From positions 4,216,001 to 4,280,000 of the forward strand of contig JAYWIR010000014.1 in assembly GCA_036172245.1 (NCBI GenBank): a stretch of DNA of 64,000 bases, in the 5' to 3' direction. This document shows, one piece after another, positions 1 to 64,000 of this stretch; position 1 is the stretch's first letter; the number at the start of each line of letters is the position of its first letter. This stretch comes from Raillietiella orientalis. Taxonomy: Eukaryota. The notes under the pieces are model-generated. The model did no database searches. It saw nothing but the letters and a program-made list of their open reading frames with translations, and was not told the origin of the DNA. Position numbers and translations under genes: made by a program.

Positions 1-3000
1 ATCTGTGGTCGCAGTCGCGCTCTGCAGCTTCCGTGTATTTTTAGACTCGACGATTGTAGACGTCGATCGGATAGCAGTGCTGTGCAGCTTCTGAGTTATC
101 GGCCCAGCGTGGCGGAAAAGGAAGGGGCCAAACGCTGACGAGGTAGCTGAGAGCTATTGCCTTCCACGCTGTATACACGCGGAACGATTTTCGTCCGCAC
201 GCCGACTCTCCCTTTATCTTTGCTCGGCATTACGAACCCGCGTCGGGGTGGAGAAAAATCTGCTCCTGCAGCCGCTGCTGGCTCTGTCCGGTTCTCGAAT
301 TTCTTCCGTGTTTCCCGAACGGCACGCTGAGAAAACACGGGGGCTCATGAGTCACGAGGGTTTCTCCTCAGCTCCCACCACGGGGGCACCGGAAACTCGC
401 TGCTTGCTGCTCATCTTGTCCTCTGACCCGGAATTTGTCGTCATTGCGCGCTCTGGTCATGCTAAACTCACACCATCCTCTTCTTTGTGTGTTCTGCCAC
501 CGAGCAAAGGAGCTGGGTCCAGGGTCGCCGTCTTCGGGTCGTGTCTCAGGCTCCCGGCTACCACTTGTGCTCGCGCCGACCCCGGTGCTCTGCGAACGGA
601 ACGGCTGCATGCGGTCTCCTTGCTTTGCCGCGCTTCTTGCAGCGCCCTTGCCGAGGTCTCGTGCGGGCAGTACCCATCCCTTCTCGGCTTTCGCTCGGAA
701 GCAGCGGGACTGGAAAGGGAAGCCTCCAGTCACCTCTCGGATTTGGGTGACTGGAGGCCGCTTTCCCTACGTCACTTCCCCCCGATCGGGAGGATCAGAT
801 GAAGGTGGAGCTCTGCACGCAGGAATTCAGAGAAATCGTTGAGGACTTCCTCGAGCACCAAGGGCTTTCCTCGTATCGGACCCGCACCGTTCCTTGCAGC
901 CATCAGCTGCAGCTTCCGAGTTACACTGTGAACCTGCTTGAGAGAGCTTTATGGTCGTCCTGCCCGAGGGCCGATGCTTTGCCACTCGAAGACGAGGTGT
1001 GCCTCGCCCTGGCCGTGAGCTCCAGCTCAGTACAGGCCGCCCCCCTTTCCGTACAAGGGAAGACAGCTGCTCATCGGGAAGAGCCAAGAGCTTGCAAAGG
1101 TCGGAAGGGAAAGGGGAACAGTCAGGAAGAGCAAAAGCAGGCACAATGCAGTGGACAATCCACGCTCTCGCTTTCATTCCACAGCATCCCTTCATCGCGT
1201 GCCGCGTTCCCACTTGACAGAATGAGGATTTATGGAGTTTGTCCCCTCTTAACGAGGTCGGATCTCTCTCCGCGCATTTGCGAGGCGCGGGAGACTCCGC
1301 CGCGGACATCCGCGCCATGCACTCGTATTTTGCCCTCTGACCCCGGGAAAACTGAACCATCATGGGGTCACAGGCGAGCAACCCATCAGAAAAAAGTTAG
1401 GAACTCCTCCGGATGGATTGAGTTCGCCGTGCTGAGGCGTCGGAGCCGAGAGGAAGCTTTCCGGGAGCGAAATTGTAGTCCGGTCGTCCTTCCGCGTGTG
1501 ACTCGTGAAGAGACTGCGACCAACCGAAGGCTCAGCGCTGTCGGTGCTTTTGCGGAGTCGGCAAAAATGAGCTCGCACTCTCGCACTCAGAAAGATAAAT
1601 AATTCATGAGAAGATGCACGCTGAGCAACGGAAAACTCGAGTTCCTCGTCCCTGCTCTCTGCTTAAGGCATAATAAAATTCCTATTGCTTCCTACATCTT
1701 TGATGAGGTCATCAAAGTCCACCAAAGAGGTGGACTTTGATGAGGAAAGCTGTGGGTACTTCCCCCCGCTTTGCTTTACAACGGCTCTCCAGGATTCGCC
1801 GAAGAGCGCTCTTGGCGTAACAGACAGGTAGGCCTTCTCTCATCATTGCGTTCTTGAAGTTTTTATGACACTCGCATGACCTGCAGTGGTCTCGTGCTTG
1901 CTATTTATTTAGGCCTGCTCACCTCTCTTTTTTCAGCGCCTTTTTGAGAGGCTGCTTTTGCGTTGGCGAATGAAGCAGTTCCGTTTGCTCGCCTCTCCTC
2001 AACAACTCCCATCTGGAGAGGGCGTTGAAGGTTCCTGCAGCTCTGCGTTCGCGAAGAGCGCTATGGCGATCTTAGATCCGAAGCTTGACCCATCTGAAAA
2101 CTCCATTCCCTTCCGATCTTACTCACCCGATAGGTCTTCCGAAAACGTATCATTCTGATGCTGTGAGAAAGATATAATTGCGTAGCTAATGCATCCACAA
2201 TACAGTTTTCTCTCTGACTTTCTTGCTCTGCTCCTTCTAGCGAAGAAATTTCCCCTCACCTCCAGAAGCATCTGCTGGCGCGATCACGGTCATTACAGCT
2301 ACCTAAAGACCTTTTGGAAAATGTTGACCTTTTTCCCTCCCGTTCCGCATCCGTGATGTGGGAAACTGGTTTCCTGATATCGCTGTTCGTTTCTTTTCGA
2401 ATTCTCTTTCCTTCTGGTGAGATTCAAGTGATGCCAAAGTGGCATTCTCTTTCATTTCACCGACTAGAAATTCATGATTTAGTAAGTGAATCCTTTCCTG
2501 GTTCACATCACACGGTCTAAATGACTCTGTCGAAGCGAGCTGTTCCGTGAGTTCCCGCCACGCGATCTCCTTAGCCAGAATGAGCTAACGGGAATGCGGT
2601 CTTTAAAGGATCCGTTTGACAGAGGAATCTCCGAGGACGCGATTATTCGTTTCCTTGAGGGAAGTGTGGCAGTGGTGACGAAATCTGGTATGCACGATCG
2701 GCGAGGTTTCGTGGAGGAAAGGACCACTTTATTCCCCCTCGCTGTCACGACGTGGGCAAATCTGCGTAGCGTTTCGTTATGGACAACAGGGGGCAGAAGA
2801 TCCAGTCGAATGGATTCCGGATCGCGGGTCGGCGGAAATGATGTCTTTTTTCTTTGATGCTCGAGATCTTCCACCTGCGGTGGCCGCTTTAAGCTCTTCC
2901 TTCTCCTACAAGGTCGAGCAGGTCTCAGGTTTTAAGTCCATGAGCGCCGCTGCTCAAGCCTGCTAGCAGCATCCAACTGCCATTCGTCTCCTTCCTCGCT

Positions 3001-3131
3001 CAGCTGCAGCTCTTCTCAGTGCCACGTGGTTCCAAACAGTGAGAGCACGTGGAAAGCTTCCCACTCACGCAGAAACTCTCTGCAGCTCCACACTGAAGCA
3101 GAAAAACTTTTGCTTTCAGAACATTCATGGC

Positions 3132-3247
3132 ATGGAGAGTGGAACAGAGTGCAACCTGCGCCCTCACAGGGAGATGGCTCAGCTGACCATCAAAGAGAAA
3201 AAATTCCTTTTGGCTGTTGAAAGAGGAGACGTGGCAACAGTTTGCAG
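3132..3247 (+). CDS. Trpgamma: TRP-gamma coding exon 1 (MESGTECNLRPHREMAQLTIKEKKFLLAVERGDVATVCR)
   Basis: ATG at 3132 and donor AG|gtactg at 3248. An in-frame acceptor (ctttcag|3120) lies 12 nt upstream, so an upstream exon and a longer N-terminus are possible. Confidence 0.85.
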
Positions 3248-4219
3248 GTACTGAGAATGTGTCAAAGAGCATTTTCGTTCCTTGTGAATGACATGTGACG
3301 CATGTAAGCGCCTTTGCCATTGCGCACGTGTGTCTTTTGGGAAAAGTCTCTTTGGACTTGACGTTTCCTCGCACCAGTCGTAGAGCTGCAGTTTCAAAGG
3401 GAGATTCTTATTGCGTTGGAAACGAAAATGCAATGTCCAGCTTGTGGCATCCCCTGTTCCTCTTCTATCTCTGTCAGCGGCACCTGTCTTATTCGTTTTT
3501 CCCAATCTCCAGCATATCAAACTAGCAGCGAGCTAATGATAGGGCAAGATGGCTGACGATTTATGATTAAATGACCGCCGCTGATGACACTTTCAACAGA
3601 AGAAAGTCTTCTTTCCATGGATTTGAAATCGTTTTCATGATGAGAACGGGTGGGCACTTAGCTTTGATCGATGAGGTCCTTTCGTAGAGAAGAGCAAAAC
3701 ACGAATTTAGGGGTGCATGTTGGGTTCCAGTTCCAGCCCCGCCCCTCTTACAGTCAGGAGTAAGTGAGGAGGAATCCTGGAAGTTCGTACAGCTCTGCAC
3801 AAGAAACAGTTTTCGCAAGCAAGGTCTAAGGTATGATTTCAGCTGCTCCAGGATGAAACAGAATGCTGGACCAAAATTCGAACTCTCTCCCTTCTGTCTA
3901 TCTTGCTTTGAGGGACATGGATTCTGGATCCTACAGTTTAGTTCTACCCTCCCTTTCTATACAGCGTGATTCTCCTTCCTTCGTAACTGATTGGTGTATT
4001 TCCGTTAGCGCCTTTCTTTTCCTTTTCACCCGTGTCATGTACGATAGTGTGCACGTCTCGTGCCACTGCATCCCGAGTTACACCCTCAGCTTTCTCATTT
4101 GATGTCTGAATGATGCCGCAAATCAGGCGCGATTTGATATGGGGATGAATTGCAACTTCCGACAAACGATCCTCCTTCCTGTGTGGGACTCTTATCTTTT
4201 CGTTTTGTCTCACGCTCAG

Positions 4220-4454
4220 GATGTTGAAGAACTGTGATACGAAGCACTTCGACATAAACTGCGTGGATCCACTCGGCAGGTCTGCTTTGCTGATGGCTAT
4301 AGACAATGAAAACCTGGAAATGATCGAACTTCTCTTGGAATACAAGGTCGAAACCAAGGATGCTCTTCTTCATGCCATCAACGAACAATATGTTGAAGCG
4401 GTGGAAGTGCTTCTCGATCACGAGGAGTCGATCCACAAACCGGGAGAACCTCAC
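4220..4454 (+). CDS. Trpgamma: exon 2, ankyrin repeats ([23 protein letters not shown]...)
   Basis: ctcag|G acceptor completes an Arg codon; donor CAC|gtaagc. Confidence 0.97.
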
Positions 4455-7400
4455 GTAAGCATAGCCTAATTACCTTTCCCTTCCCTTCGAAAGAAGGAAA
4501 GAAGAAAAGAAATAGGAAAAACTAGAGCTCCGCATTAGCATTTTCTTAAAAAAAAATTTAACTCTTGATGATCCCTTCGTTGATGTTGACGGAAACTCAC
4601 AGTTCATTCACTTAGCCTTCCGGTCCTCTGTCTCCACGTCTTCTCGGGGAGATTCTTTCATTCTCCGCGCGTACTTCAGCTGTACTTCAATTGAATTTGA
4701 ATCCGAATGTGCTAGCCTCATTCCGGTTACGTGGATCATTATGGTTGTTCGGAAGGATGCTGTGAGGTACCTCTCTCAAGGGAAACTGTTGCTAGCATCT
4801 CTGATTTTTAAAGTTCCCTCTTCAAGGGATTTGCGAGCGAACTGATGTGACTTGCTCTGTATCGCGTGAGAGCGTCTTCCTGCTCCCACGATCCGAACGG
4901 CGGAATACTCGAATATCTCTATTGCTCCGCCGAATCCCTCTCCCAGCATCTCACTCGGCTGGGACGAAACGAATGCGATTAGGTGCGTCCTTTCCGTCCT
5001 GTTTCTTCACTCGAGCGTCTTCAGGAGAATAAACCCTACGATGGGGCAGCAAAGAATGACTTCGAGGTTGTCCAGGTTTTGGATGTTGACTTAGACCTTC
5101 TCGAATTTTCTACTGGAGCTCAAGGAATGCGCCAATGGAGGAATTTGATTGGAAATTGAACTCATCGGAAATTCGGCAGATGAATTGCGAGATTAAACGT
5201 GGGCTCAAATGAGTTATCATTTATAAGAATGACCGGCTGCAACCATCGCAAAGAGCCTGGATGGTGGACGCTTGTACCTCGCGCATCTGCTTGTATTCCT
5301 TTTCTTCTTACCATCTGATTTTATTTTCATCCTTGCACTGCTCTCGTAGTCGGAGTAGGAGCTGCTGAGAAGTTGACGGCACCGAGACTCTCGTGACAGC
5401 CCTTTAGGTAGATCGGTACGAAGATGCATCGATGCTAAAAGGAAGATCTATGCTGTGCATCCAGCTTACGAGATGCATTCAATTTTTATTATCTCTTTAT
5501 ACACTCTCTTTAGTACCTGCAAGAACGATCCAAGGTTTAGTTGCGTTTTGCTCCCTTGGGTTTTTTGTTTTTGTTGTTGATGACGCATTTCGCACCCTCG
5601 CACAACTTCCTTCTGCTTTGCTGTCAGCAGTGCAGAATACTTTCTTCGAAAATGTACGCGCAGAGGATGCTTTGGGGCATAGATGCAGTTGGTGGGCAGC
5701 CAGCTGAAGTAGGGAACACGTGCAGGCAAGTGGACCAGCTTGAGGGAGCAAGAGAGCTCAAGATCTTCACCTTGATTCCCGGGTTCTTGCATGCTCACCA
5801 CCTCGAAGGCGTCTTCAGGAATCTCTCGTGAACCACAAGGAAACGCCGTTTCTCCAGCGGACGTGAACGAGTGGAGCTTCGCACTGAATCGCTGGGGATG
5901 CGCATCAACCCTCCATTCTTTATTCCCATGGCAAGGAAAAATCCACCCCACCCCTGCGGCGCTCTGCTGAGGACCTTTGCAGTAGGAAACGCTTTTGTTT
6001 TATTCATTTCCGCTCTTGGAAACTGCGCTTCCTATTTCGCAGGAAACCGTCACAGCTTTCAAGAATCCGGAGGAGGAAATGCAAACGCGGGATGTGACAA
6101 GCTGCTAGGCAAATGGTGTTCGAAAGCGATTTAGGGAGCTCTCGTGGACCCTGAGCCGAAAATACGGGAACTTTCCTCTGCCTACGCCGCGGGGATTAAT
6201 CATATCCCTTGGCGAGCGTTTCCAGCCGATCAAACGGTATTCTTCGAACGAGGACCTTCAACTACTTTCGGTTACTTCAGAGATTAATAAGGACGTCATA
6301 GAAAAAGTACTTGGCTCGGAGTGGCAAGAGGAAGACGCTTCCTTTCGTATCCCAGTCGAAACGACTCGCTGAGGAGTCTTTGAGCCGCGTGCGCTCTTCC
6401 AATTGGAGGAACAATAGAACATCAACACGAGAAGAAAGAAAAGCAGCGCGAGGATGATGCAGCAGGCCACCGTTTGCATGCCGACAGGTGGAGGAGAATT
6501 TTCCAGGCGAAGAAGGCAACGCTACTCTTCATAGATTTTCAAATCCCATCTTCCAGATTAAATTTCGGCTTCTAAAGTTCAGGTTGAAGGCTTGACATTT
6601 CCTATATCCCTTGCAAATCCTCCGAGAAGAGTTCTTTCCCTTCTTTCAAGCCAGCTTACCCCGTTCCCTAGTTTCTCCTTGCACAGAACTCATTTCTTCC
6701 GCGCCAAGAGAAAAGCATTCATGGGAACGAAGCATTAAATAGAATGGTCCGGAGCGAAACACTTGCAAGAAACTCGTAATCTGGATGCTCAGCCTGAAGC
6801 ACATCTGCTTCCCGATCTACCTAAAGGGTCATCACGTTGGTGTCGGCTCTCTGGCAGCGCACACCCCGGGTAAGAGACTGGTGCGAAAGACTCCGGAGGC
6901 AAATCTCAAAGCAAATCATCGTAGCGTTTCCTTTGGCTGAACGCAACCTATTGGGGACCTCAGAGTCCTTCTCGTGGCAACAAACATAAGAAAATAGCAA
7001 AAACGAATTTACGGAAGACGCTTTGAATGCCCCTAGAACTGAGTTTTCATGATGAGACATCAAGTAAATGGTAAATAGACAGATCAGAAACAGAATGGCC
7101 ATTCCCTTTCTGTCTCGGAGATGAGGTTTGAGATGGTTCATGGTCAAGACCTGGAAGGAGACCTCCTCTGCCATGGCTCTGCTGAGGTCTCTGTTCCCCA
7201 ACTCAGAGCCTAGCCGATCATGCAGTCGTAATGGTCGCATCCCTTTGGATCTTTTAGCCGTTCCTTGGCTAAAATATACCTAAACCGGCATTCGAATCTT
7301 CCGTAATAACTTGAGTTTAGGAATTCGGTGTCTGCTTGTATCTGCTCACCTTCCTTCTTTTCTTTCATCTACAAGAACAAACTTCTTCAAGTCGTTTACA

Positions 7401-8222
7401 GTAGAAGAGAATTCCTCGAGCTCTCCTGAGCGTAACTTTCACCAGCGTTTGTCTGACGCTTGCAGTGGGACGAAAGAAACAGAATCCCGTATGAAGCTTC
7501 CTGATTAGAAGTCCCTTTCTGTGCCTATGCATGGCTTATGCCAAGTTAGTAGACCTGGACCTGATCTGATCAGTAGATTCTTCTTTTGTTCGTGTACAAA
7601 ATCCTTTGGAGCTCCTTGCAAGAACTGGCTTCTCAAAACGAGAGAGGAAAGCAGCCTCTCCTTCCGCTTCCGGAATAGCGAGGTGGCTCTGAGGAAGGAG
7701 TTTCCGTCCGTTGCCAGACGTGGAGATGGAAACACGTTTCTCCTTAGGGAGGATTTACTGCACAAGATTTGTGCTTGGAGAATTCTTCAAGCACAAATCC
7801 TAGAAATGGACAAGTCGGCAAAGGTCTGGGAGAACGCAAGGCCAATTTCGAGCAGACAGAATTCAAGAGGGTTTTCCTGGAACCAGTGAAACGTGCCGAA
7901 AACTCATCTGCCCGTTTCGAAAAAGCCTTTTCTGGAGGATCTTGACTAACCCCCCCACCTTCGTAACCTCCAGAAAATGTAACAGATGCGTGGTTACACC
8001 AACTCAGATCATATCGCCATTTATTGGCTCATATCGTTCATCTGTAGCGAGAGAACACAACTGTCTGTGCTTTTGCTTTACCGATCCTACCCGAGTACCG
8101 GAAAGGAAAGCATCTTGTTCTGCTTGCGCTGCAAACCAGAAAGCATCTGGAAGTATCTGAAAATGACCCTCTTATTGTAAATCTTATGATGGGTGGCAAC
8201 CGGTAACGTGATGGTTTTTCAG

Positions 8223-8365
8223 AGCTGGGAAGCACTACCTCCAAACACGGGTTCGTTCACTCCAGACATTACCCCTCTCATACTAGCCGCTCACAGAGAC
8301 AACTACGAAATAGTGAAAATTCTTCTGGATAGAGGAGCTATCCTGCCGATCCCGCATGATGTCAG
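8223..8365 (+). CDS. Trpgamma: exon 3, ankyrin repeat (FTPDITPLILAAHRDNYEIVKILLDRG...PHDVR)
   Basis: ttttcag| acceptor; AG|gttagt donor, phase 2. Confidence 0.97.
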
Positions 8366-11300
8366 GTTAGTATTGATGATGTGTATTAATATTTTGGTGT
8401 CCATGGATCCATTTACGAATCAACTGATAGCACGCTCCTGGATCTAACAGAGCTGAGTCTAGCCTTCATCTAGTTGCTATCTACATCGTTATGGAGAGCA
8501 TTCTCCCCTTGAGTGTGAAGGGAGTGGGCTCTGATGTATATTCGATCATTTCCAAATGCAACATTACCGATCCCTCTCTCGTAATTGTACCTTGAGACCT
8601 GTATGGGCAATGATAACCTTCGGGCACCGTATCATCGTATGGTACCGGAAAGATATCGGACAGTCGGATATCTGGGTTTTTGCTACCGTTCTACGAAAGC
8701 CTACGCATCGACGGATGCGATTCCCTTCGGCCAGCATGTTCTGGAACCATAACGAGGCCCACACCTCCGGGAAAAGATGTCTGGTATTCGCTTCACTCGC
8801 CACCAAACATAATCAGCATCACTGTTTACCATTCTTTAAAGAGTCGGCAAGAACTGCGTGCGGACACGTGAACAGCACGCGATTGGTGCGTTCATCACAA
8901 CTCGGTTTGGCTCGCCTCTCCCACCTTACACGCATACAGGAAGCCCGTGTCCTGCACCAGCAAGCCACAGAGCCCTTATCCGAAAGAGCGGAGCGAAAGG
9001 TCCCAAGCCAGATGGTAGCTCGTCATGCAACGCTTGCCCCATCAACTGCCCGTTCACCAATTGCCAGTTACCTCTGCGCATGCCGGGTGTGGGTTAGGGG
9101 TGGTTGCATGTTATCGACTGGGCATAAAGAGAGACTTCTAATCCTTTCTGGAGAAAAAACGACGACCAGAAAAGGGTAACGCACTTCCGCGTCCCCAGCA
9201 CGAAGGGACGGACCGGCGTCGGAGACTCTGGACTTGAGAAGTCGTATGTCCACCAGCAGCAATGTGCATCGTGCGTTAGTGCCAGACCACATGGCTCTTT
9301 ACGAATCGATATTTTGTTATTGCCGCTTGGATCTCCACCGAACAATTCATCATCTTCAGACATTAAGCGTGACGGTGACTGCACATGGAGCGCAGTTTCC
9401 GGATCCCAGCGTCTCCTTTTCGCCACCCTTTTTTTTCCCGATGTGAGCCCGAAGCCCTTGACTGTCGGTTCCCAGACAGGTGAGGGAAGATGTAAAAACG
9501 TCTTCCCAGTTTGCAAATTAGGAAGTTTTCATAAGTGACTTGCGAGTTCGTCGAAGCGACTTTCTTTCGAAGAAACTTCCAAAGGCTCAAAGGCATTCCG
9601 ATACACCTTTTCAGAGTGTTTTTTTTTTCCCTCCCCCCCCGAAGAAAGAGCTACGTCCTTTAAAGACGACTCCTTTAGGTTGTTTCTCTCTCGACTCCTG
9701 CTTGCTTCGGTCTGGAAACGGATGACCTTGTCTCCTATTCCCACAATCAGCCCGTGCATTTTCGTGTGACCTTCCTTCGTTTGCAGACTCATCCCCTAGA
9801 GAGTTGATTTCCGTTGCAAAATCTTTTGTAACATGGATTGTTCAGTCGGTCCTAGTTGAGTACCTCGGATCGAAAGATAGAATCATTGATTCGGAACGTG
9901 ACTTTGGCTCCGAAATCCTGGATGAGATGAGTGTTCGCAGGGTGCAGGTTTCCATGCCCGAGTTCTTCGCGGGGCCTTGGAACGAAGGGGCCGGAGGTCG
10001 GTCGACTGAGAAACCGGCCGATCGAAAGTGGTAGGACTGAGGTTAAAAGGACGACCCCGTTATCCTCAGCTTGAATCCATCAACAGCTGCACTCTGAAAT
10101 AGCTTTGGCGCATTTTCGCAATCTCACAAATGAAGCCGAGTAGTCTCGTTATGTCGACAGCGCCACTTCATTAGAAGAGAACGCCAGACTTTTCCGCTTT
10201 ATGTGCCCACTCGCCTCCAATTAGCTCCCTCTTTCGAGGCTGATTTCTAGATTAATGTCTGGATTAACATTCGTTATCTGAACGCCGAAACGGAAACCTA
10301 CCTGGGACAAGTGGATTAAATTTGTCATTATACTTAGAAGACGAGTGCCCAGGACTCGCTGCATAGATCCGAAGAGACGTTTCCAGAATAATTCTCGAAG
10401 AATGCAAATAGGCAGAGAGTTTGCAGGGAAGCGTTTCTTCGTTTAGATGCACTCCTGTGAGGCTAGCACTGCACCTTAAACCGAGATGAAATTCTGGGTT
10501 TCTAGTTGATGCCCCTGCGGTGGGTGGGTTTCGCCTCCTCAAATCAAAAACTTCGCTCAAACTTATCAGCAACCTGATGTCATAGCAGTTATCTCTGAAA
10601 GTCCTTCTTCCCCGTAGCAATGTGCTGCCTCTCTTCCTCAGACATTCTGTAGGTCTTCGATCAGCCTTCGTTCTCTTGCTGCTTTTGGGATGTTGCTCTT
10701 TTCCGCCGAGTTCGTTTATCGGTAGCCGAGGCACGCAAAGATGTTTGGAAAAATCTTGAAGCACAACTGGATGTACCATCAGTGTAAACCGCAGGAAGGG
10801 AACCAGCGAAAATCTCGGATATTTAGGAAAAAATACAAAAGCCGGAGAGTTTCGATTGGAACCCAATTGCACCTGCTGGAAAGCAATGCTGATGCGATGA
10901 AAAGAGTTCAGGGAAGCAGAGGTCAAGATAGCCCCAGATAAACATGCCATCGGTCTTAAGAAGAAGATTAGCAGCACGGCAAAAACTCTTGGAGGATTCG
11001 AAACTGGGCTGTGATTCTATGCAACTGGCACCCCAACTTACCACAGAACAACTTGAATGTCGTGTGGCAGCTCTTCGTCAGCACCGAAGCTGAAAAGGAT
11101 GAGGCCTTGGCCACGAAGCAATGAAGGGAATACTAAAGAGACGAAAACAAAACAAACAAAGCCTTCGCCATCATCGTGATCAGAGCATCCCGGAACGAGA
11201 AACCGAACAGCTGATGAGAAAGAATTTTGCTCTTCATCGAACTAGCGAAATCTTTCGGGGAAATCGCATTATCCTATCGTGCATTCTTTTTCTTTCTTTT

Positions 11301-14300
11301 TACGTAAGATGAAGGATTTATTGTAATCCTTCCCATATTATAAGGTCATAGGTTACCCTCATGTAGACTTCTTGTCAGTGCCTGAAGAGGGTTTCGTTCT
11401 TCGACTGACTGCATGTTCCTTCCTATTTTATGGAACTCGTCAAGTGAACTCAGGATTGACCACTTTGTGTTCCAACGTACTGATGAGCCAAGCAACCAAG
11501 TCCAGTGATTACTTTTTCTTCAACACGAAAGTCATTTCCCTGAAAAAAAAGGTTCCCATTTATTAGTCCTTTGTAAGTGCTAACCGAAAGGACCTCGTTC
11601 AAGTGTCATTTATGTAAATTTAGGTATAGCACACATGAAATAGGGGAGGTATGTTGCGCACCTTTAAGCAGCAGGATAGAGGAACATTTTTTCCCCAAAG
11701 GAAAGGTTTTCAGATTCATAAAATTCCCGGATATCTTATGCCACTTCCTTCTGTGAAAGTTATTTATTTTTCTACCGGATAATTGGAAAGCTCGGAATTC
11801 CAAGTGGATCCGTTTCGTTCGAGGCTCGCAGTGCTCCCAACTCCATCGGGATGAAGGCAGGAGCGATTCCAACTCGCACAGTTAGGGAGCAGGTCTTTGC
11901 AGCGTAACGGATCGCGTTTATCCAAAATCAGGTTGTGCTCTTGGAAGTTTCCTGACTTCCCAGATACGTCTTCCGCAGCTGATGGCATCACTTCCGAACT
12001 TGTCTCCACAATTCCGACTGTTCAGAGAATCGCAAAAGCGCCAGGCAACTTGGCCAGTAATCAGTCGAATGGAAAAGCCGCTTCGGTTCCCTAACTATAT
12101 CTCCCAACGAATAAATCCGAACACTCCTGAAAATCGGGAAGATGTGCGTGCACCAGGAAAGCCCCGTCCGTACATCAGAATAACCAGCATCACAAAATGG
12201 CATCAATTTGTAGCTCGTCGTCTCGACTGAGTCAATTGCACGTATGCAGAAACTGGTGCCCCACTTTGGGTCAAAAGTCATTTGTATCGAGTCGTGCATC
12301 TTCATTGCATCCAACTGTTGGTTTTCCATTGTTCCCGTTTAGAGATAAGCTTACAGTCATTGGACATCAGCATCTTTGGAACTGTGTTGATCTCATTTTC
12401 TTCTCCGTTTCGGCCGCGTTTTCAAGACCACGCCATACCCCACTGTGAGATAGAGCTGATGTTTGCAGGATGTTTCGAAAACCAAGATGTTTTTTTTTTT
12501 TTTTTTTTATCAAGATAAATAATAAACACAAGAGTGAAGCACATCTTGTTCTACATCAGTTGTGGAACTAAACTAAAATTGCAGCAGCATTTCTGCAAAC
12601 TCGATGATTCAACAGGCAGTAGGCCAATTGAATCATCGAGTTCTATAATGCTCCCTAATCTAACCTATAATGAATTCATATCCCGACAGAACCATTGGAA
12701 AATTTGGCCTGGGTTCTCATCAAGCTCAAAGTTTACTTCCTGCCTTTTCCCATCTCGTGAAGAGGGTACCAAACTGCATCCGCTTTCAAACGGAATTCGA
12801 GGGTTCTATCAGAATTAGGAGAAGGAATTGCGTGTGGTCTCTGCTGCGCTCCGGGACAGAATCTTCTGCAATTTTCAGTGCATTAATCCTCACTTGAAAT
12901 CTGTAGTATTCACAAATCCGGGCTCATGTTCGAGCGAATGTGAATCAAAGATCCCAATGCCAGTAGCTCATGAACATATTCTGTAGAGCAGCTGGAAGAA
13001 TCCCAGGAATCAAGTCAGATTTGCAACAGGGTAAGAGATCATTGTACGATGACGGATGAATCCATATTATATAGTCAGTTGAAAGGATCCAGTCGAATAT
13101 GAGATGCGGTGGAACAGCAGAACAAGGAATGCCCTATCAGCATCGACCCGATTTGAAGTCGATAATTTTCAAAATGATGTTCACAGTAAAGGGTTTATGT
13201 TCCCGTGGATAATTCTTTCCTTGAAAGTGTGAGAGTAAAAGTGGACATTCCTCACCGTGCCGCTAAACCTTCGGATGGATTCTGTCGTGATTTTTACAGT
13301 CGGAAATGACTGGTATCGCTCTTGTCCCCTCAGAGTCCAAGATGGTTCTGAAAAAGTTGAAGCGCTTGTCGTCCTCTAAACTGTCACCCATATTTCTCAA
13401 AATTGTCATAGTAGATGTCACAGTAGTTAAGATGCAACTACTACTGTTAAAGATGGTCATCTCTAGCAATGGTCATCATCCACGGTCCCTGCCTTCTAAG
13501 TATTTATCTACGGAGAACCACCATGGTTCACGCAGTTGCAGGAAAGTTCAGGAAAGGTCAGGATAAAAACTTTCCGATTAAAAAGAATCGCTGGAAGGAA
13601 CATACAAAGAGAGCTTTTGCTTTCAAGTCCTGTTGAGGAAAAATTCCCTTTCTTGTCCTGCTCATGAGCTGAAGCGAAAAGATGAGGAACTCGCCAGAGC
13701 TTTGATGTTGCCAAAAGTTCCTCTCGAAAGGAGGAAGGCCGAAAACGGGTCAGGGTTTGCAGAAGGAAACGGCGGGTCGTCGTATGGGGCGAAATCAAAC
13801 TGAACAACAAGTTTCCACTATTCCAAATAGAACGAAGAGCTAGGTTTTCGTGACAGGATAAGTCGTGTCTGTGAGAGGATTTTCGTCCGGCTGAACTGCC
13901 CGAGAGTCCATGAACAGTCCATGAAAGCACCTCAATGAGAGAAAGCCTGCTCCATGGTAACGCAAGCGCTCACAAGTTGTCCCTAAACATTGCATGAGCG
14001 GTTCTGGAGATATGCAGCTGAACCTGTAGTGCAACCAATACACTTGAAGTCATCAAAGGGAAAAGGAAGGGCGGAGGCGTCTGAACGTCTTCAAGCCAAT
14101 GAAAGGATGAGGAAGCTCGTCGAGTTGGCACTCGCAACGGTATTATCAGGGAATACAACCTAAGGCATCATCGGATGCCTGAGGTTGATGCATCGGATGC
14201 ATCACCGTGTGACGCCGGGGCATTTATTCGAAAGGAACAAACGAGTTGAGAGCGCAGTCCCGACAGATAACAAGCTCAAGTGGAGGATCCACCGATGCGC

Positions 14301-16009
14301 AGTTGGCCACTCTGAAAGCTTAGAACGGATGGAAGGGAGTGAAAAACGAATGGAAAAAGACAGGACAGGGACTTTGGCTTTGGCCGGTCCTTCCTTCTAG
14401 AATCGGCGCTGGATGTCGGTGATCTCCACCTTGACTTCTTCTTCCAGACGGGGCCACCTAGCAGCCGTCCTCACGTTAACGGCAACCATGCGGGTAACCT
14501 CACTGCGTGGTCGTTTCGAGCACGTGCTGGGCGTGACGACGGCGCGGTTGCTGCCGATCGTTGCGATCACGGCTCCTGACGACAGGCCCCACCGCGCGCG
14601 AAGAATCCTCACAGCAAGTCCTTAGTCCCCACAGTCGCAGTCCCACCGCCCGAAGAGTCCGAAAGCAGACGTGGGATCGATTTGATCGACCCGCGTCTGG
14701 AACAGTCCAAGGATGCAGCTTCCCCAAAGGAGAGGCAGTGCAAGCGCTGATTGCACTGGAGACCCCCAGCACGGAAGCAGTAGCGCAGCGCTTCGGAAGT
14801 ACGTACGCAGCGTGCACCCGTGCACAAGGAAGTGTGTCTTGCACATCGTAGGGCCGCAATCTGTTTAGGATCTTCCTCTCCCCAATTCCCAAGCGATCTT
14901 TACTCATTCTTGCGCGACCGCCATCCGCCATTCCTCGATTTAAAAGAGATCTCGAGTCAGCCAGATTCATGTGCTCGGTGTGTGGTCACTGGATGGGGCG
15001 CTCCATGTAGGCACGCTGTAAAGAGACAGAGCTCGGAGTGCGATGATGAGAGAGGAGGAAAAGGAGCTTTCGCGTAAGGGCTCTCGGAAACATTCGACCT
15101 CCTTTGTTTCCTTTTCTTTCTTTTTTTTCTTTACATGCATAGTATTGGGACTCTTCTGAGGGAGGACCTCCCGCTGCCCTCGTATTCCCCTCTCATTTCT
15201 GGGAGGGGCAGAGCTGGGGACGAGAAGCTCCTTCCGGAACCGAGAGTGGGGTCAGGCCAGTGCGTCTGCGGCGGACGTGGAGGCACGCCTCCTGGCGGAC
15301 CACGATCTACTGCAGCAGGTCGATGACATCTGCTCCACCTTCATCCGGCTAACGTCCTGGTCGTTCTCCTTCAGGGTGACCTCACCGGTTCTCAGACTGG
15401 CGTCTCGGTTCTCCGGGTTGTTCGCGTGGACGGCCCTGGCAACCACGGTCCTCCTGGGCGTTTCGGAACTCAGGAAAGGGAGGTCGATGATGATGATGTC
15501 GGCGGAGGGAGGGTGCCGGAGAGAGTAACCTGGCGTCATGCCACTTGCGGAAGCCAGCGTGACGTTTGAGGCACCTATGGGGGGATTGTCCGCGGACACA
15601 GTGGCCAGGAGGAACCGCGGAGTCCCCACCTGGGGTGAGGAGGCGGGGTGCGGGGCGATGACAGAGGCGCTCCACGGCAAGCACGGGGATCGATATTCTG
15701 GCGACAGAACGGCCCTCGTCCGCGCCGAAGAAGTCACCCTGCAGGTGACGCTCGCGCATTCTAGGGAACGGCGTCCCAGAGGTGCCTCGGCCCTCCCGGA
15801 AGAGCAGCCGTACAAGGGCTCGCGCGCGCCGCCGGCGGGCAGGAAGTCGCACAGCCCCATGGCCGACCGTCCATCCGTCCACGCTCATGCACAGGACGGA
15901 GGGCGAGGGGTCTTTTCCAGGTGTGCCGCCACACGGTACCACTCGGCAGCGCCAACTCGGCGATGCGACGCTTTTTTTCCTTTGTCTCTCTCTCTCTCTC
16001 TCTTTTCAG

Positions 16010-16211
16010 GTGTGGATGCAGCGAGTGTGTGTCCTCGAGGATAGAGGATTGCCTGAGACACAGCAGATCTCGCATCAACGCGTATCGTGCTCTGGCGAGC
16101 CCATCCTTGATTGCCTTGTCCAGCAAAGATCCCATCCTCACCGCTTTCGAGCTGAGCCACGTCTTGCAGCGACTCAGCTTCCTGGAGCACGAGTTCAAGA
16201 CGGAATACCAG
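16010..16211 (+). CDS. Trpgamma: exon 4, TRP_2 Zn-binding region (CGCSEC...[20 protein letters not shown])
   Basis: (CT)n tract followed by ttttcag|G; CAG|gtgagg donor. Confidence 0.97.
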
Positions 16212-16266
16212 GTGAGGGAGGAGCGTCCGCGATGCGCGCAGTCGCTGCCACGCAGTCCCGTTGCAG

Positions 16267-16437
16267 GAACTGAGGAGGCAGTGCCAGAACTTCGCCACTG
16301 CCCTGCTCGACCACACGAGAACGTCCTACGAGCTGGAGGTCATCCTAAACCACAGCTCCAGAGGCCCGGAATACGAGTCCGGGAACCGCATGCACCTCAG
16401 CCGCCTGAAGCTGGCCATCAAGTACAAGCAGAAGAAG
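16267..16437 (+). CDS. Trpgamma: exon 5 ([18 protein letters not shown]...[12 protein letters not shown])
   Basis: Follows a 55-nt intron; ttgcag| acceptor; AAG|gtgtgt donor. Confidence 0.95.
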
Positions 16438-16879
16438 GTGTGTGGGAGGGCAGGGTGGGGCGGGGAAGTGTGGCGCTAGTGACTGTACTTGCCGGCGCAT
16501 CCGCAGCAGCGGCGAGAAAACGACAGCGAGGCGGAAGGTCGCCAAAGATTCCGTCGCGTGCGCCGACTAGCTATGGCCGAACCCGCGTGTTCCTCCACGC
16601 GTTTTCAAGTGCACCGCCGCAGCGAAGGACCCGACAAGAGCAAGCCGCTCCGTGGCCAGCTCGGGTCACTGTGGCCGCCCGCTTCCTGAGCCCTCATCTC
16701 GCCCTCTGGAAGTTCCCTCCCCGCATCTTCCCCTTCCTTGACCTCCGCGCCCAGCTATCAGCGATCAAGAGAGGAAACCGGAAGGAGTCGGAATTTCTGG
16801 CTTGACTAGCACGCGCCCGTGTCCGAGTGTGATGGGTCCTCCTTTTTTTCTTCTTCTCGGTTCTCAAGGAGTGCTGAAG

Positions 16880-17525
16880 AACCATTCGCCTCATGGCTCA
16901 TAAAGCTCTTCTTGACCGCTGTACACTTCACCCGAGGGTGCGTGCCAACTCTTCTTCAAGTTAGGAGTCACCCTTCAGGGACTACCCTATGAATCCAGGA
17001 AGGCTCCGGGGGAAGGAATCCATGTTTCTCTTACGCTTGCTAGGGCACCCCGCAGGGAAATTCCTCCTCATTCTCTCTGGAACGACCCCTCGGAAAGCAT
17101 CCACTCCTCTGAAGAGAACCCTGAAGTGACGTTTCCCAATTTCATTAAAGGGCTCTCCTCTTACACTCTGGAGAGGCGACGCTCCGATCGGGGTATCAAT
17201 CAGCTCACCGTGGAGCACAATGGAGGGTCTACCCCCAGCGGGGGGCGATGACTTCATTTTCACAATCGGAGGGAATATTTAAAGAGAACAGGCTCTTTGA
17301 TTCCCGGAGCAGTCCCGGCCAGTTAACAAGGGCACCCAGGGTTTACGGCTTCCACCAGTGTTGCACCCGAAGTCCGTGGGCCAACCAGCGTCATCTTGCG
17401 GGAGGGGGGGTTCGAAATCAACGGCATACACCCTATTCTCGCCGCCGATCTTTCCCCGGGTGGGATTCGAACGTGCAACGCCTGGCACCATGCGCGGAGA
17501 CCGCAGCCACACGGCGCCAACGCGG
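16880..17525 (-). mobile_element. tRNA-derived SINE-like repeat, copy 1
   Basis: Minus strand has an A-box-like TGGCGCCGTGTGG and B-box GTTCGAATCC (about 17462-17472). The body is homologous to the other three copies. Ends are approximate. Confidence 0.75.
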
Positions 17526-20500
17526 GCATGGGATGGGAAAGGTTGCGCGACGCCACGGAAACGTCAGGAGTCCAGAGTCCGATCTCGACACGAGGAGTCT
17601 CCTCACTTCCGAAGGCTGTGCGGTCACACCTCCGATCTCGAGGACTCTCTGGTATTCGGAGATGGCTCCCCGGCGCACCACAGCCCTCCGGGTCCGCTTT
17701 TTTTTTTTGTCCCGCTCCGTTGCCAGCTGCCCCTTGTTTTTTCTGGAGGAGGATGGGAGGGAGGGCATCTTCGCCCGCGCTGTCTTTGCCGGCCCCGTAC
17801 GGCAGCCGTGGCGCCGCGCCGCCTGTTCAGGGTCCAGGATCCGCGCGCAACCTCCCCCCTCCCCTTCCGCTGCGAACCCCCTTCACCCACCCTCCCGCCG
17901 CAAGGAGGCCGCTCGCTTCCTCTCGGAGGAGAGACTCCCTCTCTCTACGAGGAATTCTTCCCTCAGGATCCCTTCTGGGGACCCTGGATGCAGCGAGCGT
18001 GCAATCGGGGCCATGCTCCGCCGGTCTGCACCTCCGGCTACAGGAAGGCGAGTCCTCGCTGAGGGCGACGGCAGCGCGTGAATGGCCACACTGTGGACGC
18101 GAGCGGCGGGATGCTCCCCAGAGGAATGTAGGCTCTGCGGGCGGGAGGAAGCTCGGACAATAAGGGGCTTTTCGGGAATGAATTCAATTAGCTCCATCAA
18201 ACGATTCGGGGGCGCGCTGCAGCGTGACCGTTCCCTCCCCCTCCCCCCCTGCCTTCTCCATCCTGCTTCCTCCCGATCTGGACCTCGATTTTTTAATCTC
18301 CTGGAAACTGTGAAGCGCCGAGCGAGTCTCCGTGGCATCAGCATTCCAGGGAGATTTGGGCCACGAAGGACGAGCCGAGCAGCCCCACAGCTCCGTGGAG
18401 CTGCGGCCTCTTTCCCGTTGCTTTTCTCTTGCAAGAAAGGCACCTCGCCATCCGGGTCGCACCATCTCCCCCTTTTGGAGGTCCCGGGAATTCCTGCCTT
18501 CCCTCAGTACCGGTTTGCCCGAGGATTCGCTGTTTCCCCATACTTGCGTCAAATTTGTCTCCACCCCAGCCTACCCCCTTCTCCTTACCGACCCCCCCTT
18601 CCAGTCCTCTGGATCACACTTGACCGTGTCGTCGGTGCCGCTCTCCAGAGACGGGAAGGAGCTGCTGTCCGACGCGGATGCAGGGAAATCTCGAGTCGCA
18701 TCCTTCTCTGCAATCAGCCCCGGCCATCCCCTGTTGTTCCCCTTCCACCTCACCCCTTCTAGCAGCTCGGCGGATGGATGTCCCGGTGCTGGCTGGACCT
18801 GGTGAGCAGCCCGGCTCTGCCCTCCAGGAACGTCGGGTCTTCCGCCCCGCGGGCACTGGAGAGCTCACCAGCGGCTTATGTCGCCTCTGCCCTACGCCCT
18901 TGGCTGCGGCAGGTCCACCTTGCAGCCCAGAGGATGAGGGCTGGAAGCCCGGGGATCGATACCTACCTTGGCACGTGACGAATCATATCCTGGATGGCTC
19001 CTTGCGGTTTACCGATCCTCCTCTCACGGAAATCCAATCAGCCGCTGAGATTCAATTGAATTAATCAGCTTCTTCATCTGCGCTCTCTCGGTATTCAGGT
19101 TCCAATTATCCTGCAGTTCCCCTAGCGAAGGGAGCGCACGTTCCCGGTTCGACCTTCGACGATCGCTCTAGAGATTCTTCAAAATTTCGACGCTCCTTGT
19201 CCTTCCCGTTCATTTCGGGATACCCACGAAATCCATGGCCGCCGGGCAGCCGTCCTCTCCGTCGCTTCCGATCGACTCCCGACCAGGTCTCCCTAGGGAG
19301 CATTGGAAGGAAATTCCTGGGAGCATCTCGTCCAAGAAAAAGGGGTTTGCTCGGATGACCGCCCACGAGCGGCAACTGCCCGCCGGCCCCGGGGTTGCAC
19401 CAGAGGAGGTGCCCTTCGTCTGCTCGGAGCCCCGGGAAGAAGAGGTTGTTGCCAGGTCCAGACAAAGCGCTGCCAAAGAGAAGCGCTGAGACGGGCGGCG
19501 GAGTGACTCCCACGGGCGCGACTCCCGAGGAGCACAGAGGATATTCCCCCCACAGCGAGGAGTTCTCTGACGAGCCGCCGCGTAGCGTTCGCGGCGGGGG
19601 AGAGCCTGGAGCTTGGGAAGCGCGCCCCCCCCACCGGCGCGTGTGTGGGCAAATTCCGAAGGATGTCTCACCCGTTTTGGGCCACCGGGAAGGGCCGCGA
19701 GCTTGAACCGAAAGGGTCGGCTGCTGCCTTCACTTGAGAGGCATTTGGGAATCGCAGCGCTCCAGCCCGTGGGCTCGCTCTGCTGCGAATTGAACATCCA
19801 GATGCGTGAAGGACGGTCCGCGGACCTGCGAGGCGTGGACGACGCAGGCTGGAATCCTCCTGGAAGGTGCTCTGCTCCGGACAGGCTGCTCTCGGGTGGA
19901 TTTTTCCCTGACTTCAGCTCCGATTTTCTGCGGAGGTCTTTTGCAGATCCTTGGAGGAAGGCGGTCTCCAGGAAACGAAGAATTCCGTTCTCTTGAAGCC
20001 CGCAGAAATATTTGGAAGTCCGGCACCATGTTCCAGGAGCGGCTGAAACTTGCAACCGATTCCAAGATGCCCTTCCGGAGTCTGCATCAAAACTTCTGGT
20101 TCCTTCCCTCGATGATTCATCGCAAGTTCCAGGGTCGCAGAAGTCGGTAACTGTCGGTCTTCATCTCCAGGACGGAGACGAATCGAGTGCGAACAGATAT
20201 GAGCGTGCACACCGCTCTGCTGGAGATGACCGGTGTGACCCCGGAAGATTCGGACAGCACCGCTGCAGGGAAGCCAATGAAGTCCTTGCATGCGTGTGGA
20301 GTGCGCGAAAGGGAGAGCTTCCCGTGTGCCGGGAGAATGTGCCGTCTGCTCGCGACGGGTCTCCGTGCTGCACCACCCTCTGCACGATGGGCTCTGAGGA
20401 GGCGCGAAACCACGTGCCTTCCATGAGAATGATTTCGCGCATCACGCAGAGTTGGTCGAGGAGCGCACCCATAACGCCCTCGGGCGACGGACGACGACAG

Positions 20501-22326
20501 CACACGTGGAGCGCTTTCGACGGAGCAAGGAAAGAAACTCTAAAAGGGATCAACGAGAACACCAGTGGAGCCACGGAGCGTAGGCAAGCAAGGAGGGAAA
20601 GTTCATTATCCAGAAGGAGTTTGACGATTCCTGATTACGACTATTCCCGTCGAAGGGGGAGGGATCGACACAGGTTCGCTCTCCCCGTCAAGGACCAAAG
20701 ATCTGTGAAACTCGGCGGGATATCACGAATCTTCTGGGAAACTGAGGTTTCCAGAGGATTTCCATGGTCACAACGGCGCCACTCATGCGCCACAGTGGCA
20801 TATAGGCCGCGCGCGAAAGTGCGGGTAGCAGCACTTCGGTTTCTTTTCAGTGTGCAAGAACAATGTTTTTTTCTTCTTTCTCTTCTTCTCTCTCTTCAGA
20901 GGCAGGCTCTCGGATTATCATGGCAAGGCACGCACTAGCAGGAATCTGTCTTGAAAGAACGCTTTCCAGACCCTGTGAATCACATGACGTGGAGCTCGCA
21001 GCGTCCGCGTCCTCAGTCGAGACAGGAGCGGCAACCTCCTCGGACTCCCCGCATCCTTGCCGCTTCTGAAACTGAGGTCCGTCAGTTTCACGCAGGACCA
21101 CCTGCTGGAACGCTTCCTGACACGAAACACTTGGAAAGGATTGCTAGTTAGCGTCCTTCTTCCGGTCCAGGCGGCTGTGGTGCCAGCGCCCGCAGATGGG
21201 AAGGAGACACTCAGACTTGCGTCCGGCATTCAGGAAGCCAGTACCACGAGAAGCAGTCCAGGATCCCGCTCCAAGCAAATTTGTATCGCAGAAGGCTGAG
21301 TTGATGAGTCCTTCGGAAGAAAAGCCCTCTGTGCTGAGTTCCGGATGCGTGTCCAGGGGGCTCACTTCAAGAGCTACAAGGCCAGTGCCGGAAGACTTTC
21401 CTTGTTGCCCCTCTTCGATTGCTTCCTTAACGCATCTTAGCTCGTAGGACCGAATTCTTCCCTCCCTCCCTCTCTGGGTGCGAATGAGAAAAGATCATGT
21501 CTTCCTTTCAAGAGACCTGGAGGCAACCTACGAATGCCCACGGGAACCTTTTCGCGATGCTCCGCTTCGCCGAACCTTTTCGAGCGGACGGCTGACTCTG
21601 CGCGCCGCCGCTTTGGTCAGGCATGGACGAGAGGGGCAGCAGATGATCCAGAAATCGCGCGGACAGCATCACATGCGAAGCACGCCCAAAAAGACTTCTC
21701 TCACCCGAAGAGAGAAGTTGAGGAAAGCTGACCCCGGCTTGCCGGTTCGTTTGCTTCGAGAGATCGCCAGATGGAGCAAGCAGTAGCCACATTGGGAAGA
21801 TGCACCTGTCCTGCCGTCTGATCGCATGAGCCAGAAATTTGCTCCAATAGGCGGACAGAAGAGGGGCGCGGCTACACGAGGATCCTCGGCCACGGTGGCG
21901 TGGCTGCAAGCCCATCCATTGGCGGGGGGAGGGGGGTATCCACCACAGGAATTCCCGAGGGCGATAACATCTCACGCGCGCATGCGTTTCCCGATGTGAG
22001 CAGCGAGGATCCGTCGGAGTCGGTCTCCTGGAAAAGATTCCTGAGAAATCGAGTGGCACAGAGCGCTCCTCCAGCCAGCGGGTGAGGAAGAGTCCAGAAA
22101 CGACTTGAAGATGGAACATGCAGATATCCGATGATGGCCAAGGACCAGCGGTCCTTTGAGATGATGGCTGCCGCTTCTGCGGTCGTTAATGGAGCGTCGC
22201 AGCGGTGCTTCGCGAGATTTGCTCTGAGGCTCTGTGATTCTCAGTGGTCGGGTGTTGAAATCAGTCGGTGCAGCGCAGCGACGCGCAATACACAGACGCT
22301 CTGCCAGCATTTCAAGATAAAAGCAC

Positions 22327-22341
22327 AATAATAATAATAAT
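22327..22341 (+). repeat. (AAT)5 microsatellite
   Basis: aataataataataat. Confidence 0.9.
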
Positions 22342-24707
22342 AGCAACATCAATGATAATAACCGCACGGAGAGACGGATCGCTCTTAGATATCCTTTATT
22401 CGTCCAAGCTCTTGCGTTGACGAATTCACTTTCTCTTTCCGGCCTCCGCTTCTTTAATTCGGCCTTCCTGAGAATTACGGTGCTTTCTGGGGAGGAGGGA
22501 GCGAGAGGAGGGGGGCGGGAGGAAGGAGAAGGGAATTCCACTGCTTCTTCCGGTTTTCTATCGACTGCGACAGGGAGCCGGAAGAACCTTGTCTCCAGGC
22601 TCGTCGAGCGCTCTCTCCGATCCCCTTGCTTGTTGTTTGTGCTGCTGCCACTTGAAGTCATCATTTGCGAACTCCTTTTGTTGGGATTTCGAAGCCACCG
22701 GGAAGCCGGCGATTGCGCCTCGAATGAGCAACGAAGAGTTCTGGAGCGAAGGCTGCTGCCTCGATTCAGAGTTGCCAGCGCCTGTCATTACCAGCACAAA
22801 GTCCCATCGGTTGCTTCGATCAAGAGCAAGGGGTGCGGGATGGTGCCCACGTCAGGGACTCTACTGGCGTCTAGAAGTCGGTGGCACGGATCACGTGGTC
22901 TCCTCTGTGTTCCCGCCGTGGACAAACGCGGTCCGCGCGCGCGCGCACCGACCAGTCCAGGGGAGCTGGCTCCGTTGAGGGAAGTGCTCGGCAGACATCC
23001 CGGAATCAACGCCTGTGCGGCCAAAGAGCATGCTCCTGTCACCCTCCGAAGTCCCGCGGAGACCCGGCCCACACACTTCCTTGAAAGCTGGGAGCGGGAG
23101 CGAACGAACGAACGAACGCGCGCGCGAACATGCCGTGCCATCTCCCGCGGAAGACGCTTTGGTGAATCCGTAGGGAAAGGCCCTGTGCACGTGGGCGGTT
23201 CCCAAACAGAGACAACCGGCGGCGCAGCAGCAGCGCGGCGAAAAGGTCGTGTGAGGGAAGTAACAGTCGAGCCGAGACGGACCGAGAAGGCGAAGTCCGC
23301 AGGGCGCATGCGTTCCCCGGCTAGACGGGTCGGCAGTGCCGACTGAAGGTGGAGGCGGAGGTGTTCCTCCGGAGGTCGAGAGGAGACAGAACGTAAGGAG
23401 AAACGAACGCCATAAGAACGAAATTCTGCTCTGCGAACCTGCGTGCCGGGGTTGCTCTGTGCGCCGTCTTCGGCGCACGGTTAATTGCAGCGACTGAAAT
23501 CACCGTGACTATCAGCAATTCATTCGCTTCATCGTGGGGTGCCGCAGCATGGGTTTAATGAGTGATGCTTGAACATACGTGAATGAATGCGCATGCGCAC
23601 GTCAGACAAGCGTGAGCGCGTGGGCAATGCTCCTACCTGTATTTCTACATAGAAATTCATAAAAAAAGCAAAAACACACACGGATTTATAAACATCGGAC
23701 CCACTGGCACGCCGTTAGCATATTTGAGTGCATGAGTGCTCAGGCATGGCCATGTGCAGAGCCAAGCCGTACTTGTTGATACCGGATACAGAGATGCTGT
23801 ATCTGCTTGGCAGATTGTTGATCGGTCCTCCGCATGCTTTGGTATCTTCCTGTTCAGAGCTCGTGCTCATCCTTGTGCCTTGCCAGAGCGTAGCTTCGGC
23901 AATACCTCAGACCTGCAAGGCTGCTTGTATAGGTACGCACCAAAAAAAAAAAAAAAGAAGAACGGCGTGCCCGAGGCTGACGAGAGCAAAGTAGAGAAAT
24001 CCCATCGCAACCGCCCGTACCCTCTGTATCTGGATGGGGAAGAGATCATTAATGAAGGCGTGGAAGAATCGAAGAAAATGGGCCGAAACTCGGATTTGTT
24101 GACGCTTCGGGAGAGCAGCAGTGATAAACGCAATCAGCGCCAGCCGAAGGCTTTCTCGCAGCTAGGATTCTTCTCAGCGTTATCGAAGACTTGCATCACC
24201 GGGGTGTGACCTGGTTTCTCCTGTGTGTCCGGAATGCCGGAACAAGAAGGCGCAAACCCAACAGCCGACAAGGTGAACTCTCAGAAGCTGACTGGAGCTT
24301 CAGTCCCTAGGAAGTCGTTAGGACTCCGACGAGAGTCCAAGAAAAGTGGGCTTCCGCTTTCGATCGATTTGCTGCTGGAGATAATGAGTCTTCTTTTCAC
24401 GAGCCACCCACGCGTAAGTTTCGCCGGAGTCTTGCTCCTCTTTGACGTCGGGCAATCAACATTCCCCTGAGGCAAGTTCTCTTGACTGGAAGTGACTTCT
24501 CCTCCAGGTAAACGCATCCATCGGTTGGCGTTCCCGGAGACCGGCGCAGCGTGCAGCAAGGTGGTCCGCGAGCGCACCCCTGCGACCCGCGAATCCCGTC
24601 CTGTTGTTCCGCGTCTCCAGGGCGTTTCGTGCTTGCTTGTTGACTGAATTTTGCATGATTCATCCACTACTATGCACTGACATTCACAAGAACTCTTTCC
24701 GGTCCAG

Positions 24708-24942
24708 TTTGTCGCACACCCGAACGTCCAACAGCTGCTGGCGTCCATATGGTACGAGGGACTTCCAGGATTCCGAAGAAAGAACATCATCCTGCAAAGC
24801 ATAGAAATATTGAGGATAGGCATCTTGTTCCCGGTGTATTCCTTCGTTTACATTTGCGCTCCCTTGTCGATAATGGGTCAAGCTATGAGGAAGCCATTCA
24901 TCAAATTCCTGTGCCACTCGGCTTCTTACTTGGCATTTTTAT
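24708..24942 (+). CDS. Trpgamma: exon 6, pre-S1/S1 (FVAHPNVQQLLASIWYEGLPGFRRK...KPFIKFLCHSASY)
   Basis: tccag| acceptor; T|gtgagt donor. This frame is absent from the ORF track and was translated by hand. Confidence 0.97.
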
Positions 24943-27900
24943 GTGAGTAACCGTTGTTAAGATCCAACTGTCTCCCAAAGTGCCTTCCTTTTCCTCCCGT
25001 GCTGAGAAACGTCCTCATTTCTTCTATCAATATAAAGTGAAAAATGGAAGTTCGCTACTCTTGGAAAATTGCGCTCTTCGCTTCCGTTCTCATTAGAGTA
25101 CAAGAGTCGTCCTTGTTTACAAAAAAAAAAACGTCATGGAAAAAATCTTTGATTAACTCGTAGAGGCCTCTCGCTCAGAGAAATTAGGAATCCGCTGGAT
25201 GGAATCCGTACGAAAAATATGAACGAACGGAGACGCTTTCTTCTGGAACCTCGAGCCAGCATCCGTACCGCGATAAATCGGCGAGATAATTTATTGGTGA
25301 ATTTTCGTTTGAGAGTAGAGGAAGGATGAATAAAGAATGGGGTTCTACCGGTTGGGGTATGCCGTCTCCCTGTTTATCCTTTGCCCCTAATTCTCAGAAC
25401 ACGTTCAACTCCCACTGGGAGAATCAACAGCAACCAATCTGGTAATGAAATATTCGCAACCTAAAAACGCACCAAAAGCAGTGGAGCTTTGGGAAGCATA
25501 AGCTTGATGATGCACAAAGATGAAGATAGATGGGTGATGTTTATATTCTTACCCCATAATGCAAGGAATGAGGCTGCCAGCATCCGCATCCTCTTGGATA
25601 GTGGTTGTTTATGTTGATATCAGATTGAGAAGGCTGTTGGTTTATATTATTGTTGGTGTAAGAGGTTGGAGATGGTAATATGAGTATGGCATTAGTATTA
25701 GGAAATTTTAATTTTAAGTGTAGCTGAAGAGTTCATGAAGTGGGTAGTGGTAATTTTTGTATTGTAGTAATAATTGAGATTGCTAGGGTCAAGTTTGTAT
25801 CCCTCACGTCTGGAATGCACCAAGGCTTACGAGTCGGTCTGCGTTTGAAGCTCGGATGTGCTGTTTGCGTTGGGACACTCAGTGAGCCTCGTGATCCAAA
25901 GCAAGAAGGTACTAACGCAGCTTCAGCACTGCCTATTCGCGCCATGCAAGATAAAGTAAATGCACCCTCTGCAGCGAGGCTCTCGTTTCTCCCTCACGTT
26001 CCAAGCTAAGGAATCAGCGAGTATTGAAAAAGGTTGCCGCCGACTCCGCTTGGGTCTTTTCTCCGTGACCAAAGGTTCTTGCCCGGGCCCTCCCCTCCAA
26101 GGGGATGGCGCGTTTTCGGCGTGCCTGATGGTTCCAAGGAAACAAACCGCTACGAAACTATGCTGTCAGCTTTGTCGACTTGTCGCTTTCCGGTCACCTT
26201 TGCGCAGGCTTGGGTGCTTGGCGGAAATGCTCCAGACATTTCCGGCTACCGGACCTCCATTTTGCTTGGTCGTGTGGCTTCCAGCCTACAGCTTCGGAAT
26301 ACCCCAGCCGCACGCTCGACTTGTAAATCCAAACTGCCAGTTTGCAGGAGTTCCGCAGAGCACAGCCAACATTGGGAAGCACCAAGAACGAAGAGAAAAT
26401 ACCGAGAGACGCCGAAACTCTTTTCTTCATGGATATGCATTTTTCTTTTTCCAACAGCTCCTCGAATTGAATCCGTCTCCAAAGAAACCTTAAGGTCCTC
26501 AGCCGGCAGCTATCGATTGCTGTCACAGAGATGGCGCAAGGCGTTGTTTTGAGACTGTCCTATGAGGGCGCGTTGGGCAAACCACTCCATCTAAAGTTAA
26601 CACGATTCACGCGCTGAGTTCTTTGCGTGAAGAAGGATGGAAGGAATCCGTGAATCGCACTGGGTGCTCCAAGAAGACCAGAGCGTCGTTTTTCGATTCC
26701 CGGAAAATTTGGCATAAGCGCAGATGGAAGATGTCCCAGAGTTTCCTGCCGATCGGCTGTGTGTAACAGGCTGAAAGAACCTGCTCCTGTCCTTCCCTCA
26801 GTGCTCTGCGGAGTGAAGAAGCTGTATCTTTCATACCCGTACATCAGGGCCATCTCATCAGCGAGGGTGCGCATCAGGTTTGCACTCTAAAGGAAGCTCT
26901 TCGAAGGTGCTGTAGTAGACAAGCCTTGGTTCCTTGGTTCGCTTCATACCAGTACATGGAAAACCGGTTGCATGGCTTCTCCCTGTAGTGACCAGCTGAT
27001 TAGCAATCTGCTGCTACGTCTGGAATCAGTTTCGCGGACTGAAGAAGAGAAGGGAAGACAGAAGACAAAAGGGAGGGGCAGGTGGTTCTCTTTCAGCAAA
27101 AAGGTAAGCGAGATGGACTCACGAAATTGCCTTCTCTATCCTCGGGGAGCACTTGTTCGTGTAACGGCGAGTTGACTCAGGAGAACCACATCCACCGCTG
27201 GCATTTCCTCTTTCCTAATCCTTGCACACCGATCCTCTCTCTTTCCTGCCTCCCTCTGGCTGGAGTGCGACTCACCTTGCACATCAGTGGGGATCTTGCG
27301 TCTATGGAGTAGCCGGGCATCCAGTGTCTTCTGCGAAGAGGCCAGTCTCTCCATCCCTTGTTTACGCTAGCCCTTCCTAATACAACCAAGAGTGATGAGT
27401 TTTTTTTTTTCTTTTCATTTTTTTTTCTCTTGCAAAGGAGAGCAGAAAGAACAAGCCTTGGAAAACACTCATGCGCAAAGTTAATGGCGCAGGGGGTTGT
27501 CCTCGTTGTCACCACTAACGTCCTCATGTCCGCCTTGTGCCCCGCTTCCCTGGCTTCAAACCCCTTGGAAGCAAATGAAACACTTGCTCTCGGTTTGGTG
27601 GGTGCCATGATTTCCATGGTCGACCTTTCTCGTCCCCAGCCTGTAAAGCAAACTTGGCACCACTGCCCCTCCGGTTCTGCCTGGTCCTTTAGTTTCATCC
27701 CAAGTCTGCCAAGCGGGATGCGGACCTCTTCAGATGCATCATCTTCGATCAGTTGTTTGAGCCCAATATGAGCCCTTGTGATGTCCGTGAAGCGAAAGAA
27801 TAACCGTCCATCCCTCCGATTCTCATTGAGCGGTGCTCCGGCTGCTGCGCGACGCGAAGAGAGGGTTCCTTCTTTCCACTGCAGCTGATGCCCTCTTGTC

Positions 27901-29374
27901 CTGCACGTCTGTAACTCCAACTAAGTGCGAAGAGAGCGAAGCCGCGAGGGAGCGACACACTTTTCCCCCAGATACGAAACAGCATCCCTGGGAGGTGGTT
28001 GCGTCGCATCCCCGTCCACTCCTCCACCTAGGAAGCGGGGGAAGCGGGAGGGGGGATGCCTTCCGTTTCCATGGATTATCCGCATCAGGAAGAAGCACCG
28101 CGAATTGCCTCAAAATTCAGTCCTATCGCGAAAGCAACCGGCCTGACCCGGGAGCAGATTGGTCCCGAGCACTCCAGGTGTCGGTGCGCTGCACATCCTT
28201 GCATCCTCGTGATGGCGATGCAGTGATGCCATTTGTTAGCCGTCGACACTTTAAAAAATCCCCCACAGAAACACCCCGTTACGTGCACCCATCGGACTGC
28301 TGATGCTGATTCCACCAGCATGCAAGAGACTTCCAGAGAAAGATTATGGTAGTGGTGTTGTTTTTTTTTTTTTATTCTGGTGTGCGCCTGCATTTGTGAG
28401 TCTTTCTGCTTCTACGTGAACTGTCGGCGTCTGTCTGCCTGTTTGTCTGCCTGTGTATGTCCGTGTGTACACGCACACGTGCTTGGAAGCGTAGATGTCC
28501 ATAACTTGTAGTTGTAAATTACAAGAAGAGGACAGTGGTGATCATGATCCACATTCACGAAATACGTCGGCACCATCAACGTAGTTCAAAAGAAACATCG
28601 TGGATGCGAGCAAGAGCAAGTGCAAGGATTTGTGGCGCTGAGAGAGTTGGTATCACTGGGCCAGCCCAGTGATACCAACTCTTTGCAAACATTCATCCCG
28701 GGAGTTGTGGAACTCCCGAATGGACCATCGAGAATTCAGTAGGGATGGATGGATGGATGGATTCCTTTTTAAAGTGTCCCCCACAAAACGAACTCTAAAA
28801 CTGAATCTTTCTGGAACAGAGCTCCTCAATTCGATGCCGCCGAACTCACAACTTCACTGCGAAAGATCTGGAGCGAATCGCTTCTATTCCTACCAGTGCA
28901 GCCAATCTAGCAGCCGCAAAACATTGGCGGCACGTTGCCACTGGCGACAGAGGAGACATGAAGATCCTTTGAGTGAAGGGAGATCAGGTTTCTTCGCAAG
29001 GTTCCAGCTTGAAAGTGTGCGAGGCAAACCTCGCCCCTTTCTTCGAATCCTTCGGGCATCCTGGATGTCTGCAGCAGTGCTGGGCAGAGTGCCTGTTGCA
29101 TCAGGGAGTGCTTGATCTGGCTGACAGATGCTGAAGACAAAAGCGCCTGTCGACCGGACACTTGTGAGTGGACACGGAAAAAGAGGCAATCGCTTCCCGG
29201 ATGGAGGCCGGTGCCGTCATTCGAACGCCTCGTGGATCGCCCTCGAAAACGCGGAGAAAAAACGGAGCTCATGAAATCCCCGTTTCGTTCTCACCTTGTG
29301 CTCTTTCTCATCCGTGATCCGTTGCCACGGCGAAGAAAGAACAGTGGACTAACCCGATTGCCTTTTCTTTCCAG

Positions 29375-29530
29375 TGCTGTTGATCCTTGCATCGCAGCGG
29401 ATAGAAGTAGCTGTAGTGGATTGGCTGGGATTCAATCAGAGTGTGCTTACTTGGGTACTCAAGAACAGCACATCGAAAAGAGGTAGCGCTCCTACCGTGG
29501 TGGAGTGGATGATCATCGCCTATGTGTGTG
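29375..29530 (+). CDS. Trpgamma: exon 7, S1-S2 (LLILASQRIE...KRGSAPTVVEWMIIAYVC)
   Basis: tttccag| acceptor; G|gtaagt donor. Confidence 0.96.
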
Positions 29531-30586
29531 GTAAGTGGGGCCCTGGTTCACCCATTCAGCGCGGCTCCGAACACGTCCTTCCACGTGATCAGTTTCGAAG
29601 CGAAATGATGACTTTCCTTTGAACCCTCTTCCTTCCATCCGTGTTTCTCTCCCAAATACTGGATTTTGATGGAACGAGTGGTTTAATAACCGAACACTCT
29701 TGAGGAGTGAGGAATCAGATGTTCACTGGAGCACGTCTCCTAGAATGGAGGACGGTCGCCTTTCTTTGCACATTCATCCTCGGATTTGGCATTGGAGAAG
29801 TTGCAGCGTCCTCTCTTTGTGGGGGGAGGGGCGTGTGAGCATTTCTTTGAATGTGTAACTGGCCTGGTTGGCTGCTTGCGTCGTACACTTTGTGTCGGCA
29901 TCTTCTCCCCATTGCTTCTGCCCACATCTTCTGCCATCTCGACGGGTAAACAAACATCCCTGTTTTCTTGAAGAGATCTAAATAATTGTCCGTTTCATCA
30001 TTGCTGTCGTTATCACCGCCTGCACTCTTAGGAATTTTTGAGGGTTCCTTTTTGCTCACTTGAAGCACGAATTTACTTCCGCAGCACGCGAACGCTTTTC
30101 ATCTGAGTGTTTTGCTCCTTTTTTTTTTCCTTTATGTTTTTGGCTTCAGATTGAGTTTCAGTGCTTGGAAGAATGGATGGGCACCTGAATTCTTCCCGTG
30201 TCCACAACACGCAGGAACTGGCGCTGAAAAGTTCCTTTCCTTTTGATTCCCAGCTGTTTCCTTTTGATCGTGGAGCGTGAGCTGCTCCCCGCGCCAACTT
30301 CTGGCGGCTGTTACACTGCTTGGATTGTTTCTGAACTGCTTCTTTGCCCTTAGAGCTGCTGAGAGGAGTCCAATCCCCTGGTTTCGTTAAAAATTTAAAA
30401 CTCTTTGCAAACATTCCTCGTCGGCTGTTTCTCTTGGAACCCATTGCGATTTGGCAGTCACGCCACACCCAGCAGACGCTTCCCCAGCTAACTCGAGAAA
30501 ACCAAGGGCTACGCGAGGAATTGCATCCAGGGCATTTCAAGCAGCGTGGACAAGCACACATGTATACACGGCTATACATGGATGTA

Positions 30587-30589
<3 letters not shown>

Positions 30590-30630
<41 letters not shown>
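30590..30630 (+). repeat. (GT)~20 microsatellite
   Basis: Uninterrupted GT run. Confidence 0.98.
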
Positions 30631-30633
<3 letters not shown>

Positions 30634-33600
30634 GATCAAATGGTCTTTTAAAACTGATGGACTGATTGAACGAGGACAAACAAGTAAAAAAAAAGTAACT
30701 GCAGCGCAACGACGAAAGCAGGCTAGAGACGGAGATTCTTCAGGGAGTATGCAAAGAATTAAATTTATTGCATCCGAGACATTAGGATGCAAGCTTCGTG
30801 GGAACGTATTAGGAATCAAACTGATGAGATGAGGATTTACATTGAGGCGCGAAACGGGTCGTCATAATGTTGCTGCATAAAATGCTTACAGAAATACCTT
30901 CCATTCTCCGAAAATATCAGAACATTACGAATAATCGAGAAACGGAGGCTGTAACTGCATTTCGCCATTTTGTCGATGAATGCCTCCTAGTTTAATAAGG
31001 GTCACCCTTTGATGGAGGGCGTTCGACAGCCATGATTCTCCAATATGTTCGAAGTGAGCTGGAATCCTCCTCTATCTGGAATCTCTAGAAGTGTAGATAT
31101 ATGCAAAAGATTCGTGTCATCTGTGTGAGAAGTAATAGGTGACTTGCCACTCATCATCAGAACATCTCTCCTCCAAAGCGTGAATCATGTACGGCTACTG
31201 CAAACTACGGGATGTAAATAAATGCCCCAGCACGTATTTGTCTGGACACGTTTACGCACACGTGTTTGCTTGTTATTGTGGACGAGCAGTGTACGACAGT
31301 ACAGTGCTCGTCCACAATGAAAAAGCACCACAGTTTGAAATCCTATTTGAGGTTGCTGGAGTTCATAATCGTGTTGGCATTTTTTTGTGAAGGAGAGCGT
31401 TAACTGCATGAAAAGTCGGTTCCAAATGCTGCGTAAATGAGATAAGAAATCCAGCATGAAAACGAAATCCAAAAGCATAAAAAAAAAAAAAAAAAAAGCG
31501 ACGACTTTTGCCGATCTGAACTTTCTCACGTTAGTTTTTGTCATCTGCCGTCTTACTGCTCATCCGGGTAGGTTCATCATTCCATCTTGAAAGACGCAGG
31601 AGACAACAGAAGATCCTTGAGCTGCTCGTTAATAGTTCTCATGACTACTATTGCAAGCATCGTCGGCGTTGCCATGACGCTCGCGTCGCTACTCAGCGTT
31701 ACACGTGGAGCCTTCTGATGAGGGATTATCGGGACCAGAGTTAAAATAAGTAACAACGGGCGCCAGCTGTATTCCTTGAGTGGCGCAGATTATTTTCTGT
31801 ACGGTCCCGCTAGAAATCCGGAATCATCTCTGCACACGCCATTGGTGTGACTTCCCATAGATTCAGAGAGCATAGCGAACGGGTAGAGCCTTCCATCGAA
31901 CTCGCCCACGTGCTGGCGAGAGCTTTCTGAAAGCAACAGACACAACTGGAGATTTACAAGAATCATGATGAAAGTGCTCCAGAGGTTTAAAGGAAGGTTT
32001 TTTCCGGATTCATCGCGGGAATCCTTGTTTGTCACGAGGAGAAATGAGACGTTAGCGCGGAACACCTTGCTCTGCGCGCGAAAGAGTTGCAGCGTTCGGA
32101 GTTTCTTCGCGAATGGAAGAGTTCCACCTCGTGAGCGCGCACGCCGACGTCGTCTACTGCCACCCACTGATGGTGGCTTCTCGAGGAAGCATCTTGCATC
32201 TGCATCCCATCCCCTTTGCATCCCTCCCCCGGATAGGTGAGACGGTGGGATTCGTCACGATCCATGGCAGGGTTTTGGCTGGCAACCCCGCCATTTTTTC
32301 CTTTGCTGACCTCATGAGGGTTCCTCACTGAATCGAAAGTTTGCTCTCACCGATCCGCATCAGCGCGAAGGGCTGGAGATATTTCCATCTGCTTCCAGGA
32401 TTTCTTTCGGGAATGACCCACGTGAGCTCGCACGCTTATGGAAAATAATGCGATGGCGACTTACGTTCAAGAACTGCTTACTGCTTACTGCACTAGTCTT
32501 CCAGAATGCTTAATTCCGCTTCAACCTCTGCCGAGCCCAGGCATTATCTCGCAATTTTTTTTTTTTTCTCTGGAAGTTTCTTGACTTCCGTTATGGCAGT
32601 TCCATCCTCCCCATTTTCAAAGCTGGGTAATTGATAACAACTGTGTAGAGAGCAAGCGACAAAAACGTAACTCCCACTCACAGAGTGGCTTCTCAGGCGA
32701 CGTCGATGACCTGTTTCCAGCCAAGAGAGGGTTTCGGGCAGTTGAACGTGTTTTCGTTGCCCTTCTTCAACACAAGGGCCGCCACCGCCGCGGAGTCTTT
32801 GAAAGTCACACCCTAAGGAACCAAGTTCACGCAAGTTCCCCGAATCGAGAGATTCCTAAAGTCTGGTGGCAAAACTGACCGATTTGTCTCGAGGCACTCG
32901 GCCGTACAGATGCCGGCCAACGCCTGTCGCCACTGTTCCGCAAAAGGTCACGCGAATCCATCGCAAGGCATGTCGTTCGCTTTTTCCTTTGCGCTACTCT
33001 CAGAGCGACCCGGGATGCCCGCAGTCATGTGTCAGCTTCCTCGCTCAACAAAACGAAGTGACCCTGCAACCTTCAAAGGTAGCCGCTTGATTCTGTGCAC
33101 TGCATCCAGAAACACGCCGCATTCTTGCCCATAAATCGATGGAAGCACAAGAGGTCCTTTTGTTTCCACCCACAGCTGAAAACGCACTCCCTTGCACACG
33201 CTCAGACCGAAGGAAGCCACGTCACGATGCTCCTTGGGCATAATCCTCAAGGAACACATGGAAATACGCGGGCCAGAGCACTTCCGCATCGGGTGGCTGG
33301 CAGTCCTCCTCCTGCGAAGATGCGAAGCGGATTGTGCGAAGATGGGGGCATAGCGTCCAGCGTCCTAAATACGAGAATCAACCGCTTCCCTTCAACTTTT
33401 TCCAGGAACAGGCGTAGTCGCTAACGTTCCAGCCTTCCCAACCTTCGGTGAGGCTCGGACAACTCGCTTTCCTGATCCTCCCTCGGCACCTTCGCGATGA
33501 AAGTCCTCCCGATTTTTGCATGGGCCGAATTTCGAAAAATTGATCTGTCCAGCCATTTTCTTTTCTTTTTTTCTTCCTTCCCTTCTTTTTTCCTCCTCCG

Positions 33601-35310
33601 TTCTTTCCCTTTCCTCCCTTCCTCCTCTCTTTCCTCCTCCTCACTTCCTTTCTTCTCCTCCCTTCTTTCCGCATTCGTGATCACATGGCACCCGTTACCC
33701 GTAGCAAGGCATCTTCTTCATTCGCATGTCGCGGTCACAGGAGCGGTGTCTCTTCCCAGAGAACCACACCCTGCACACATCCTGATATTCCCGCTGATCC
33801 GAGCCGAATTTCGACTTGACTCAGTTTGGACGCTGCCTCGTTGCTGGTCACTTTTTCCCCGCGGCTGACGTCAAGCGCCACGTTTCTTCCGCTCGCTTGC
33901 TGACGGTGTTCCTTTCCGGGAGACGCAAGTGATTCTTCAAATGACATCGGAAACTTCCTGAATATTCACGGGTGACTTTTCAAAATGTGGGGGACCTGAA
34001 CATTCCTGAACTCAACGAGTATGGGGCGGCAAAATGATGCAGGAAGAATGGGGTCAGTTCCGATGCACAGGAGGGGAGCGCTTTGGTCATGAGTGAGGTC
34101 ACCCCTCCAGTCTGAAGAAATTCCCGCTCAGAACTGCCCACTTCCCCTCTTCCTGCATCGAAATCTCCGGTTGCACGAAGCAGGTCGATGACCCACCAAG
34201 AGACTTGGAGGGGGACTGGAAGGGACATGATGGACATGACCCGGGGGACCGGCTCTTCTGCCCCCTTAGAGGATTGTTGAAGCGTGATGGAGGAGGAGGG
34301 GGAAACTCACATAAGCACGGGGATCAATGGAAAGCCAAGCCCCACGACAATACCTGAGGCGATCCTAAATGCTTACCCCTGCAACGCGATGCTTTCGAGA
34401 TCTGCATGTTCTCCACCATCGCCAAAGGCACCTCTTCCGCCCCTTGAAGAACCGAACCCGGAGGGGGAAGAGAAATAGCAGGGAGCTGCAAGGGGTCCCG
34501 TGTTCCGGGAGAGAAAGAGACTCATCCCAAGGTCCGGGGAGCACCGGAAATGGACGTGTCTCGACTCGCGATCTCAGAGCCTGCCAGAAAATCTCTCGAG
34601 TTCCGCTCCGACGGACATTCCGTGGGGTTTCGTTCCGAAGGCGTCCTGCCGGGCCCGTCGCTCGATTGCCTCGACTTTCCTCTGGAGTCATTCCATCTCC
34701 AGGACCGCCCCTTGGGAGGCAAGAAAGCCTCTTCGTGCGGATCACGTGGCCGCAGCCACGCAGCCTCCGTCGGAGGAGGCTCCTAGCATGCAGGCCGCCC
34801 GTTGTGATGCCGCCGCAATCCCCAGAGGATTCAGAAGGAGGAATCCTCTCTCTGAGCCACCAAACTCCCGGCCACTGTTTGTGTTTCCCAAGAAGTCAGA
34901 CGGGCACCTCGGCATCTCGGTTCCACGTGTCCGTGGCTCGTGTGAGGCTGGGTTGCACGGTGCGCCTCCCGGTTCTTCTTCCGGGAAGTATCTTCCTCCT
35001 TTGTTCCTCCGGCGCCAGTGAGACTCATGTGGCGCTGTCGCCCTGTGAAAATCCGAGCTGCGGAAATGCGACGCCCCCCGGCGCGTCAGGGGGCTCGAAC
35101 CCTTGGCATTCTCTTTTTCGAAGCGTGATCTGGAGGCTGTACGCTTGGCAGTCTCGGGGTCAGGGGGAGGGAGAGCCATCGCAGGTGCCGCGCATCTCTC
35201 ACTTCCAATCCTCCCGGGCGGGATGAGATTCTGATGCGCTGCGGCACTGAGGCAGCGCCGTCCTGCAGCCTCGCGACCGCGCCCCGGAAGGAAAATGGAG
35301 ATCACTGCGA

Positions 35311-35560
35311 AGGATGTCCACCTCTATCCTGCTCAAGATCTTAATCGGTCCCAGGTGTGGGTTCACGGAGAAGCTGTGGACCAGCTTCAGGGAGCTGTAA
35401 GAGGGGGAGAAAGGGCTGAGAAGGAGGGGGAGAGGGGAAGGGGGTGAACATCTTGTTGCGTCTCCGCGACGACGGCCAAGAAGGCTGCTTTTTTCCTCTC
35501 GCCTACCCGTGGGAGACGGGAAGAAGGAGGAAGAAGGGGAGGAGGAGGGTGAAGAGGGTG
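35311..35560 (-). pseudogene. Antisense duplicate of the intron 9 3' end plus the 5' part of exon 10
   Basis: Minus-strand translation reads [29 protein letters not shown]. The reverse complement of 35346-35406 matches 39032-39092 at 57/61 nt. Confidence 0.93.
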
Positions 35561-35769
35561 ACGAACCGCTTGCACCTCTCTGCAGGAAGCTCGACGGAAC
35601 CTGAAGCACCCGCTCGGATCGTCAGATCTGGATGCATTGCAGTACCTTTCTGAACCCGAGCCGTGGGGGCACACCGGTCTGCTTCTTGCTGCCAGAGGTC
35701 CACTTCCTCGGATGCATCGCCGTTCGTCCATTGCCTGGCTCCTGACGACGTCACCAGCACTGCTGTGCC

Positions 35770-36520
35770 GCAACGCGTGATGCCACATGTGTGGCACCAA
35801 GCGTTGCAGGTTCAAATTCCCACCTGGAGTATCGGTGCTTAGAACGGGTGAAGTGCGTCGTGACTTCCGTAGTCTTCCCCTCCTCGGAATGACGGCGTTT
35901 GTCCTGTAGACTTTGGGAGCAGCGCTGGTAGAAGAGGGAAATCGGAAGTCCTCGTTAACTAGCCGGGACAACTCCGGGGTGCTTCCAGGAATCAAGAAGC
36001 CCTTCAGGGTTTCCCTCCTGTTGCGAAAATGGAGCCTTCTTTTACACCGGGGGTGGACCTTCCGTGGAGCTGGTTGACACCTCAATAGGGAAGTCGCCTC
36101 TCCAGAGTGTGAAAAGAGCGCCCTTTAGAGAAATTGTGAAGCATCCTTTTGGGATTCTCTTCAGAGGAGTGGAAGCTTTCCGGAGGGTCTCTCCAGAGAA
36201 AAAATTCCAGAAGGCAATCCTCTTCGGGTTGTCTCCAGAGAAGAAATGATGGAGTATACCCCCTCGGGGGGTCACTCCCGAGAGAACAAGGAAGAGAGGT
36301 TCCCTTCGGTATTCCCTTCAGAGACAACCAGGGCGGAGGATTCTCTCCCAATAGCAAGAGAGGTTCAGACTTCTTCCTCAGGAGCCTTTCTGGATTCATA
36401 GGGTGGTCCCTCTGTGGAGTCCTCTTCAACTCGAAGAGTCGACACGCACTCCCAGGTAGAGTGGACAGCGTCAAATAGTTTCGTGAGCCCCTCCAAGGAG
36501 GCGAGCAGTTCCTCAGCACT
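35770..36520 (+). mobile_element. tRNA-derived SINE-like repeat, copy 2
   Basis: B-box-like GGTTCAAATTCC at 35809-35820. The body matches copy 1 in reverse (cf. translations SPLQSV, LFRGVxAFR and RSLxGFIG). Confidence 0.75.
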
Positions 36521-37415
36521 CCTTGGGAACCAAAAAAAGCTGGAAGGAAATCAAGGAAAGCAGAAGAACCCAAAATGATTTGCAGGAAGAGAACGGGGGA
36601 AACGACGGTTCTTTTCTTCTCCTTTTTGACGGTGGGATGTGGCCACACTCATCATGAAGTCCTCTGTTCCATGCGACAGGGGGAGGAAATGCGAAGCCGC
36701 CCGTCCGGCATCCCTGGTCACCCCTTGATGGAGGTGCTGAATGGCGGTGGTGGCAGTGGTGCGGCATTGCTCAGAACCTCGGATGCTTCCATCCTTCTCA
36801 CGGCAGCTGAGCCCTCGCCGTTGGTCTTCGGGCGAACGCGACTGCTGTCGACTTTGGCTCCTCAGGCCAGGAAAGCTGCGTCCACCGCGGCCTTTCCTAG
36901 CCTTTCCTCATTGGCGCCACCTCGCCACTGCAGTGCAGGAAGGTTTCGAACTTGCTGTCGAAGCTCGGCGAGCGAATGCTCCCCTTCCCCTTCCCGGAAG
37001 CGGAACCTAGGATCTTTGTGAAGGAACTGCTAGCTCTTCAAATATCTGGATCTTTCAGGCGCTCCGAATCCCGGGAGGCACGCCGTGGGTTCTCTGAGGC
37101 TTCTAGGAAGAGGGGAGAGGGTGCTCCCTTGAGCACGAGCAAGCGTCCTGGGAGCGTCGGAGCTGAGTGGAGGGGTCCAGGACTATCCCAGTGAGGCACT
37201 CCCACGAGGAAGATCTAGGGGGCGTCTCTGCGAGCAGCAGGAGGATCAGTCTGTCTCTCGCGTCCCCCAGAGCCATGGTTTTCGAAGTGTCCCGGTGCCA
37301 AACCAACCGATCCACCTGGCAACTTGATCCACTCCTCGCGCTCGCTTCGACTCGCGGAGCAGCTAACCTGCACCACCGAGAAGGGACTCACCTCCTCCTC
37401 TTCCCCCCTTTTCAG

Positions 37416-37555
37416 GTCTGATTTGGAACGAAATCAAGCAGATGTGGGACATGGGGCTGGTGGAGTATTCGAGGGATATGTGGAACATCATCGACTTCAT
37501 CACGAATTCCTTGTATGTCTCTACGGCCGCCCTGCGGCTCGTCTCCTTCTACCAG
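37416..37555 (+). CDS. Trpgamma: exon 8, S2-S3 (LIWNEIKQMWDMGL...MWNIIDFITNSLY)
   Basis: ttttcag| acceptor; CAG|gtgagg donor. Confidence 0.97.
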
Positions 37556-38658
37556 GTGAGGCCGCACGGGCTCTCCATCAGTTACGTGAGCAGTGCGCGC
37601 GCGCGCGCTCCCCTGGTCCGGTTCGAACCGACCATCCTCCGTCACCCCTTCTGGGTCAAGGAGTAGAGCTCCAAGCGAGGACGGGGGGAGGCGTCGCTGG
37701 CAGGGGAGGAGAGGGTAAAAAAAGAGGAGCCCGGGAGGAGTTTTGTCTCCTCCTGGGATCTCAGCAGGCTCAGGGAGTGCATCGATAAGAGTGGAGCGCC
37801 CGATGTCGTCGTCTTGGCTTCCTGGAAGGAGGAAGGTCTTTCGGCCGAAGAGGTGCTCGTCGGACTCCGGGATTCTCAGGCGAGAACCTTTCGTGCCGGG
37901 ATCTACTGTGCGACTTGGAAGTCCGAAGACTCCAGCCAAAGGGAACCCTATCGCGGTCTTGGCAACCGGTCGCCAGGGAAAACTCGTCCTTCCCCATTCC
38001 TCCTCTTCGCTTCCCGTACACCTCTAGGGATCATGGAGTCTTCTCCCTTTCCCCTGAGTTCTTTCTGTCTTCCCCCTGAATTATGATGGAAGGACAACCT
38101 ACGTCCCGTGGGATAATCCTTGCTTAGCCTGCGAGGGCGCAGACACAGGCGGGCGGTCTCAGAAGGAGTTCTGCCGCCCCTTCATGGAAGGTGAGTCCAC
38201 GTGCAACGCGCTCGGCACCGTTCCTGAGAGGATAGGGAGTAGGTGGGGAAGGGGCGAGGAGAGAGCAGCAGCAGGACGCTGCGCGCCTCCCCAGAGTCTG
38301 GGCCGGAACTCATCACCTTCAACCACTCTTTTGGCGCCCTCCGATGAGGCACCGTGCAAGCAGCAGGACGACCTCCCGTGGCTTGGCGAGCGAAATGGGA
38401 AGTAGGCAGGTGGAGTCCCTGGCGCGCGCGCGTCCTCGTGGAGACTCCGCGGCGACCGGGACCGTGAATCGGCTCTCTCCGATCCGACTAGGGGTGTCCC
38501 GGCTCCGGCAAGAGGGAGCTCTTGTGTCTTGATCCGTTGGCTCCCTCTTTTCTCCCTCTGAAACAACAAGTCATTATCCAGGAGCGCGCCGTTCAGCAGG
38601 GGCAGGAGGGGAGTCGCTCTTTTCTCGTCTCTATCACGCTCCCTCCCGCCCTTTCCAG

Positions 38659-38774
38659 GTGAAGAAGGAATTAAGGCTCGGGTCGGGAACCGCGCACCTC
38701 CCCAGGGAGCTCTGGGACGCCTGGGACCCTACGCTGATCGCCGAGGGCCTCTTCGCCACCGCCAACATCTTCAG
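38659..38774 (+). CDS. Trpgamma: exon 9, S3-S4 ([26 protein letters not shown])
   Basis: tttccag| acceptor; AG|gtgagt donor. Confidence 0.97.
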
Positions 38775-39043
38775 GTGAGTCGCGCTTCTCCTGCTCCCCA
38801 GCGACGACTCCTCTGAGGAAGAGAAGCCTTCCGCTGCCCGCTGATTTCCTCCTCCTCCTCCTCTTCTACTCTCCTCCTCTTCTTTTCCCTTTCTCCTCTT
38901 TCCTCCTTCTACTCCTCCTCTCCTCTCTTCCTCCTCCTTCCCGTCTCCCATATGAAAATCCTGTTGGACGTTGTCGCAAAAGGTGCAGCAAGATGTCCCC
39001 CCTTCCTCCTCTCTCCCTCTCAGGCCTTTTTCCCCTCTTGCAG

Positions 39044-39313
39044 CTCCCTGAAGCTGGTCCACATCTTTTCCGTGAACCCTCACCTGGGACCGCTGCAGAT
39101 CTCCCTCAGCAGGATGGCTGTGGATATCCTTAAGTTCTTCTTCCTGGACATCCTCGTGCTGTTCGCGTTCAGCTGTGGCCTCAACCAGCTCCTGTGGTAC
39201 TACGCGGACCTGGAGAACAAGAGCTGCGTCCACCAGAGGGCGGAAACGCCCTCGGACAACGACGCCCTGCCCAAGGACCCGGACGCCTGCTTCGTCTGGA
39301 GGAGATTCGCCAA
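39044..39313 (+). CDS. Trpgamma: exon 10, S4-S5 linker, S5 and turret ([24 protein letters not shown]...GLNQLLWYY)
   Basis: cttgcag|C acceptor; AA|gtgagt donor. Confidence 0.97.
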
Positions 39314-42003
39314 GTGAGTGGGCGCGGAGAGGGCGAGGAGGGTGGCAGAGGAAAGGAAGGGAGGTAGTGGGGACCAGGGAGACGCGCGCGTGCGAGAGGG
39401 ACCGCGGTTCCGGAAACCCCCACTCGTGTCTGCCATCCCCTCCCACACAGGTTCCACGCGGCTCCCCCTGTTGTGGAGACAGCCGCAAGGAACGAGCGGC
39501 TCCTCTCAATCTGGCCCGGGGCCAGCACGGGCGGAAGAATAAGGGAATACCTCATCCCTCCTTAGTTGCTTCCCTTCGTGCCCGCTTCCGGAAGACTCTG
39601 ACTCCTCCTGCACCCGAACCCCAGGGTTCCTTCCCTAGCCCTGTTTCCCAGGAGCGACTTCCTCCCCTTCACCTTTGCCGCTCTCCTCGTGCGCTCCTAC
39701 TCTCAGACGGGGTTGGACGGGGAAGCGGAGACGTCCGTACGCACCTCCTCCGCCGTCCTCGAGGGTGGAAGGGCCGGCCCAGGAAATTTTCCTGGATCGA
39801 AAGGCAGCTGAGCCGGGAGAAAAAACCCACGCAGGGGAGACCACGGGAAGCTGATTGAGGTCTCGTGGCCGCGCGCTCCCGGTGGCTGCAGGAAGATGCG
39901 GGGGCGAAGGGAGGAAGCGGTAGCGGAGCAGCTGGAAGCAGACTGGAGAACCCTCCCAAGAAGCAAGAATTCAGGGGAGGACCAGGTGAGATGGAGGGGG
40001 AAGAATCTTCGCCGCGCCTCAGACGGTGCGAAGAGTCGTCTTCCCGGGAGGCGCGAGCGCGCGCCCGGGAGCGTGGGATCGGACGGGCGAGGAGGGAGCA
40101 AGCCTTGCATTCAGGAGGGCGCGTGGGGGATGCCCGCTTGACCCCATAGAGACATCCTCTTCCAAGTGGGATTCGGGAAAAGGAGGAATATTTTCCCTAC
40201 GCGCATCCATCTCTCTGCCACCAGAAAGTTTCTCCACCGTCTTGGGCTCCTGAGCGAGCCTACGGCTCTGCAGGCGCCGCCTTCCTCTTGCCAGGCGAGC
40301 AGCGTGCCGTAGAGGACCCCTTCCCCTCCTCCTCCCGAGTTTCCTCACAGCTGTGCAAGAAGCCACCGCTCTGAGGGCGGAGGCTCCGCTTTCGACGGTA
40401 TTTCCCGGAAGTCCCTCCAGAGTCAGGACCAGCCAACGTGCCCGAAGAGGAATCGGCGGACGCCTCCCTCCTTCGACTCCACTTCGGCGCCCTCCTCTCC
40501 CGCTCGTCACGAAAAGATCCTCTGGCAGTTCCCATCTGTGGCGGTTCCTCGGGGTGGCGAGAGGAAACCGCCTTTCTCCCGCTCTGGACCTGTGATCTGC
40601 GGGCGTCTTGGGATCGCCCCGAGGGATGCCTTCCGGCGCTTTCGCTCCGCTCTCTCTGCTGCCCCGTCGGCGCCTCGGGGTCTTCTCGCAGCCGAGGGAA
40701 CCGGCAGAAGCGTGGCTCACTGGCGAAGCGGAAGAGGCACGTGAGGCTGCGTGTCCGAACCGTTCGCGGGAGATCGGCTGGGCGGGCGCAAGGGCGAAGG
40801 CCTCCCAGAGCTCCTCTCGCGCTGGATGCCGGACGACACCGCCACTCCTGAGGAGCCGGCGGGCGCGGCCTATTCCTGGAAGCCTCCTCGTCCGGCCCAA
40901 GGCAAGGACTGGAGCGCGTCCTCGCCTTGTCTACCACTTGCGCCTGAGGGGATGGATACGTGCGCCTTCGGGAGGGAAGGTGGCACGGTCCCGAAAGCCC
41001 ACGCACAGCGGCTAGCGAGGGAGAGGGGTGGAGTTGAGTTTTGGCAGCGGGATGGCGCCAAATTCGCAGGTCCGACAACGCTCCTGGCAGGTAGGTGGGG
41101 TCTGCCTTGAGGGTGCGAAGGCTGCCACTGCGCTGTCAAGTCGGTGGAGCGCCGCCGGTTGCGTGGCTCCAGGAGTGTCCCGCTGAATCTCGAATTTCCC
41201 GGGGCGGGATGAGAACGACCCGGTATTCCGAAACCCGGAGTCAGCCTCGGAGGTGCTCCCCGGCCCGGAGGGGATGGATGGGATGGGGAAAGAGGAGGAG
41301 GAGGAGGAGGAAAAGGAAAGGACAAGGCCTTTCTTGCTTGTCTAGTGGAACGGAGGAGTCGTTCCGCACCGGGTCAACCAGCTAGGCGTCCCGGAGCATC
41401 CTCTCGCGACTGCCTGAGATGCTTCGCATGTCTCGAAAACGACCGCTTCGCAGAGTCGCTCACAGGAAACGGGAGAATTTCCCTCACCTTTCCTTCCCCC
41501 CTTTCACACACATACAAAAGTGTGCAACAGCGACGGGAGCAACGCCCTGCACCGAGTTGATGGATGCACCGCTCGAGAGAGCTCACCGCTCTGGAGAGCT
41601 GCGGGCCGCGCATCAGGCCTCGGCGGGTGTACCATATGCAAAACGGGCGGAGGACGCGAATCGGTTCACCCATTTCCGTGCCGAATCAAGTGGGAGGCCC
41701 TGAGACGCGTACAGAGTGGCCGCAGCACCTGCGTGCGAAGCAGCGGGCAGGTCCTGCGGGCGCAGGTTGGCGCTCTTCCTAAGGATCGCTTAACGGGGTA
41801 TTCTTACGGAGTGCTGCATCAGCTTCCCGACTCACGTCATTCTCATCAACCAACAGCTATGCGGGTCTCGATGGTCGAGGCTATTGCAATTATTTTTTAG
41901 AACTTTTTAGAGCATTCTCCAAGGTGGAGCGAAGCGTCCTCTCCCCTCCAGTGACAGTTATCCCTGTGCAGAATCCAGAAGCGTTTCCCTGCATAAATCA
42001 ATC

Positions 42004-42067
42004 ACAATGCATTATTGGAACGTAGTGTTTTGTGTTTGTATGAATTACAATGCATTATTGGAACGTA
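42004..42067 (+). repeat. Exact 21-nt direct repeat pair
   Basis: acaatgcattattggaacgta at 42004-42024 and 42047-42067. Confidence 0.9.
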
Positions 42068-42419
42068 TGAATCCTTCCAAGCCGATACACTAACAGATAG
42101 AATGTGTATGTCTGTATTGGCAGCCCGTGAGTTACAAGATACTTCAAAGACATTTGTTATCATGATGTTCCTTTTGGAAGAATCACCTGCGAAAAATGGA
42201 AATATGCGAGACGGATAGCAATCGTAAATCTGGAATCAATCATGTATACAAATACGTCTATGCATTCTTATTTGTTTGGAAATGCTTTCCCATATAGCAA
42301 GATATACACATACATATTGCTCGATAAAGATAGATGGATAAGTGCGTGCATAATTTTTCGATTACAGTGTGTTCTTATTGTGTGATGTTTATGTTAAAGG
42401 GATGGTACCACCGTGTTCA

Positions 42420-45400
42420 GTCAAAGAGCTTGCCGTTCGAAAAATGATCAATACGAATTCCAAATACGTGCTACACGTGAAACTTCAGTCTGCTTTAGCG
42501 CACCTAAGATTGGGAACTTCAAGTTCCCTTCTATGAGAGAAAACTCCCACTTCCCGAACCTGTTCTTCTCTTGTTTTCGTCCAGTCAGCCTTGATCGGGA
42601 TCGGGTCGATGGCGTAGGGGCCCCATTCTGCAAAACTGGACACCCCTCCATCCAAACGGTGAGACAGTCTCTTTGCCGCAACGGGGGCCGCAAGCTCCCC
42701 GATGCTGTTCTCAAAAGCTTCTGCAAAGTATGCCATCTCCATCAAACTTCCCGTCCAGGCTTGTTCCCTGGAAGGGTCCCGTCCACCCTCCAGCCACCCC
42801 GGTTCTTTACTTGATGCCACCCCCTCTTGCATGCTCCTCTGCACCAGCTTGCTGGACCGTGCAAAATGCAACGTTTCTTGCTAGACCACCCGTCCCACTC
42901 CGCGTGGGAGACACGACTTTCTCCATCCGGTAGGGAGGACTCTGGATGGATTTTCTGCTCGTCTGGATCCGTGCAAGATCGTAGAAACCCTTGCACAGTG
43001 ATCTTTAGAGGTGCTCATCCAACACAGAGCGTTGGAACCCCGCCCAGTGAGTCTTCCCCCTTGGCCATTGGCCGCATAAGTCACATTGCCTTGCACAAAT
43101 GACGGCACCCTCGTCACGTCTCCAAGGGCGCCTCGGCGCGGACCTGCTACAGCACCAACGAGCGGCGTTGGCGGAGAGGCCCTGAGACGTGAACACGTCT
43201 TTGACGTCACCGGGGCGCATGACCCGACCGAGGGGAAGTCAGAAGCGCTCACGGAGAGCCCGCACCTCGGCACGGTTCCTCACGGGGCTTCTGCTTGCTG
43301 GGAGGGAGGTCGCCGAGATTGCAGAAAACAAGAAAGCAATTGATTCCCGGAACCACCGAGATATTCTTGGATGGCGCCGGATTTTCCTCGTGGCTGGGGC
43401 TCGACGGAGCTTCGGCCCCACGCGCTCTCCCCTGGAAAGGAAGGCACATCGATTCCCCCCACCCACCCACCAGCGCCAGGAGCAGCCACGGGAGAGAGAC
43501 CCCTCCTCCGGAAGCGCGGCTCCGGCGTGCGCGCGGAGACTTCCGACCTTTGATGGGCGCAGCTCGCGAGGGAACGCCGCTCCGGATCGGAACGACCTCC
43601 GGCAATCCTCGCAGGAAGCCTGCGAGCTTCCTGGCAGCGACCGATCTTTCTGTAGCTTCCCCTCCAGCTTCCCGCGTCTCCAGAGAGACGTCCTGGGTTC
43701 TCTCTGAGAGGAGTTTTTTTTTTTTTTTTCCCGATCTCCGCGGAACAAATTTGATCTCTGCAAGAGCAGCGCTGAGAAGAGGCGGCCTCCTGCCGGCATG
43801 AGCGTTCAGTCCGCACCCCAGCTCATCGCCTCCCTCAGATCCGCCACCGCCCGAGAGTAGATCGATCCACTCGCAGCCATGGGTGTGGCTTGGTGCCCCT
43901 GGCAGCTCCCCCAGCTGGCGCAAAGGGCACATCACTGACCGCCGGAGGCTGAGAACGAGCCGCTCTCAGACAGCGGCAGTCCCTGCTCGACACGTCCCCT
44001 TCCCGAGATGACGAAGACTGCGACCGAGCGGCTGACACCTACCTGACTGCCGGCTCCGGCCACGATCTTCGGGGATCCGGAGGACGCGTCACCTGGGAGA
44101 TCCCCAGGGTTCGTAGAGCGCGCCGAGGAGGTAGTGACAGCAGGTGCCGAGCGGTTCTCCGTATCCGCGCGCCGCTTCGCCCGTTTCGCCCACGCGCACC
44201 GAACCTTCCGCCAGAGCTCCGAGCGGCTTGCTGGCGGCCGGGGTTCCCCCCTCAGACCGGTCCTTTCTCCCCTTTCCCCGCCCTCTTCCACCCGATCGGC
44301 GGAACCCGCAGCAGATTTCCGTCAGGGACACTCCCGGACGGCTCCTCCGTGGAAAAACGGACGTCTCCCTTGCTTCGCACCCCAGCGCGAGAGCAACTCT
44401 CCTTCATCTGGTGTTGCCGTCTTGGAAACGGCGTGCATCGAAGATTCTCGCTTGGAGCGAAGAACTGCGGAGAACTGGGCAAGCTGGAGGAGGAAATGAC
44501 TCTCAGGAGGGATCGATCACCCTGAGGGACAGGAGAGACCAGCTGGCAAACGCTCTCAGAAATCGACCAGTGAGGACCTCTGCTCTTCATCTCTATCGAG
44601 CTGCCAAAACGGCCACACCGAGCGGGAGGAAGAAGCGGTTGCGAAACCCGCTCAGTAGAGCGTAGCTACTGACTCGATGTGTTGATGCTTTCGCCTTTTC
44701 CCGAAGTGTTTCCGTAACTCCTTCCCACGGAAGTTTCCGCTTCTCCACAGCAACCGATATCGTTGCATAGCAACCTGTATTGTCAGTATCAGCAGCCCCT
44801 CTTCCATGCGCCTTACATGCGTCTTCGACTGGCTGCCCGCAACTCCCCTGCCTGAGTAAGGGCGCGCTCCCCAAAGCGAGGTTCCCGAGCGGACGAAGGC
44901 TATGAGAGGCATCTGTTGCGTGTCTCCAGCTGCAGCTTCTCCGCATCCCAGCATCTCACTGATCTCAGCACAGCCTTGCTCGTGGAGTGCTGGTCCCCCG
45001 ACACCACCCTTGAGCTGCAGAGCCAAGAAAAGACGCTTAGCCTCCCATTTGAAGGGTTTGGAAGCGTCTTTCTCGCGCTCAGATCTCCTCCAGGAATCGT
45101 CGATGCCATTTCTCTTTTTCCTTTGGTGTTTTATCTCCTTCACAGCCCGGATGCACTTTCAGCTAGTGTTTGGCGGCACAGATCCACCTGGAAGCTGAGC
45201 AGTTTCCGGAACTTGTTCAGAATTCCAGGCAACAGAGATGCATCTTCCATCCTCGAGCCGACACCTCAACAAGGAAAAGCCCTCGGCTCTTCCCTTCGAC
45301 CTCTGGTCTTCTTCGACCCGCATCGGCTTTCAGTGCGTTCCAACTCCGTAATCCCTGCAGCAGACCTCGACTGAGCCGTCTTCCCTCCCTCTTCACCCCC

Positions 45401-46800
45401 CGACTGGGAATTTACGGAGTGGATGCAAATGAGATCATTATGGGCTGCTTGTGACGTCATCGATCACATGCCGAGTTTACCGCCTGCTTTCTCCTTTCGC
45501 AGGAGTTGGCCGGAAGGAAAAACTCGACGTTCTTTCCTACGCCTCCGCCACGAAGGACAGGTCGGTTTCTGTCCCCAAGAAGGTATTGTCGGACCATCTT
45601 GTCGGACTGCCCTCTTTAACTCGCCCTTGCAACGAGGCTGCGGCTGCTGAAGACCCCTGCGTTGCGAAGGGTTGCTGTCGATGTGCGTTCCGCGGGATGC
45701 TGGACCGTTCCCTTTCCTATGCTCCCCGCCCGCTTCTCTAAAATCTCCAGCTCCCTTCAGACTTCGTCGGACGCTGCATCCCAAGGTCGCAGAGACCCTG
45801 CGGCGGCTGCTCCTGAGGTCACTGTGGGAACCCCTTCGGGGGTGAAGGAGAGAGCAGGTAGTCCTTTTCCGCCGCGCTGCCTGCCCTCCTTTCCTGCCTC
45901 TTCTGGCACCGTCGCCAAATATCTGCCGCGAGCGTTTTGCCTTCCTCTTTGCTGGAGCTCCACATCCAGAGTCCACCCGCTCCTGGGACAGGCTGGCTAC
46001 AGACCACCGGTGTCTGGCTCAGCTGACTACCCTTTTCCGTCGTCAGCGCCTGGTCGATTTCTTGGCGCATCCGTTGAGGTTTGAGACCGAGCGATTGGCC
46101 GTCACGCTCCACGCCCTCCACACTTGAGATGGCCGCCGCCGCCTGTGGTGGGCAATCTACGACACGAATCGCGCCGAATATATGCATCCGCAATCACCGC
46201 GGGTCGGAGATGCCCTCCGTTGAGCGAAAACTGCCCCGAGATCCAGGCCGCGCAACGCAGGACGTGGTCGTCCTTCAATGCGCGCGCGTCTGACAAGAGG
46301 GGACGGACGTCCACGTCGCCTGGTGCGCAGGCTGGAGGCGATCTCCTTTGTGAGCGCGTCCACACGTTGGGTGGCTAGGTCGCTTGGGGCACTTACGTCT
46401 CGAACATCGGCATCGTCTAAAGCTGGACGGCCGGTGAAAGAGAGAAACTGCGGCGCGTGGCTCATGGCGACTGCAATCTTCCAGCTTGTTCGAGACCATG
46501 CAGACCCTGTTCTGGGCAGCCTTTGGTCTGATCGACTTGCAGAGCTTCGAGCTGGCTGGCATCAAGAGTTTCACAAGGTTCTGGGGTCTGCTGATGTTCG
46601 GGACGTACTCCGTCATCAACATCGTGGTGCTGCTCAATCTTCTCATCGCCATGATGAACCACTCCTACCAGCTGATCTCGGTACGCAAAGATAAACCCCA
46701 CCCCTCTTTGCTGTTCCTCCACGATGACATAGGAACGCGCTGACACAGAATGGAAATTTGCGCGCTCCAGACTGTGGATCAGTTACTTCAAAGAAGGAGC
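42420..46800. repeat. Degenerate inverted duplication, axis ~44650, reaching exons 11-12
   Basis: Anchors 44466-44489/44924-44945, 43477-43487/45805-45815 (exact 11-mer), about 43360/45920. Confidence 0.7.
46485..46680 (+). CDS. Trpgamma: exon 11, pore helix and S6 (LFETMQTLFWAAFGL...VVLLNLLIAMMNHSYQLIS)
   Basis: LFW pore motif; ttccag|C acceptor; TCG|gtacgc donor. Confidence 0.98.
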
Positions 46801-46927
46801 CACGGTCCCTCCACCTTTCAACATCATCCCCTCTTTTAAATCTATGTATTACATCGTATGCATGATTTTGGAGCGCATCTGCCTGAAGAAGATACGCAGC
46901 GACAAGAAGAACTTCAAGTCGATGAAG
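46733..46927 (+). CDS. Trpgamma: exon 12, TRP box (ERADTEWKFARSRLWISYF...PPPFNIIP)
   Basis: Follows a 52-nt intron; catag| acceptor; AAG|gtgcgt donor. Confidence 0.96.
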
Positions 46928-47022
46928 GTGCGTGCTGAAATGATTCTGCCGGTGGCTATAGACATTTCGCGCTTGATCGTTCTGCGTCACCGCTGCCTTC
47001 TTCATTCTGTGGTTTCTTCCAG

Positions 47023-47064
47023 GGAAAGGAAAGAGCCGAGATCGAATATCACCATCAGTACCAG
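47023..47064 (+). CDS. Trpgamma: exon 13, 42-nt small exon (GKERAEIEYHHQYQ)
   Basis: ttcttccag| acceptor and CAG|gtaggt donor, phase 0-0. It ends in YQ, as expected just before xIMRNLVRRY. Confidence 0.88.
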
Positions 47065-48554
47065 GTAGGTTGCACTTCCTTTATGATTCTTCTCCTCGAA
47101 GAGAGATGAGTCCTCAAGATAGTTCGTGTAGTTACATTTCTCTGGAAACGCCGAGGATCCACTTTGCTATGGGCTTGAAGGGAGGTCACGCGCGATGTGT
47201 GTGAGCGTGCGCGTATACTCAGAGTAAATCCCAATTTCTGAGAACGCATCGAGACCAGTCCGGTTAAGAAGCTGCATGAAAATAGTTAGAAAGATAGAAA
47301 GAAGATAAACCAGCATTCCAGTGGGCACCAAGGAATGCATTCGAATGATTTAGAGGACAAATGGGAGCGAAACACTCGATGCTTGGAAGCGCTCCATGTC
47401 GACAACACCTGCTCCCGTTTTCCCTCACGGTCGCCATCAACGGATCATCACTGCCCTACGACAACACGTCTGTTATCCTTGCACTCTTCTGCCCTTGAAC
47501 TTCTGGATTTGTAACGGTGTCGAACCAGCTCTCGCGACACTCCAGAGGAAAATGTTCCATTGCGCAAACACTTGGCACGTGCAAGAAGCAGTACGCGCGT
47601 GCTTACTGTGCGATTAGTAGCCGTTTCTAATGGTAATGCATGGAGGAATTTATCCAGCGTGCCTTTCTATGCTCCTTTGGTCAACCACAGGTGAGCCAAG
47701 CCAGCAGAGACATGGTTCAGTCGGTGCACGACGACCACCGCCCTTCCGGTCTTCCGGACAAAGCGGCGTACCTCACCCCAACAACAAATTTTCTTGAAAC
47801 CTCTGTAGGAGCTGGTTCCGTTTCCGATGGGTCTCCCTCCCCCCTCAACGTCTCCCTAGCACTCTGATGCTCCTTCGCATCCGCGGTGGGGTGCCTCCGA
47901 TGGCTGCGTCCTCGCAATTCTTTGCGTTCCTCGCAGCGTTCATCGTGATCGTTGGAAGTTTCTGGTTCTTCGCGGCTCCTGGCTTTTGGGGGACCTTTTC
48001 TGGCACCCTAGTCTGCAGCCTCGGGACCTCAGCGAGTCCGAACGGTCGCGCCTGCTTGTCCTTCGCTAGCAGCCGACGTGGAACCGTGGAGGAATCGTGA
48101 AGGAGGTGGACCATTACCGGTCGACGCCTCGCATTCGCTTCCTCGGCTGCTAAAGATGGCGTCAGACAACTCCGCTCGGTCACTCCAAGGACGTAGTTCA
48201 CGAGCTTCCCGGGATGCAACGTATCCTTACTTTTCATGATTTTCTACATCCGTTGCCTCCTTCAGGAGAGTTTCGTCGGCAGGCGGAGATTTCAGTTTGT
48301 TAGACATCGCAAATCAGGATGCCCCGCGAAGGCGTCAAGGAACCGGACTCTTCTTGATGTCCGCCGCAGCCCCACGTGACCCATTTCTTAAAAAGCCCCG
48401 CTGCTATGCAGGCAGCCCCATTACCGTTGGAGCGGCGTCTCCTGTCCTGAAGAAACGGCGCGGAGTCCAAGCACAGAGAGGAAAATCCTGTCTGACGGAT
48501 TCTGGTCGGAAGATGCTCAATCAACGGCTGCTCTGATCGACTGATTGTCCCGAT

Positions 48555-48980
48555 TGGTCGGAATGCTTCCGTGATTTTCCCTGAAGGGTGCTCCCCGAAG
48601 GGAGCGGCACGCTTCTTTGCACTCTGGAGAGGTATCATCAATCCAGCTCCATGGTATGAGGCGGAGGGTCCATCGACGAGGGGAGAAGGACGGCTCCATT
48701 TGCACAACCGGGGGGAAACCCGAAGGGAACCGCACTCCTTGATTCTGTTTCCCAGAAGGACCCGGAGGGTCGACTCCCTATCCCGGCCACTCATCGGGGT
48801 CATCCGGTTTGAACCGCTACCAGTACCGCACCCAAATCGAGGCCACCTAGCGTCATCTTGCGGGAGGAACTGGAACCCGCAACGCACCCCCATTCTCGAC
48901 GTCGATTCTTTCCGAGAATCCGAACCCGCGATGCTTGGTGGCACGAGGAGCAGAGACCGTGAACACGTGGTCACCGGCGA
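48555..48980 (-). mobile_element. SINE-like repeat, truncated copy 3
   Basis: Shares cactctggagagg and agcgtcatcttgcgggagg with copy 1. Confidence 0.7.
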
Positions 48981-49636
48981 GGACACACGTTTTTCGATTC
49001 CCAGTCGGCTGCCGCTTCCGTCGGTTGCCTCTCTCTCGCCTCTCTTCACCGAGAAGCGGATCGAGAACGTCCTTGTCCATCACTCCGTTATTCCCTCGCT
49101 CCAGTTTGGGAGAAAGAAAGAAAAAATTGGGGGAAACTGCTGATGGGAAGGACCGCGCTGCTGGATGCGCGCTCCTTCTTTTTCAGAAGTCTCGCTCCTT
49201 TCCCCGCGAAGACGCCCACGAAGACGCTTCGGCCAAGTCTTCCGCGATGCGACAGCAACGCTGACCAGAATCGTCGGCGGGATCAGCACTAGAAAAAACT
49301 GCCGTCGCTGCGCCACCGACGTCTCTCCGATGGGCGCTTCGCTTGGGTAGCGATCGCGTTCTGATTGGTTCTTCCTCTTTTGCTTTTCCCGCAATGTCAA
49401 GTGAAACTTCGAAGGCCATCACGTCTTCCTCGCTCCCGAATCCGGAACCACACACGCGTGATTGGGTTCCGCAGATGACGAGGGCATCTAGGGACCCTGG
49501 TCACTCTTCCTCATCGTTTGTTGCGATCCGCGAGACGGGTTCCGTGCGAGCATCTCATGGACATGATTCGGCGACTCCTGATGCAAGTCCCTTCTATTTT
49601 GAATTTCCGTTCTATTTTGAATAGATGTGGTTCTAG

Positions 49637-49817
49637 GAGATCATGCGGAATCTGGTGAGGCGCTACGTAACCGAGAAGCAAAGAAGCGCCGATGACCAAG
49701 GAGTGACCGAGGATGACGTCAATGAGATCAAGCAAGACATCTCTTGCTTTCGATACGAACTGCTAGAAATCTTGAAGAACTCAGGAATGAACACGAACAC
49801 AGGTCAAGCTGGTCAAG
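49637..49817 (+). CDS. Trpgamma: exon 14, rib helix / coiled coil (EIMRNLVRRYV...VTEDDVNEIKQDISCFRYELLEIL)
   Basis: ttctag| acceptor; G|gtgaga donor. Confidence 0.95.
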
Positions 49818-50759
49818 GTGAGAGAAGTTTCCACGTCATGATCGTAGCGGGAGGGATCTTTTCGGGCACTAACACTTGCTACCCACCCTGAGAAGTTGCC
49901 GACGGCCCTCGGGCTTCTCGACCTTGCCAGTCGCTTAGTTGCCTTCTACGACCCGCTTTGGACAGCAGGAACGCGGCTGCAATGATGGTCGGTTCCGAGA
50001 TCCCCTCCGGGATAAATTCGTGTTGCGAAGTGTTGACTGAATTGAATTCTTCGCAAATAATATCGGAGAATGAAGGGGGGAGAATTCGACTCTGCGGCGA
50101 GAGGAATCACCCGCCATCCTCATGGTTCTGTCTTCCTCTGCTGGTAGCAGAGGAGGAGGAGGATGGGATAGCGAGGCGAGGCAGCGGTTTATCAGAGGTT
50201 GTTTCTTCACCATTTGGTGCTCCGTATGTCGTTCCGGATTTTGAAGTACGCCACCTACCCGCCTGATGTGTTCTGTTAGTCCTACCGGGATCCTCGGTTC
50301 CCCTGGAGCCCAGCCGCTTGATCCCTGACTCACGACGAGCGCATGTGCCGTGGCCAGGACTCCTTCAAGCGACAAGTGGAGAGCGAGCTCGTTGGCGCCG
50401 GCTCTCTCTCCCTTCGCTCCCCCCCTCCCCGAAGCTGTTGTGGAACTTTCGAACGGATGGGTGACCCAGGGTGACCACTCGTTCCTTTCCTCGTTCTGCC
50501 GACGGCACTCGGGTCGCCACCACCTTCGTGAGATCCGTGCTTCCGATTCCTTGAGGTCTGACTGAGGTCAAGTTAGGCTGGGCGTGTAGCAGCTGAGGAT
50601 GCACGCGCGCTAGCGACTCTTCCAACGCCATGCGTCTTCTGCGCATTCCATCCCACGCCGTTCCGGTCGAGCTTGGGACGCGCAGGGGCTTTTCAGCCGT
50701 GCTCCGTGGATAGGCCTACAGTCTTCGAACTACATATCATCTTCGATATAGAAAAGGGT

Positions 50760-51365
50760 CCTGGGCACTGTCCACAATATCCGAGAGTGCATGTCAACTC
50801 TTCAAGTAAGGGGGTTCCCCAGGAGGGGACCACCCTAGGAATCCAGGAAGACATCCGGAGCAAGGAGTCCTTTCCTCCCACGCTAGGGAGGGAACCTTGA
50901 AAGGGAACTCCTTCCTCATTCTCTCAAGAGGGAGCCTGCAGAAGAACCGCTCCTTGTTTGCTCCTCCGAAGAGAATCCCGAAGGGATGCTTCCGAATTTT
51001 CTCTGAAGGGAGCAGCGCGCTTTCTTCGCATTCTGGGGAGGTGTCAGTCCACCAGCTCCGTGATACGAGATGGATAGGGTCCCCTTTCTGAGGAAGGGTG
51101 GGACGGTTTCGTTTTCACAACTAGAGGGAAGTCCGAAGGGGATCGACTCCCTGATTCCTGGAAGGACTCTTGTTAGTCAACGGGAGCATCGGGTTTCTAC
51201 CAGTGCTGCACCCGGAGCTTATCGTCCAGCTATCGTTATCCTGCCAGGGAATACGCGACGCGTCCATTTCTCGGAGTCGATCCTCCTGCATCCCTGGTAA
51301 TTCGAACCCGCAACACTTGACTCCTAGCGCGGCGACTGTCGCCACACGATCTCCAACGCGGGTCA
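50760..51365 (-). mobile_element. SINE-like repeat, copy 4
   Basis: Shares gaatccaggaag, gaagagaa and ttttcacaa blocks with copy 1; B-box GGGTTCGAA on the minus strand at 51301-51309. Confidence 0.72.
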
Positions 51366-54300
51366 GTGTAGAAAAAGTGCCCCGATTCACGATGCCGCCC
51401 AATGCAGGACATGGGCCTCCCTTGCTCAGGGCGTTGGTTTTTAAAGAGTGACCACGCTTCGTTGCGTTGAACAGGATGGAAGCACCACAAAATACACCCT
51501 TGTTGTTGTTGTTGTTCTGGCTTTTTGTGCGTGTTTCTCATTTGGACACCGCGGTGCTTTCGCAACAGAGGGAAACGCTTTATGCAAGAAGAGAGCCGAT
51601 ATTTCCAAGAGGAGACGAAGGTGACTTTGTCTAGCGGTCGCGTCATCAAGCAAAGCTCGTCGTCACCAGGTGCTCAATAGTCTGGGGACGTTACCGAAAC
51701 GAATGGGAAAGCGCCGCATTGTTCAGAAATAGGGACGTTGTTTGCACGGGCAGGTGGCAGAAGCATCTCCTTGGGTACGGAGCCCTCGAATCGCATCTTG
51801 TGCGAAAGCCAGAGGAAAAACTGATCCGATAGGGGTAGGAGAGATGCTACATTAGCGACATCTTCGAGGTCCCGCCGTCAGGTGCGAGGAGAGCACGCGA
51901 CCATCTCAGATGCTCTCCTACCTGTTTTCTGCATTTGCAGCCGCTCGTGGAAAAGGATAGATCCCGGGCAGCGCGCAGTGTATCTCCGGCGGGTAGTTCA
52001 CGTTGCAGCCCATCCTCGCCTCAAAGTGAACCGCATCGCTTCGCTCGAGCACAGGAGACATATACGAGAGCCACAGGAGCAGTCTCCAGGAAGGCGAGTC
52101 GGGCGAACAAAGGCATTCTGGCAGAACCGCTCTGCCTGCCAGCTCTCGAGAGAAATTCGACGGTTCGCTTGCGCGACTGCTGTAGGATCATTGGGAACAT
52201 GGCATCTCAAGGAACCGTTGCGGGAGCTGAAGTTTCCAAGGACTTAAGACAGCCAGCCCTTTTTGTTAAGCCAACGGAAGGATCACACAGAATGGAGGAA
52301 GTCGAAATCTTCGCGATCTTCAATACCTGCTTACCCTCCTGTTCTGTGCGTATGAGCTTATGAAATTGCTTCGAAAAATCTTGCGTCCACGTTTGCATCA
52401 GTTGGCGGATACCAATACTTCTTGGTTTCTCCATCAGAAGGATGCGCAAGCCTGTGAGTTCGGTATATCTTGTAGCCATATTGGATGTTAGAGGGAACAA
52501 GGCAACTCATTCTGGCATGGTGCGGTCGCGGGATACCCTGTCCTCTCATCGTCTCATCGCTATGAAGATCTCAGGACCCCGAGGGGTCAACTATGAGAAA
52601 TCTGACGGTGTGAACATCCTCTGCCGACGAAGAGACATCTCCACATTGGCTCTCTCCTTTCTTTCTGGAGCACTTTGATACGCGTTAGGGGTGCTCTCAA
52701 AGGAGAAGGCAAAGTCCAGGATCACCGTTCCTACCTTCTTCAGCAGCACCGGATTTGGGCGGAGATGGGAGTGCACTCCACCTCCCAGCTTGTCTCCACT
52801 GCCGTCTTAAATCAGCACTTCATGCCTCTGAGCGTACAGGAAGGAGGGCCACAAACAGCAATCCAGTATGCGAGGTGCCAGCATCTCACCCCGAACTCGA
52901 CGCTTCCTGCAGCTGCGACGGCCTTTTTCGCGCCCCTCCCCCTCTTCTCCATCCTCTTTCCCTGAGCGGGAGGACGTTGATACAGAGAGCACGGACGAAC
53001 CCGCAATCCGAAAATCGGGTGCACCTCTTTGAAGGTAGCCACACGGATCAGGACTTCCGGGAGCTCCAGCACGTTGAGCCGACCCTCCCCTCGTCCCTGA
53101 GATTTTCCGCGTCGGCCTGACTGCGCTGGAGACCGCTTCCTCCTCAGTGAGACGATGGTGTTGTCCAACATCCAACGCGGCTGCCTGCCGTGGCCCGTCC
53201 GGCACCTTACAGGCGAGCGAGAGCGCGCGGCCGGGCCGCCGAAAACCCGCCGAAGGGGAGCTCAACCAGCTCGGTGTCGGAAGTCGAGCAGGCGGGATCA
53301 GTCCGACCGCGAAGACCAATCCGCAGCGGAGCGTAAAACTACGCCCCACACGCATCTCTTTGAAAGTCACGCGGAACAAGGCGGCCCGTCGGGGCGTCTT
53401 GAGCTCTTGCAGTACGCTCGTCTTGAGCTTTTTCGGAGACTTCAAATTCTGAGCGGGATCCGTCGTTCGCATCCCATGGTTCGCCTCCCGAAATCCCATC
53501 CGACTCGGTGTGAACCACGGCGTCCCTGGTTCCAGGAGCCGCTCTTTTCTTTTCATGAGTGGACGAGTGAGCCACCAGTCAGATGCTTTACGGTGCCCAT
53601 CTGAAGGTCTAAAGTAGGTGAGGACGCCAGGCTTCGGTCGCACCGAGGTCTCTTCCTTGCGTGGGCGCGCCCCCACAAGACGGCGCTGTTCCCTGGAAAT
53701 CCGAACCGGAGAGGAAGGCAGGACATCAGCTCGCCGTTCTGACACTAAGAGACGAGAGCGGTGACCAGCCACCTCCTGCTCCTGCCTAGTGGGAATGCTT
53801 GATCCCTGACGGGGAAGGAAGTGGCGCAGTCGATGTGGGGGACAAGAATCCCTTGCAGTCGCGACGCCGCGTTTCCAAGCAGGAGAGAGAATAGGAGAGG
53901 AGGGAAACTCGGGGATGCTTGGAGGAAATCCTCCCCTGCTTCCTAAGGACCAGAGAAAGCAGCGCGTTCTGCAGCTTCTGCTGGACTACATGCAGTGGAG
54001 GAGAGGAGCGGAGGAGGGGGGGAGGGGCATGCAAAGGATGAGCAGAGACGTCTCTCCGCCCTCATTTAGGAAACGACCATGATGCATGAAGTTTCTTTGC
54101 CTATGGAAGACCTGACGGAAAGGGAAAGGTCGAGGCGCTTAAGGAGCGCGTCCCCGGCACGCGCTGGGGGAAGCGGAAGGGTCGGTTGCTGGATTTCTTC
54201 ACCCGCTATCACGGAGCGAATCCTCTCATCACCGCTGCCTCTCGCTCGCTGTTCCTTCGCGCACCAGAGATCCCTCGTGGAATTCAGAAAAACCTGGCTG

Positions 54301-54411
54301 CCTCGGCTCTTCTGCTCGCCGGACCCCTTAAGACTTCCTGCGCTGGTTGCGCACGCTGAGAATCAATTGACCGCCATGTACTGGACTGACTCCTCCTCTG
54401 TTCCTCACTAG

Positions 54412-55157
54412 GTTCGGGAGGGAAGAAAAACCGCTTGAAAGAGAGGAGACTTCTGAAAGGATTCCACATCCCTCCTCTGCAGCAGCAGCCTGTGTCCGCA
54501 TCCAACTCCAAACCGCCTGTGGCCGTTCCCAACAAGGCGGACACCCCGGCGAAATCCTCCCTCCGCACGAAGGTCAAGGTGCCTGGGCTGATTTCCAACA
54601 AGAACCGGACCAAGAAGCGATGGGGCACCCTGGTGGAAGCCGCCAAGAACTCGAAGATGCGGCACATCCTGGGATACCGCAGCCGGAGCGAAGACGCGAT
54701 GCCCAGGGAGGAACGGAGGCTGAGCCATAGCATGCAAGACATTCGAGACCTGGACGAGTGCAAGTCGTATCCCGAAAGGTTCTACAGCCTTGACGAACCC
54801 ACTGTGGAGGAGGAGCTCCCGCCTCCCGGCGCCTCCGACGAGAAGGAGAGGTCCGACATCTGCAAGATCAAGTTCACCCTCGACCCTTCGCTGCTTTGCT
54901 TCCAAAAGAAAGAGACCTTCCGTGGTTTCGCTGCGAGCGGCTCCTCCCCCAGTGCGTCTTCCAGCTCGAAAAACTCATCGACGGAAGGGGCGTCGGCGAG
55001 CCAAGAGCCAGGAAGTCCCCCTCAGAGCTTCGTCATTTCTGTTGAACCAGTGGAAGAGAACCAGGAACATTCGAGCGACGAAGGCTCCCTAAGGTTCCCC
55101 AGTGTGATTTCTGGAGTGGAAACAATACGCTGTGGAAGCGACCAAGGATGGCTGTGA
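54412..55157 (+). CDS. Trpgamma: exon 15, C-terminal tail (GGKKNRLKERRLLKGF...KKRWGTLVEAAK...SDQGWL*)
   Basis: cactag| acceptor in phase 1; motifs shared with TRP-gamma; TGA ends at 55157. Confidence 0.92.
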
Positions 55158-58100
55158 TTACATCCTCCCTACAAACAAGAATACATATTCGAACACATCT
55201 CTTGCGTTCTGGTTCCTTTATTGCATCAGAATCGCTCTTCCCCGCAGAGACGATCCTTTCTTTCCCTCCGAGCTTTTTTCCGACTGTAAGTCAGTCAGGG
55301 AAGCCTCGAAGCTCCCCAGGCGTTGCAGATATAATTGGGAGCAAATCTTTTGCACGCTGGAGTGGTCCAGGGAGCAGCCATCACGGTCACACGCGATCAC
55401 TCGGAGGAGACTCGCACCAAGGGCTGTATCCGTCGAAAAAATTTCTCCATACCTCTTCCAGCGTTTGCAAACCCTCCGGATGGCATTCCGAAGCGATGCA
55501 GTCTCTTGCTACCGTGAAGACGGGATGTCGGGTACCTCTGCTGAGACGCAGTGTCCTTTTCGAAAATAGAATTCCTAAGGAGGGAAGGGCTATTCATTTA
55601 AATGACCTGGTCAGCGGAACCTTCGAACAGGAAGCGAAAAAGGAGAACCTTCAGCTAAGATGAAAATGAAAAACGCATCCATCTCATTCATCTTTTCATT
55701 CTGGAATTGATCTCGTTGCAATTTCTTCTTCAGCTAGAGACACCCGCGTCTTCAATCATGATTTGCGTGCGTGTGGGTGTATGTATGTTACGTGTACGCA
55801 ATTCATGAGGACAGATCCTTCCAGTAATTGCAGAACCGGCTCCGAAAGAGTCCTTGAGGCGAGGACCAGAGAATGGCTAAACCCTCTGTGCACTCGTCGG
55901 CTACTCGGTACCTTCCAGAGGCTTTCTGCAAAGAATTTTTCCACTATACGACGCAATTCATCGGCACTCATCGTTACATCATCTCATGTGCAGATGAAGA
56001 GATGAGCTTGTGAGGACCTGGATTCAAAGCAGCCACTTGACCTAACATGCGGCAGAACCAAAAAAAAAAAAGAGGAAAGGATTCTTTACCGATTGGCTTG
56101 CTTCCTGGACTGTTCGTTGGAGCAGAGGAACCTCTCGGACAGATTCCGTAGAGCATGAAACAGAAACGCACCCACCCTGCCAACAGTGAGCGGTTCCCGT
56201 ATCTTCAGAGAGTTATTCGAAAAATTCCGGTCATGGAAATGGCGAAGAATAACGTTTCCACAGAGAGCACTTCCTATCCTATTATGTGAGACACATGGCG
56301 GTATTATATTTCTTTCCACAGCTTCAGGAGCGAGCATTCTCGGTCCTGGAGGACTCCTCATCACGAAGATTCCATACTCGCGTTACCATGTCAAATAATG
56401 CCAATGTCAAATAATCTGTAGCCCTCTGTGCTAGTCAACGCCTCTTATACGTTGCATCTTCTTGACCAACATTTCTTGAGATGCTGAACATACACCGACA
56501 TACAATTTTCCTTCGCCCTTTTTAAGACTTAATTCTTGGCACCAAGATTTCGCACCCCTTTCATTCATGTCAACTCCGTGATGTCCATTCAGCTGGAGCC
56601 ATGAGACCGCAGGACACGGTCTGATTCTGGAGAAATGGGCAACCGAGTTTTGATCTTCTGGTGGTGTCCCCTCGTGTCTATGTCTCGTATGCCATTGGAT
56701 GGGCATCCGTTTCTTGAGTTTTCGCGACCCTTCTTTCGTCACGTTCTTGGTCGTGTCTTCCTTGGCCCCACTCCCATCGTTACATCGCTTCTCCGAGCTC
56801 CTCGCCTTTGAAGGAAAAAAAGTCCCTTCGCCTGAATACCAAGGACTGACAGAGAGTCTCCTCAAAGCAGATTGCTGTTCGTATACTGGAAACCAAGAGT
56901 GCCATCCATGGTGGCAGCATGAAATATCAGGTATTCTTGACATGAGGAGAGGGTGGTGCATTTGGCCCACGACATCAAACGAACCCAAGGACGATCAGGA
57001 ATGAAAGAAGGAGTCTTCTCGTTTCATGGTGCGAACTGAACCCGTCTCTCGTGTCCAGGATTATGGGTGTAAGTGATCTGCTGCTCCCTGCAAGTGCAAA
57101 GCCTTCTGGGAAGCGAAACGAGTGTCCCCGGATTCCTTGATGTGCCTGAGGTGCTTTTCCGGTAGGTTCGAAGTCAATGAAAGACTAGCAGGAGGATAAG
57201 TGAGGGTGGGCTCTTCTGTCAGCATCTTTCCTGGAATTTCTCGAGGAAAACCTTGCGATCTGGATCCACACCTCCGTTCTTCACTTCCTCTACGGGAGTG
57301 CTGCCATCTTTCCGGACTCTATCGGGACGAGGGGCGAGCCGCCTCACCTCCTCAGAGATCATCCCTAAGGGATGATTCCTAGCAAGGAGTAGGTCATGTG
57401 TTTCTGGAATGATCCAGACTTTAGCAAGAATGGAAGCGTGCCTCGGGGATTCTGCAACTTCCTGGTGACACTCCACAGCACTTGTTCACCTCTTCCGGAT
57501 TATTGGTCGCCTCTTCGCTGGGCATCGTCTTCCACGTGAGAGAGATGGTCCAAATGGAGGATCGCAGCTGCCACTCCGAAAACCATCCCCAGCTGCCGTT
57601 CCCTTCATGCGAGGGATTGCCGAAACGAAAATGTAAACTACAAAGGGGTTGAGAGGTCGATGGCGGTCAGAGGACGCACAGTGAAGCCAGCCCGTCCCAC
57701 TCCGCCCTGTTATTTGCCTTTTGATCCGCTTCCTCCCTATTTCTGTCCCCTGTAAGGTTCTCTTGTTTTTTATAGAGTCGGCACGTGTCGGACCGGTGTC
57801 AGGGGAAGTCACGAGAGAATTTCCATCGCCCCCAAATACTCCTGAGTGCACAGTGACCGTGACTCTTTCAAGGCGTGGAGACAGCAGACCTGGCTAGGCC
57901 AGACAATGGGAGAGGGGTCATGGCCCCAAGAGTTCCAACATCGAGAGCGCCATTCCCTCGAGCGGGAGATGGAGGGAGCCACTGTCCCCCCTTGCCCCCT
58001 TCCCAACAGAAGGGGCCGCTTCACCTGAAAGGAATGCGGATGGATTCACGGTTTGTTTCCCGGAAGCACTGACTACCTTTCGACGGAAGGAATGTGCTGC

Positions 58101-61100
58101 TTCCAAGCAGCTCTTTCGTCTCGCGTCTCCTGAGGCTTGCGATGGTGCTCTGTGGGTGCTGGAGAAACCACGAAGAGCGGGGTAAGAAATGTGAGCGCCG
58201 TCTTGGAATGAACTCTCTCGTCGAGACGTGGAATATCTGAGGAAGCAGCCCCGGACGAGCAGGATGAGACCGCGGATTCTCTGTGTCAAGGGTGCCATCC
58301 ATCCACGTTCGTGATGACGGAGGAGGGAGCGGCTAGATGGTCGCTGTAGGGCGAACCACTTCGTGTCCACTGCCGGCAGTCGTGAGCGACTCTATGGGAG
58401 TCCCTTGGATGGCCACCGGGAATTTTCTAGCAGATGATAGCATCGGGTAAGATGAGAGGAATGCTGAACGCCCCAACCAAGCGAGACCACCTTTTGATTC
58501 CGTGTGGAGGGAGGTCGTTTATTCCAGAGTGACCCTCACCAAGCTAAACAGCACTTCGGAGCATCTACGGGGCACTAGCTCTTCTTCGGCAGCGAAGGAA
58601 AAACCGGACAGCTTGAGGGTTCTTCCTCGGAGACCCGGCGTGCTTTTGGCGTGCCCGTGACAGAAGATTCATTTCGTCCGCATTTCCTCCCACACTCATC
58701 CTCCTCCTCCTCATCATCATTCATGTCCTCGATCCGCCGACCTGAAAACCTACGCGTGAGCCTCTCTCCCCTGAGTTTCCTGAGTTTCCGTGAATCCACC
58801 AGCGACCTGAGCGGCCTTGGAGCTACTGCTAAAGGACGAGGAATTCCCTCTGGCAACGGTAGCCCGGAGAAGAAGCGGAAACAGGAAGAAGAAAAAAAAA
58901 TACGAAGTTCCGATGACATCGTTAGGGTGAGTGTTTGCAACTGCGCTGCAAAGGTGCGCTCGCAGAGTGCGCTGCTAAGCCCAGCCACGGTTGTCAAGGA
59001 AGACCTGGGAATTGGCGGTATCGCGAGAGTCTGAAGGCGCTCGAAGATCGCGGCCGTGCATTCGAATGCACCGCTTTTTTCTCCCTCCGCCACCCAATAA
59101 ACGCCTTGCAAACGAAGGGGGAAAAGGAAGAGGAGGGGGACAGCTCGGTTGGATGCGTGCATTCCCGTCCCGCCACCCCGTTCCCGCGCCCGAGGCGAAG
59201 GTCTCTGCACCCTGCAGGAAAACCGAAGTGGAGGAGCTGGGGTTGGTCCCTTTGTTACGGCGAGTCCCGTGAAGTTCCCTTCCGGTTCCCTCCGTCCCCG
59301 GTGTGGAAGATGGTGGGGTGTTGCCACACATGCAATCCGAGAGCGCAAACAGTTGAGGAAGGAGGGGAGATGATGCCGTAACGGGAGGGTTTCTTCTGAC
59401 TCGTGCCACTTCCGGAACAGTGCTTGCCCAGCCTACCGCTCTGAATGCCACGCGCAGCCTTCGCGACCTCTGTGAGGACCTCCTCCGTCTCCCAGGCAGG
59501 AGTCTCTTCGGTTCCTTCCGAAGACCGTGAGAAGGTCATCGGAGGCAAATGAGTCGGGGAGGGGTTTCCTGTCAGCGAGCCGGCTGGTTTAGCCCCACTG
59601 GCAGACTACCCGGGGCAGAGCGGAAGAAGAGGGGAGGAAGAAGGGGCAGAACGGCGGTGCGCCGTGGTTTCGACTGCGTGCAGCGCGCGCACGTCTCGCC
59701 CCTGGATGCGCCGGCCCACGGGGGCTGAGTGTGGTCCAAGCCGAGGAACCCCGGAAGTGCTGACGGCTCAGGAAGTTAGTGGATCGGCCTGTTGAGTTTT
59801 TTCTCTCTTCTGTTCGCAGCTTTTTCTCGGGAGCGGGGAAGAGGGAAACATCCTGAAATTCCTCCTCTGCTTCTTCAGAAGCGTACGGAAAATCCGTCCT
59901 TCTCACGGGGAAGGTGATCCATTGGTGGTGTCTGGGCACTTTGCTGCCGGACCATCGCCGCGCCTCGAGACGCCCTCGCCGCCTCCCGCCCCCGAATGCG
60001 AGGAGGAGGTGTCTGTTGAAAACCCTCGGGGTGGTGCGACACCTTCAGTCCGTGCACAGAGTCCCTCTCTCCAGCGCTTCCAAGCCGCAGAAGATGCTTC
60101 CCCTTGCCTTCTGCGGGAAGCAGGCAGCCGGCCGCAACCTCCAGCGGATTTCGCTTCCCGGAAGAAGACCCCTGCTGCCTCCTCCCGCACTGCTCCCGCC
60201 TTCCCCCGCCCCTTCTTCATCCCTTTCCTTGCCTTTAAAGACTCCGGAAAAGTCCGATGAGACTACTGAAAATGCTCGATGAGGTTCGCTCTCATCTTCG
60301 CAGAGGGATGCTCTCTCTGCAACCACCCTTGCTCTCGCTGGCCGCGCCTCACAAAAGGGAAACCCACCCTAGCGATGCTCGCTTCCTTGGGGAACAGCCC
60401 GCTGCCGGATAAGGAAGGAAGGGCAGCACGCCATCTTCAGCGTTTAGCCGCGCCATCGAGAGACCCGCGACGGAGGCCTTCGAAGAGACGCGAAGGACAA
60501 AGGGGCCGGCACTGCAAACCGGCCCTCCCGTTCCCCTCCAGCGAAGCCTGGCATCGGCCTGAGAGTCAGTGGTAGACTCTATGGCACTGTGGGATCCGAG
60601 GAGTCTCGGAAGAACGCGGAGGCGGTCGCTCGGGAAGTGGGACGCGCGATGCAGCTGCCTGCTACCGTGGGCGCAGGTCGTGCTCTTGACCTATCCTGGC
60701 TTTTCCTCCACTCGTGGCCCGCTTCTGCTTGTTTTTCTGCTCCCGGATACTCCTCTTTCGGCCCTCCTCCCTCTTTCGCTTGCTGATTGTCACCGTGGTT
60801 GTCCGGCTCCTTCGTCCCCGCCCTCGACTATCCCTCCCACGCTGGGAAACCATCTACTTCAAGGTCATCGACGAAGCCTCTGGCGGGCGCCCCTGGAGGG
60901 GCAGATCTAAGGAAGGACGAGAAGAGGAATAACCCATCAAGAGGACGAAGGAGCAACTCCTGCGGGAATTTGGGTGTCCCCAGCAGACGGACGCAGGATG
61001 GGCGCGCTCCGACGGGAGGGCGCGGCCGCGACACGTGCCGGGCGGCACACATCCCGTGTCACCAGCTGCGAGGATCGGCAGCAACGGCGGCATTAGGACC

Positions 61101-64000
61101 CGCAGTGAGCAATTGTCCTCGCTGCACCTGGGGAATACAGCTCCCGTCTCCAAGGCGGGCAGCTGCAGCATCCTGGAAGCCGCGTTAGTCCGAAAGCATC
61201 TCGTCACTGGTGCTGCCTCCTAGTGGTTTGGCAGCGAAATTCTCCGTCTGGCGCCTTCGGAGGCTCTTTGAGAACCTCGTCGAGACTAATCCGTGTTTGG
61301 CGACGCTCTTCCGCTGCTTCTTTCTTCCTTCGCCGCCACATTAGGGAAGACACCGTGGTTTGGGGGTGGTCCTGACAAGTTTTGGAGGCACGGAGGACCG
61401 CCACCCTGTCCAGAAGGGCGAAATTCGCCTTTCAGGGAGCTTTGAGCATTCTGCTGGCTCCTTATCTCTTCCCTCTTCCCTTTCTCTCTCTCTCTCTCTC
61501 TTTCTCCGTGGCGACAGACAGCTGCCTCCGTCGTCTTTGCTCTCGTTGCGGTCTCGAGATCAACCACGGATTTTCCTCACCTCTTCCTGCTCACCACCAC
61601 CACCACCACTACTTTCCCTTGTTCTCATTACCATCGCTCTAACTAGGAGAAGGATCGTGACCTTTCCCTTTCCCCCTAAACCCCTCTTGTGAGTCAGCTC
61701 TTGGACCCAGACCGCTCTTCTTTCGTGGCCCAACAAGAGGAGCCTCTTCCCTCCTTTCCCGTCACACTTTGCGTCTCGAATCCGCTCCCTTTGCGTTCTC
61801 CACAAAGGATTCCTCGCGTTTCCAAGGCTTCTGCTGCGGATCGACTCCCAGCTCCCCTCCTCCTTCCCGATTCTTAGGAGTGGTGAAGATCTCCGGGAGT
61901 GAGATGCGAGAAGTTTCAACCCTCGGCGCGCGTCTTCAGAGCAATCGCCTTGGCAGTCCCTGATGTCCAGGCGATGCGGTTCACGCTCCAACCTGGGCGG
62001 CCCATCTCCCGCAATAATGGCGTTTGTCGCTCGCGTGGACGGTGAGAGGAGTCTCTGGGTCACGTTCCCCACAGATAGATCACCATGCCCGGGGTGTGGC
62101 GGGACTCTGAGCAAGAGGACCGTCAGCCAGACCATCCAAACCCTGGGACAAAACCGGATCGAGTGCTCCAGAGAGAAGGGAGGTAGGCGTACTGGGTGTC
62201 GTTATGGATACCCGTCAACGGCGTCAGAAGAAGAGCAGACAGAAGGAGAGCTTGTCGAGGATGGATCACTCCTCGCTTCTCCTCCGAGGGAGTGCCTACG
62301 GCTGCAGGAGCGGTTGTAGGAGGATATCTGGGGTCCTAAAAGTGACGAAGTGACGAAGGAGTTCCCAGGAATCAGGGTGAGCGCCCCTGCTTCTTGGGTT
62401 TCAGAAAGGAAGCAATGTATGCATGAATCCTCTCTTGGAAAGTCTGTTGGAAACCCCAGACGCTATTTCCCGCAGCGGAAGTTCGGAACTTCATGGAAAA
62501 AATCGAATGAGCTGCAGGAGAAGAAGATGGTGGGTACTCTCTTGTTCCCTCTCGCGCGTTCCTTTTTTCCATGCCGTTGCAGGTACAAGAGCTGCGTTCC
62601 GCCGAGCGAAGCCACGGTCTTCATCGATCCATCCCAGCCGATGGCTCCCAGAACACGCTGCAAGAGTGGTGAATGAGGAGGCACCTCGCCTCTTTCGGCA
62701 GATTTTCTTGTTTTTTTTTTCGCTCTCAGGTGGCAGAGCGGCTGCCGAGTGCTCCTCCCGACTCAGCGACTCCCCGGTGGAAATGGCATGGGGCCGATCT
62801 CTCGTCTGTACTCGCTGTGTACCCTGTCTTGGGTTTCCGAGAGGACAGGCGACGTCGGATGGGGCCACTCCCATTTCTTCCCCCTCTTCCTGGAGCACCT
62901 GGAGCACCAGGTAGGATTGGAGGAGGAGGGGCATCGGGTGAACCCTTCGGGGGATCGGTTGCCCGGAAAGTGAGACGAAACCTGTGAGAGAGGGATGCCA
63001 CCCCCATCCCCACTCCACCCCATGCGCGCGCGCGCGCACGTCCCTGCACCGCGGATGGTTCTCGAGGCAGTGTACGAGCTCGCGGCGTCATCTGTGGTCG
63101 AGCGAAGGAACAGCCCCCTTGCTTGCGGGCTCTCTCTTGCGGATAGTTTTGGAAAGGGACATCGGGAGGAGGAAGCGGCCCCCTCGTTTCGGGTGCGTTT
63201 CGGCTCTGATGACCGACTGGCCCATTCACCTCGTTTCGGCTCTCTCCTTTGCACCCGCCCCGCTCCAGCAGCCTGGACGGCCGCCTGCATCAAGGGAACC
63301 CAGTTGCAAAGTGGGCGAGCGCCTCCTCCCGCAGACTCCCCGTTCCCACGGCCGCGAAAAGCCATCCCAAAACTACGACAGAGTTCGGAACCGCATCCTG
63401 AGCATCCTTCCTCAAATATTTGCTTCCCGGGGAGGGGGAAAGGGAGGAAGAAAAAAAAAATGTCGGCGGAGCTTCTCTCGTCTCCGTTCCGCCGCCGCTC
63501 GTCCACGGAAGCGCCATGTCGTCTCTCCACCTGCCCGCCCTCCGCGCGCTGCGGTCGGCCGATTCCGGAGATTCGCAACTTCCCAGACCGCGCGCGGGCA
63601 GATCCGCCGCTTTTCTTAAGCCACCCCATCGCAAAAAAAAGGAAAAAAAAAACGGACGATGCTCCTCTCTCCCCCTTCTGCTGGTGGGTATCGATGGGGA
63701 CGAAAACCTCGTCCGTGATTAGAAAATGGCGCCTGGATTTCTGAGGGCCATCGATCCACACCAAGGCAGCTTTATATGAAAAAAAGAAGAAGAAAAGAAG
63801 AGAGAGACAAAGCAAAATGGCTGATTTCATGTGGTTCTGTCGCTGTTTCCCTCCCCCCTCCCCCATCCTCAGGAAAGCAACCCTGATGAAGTTCCCGGTT
63901 TCGATGAGCGAAAAAAACGACAGTCGGCCCCCGCCCACTTGCGCGCAGGTGGAGACGAACCCCGCCCGCCCCACCCTGGACACTCTGCCGTCCGGCGCAT

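Follow-up and report, generated by a model that had tools for sequence, protein, structure and literature searches.

The question raised by this locus is whether an inverted copy of part of an ion-channel exon, lying in an intron of the same gene, is a device that acts on the RNA of that gene or the remnant of a duplication. We analyzed a window of 64,000 nucleotides from Raillietiella orientalis (contig JAYWIR010000014.1, positions 4,216,001 to 4,280,000), and all coordinates below are positions within it. A sequence-only reading had put the copy forward as a candidate element for editing or for masking a splice site. We favor a different explanation, to which we give a probability of about 0.55: the copy would be an inverted partial duplicate that is specific to this lineage and decays neutrally, and its potential to form double-stranded RNA would be incidental.

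The TRPgamma gene and its inverted exon copy

By protein homology, the host gene is an arthropod TRPgamma (TRPC) orthologue on the + strand. A protein search gave 904 matches at E<=1e-3 among 950 candidates; of the 120 matches listed, most of those with a name are called TRP-gamma, the remainder being unnamed or hypothetical, and tblastn found 14 exon segments of TRPgamma on the sense strand. The exon of interest, exon 10 in the numbering of the sequence-only reading, which is kept here, spans 270 nt (39044-39313) and encodes the end of S4, the S4-S5 linker and S5. It matched TRP-gamma in the PDB (9vqq, E=1e-33) as well as residues 489-557 of TRPC4, and its residue 15 (codon 39087-39089) aligns with G503, the gating glycine of TRPC4. 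Residue 22, the serine of the 'ISLS' motif, does not align with G503. The AG acceptor of exon 10 lies at 39042-39043, at the end of a 269-nt intron (38775-39043). Upstream of this intron, tblastn and splice-site reading placed exon 9 (38659-38774, 116 nt) and exon 8 (37416-37555, 140 nt), both on the + strand, and exon 8 is preceded by a 7.9-kb intron (29531-37415) that carries the copy.

The full inverted duplication pairs 35310-35547, the upstream arm, with 38912-39131, the downstream and parental arm. The latter consists of the last 132 nt of intron 38775-39043, including its polypyrimidine tract and AG, and the first 88 nt of exon 10, and similarity between the arms stops at 39131, so that the breakpoint falls within the exon. 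Among 214 aligned columns, 185 are complementary, 11 are G-U, 5 are A-C and 13 are transversions, with 10 gaps in addition. Repeat search, local alignment and blastn all identified the upstream arm as a degenerate inverted copy of the intron/exon junction: the blastn match between the arms had an E value of ~1e-39, and the pairing score from a pairing-matrix local alignment was 22 SD above that of shuffled sequences, none of 40 shuffles reaching it. Read on the minus strand, the upstream arm contains a polypyrimidine tract, an AG and then about 29 pseudo-codons, and an antisense tblastn match (35399-35307) covers TRPgamma residues 545-576. The best-paired core, as transcribed in the sense pre-mRNA, is 35336-35411, which the repeat search matched to 39027-39102 (76 nt, 88% complementary, 3615 nt apart). 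The same search found a second collinear block of 25 nt at 96% (35510-35534 and 38926-38950). Nine of the 10 gaps are within the intron-derived part, and helix continuity is poor outside the core.

These counts bear out most of what had been read from the sequence. The claimed complementarity of 57/61 between 35346-35406 and 39032-39092 is exact for Watson-Crick pairs, the other four positions being two G-U and two transversions, and this stretch does cover the 3' splice site, with the AG and the 16 codons at 39045-39092. In 38960-39130, where about 9 G-U and 3 A-C differences had been counted, our recount gave 9 and 4.

That this arrangement stems from faulty assembly, for instance from a fold-back chimera, is barely credible. 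Artefactual palindromes are near-identical, but 29 substitutions and 10 gaps separate these arms; N is absent from the window, and the artefact has nothing further in its favor than the inverted arrangement itself.

Decay of the copy and tests for selection

The copy is not recent, because the arms are 86% identical and separated by 10 gaps. Compared with exon 10, it carries changes at I7, L17, Q18 and M24 and lacks one codon at S20/L21; none of these positions varies among the 120 orthologues compared, and exon 10 itself keeps the consensus at every one of them. Judged by its antisense orientation and its changes at invariant residues, the copy is under no coding constraint. At 9 distant TRPgamma loci (L001-L009), an antisense copy of the exon was absent from all nine, and complementarity to the start of the exon was not above that of shuffled sequences, the best z being 1.8 versus 22 here.

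The sequence-only reading had gone further and proposed that the duplex is maintained by selection or by recent gene conversion. Neither mismatch clustering, nor the bias of G-U over A-C, nor the divergence of exon versus intron was significant. The core, described as far better conserved than the rest, is indeed higher numerically (93% versus 86% of aligned columns), but the difference is not significant: when the mismatches were shuffled 20000 times, 2024 arrangements had a window as good as 57/61 (p ~0.10), and 6834 had a perfect run as long as the longest one observed, 23 nt. The exon part (74/86) and the intron part (111/138) are equally diverged (Fisher p=0.37), and the G-U to A-C ratio was 11:5 (p=0.21); all of these tests rest on 39 differences and no outgroup and have little power. 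Thus, neither the window test nor the exon/intron test found reduced divergence of the paired core relative to its flanks. A recent conversion tract that held a core of 61-76 nt close to its parent while the remainder decayed would explain why the core shows 57/61 against 128/153 for the remaining aligned columns. This is very unlikely, however, given that about 10% of the shuffles yield a comparable window, that four differences are still present in the core and that no perfect run is longer than 23 nt.

We favor neutral decay of a duplicate. About 220-240 bp across the intron/exon junction of the S4-S5 exon was duplicated in inverted orientation, probably in this lineage alone, and inserted into an intron lying 3.4 kb upstream, where the copy has decayed like non-coding DNA. 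The sequence itself shows the duplication and its decay; that the decay was neutral is our inference. Several other origins or contents were considered and rejected. Capture by a transposon does not fit, since a nearby TE-like repeat begins 250 nt off and its other copies are without the segment. The copy is not the relic of a mutually exclusive exon, since only the first 88 of 270 nt were copied and the orientation is inverted. Nor is there a CpG island or internal promoter next to the arm, to judge by a CpG o/e of 0.7-1.1 across the window. A Rfam search of 29000-47000 at the gathering threshold gave no match, and a protein search with a 140-aa antisense ORF over the copy found none among 1061 candidates at E<=0.01. 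Six flanking ORFs on both strands contained no Pfam family and thus gave no hint of a nested gene.

Predicted duplex and possible A-to-I editing

The copy cannot enter mRNA by splicing, because it is antisense. Both arms lie within one pre-mRNA and are thus able to anneal, forming an imperfect duplex of about 190 bp. The cofold of the sense-strand arms was predicted at -354.6 kcal/mol, versus -147.2 for the arms folded separately, and the predicted MFE structure of 35250-39200 (3951 nt) contained 193 inter-arm pairs, among them 69 pairs of the core. The core alone cofolded at -139.1 kcal/mol, compared with -49.8 +/- 3.6 for 100 shuffles. Its thermodynamic dominance in both the cofold and the MFE prediction makes it plausible that the duplex has some molecular effect in vivo. 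The predicted stability in the sense RNA exceeds that of the antisense duplex by about 30 kcal/mol, and the excess of G-U over A-C points the same way; both would be expected of arms whose pairing in the sense transcript was important. The physical premise of the sequence-only reading has held up, namely a stable predicted duplex that would cover the acceptor together with the S4/S4-S5 codons, and a loop with two exons (exons 8 and 9 both sit between the arms), whereas its inference of selection or conversion has not.

The place of the best pairing also speaks against a purely neutral relic, as it coincides exactly with the acceptor and with those linker codons that are most conserved, among them the one for the glycine aligned to TRPC4 G503.

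We asked whether the copy could be a functional editing-complementary sequence (ECS), with a duplex that would bring ADAR to the S4-S5 exon and so lead to recoding of the channel. Recoding of insect ion channels through intronic ECSs is established (PMC4573499 and PMC5319793). The sense-strand duplex is long and stable by prediction, the MFE places all 15 adenosines of its exon part in A-U pairs, G-U exceeds A-C by 11:5, and the target exon encodes the gating linker. These adenosines lie at 39051, 39052, 39061, 39063, 39075, 39076, 39082, 39089, 39097, 39099, 39108, 39111, 39114, 39124 and 39126, and the upstream arm has 58 more. Such a function is nevertheless doubtful. The statistics for selection were not significant, and a counterpart was absent from the 9 distant TRPgamma loci. 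Fourteen of the 15 exon adenosines would recode if edited, mostly at invariant residues, and on a duplex of this length ADAR is expected to edit non-selectively, invariant residues included; our model of the duplex suggests that such promiscuous editing of the exon arm would be harmful. At 39099, for example, editing would change I to V, the residue that 118 of 120 orthologues encode. However, ADAR disfavors a 5' G, which is the neighbor that precedes A39099, and the copy likewise has ATC at this codon, which indicates that the isoleucine is older than the duplication. A second candidate, in which the 'ISLS' serine would be recoded to G and a conserved glycine thereby restored, was rejected, as S is present in 118 of 120 TRPgamma orthologues.

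Dimensions also set the present duplex apart. According to PMC4573499, Drosophila ECS stems are mostly 25-40 bp and mostly within 100 bp, and distal ones were sought within 2.5 kb; the duplex described here is about five times longer than such stems and lies beyond that range. It resembles insect channel ECSs and the vertebrate GluA2 Q/R site in that an intronic element is complementary to a channel exon in the same pre-mRNA, with predicted dsRNA over potentially recodable adenosines. Whereas the described Drosophila ECSs are short, near and conserved (PMC4573499 and PMC5319793), the present predicted duplex of about 190 bp would act from 3.4-3.6 kb away, has two exons in its loop, is an evident duplicate of its target and is absent from the 9 distant loci. 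Trpgamma had no occurrence in the searched supplementary data of PMC5319793, and a literature search on TRPgamma and editing returned, among the papers listed, nothing relevant beyond one sleep review.

The element may instead have been caught soon after birth: the duplication would have made a long-range ADAR substrate over the S4-S5 linker in one step, and mutation would perhaps now be trimming it from promiscuous to selective. We regard this as quite unlikely; if true, it would show one route by which intronic ECSs arise. The origin of intronic ECSs is poorly documented, and our literature search found, among the papers listed, none on the birth of an ECS by inverted duplication of its target exon. 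Arm-dependent editing or circularization would make this locus a natural example of ECS origin in a gating-critical region of a TRP channel. If neither occurs, the copy is an ordinary structural relic.

Splicing, circular RNA and related systems

Because the predicted duplex covers the polypyrimidine tract and AG of exon 10, it could serve as a splicing device, either masking the acceptor to give regulated retention or skipping, or circularizing the looped exons into a 256-nt circle through a back-splice of 38774 to 37416. Complementary arms are present in both flanking introns, the upstream arm in 29531-37415 and 132 nt of the downstream arm in 38775-39043, and inverted repeats of 30-40 nt were enough for circularization in the plasmid assays described in PMC4201285; the arms here are well above that length. 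The locus shares this layout with the circularizing repeats of ZKSCAN1 and Laccase2, in which complementary repeats occupy the introns on both sides of internal exons. Unlike those, the downstream arm here crosses the next acceptor into coding sequence. A splicing device is unlikely, however. Exons 8 and 9 together measure 256 nt, which is not divisible by 3, so that skipping them, with 29530 joined to 39044, shifts the frame, and skipping the 270-nt exon, with 38774 joined to 46485, loses S4-S5 and S5; the linear products would thus be non-functional. PMC4201285 also holds that circularization is not predictable from thermodynamics alone, and the element is not conserved in the 9 distant TRPgamma loci. 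Long-range intronic pairing also loops out exons in the docking/selector systems of arthropod alternative splicing, as in Dscam1 and 14-3-3zeta. There, however, short and conserved pairings go with clusters of alternative exons, and the locus here shows none of these features.

A hairpin RNA is another way in which the duplex might act, if dicing of unspliced transcripts yielded endo-siRNAs against TRPgamma itself. One proposed origin of Drosophila hpRNA loci is the inverted duplication of coding fragments, and an inverted coding-fragment duplication that gives a hairpin of about 190 bp fits this origin. Splicing separates the two arms, though, and the hairpin loop is 3.4 kb long and contains exons, which makes this source highly improbable. 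Plant MIRNA genes were likewise born by inverted duplication of target-gene fragments, according to bioRxiv 10.1101/682591. The present copy shares with hpRNA and MIRNA loci an origin from part of a coding gene, but those loci are separate transcription units with short loops, whereas this copy lies inside an intron of its own parent gene.

Under the neutral-relic explanation, the duplex would close a 3.4-kb loop containing two exons and would bury the branch region, the polypyrimidine tract, the AG and the first 88 nt of the S4-S5 exon. The pairing would be an incidental by-product, not a tuned editing or splicing device, and we infer that the gene tolerates it since splicing usually takes out the upstream intron first. 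Its consequences might at most be a low level of promiscuous A-to-I editing in the two arms, slower intron removal or a minor circular RNA.

The main practical value of the locus is as a warning, since gene prediction and read mapping can be misled where an exon, an inverted copy of it within an intron and the genuine acceptor occur together. On the + strand, moreover, the copied acceptor appears in reverse complement as GTAAGAG at 35397-35403, which resembles a donor and is a putative one.

An inverted copy of a TRPgamma intron/exon junction

In a protein search with the peptide encoded by exon 10, 904 of 950 candidates matched at E<=1e-3. TRP-gamma was the name on most of the named rows among the 120 matches listed (identity up to 78%), the others being unnamed or hypothetical, and the peptide also matched the solved TRP-gamma structure 9vqq (E=1e-33) and TRPC4/5. 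When two full-length orthologues were used as tblastn queries, 14 sense-strand exon segments were found on the + strand over 3060-54737, together with only one antisense match, at 35399-35307. Two of the segments, 16008-16235 and 16264-16437, lie only 28 nt apart; they probably form a single exon (16008-16437) that carries a small insertion, not two exons, which bears on exon numbering. Exon borders were set by reading splice sites, and the labels 8, 9 and 10 are nominal, kept from the sequence-only reading. On the + strand, an exon ending at 29530 is followed by a long intron (29531-37415), exon 8 (37416-37555, 140 nt), exon 9 (38659-38774, 116 nt), an intron of 269 nt (38775-39043) and exon 10 (39044-39313, 270 nt), and the exon after that starts at 46485. 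The protein segment specified by exon 10 runs from the end of S4 through the S4-S5 linker and S5.

The repeat search identified main arms at 35336-35411 and 39027-39102 (the core; 76 nt, 88% complementary, spacing 3615 nt) and a second collinear inverted block at 35510-35534 and 38926-38950 (25 nt, 96%). MAFFT and local alignment showed that both are parts of a single inverted duplication, 35310-35547 versus 38912-39131, whose downstream arm consists of the final 132 nt of the 269-nt intron and the initial 88 nt of exon 10. In the alignments, arm similarity ends at 39131, within exon 10, and the inner breakpoint is ambiguous because of a low-complexity tract in intron 9 (38845-38947). This tract is TCC-rich, as is another at 33567-33668, and a (GT)21 microsatellite lies at 30590-30631.

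The local alignment comprised 214 columns plus 10 gaps; 185 columns were complementary, 13 were transversions, and the remaining differences would form 11 G-U and 5 A-C oppositions in sense RNA. The arm pair was recovered by blastn (E about 1e-39); when the entire 64-kb window was compared with itself, only 8 repeat pairs emerged, and this one had the best E-value (3.45e-38). In a pairing-score scan, it scored 22 SD over 40 shuffles of the exon start, none of which equalled it (0/40). Thus repeat search, MAFFT, local alignment, blastn and shuffles agree that the inverted element noticed earlier is real, and its count of 57/61 was exact: 39032-39092 against 35406-35346 gives 57 Watson-Crick pairs, 2 G-U pairs and 2 transversions. 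A fold-back artefact of assembly would also place inverted arms in one contig, but its arms are expected to be near-identical, whereas these are 86% identical plus gaps; we consider it the least probable of all readings.

We scanned metagenome contigs with the exon peptide and obtained nine TRPgamma-like loci (L001-L009), which are distant, compact genes (best-segment identity 63-84%, GC 0.29-0.57). No locus had an antisense exon match or an inverted repeat that reached the exon (0/9), and complementarity to the exon start above shuffles was likewise seen in 0/9, the best being upstream in L005 (z=1.8, equalled by 3/40 shuffles). Upstream sequence of 2.7-5.4 kb, including homologous upstream exons, was present in L001, L002, L004 and L006. 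These data suggest that the element is lineage-specific and not a family feature. The element is thus a genuine partial duplicate of an intron/exon junction, inverted and, on comparison with these nine distant loci, lineage-specific. In L001 (1896-4755, GC 0.57) the tblastn segments are almost contiguous and the gene is nearly intron-less, whereas the window's gene exceeds 50 kb.

Decay of the copy and tests for maintenance

Minus-strand translation of the copy showed four changes from the real exon (I7 to S, L17 to I, Q18 to K and M24 to I) and one codon missing at S20/L21. The changed or lost positions are invariant in 120/120 orthologues, and the real exon retains the consensus at each. Of the 10 gaps, 9 fall in the intron-derived part. 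Given 86% identity and the additional gaps, the duplication is not a recent one. The real exon itself carries H, I and A at 39060-39062, 39099-39101 and 39117-39119, where orthologues have Y (117/120), V (118/120) and V (119/120); by this comparison S4 and the S4-S5 linker carry lineage-specific substitutions at these three sites. The copy shares the H and the I, which are therefore older than the duplication. No Pfam family pointed to an opposite-strand gene around the upstream arm, the protein search found no homologue of the antisense ORF over the copy, and Rfam gave no match across 29000-47000.

The sequence-only reading had proposed that selection or recent gene conversion maintains the duplex. 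Divergence was tested over 224 columns, every gap being scored as a single mismatch. When mismatch positions were shuffled, a 61-column window with at least 57 matches arose in 2024/20000 shuffles, and the longest perfect run of 23 was attained in 6834/20000. Conservation was no higher in the exon-derived part (74/86) than in the intron-derived part (111/138; Fisher p=0.37), and the G-U to A-C ratio of 11:5 was not a significant excess (two-sided p 0.21). In the narrower range of the original count, its roughly nine G-U differences were recovered, with A-C slightly higher (9:4 against about 9:3). Here a G-U excess amounts to more C-to-T and A-to-G changes on the sense strand of a transcribed gene, and transcription-associated mutation bias could yield it without selection on pairing. 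Differences in the exon part were clustered in adjacent groups (39093-39096, 39103-39107 and 39118-39119); each group may be a single event, in which case the contrast between core and 3' flank is exaggerated. These tests gave no sign of selection or recent conversion, and the well-paired core is improbable as a conversion tract. With no detectable signature of maintenance, we favor a neutral relic (probability roughly 0.55).

Predicted duplex and its possible consequences

The two arms have a strong predicted dsRNA potential. With ViennaRNA, they cofolded at -354.6 kcal/mol (single arms, -99.8 and -47.4), and the 76-nt core at -139.1 kcal/mol versus -49.8 +/- 3.6 in 100 shuffles. The MFE fold of 35250-39200 (3951 nt, -1789.4 kcal/mol) contained 193 inter-arm pairs, 69 of them in the core, predicted to extend over the polypyrimidine tract and the AG and over almost the whole of 39044-39131. 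The upstream arm is transcribed at least 3.3 kb ahead of its partner, and its intron is spliceable once 37415 is transcribed, 1.5 kb ahead of the downstream arm start. An antisense transcript of the same arms was predicted to fold at -324.8 kcal/mol. A hairpin siRNA source is very improbable.

A functional editing-complementary sequence (ECS, an ADAR substrate) is unlikely, the least so among the alternatives. All 15 adenosines of 39044-39131 are predicted to be A-U paired in the MFE fold, and editing would change the encoded residue at 14/15 (K>E/R, H>R, I>V, N>D/S, Q>R, S>G, R>G, M>V, D>G), mostly at positions invariant among the 120 orthologues. ADARs deaminate duplexes of about 190 bp non-selectively; such deamination, if the duplex formed, would harm channel function instead of tuning it. 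PMC4573499 and PMC5319793 describe Drosophila ECSs whose stems have small bulges and mostly measure 25-40 bp, in contrast to the predicted ~190 bp here; most lie <=100 bp from the site, and the search for distal ones looked for highly conserved intron blocks within 2.5 kb. Trpgamma was not found in eight supplementary files of PMC5319793, the text of which is possibly incomplete, and our literature search linked TRPgamma to A-to-I editing only in a sleep review. The glycine G503 of TRPC4 corresponds to exon peptide residue 15 (codon 39087-39089, inside the core) in an alignment to TRPC4 489-557; serine in its place forces TRPC4/5 open (PMC5951680).

The arm geometry is consistent with the model in which inverted repeats drive exon circularisation; repeats of 30-40 nt can suffice for this, though thermodynamics alone is no predictor (both from PMC4201285). 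A circle from exons 8-9 would measure 256 nt. In the gene model, a linear transcript lacking exons 8-9 would be frameshifted, and one lacking exon 10 would have lost S4-S5 and S5. A splicing or circular-RNA device is doubtful, and we rank it below an ECS. A donor-like GTAAGAG at 35397-35403 (+) in the long intron arises where the copied acceptor is read in reverse complement and, from its sequence, could be used as a cryptic 5' splice site or act as a decoy.

Other repeats occur in the same gene. Two short palindromes are intronic (28643-28682, 40 nt, 95%; 31267-31327, 62 nt, 84%), and three different introns each hold a copy of a TE-like interspersed repeat (35797-36531, 16859-17485 and 50768-51041; 68-77% identity). 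The copy at 35797-36531, next to the upstream arm, runs in the opposite orientation to the other two, making further long-range intron-intron pairing possible.
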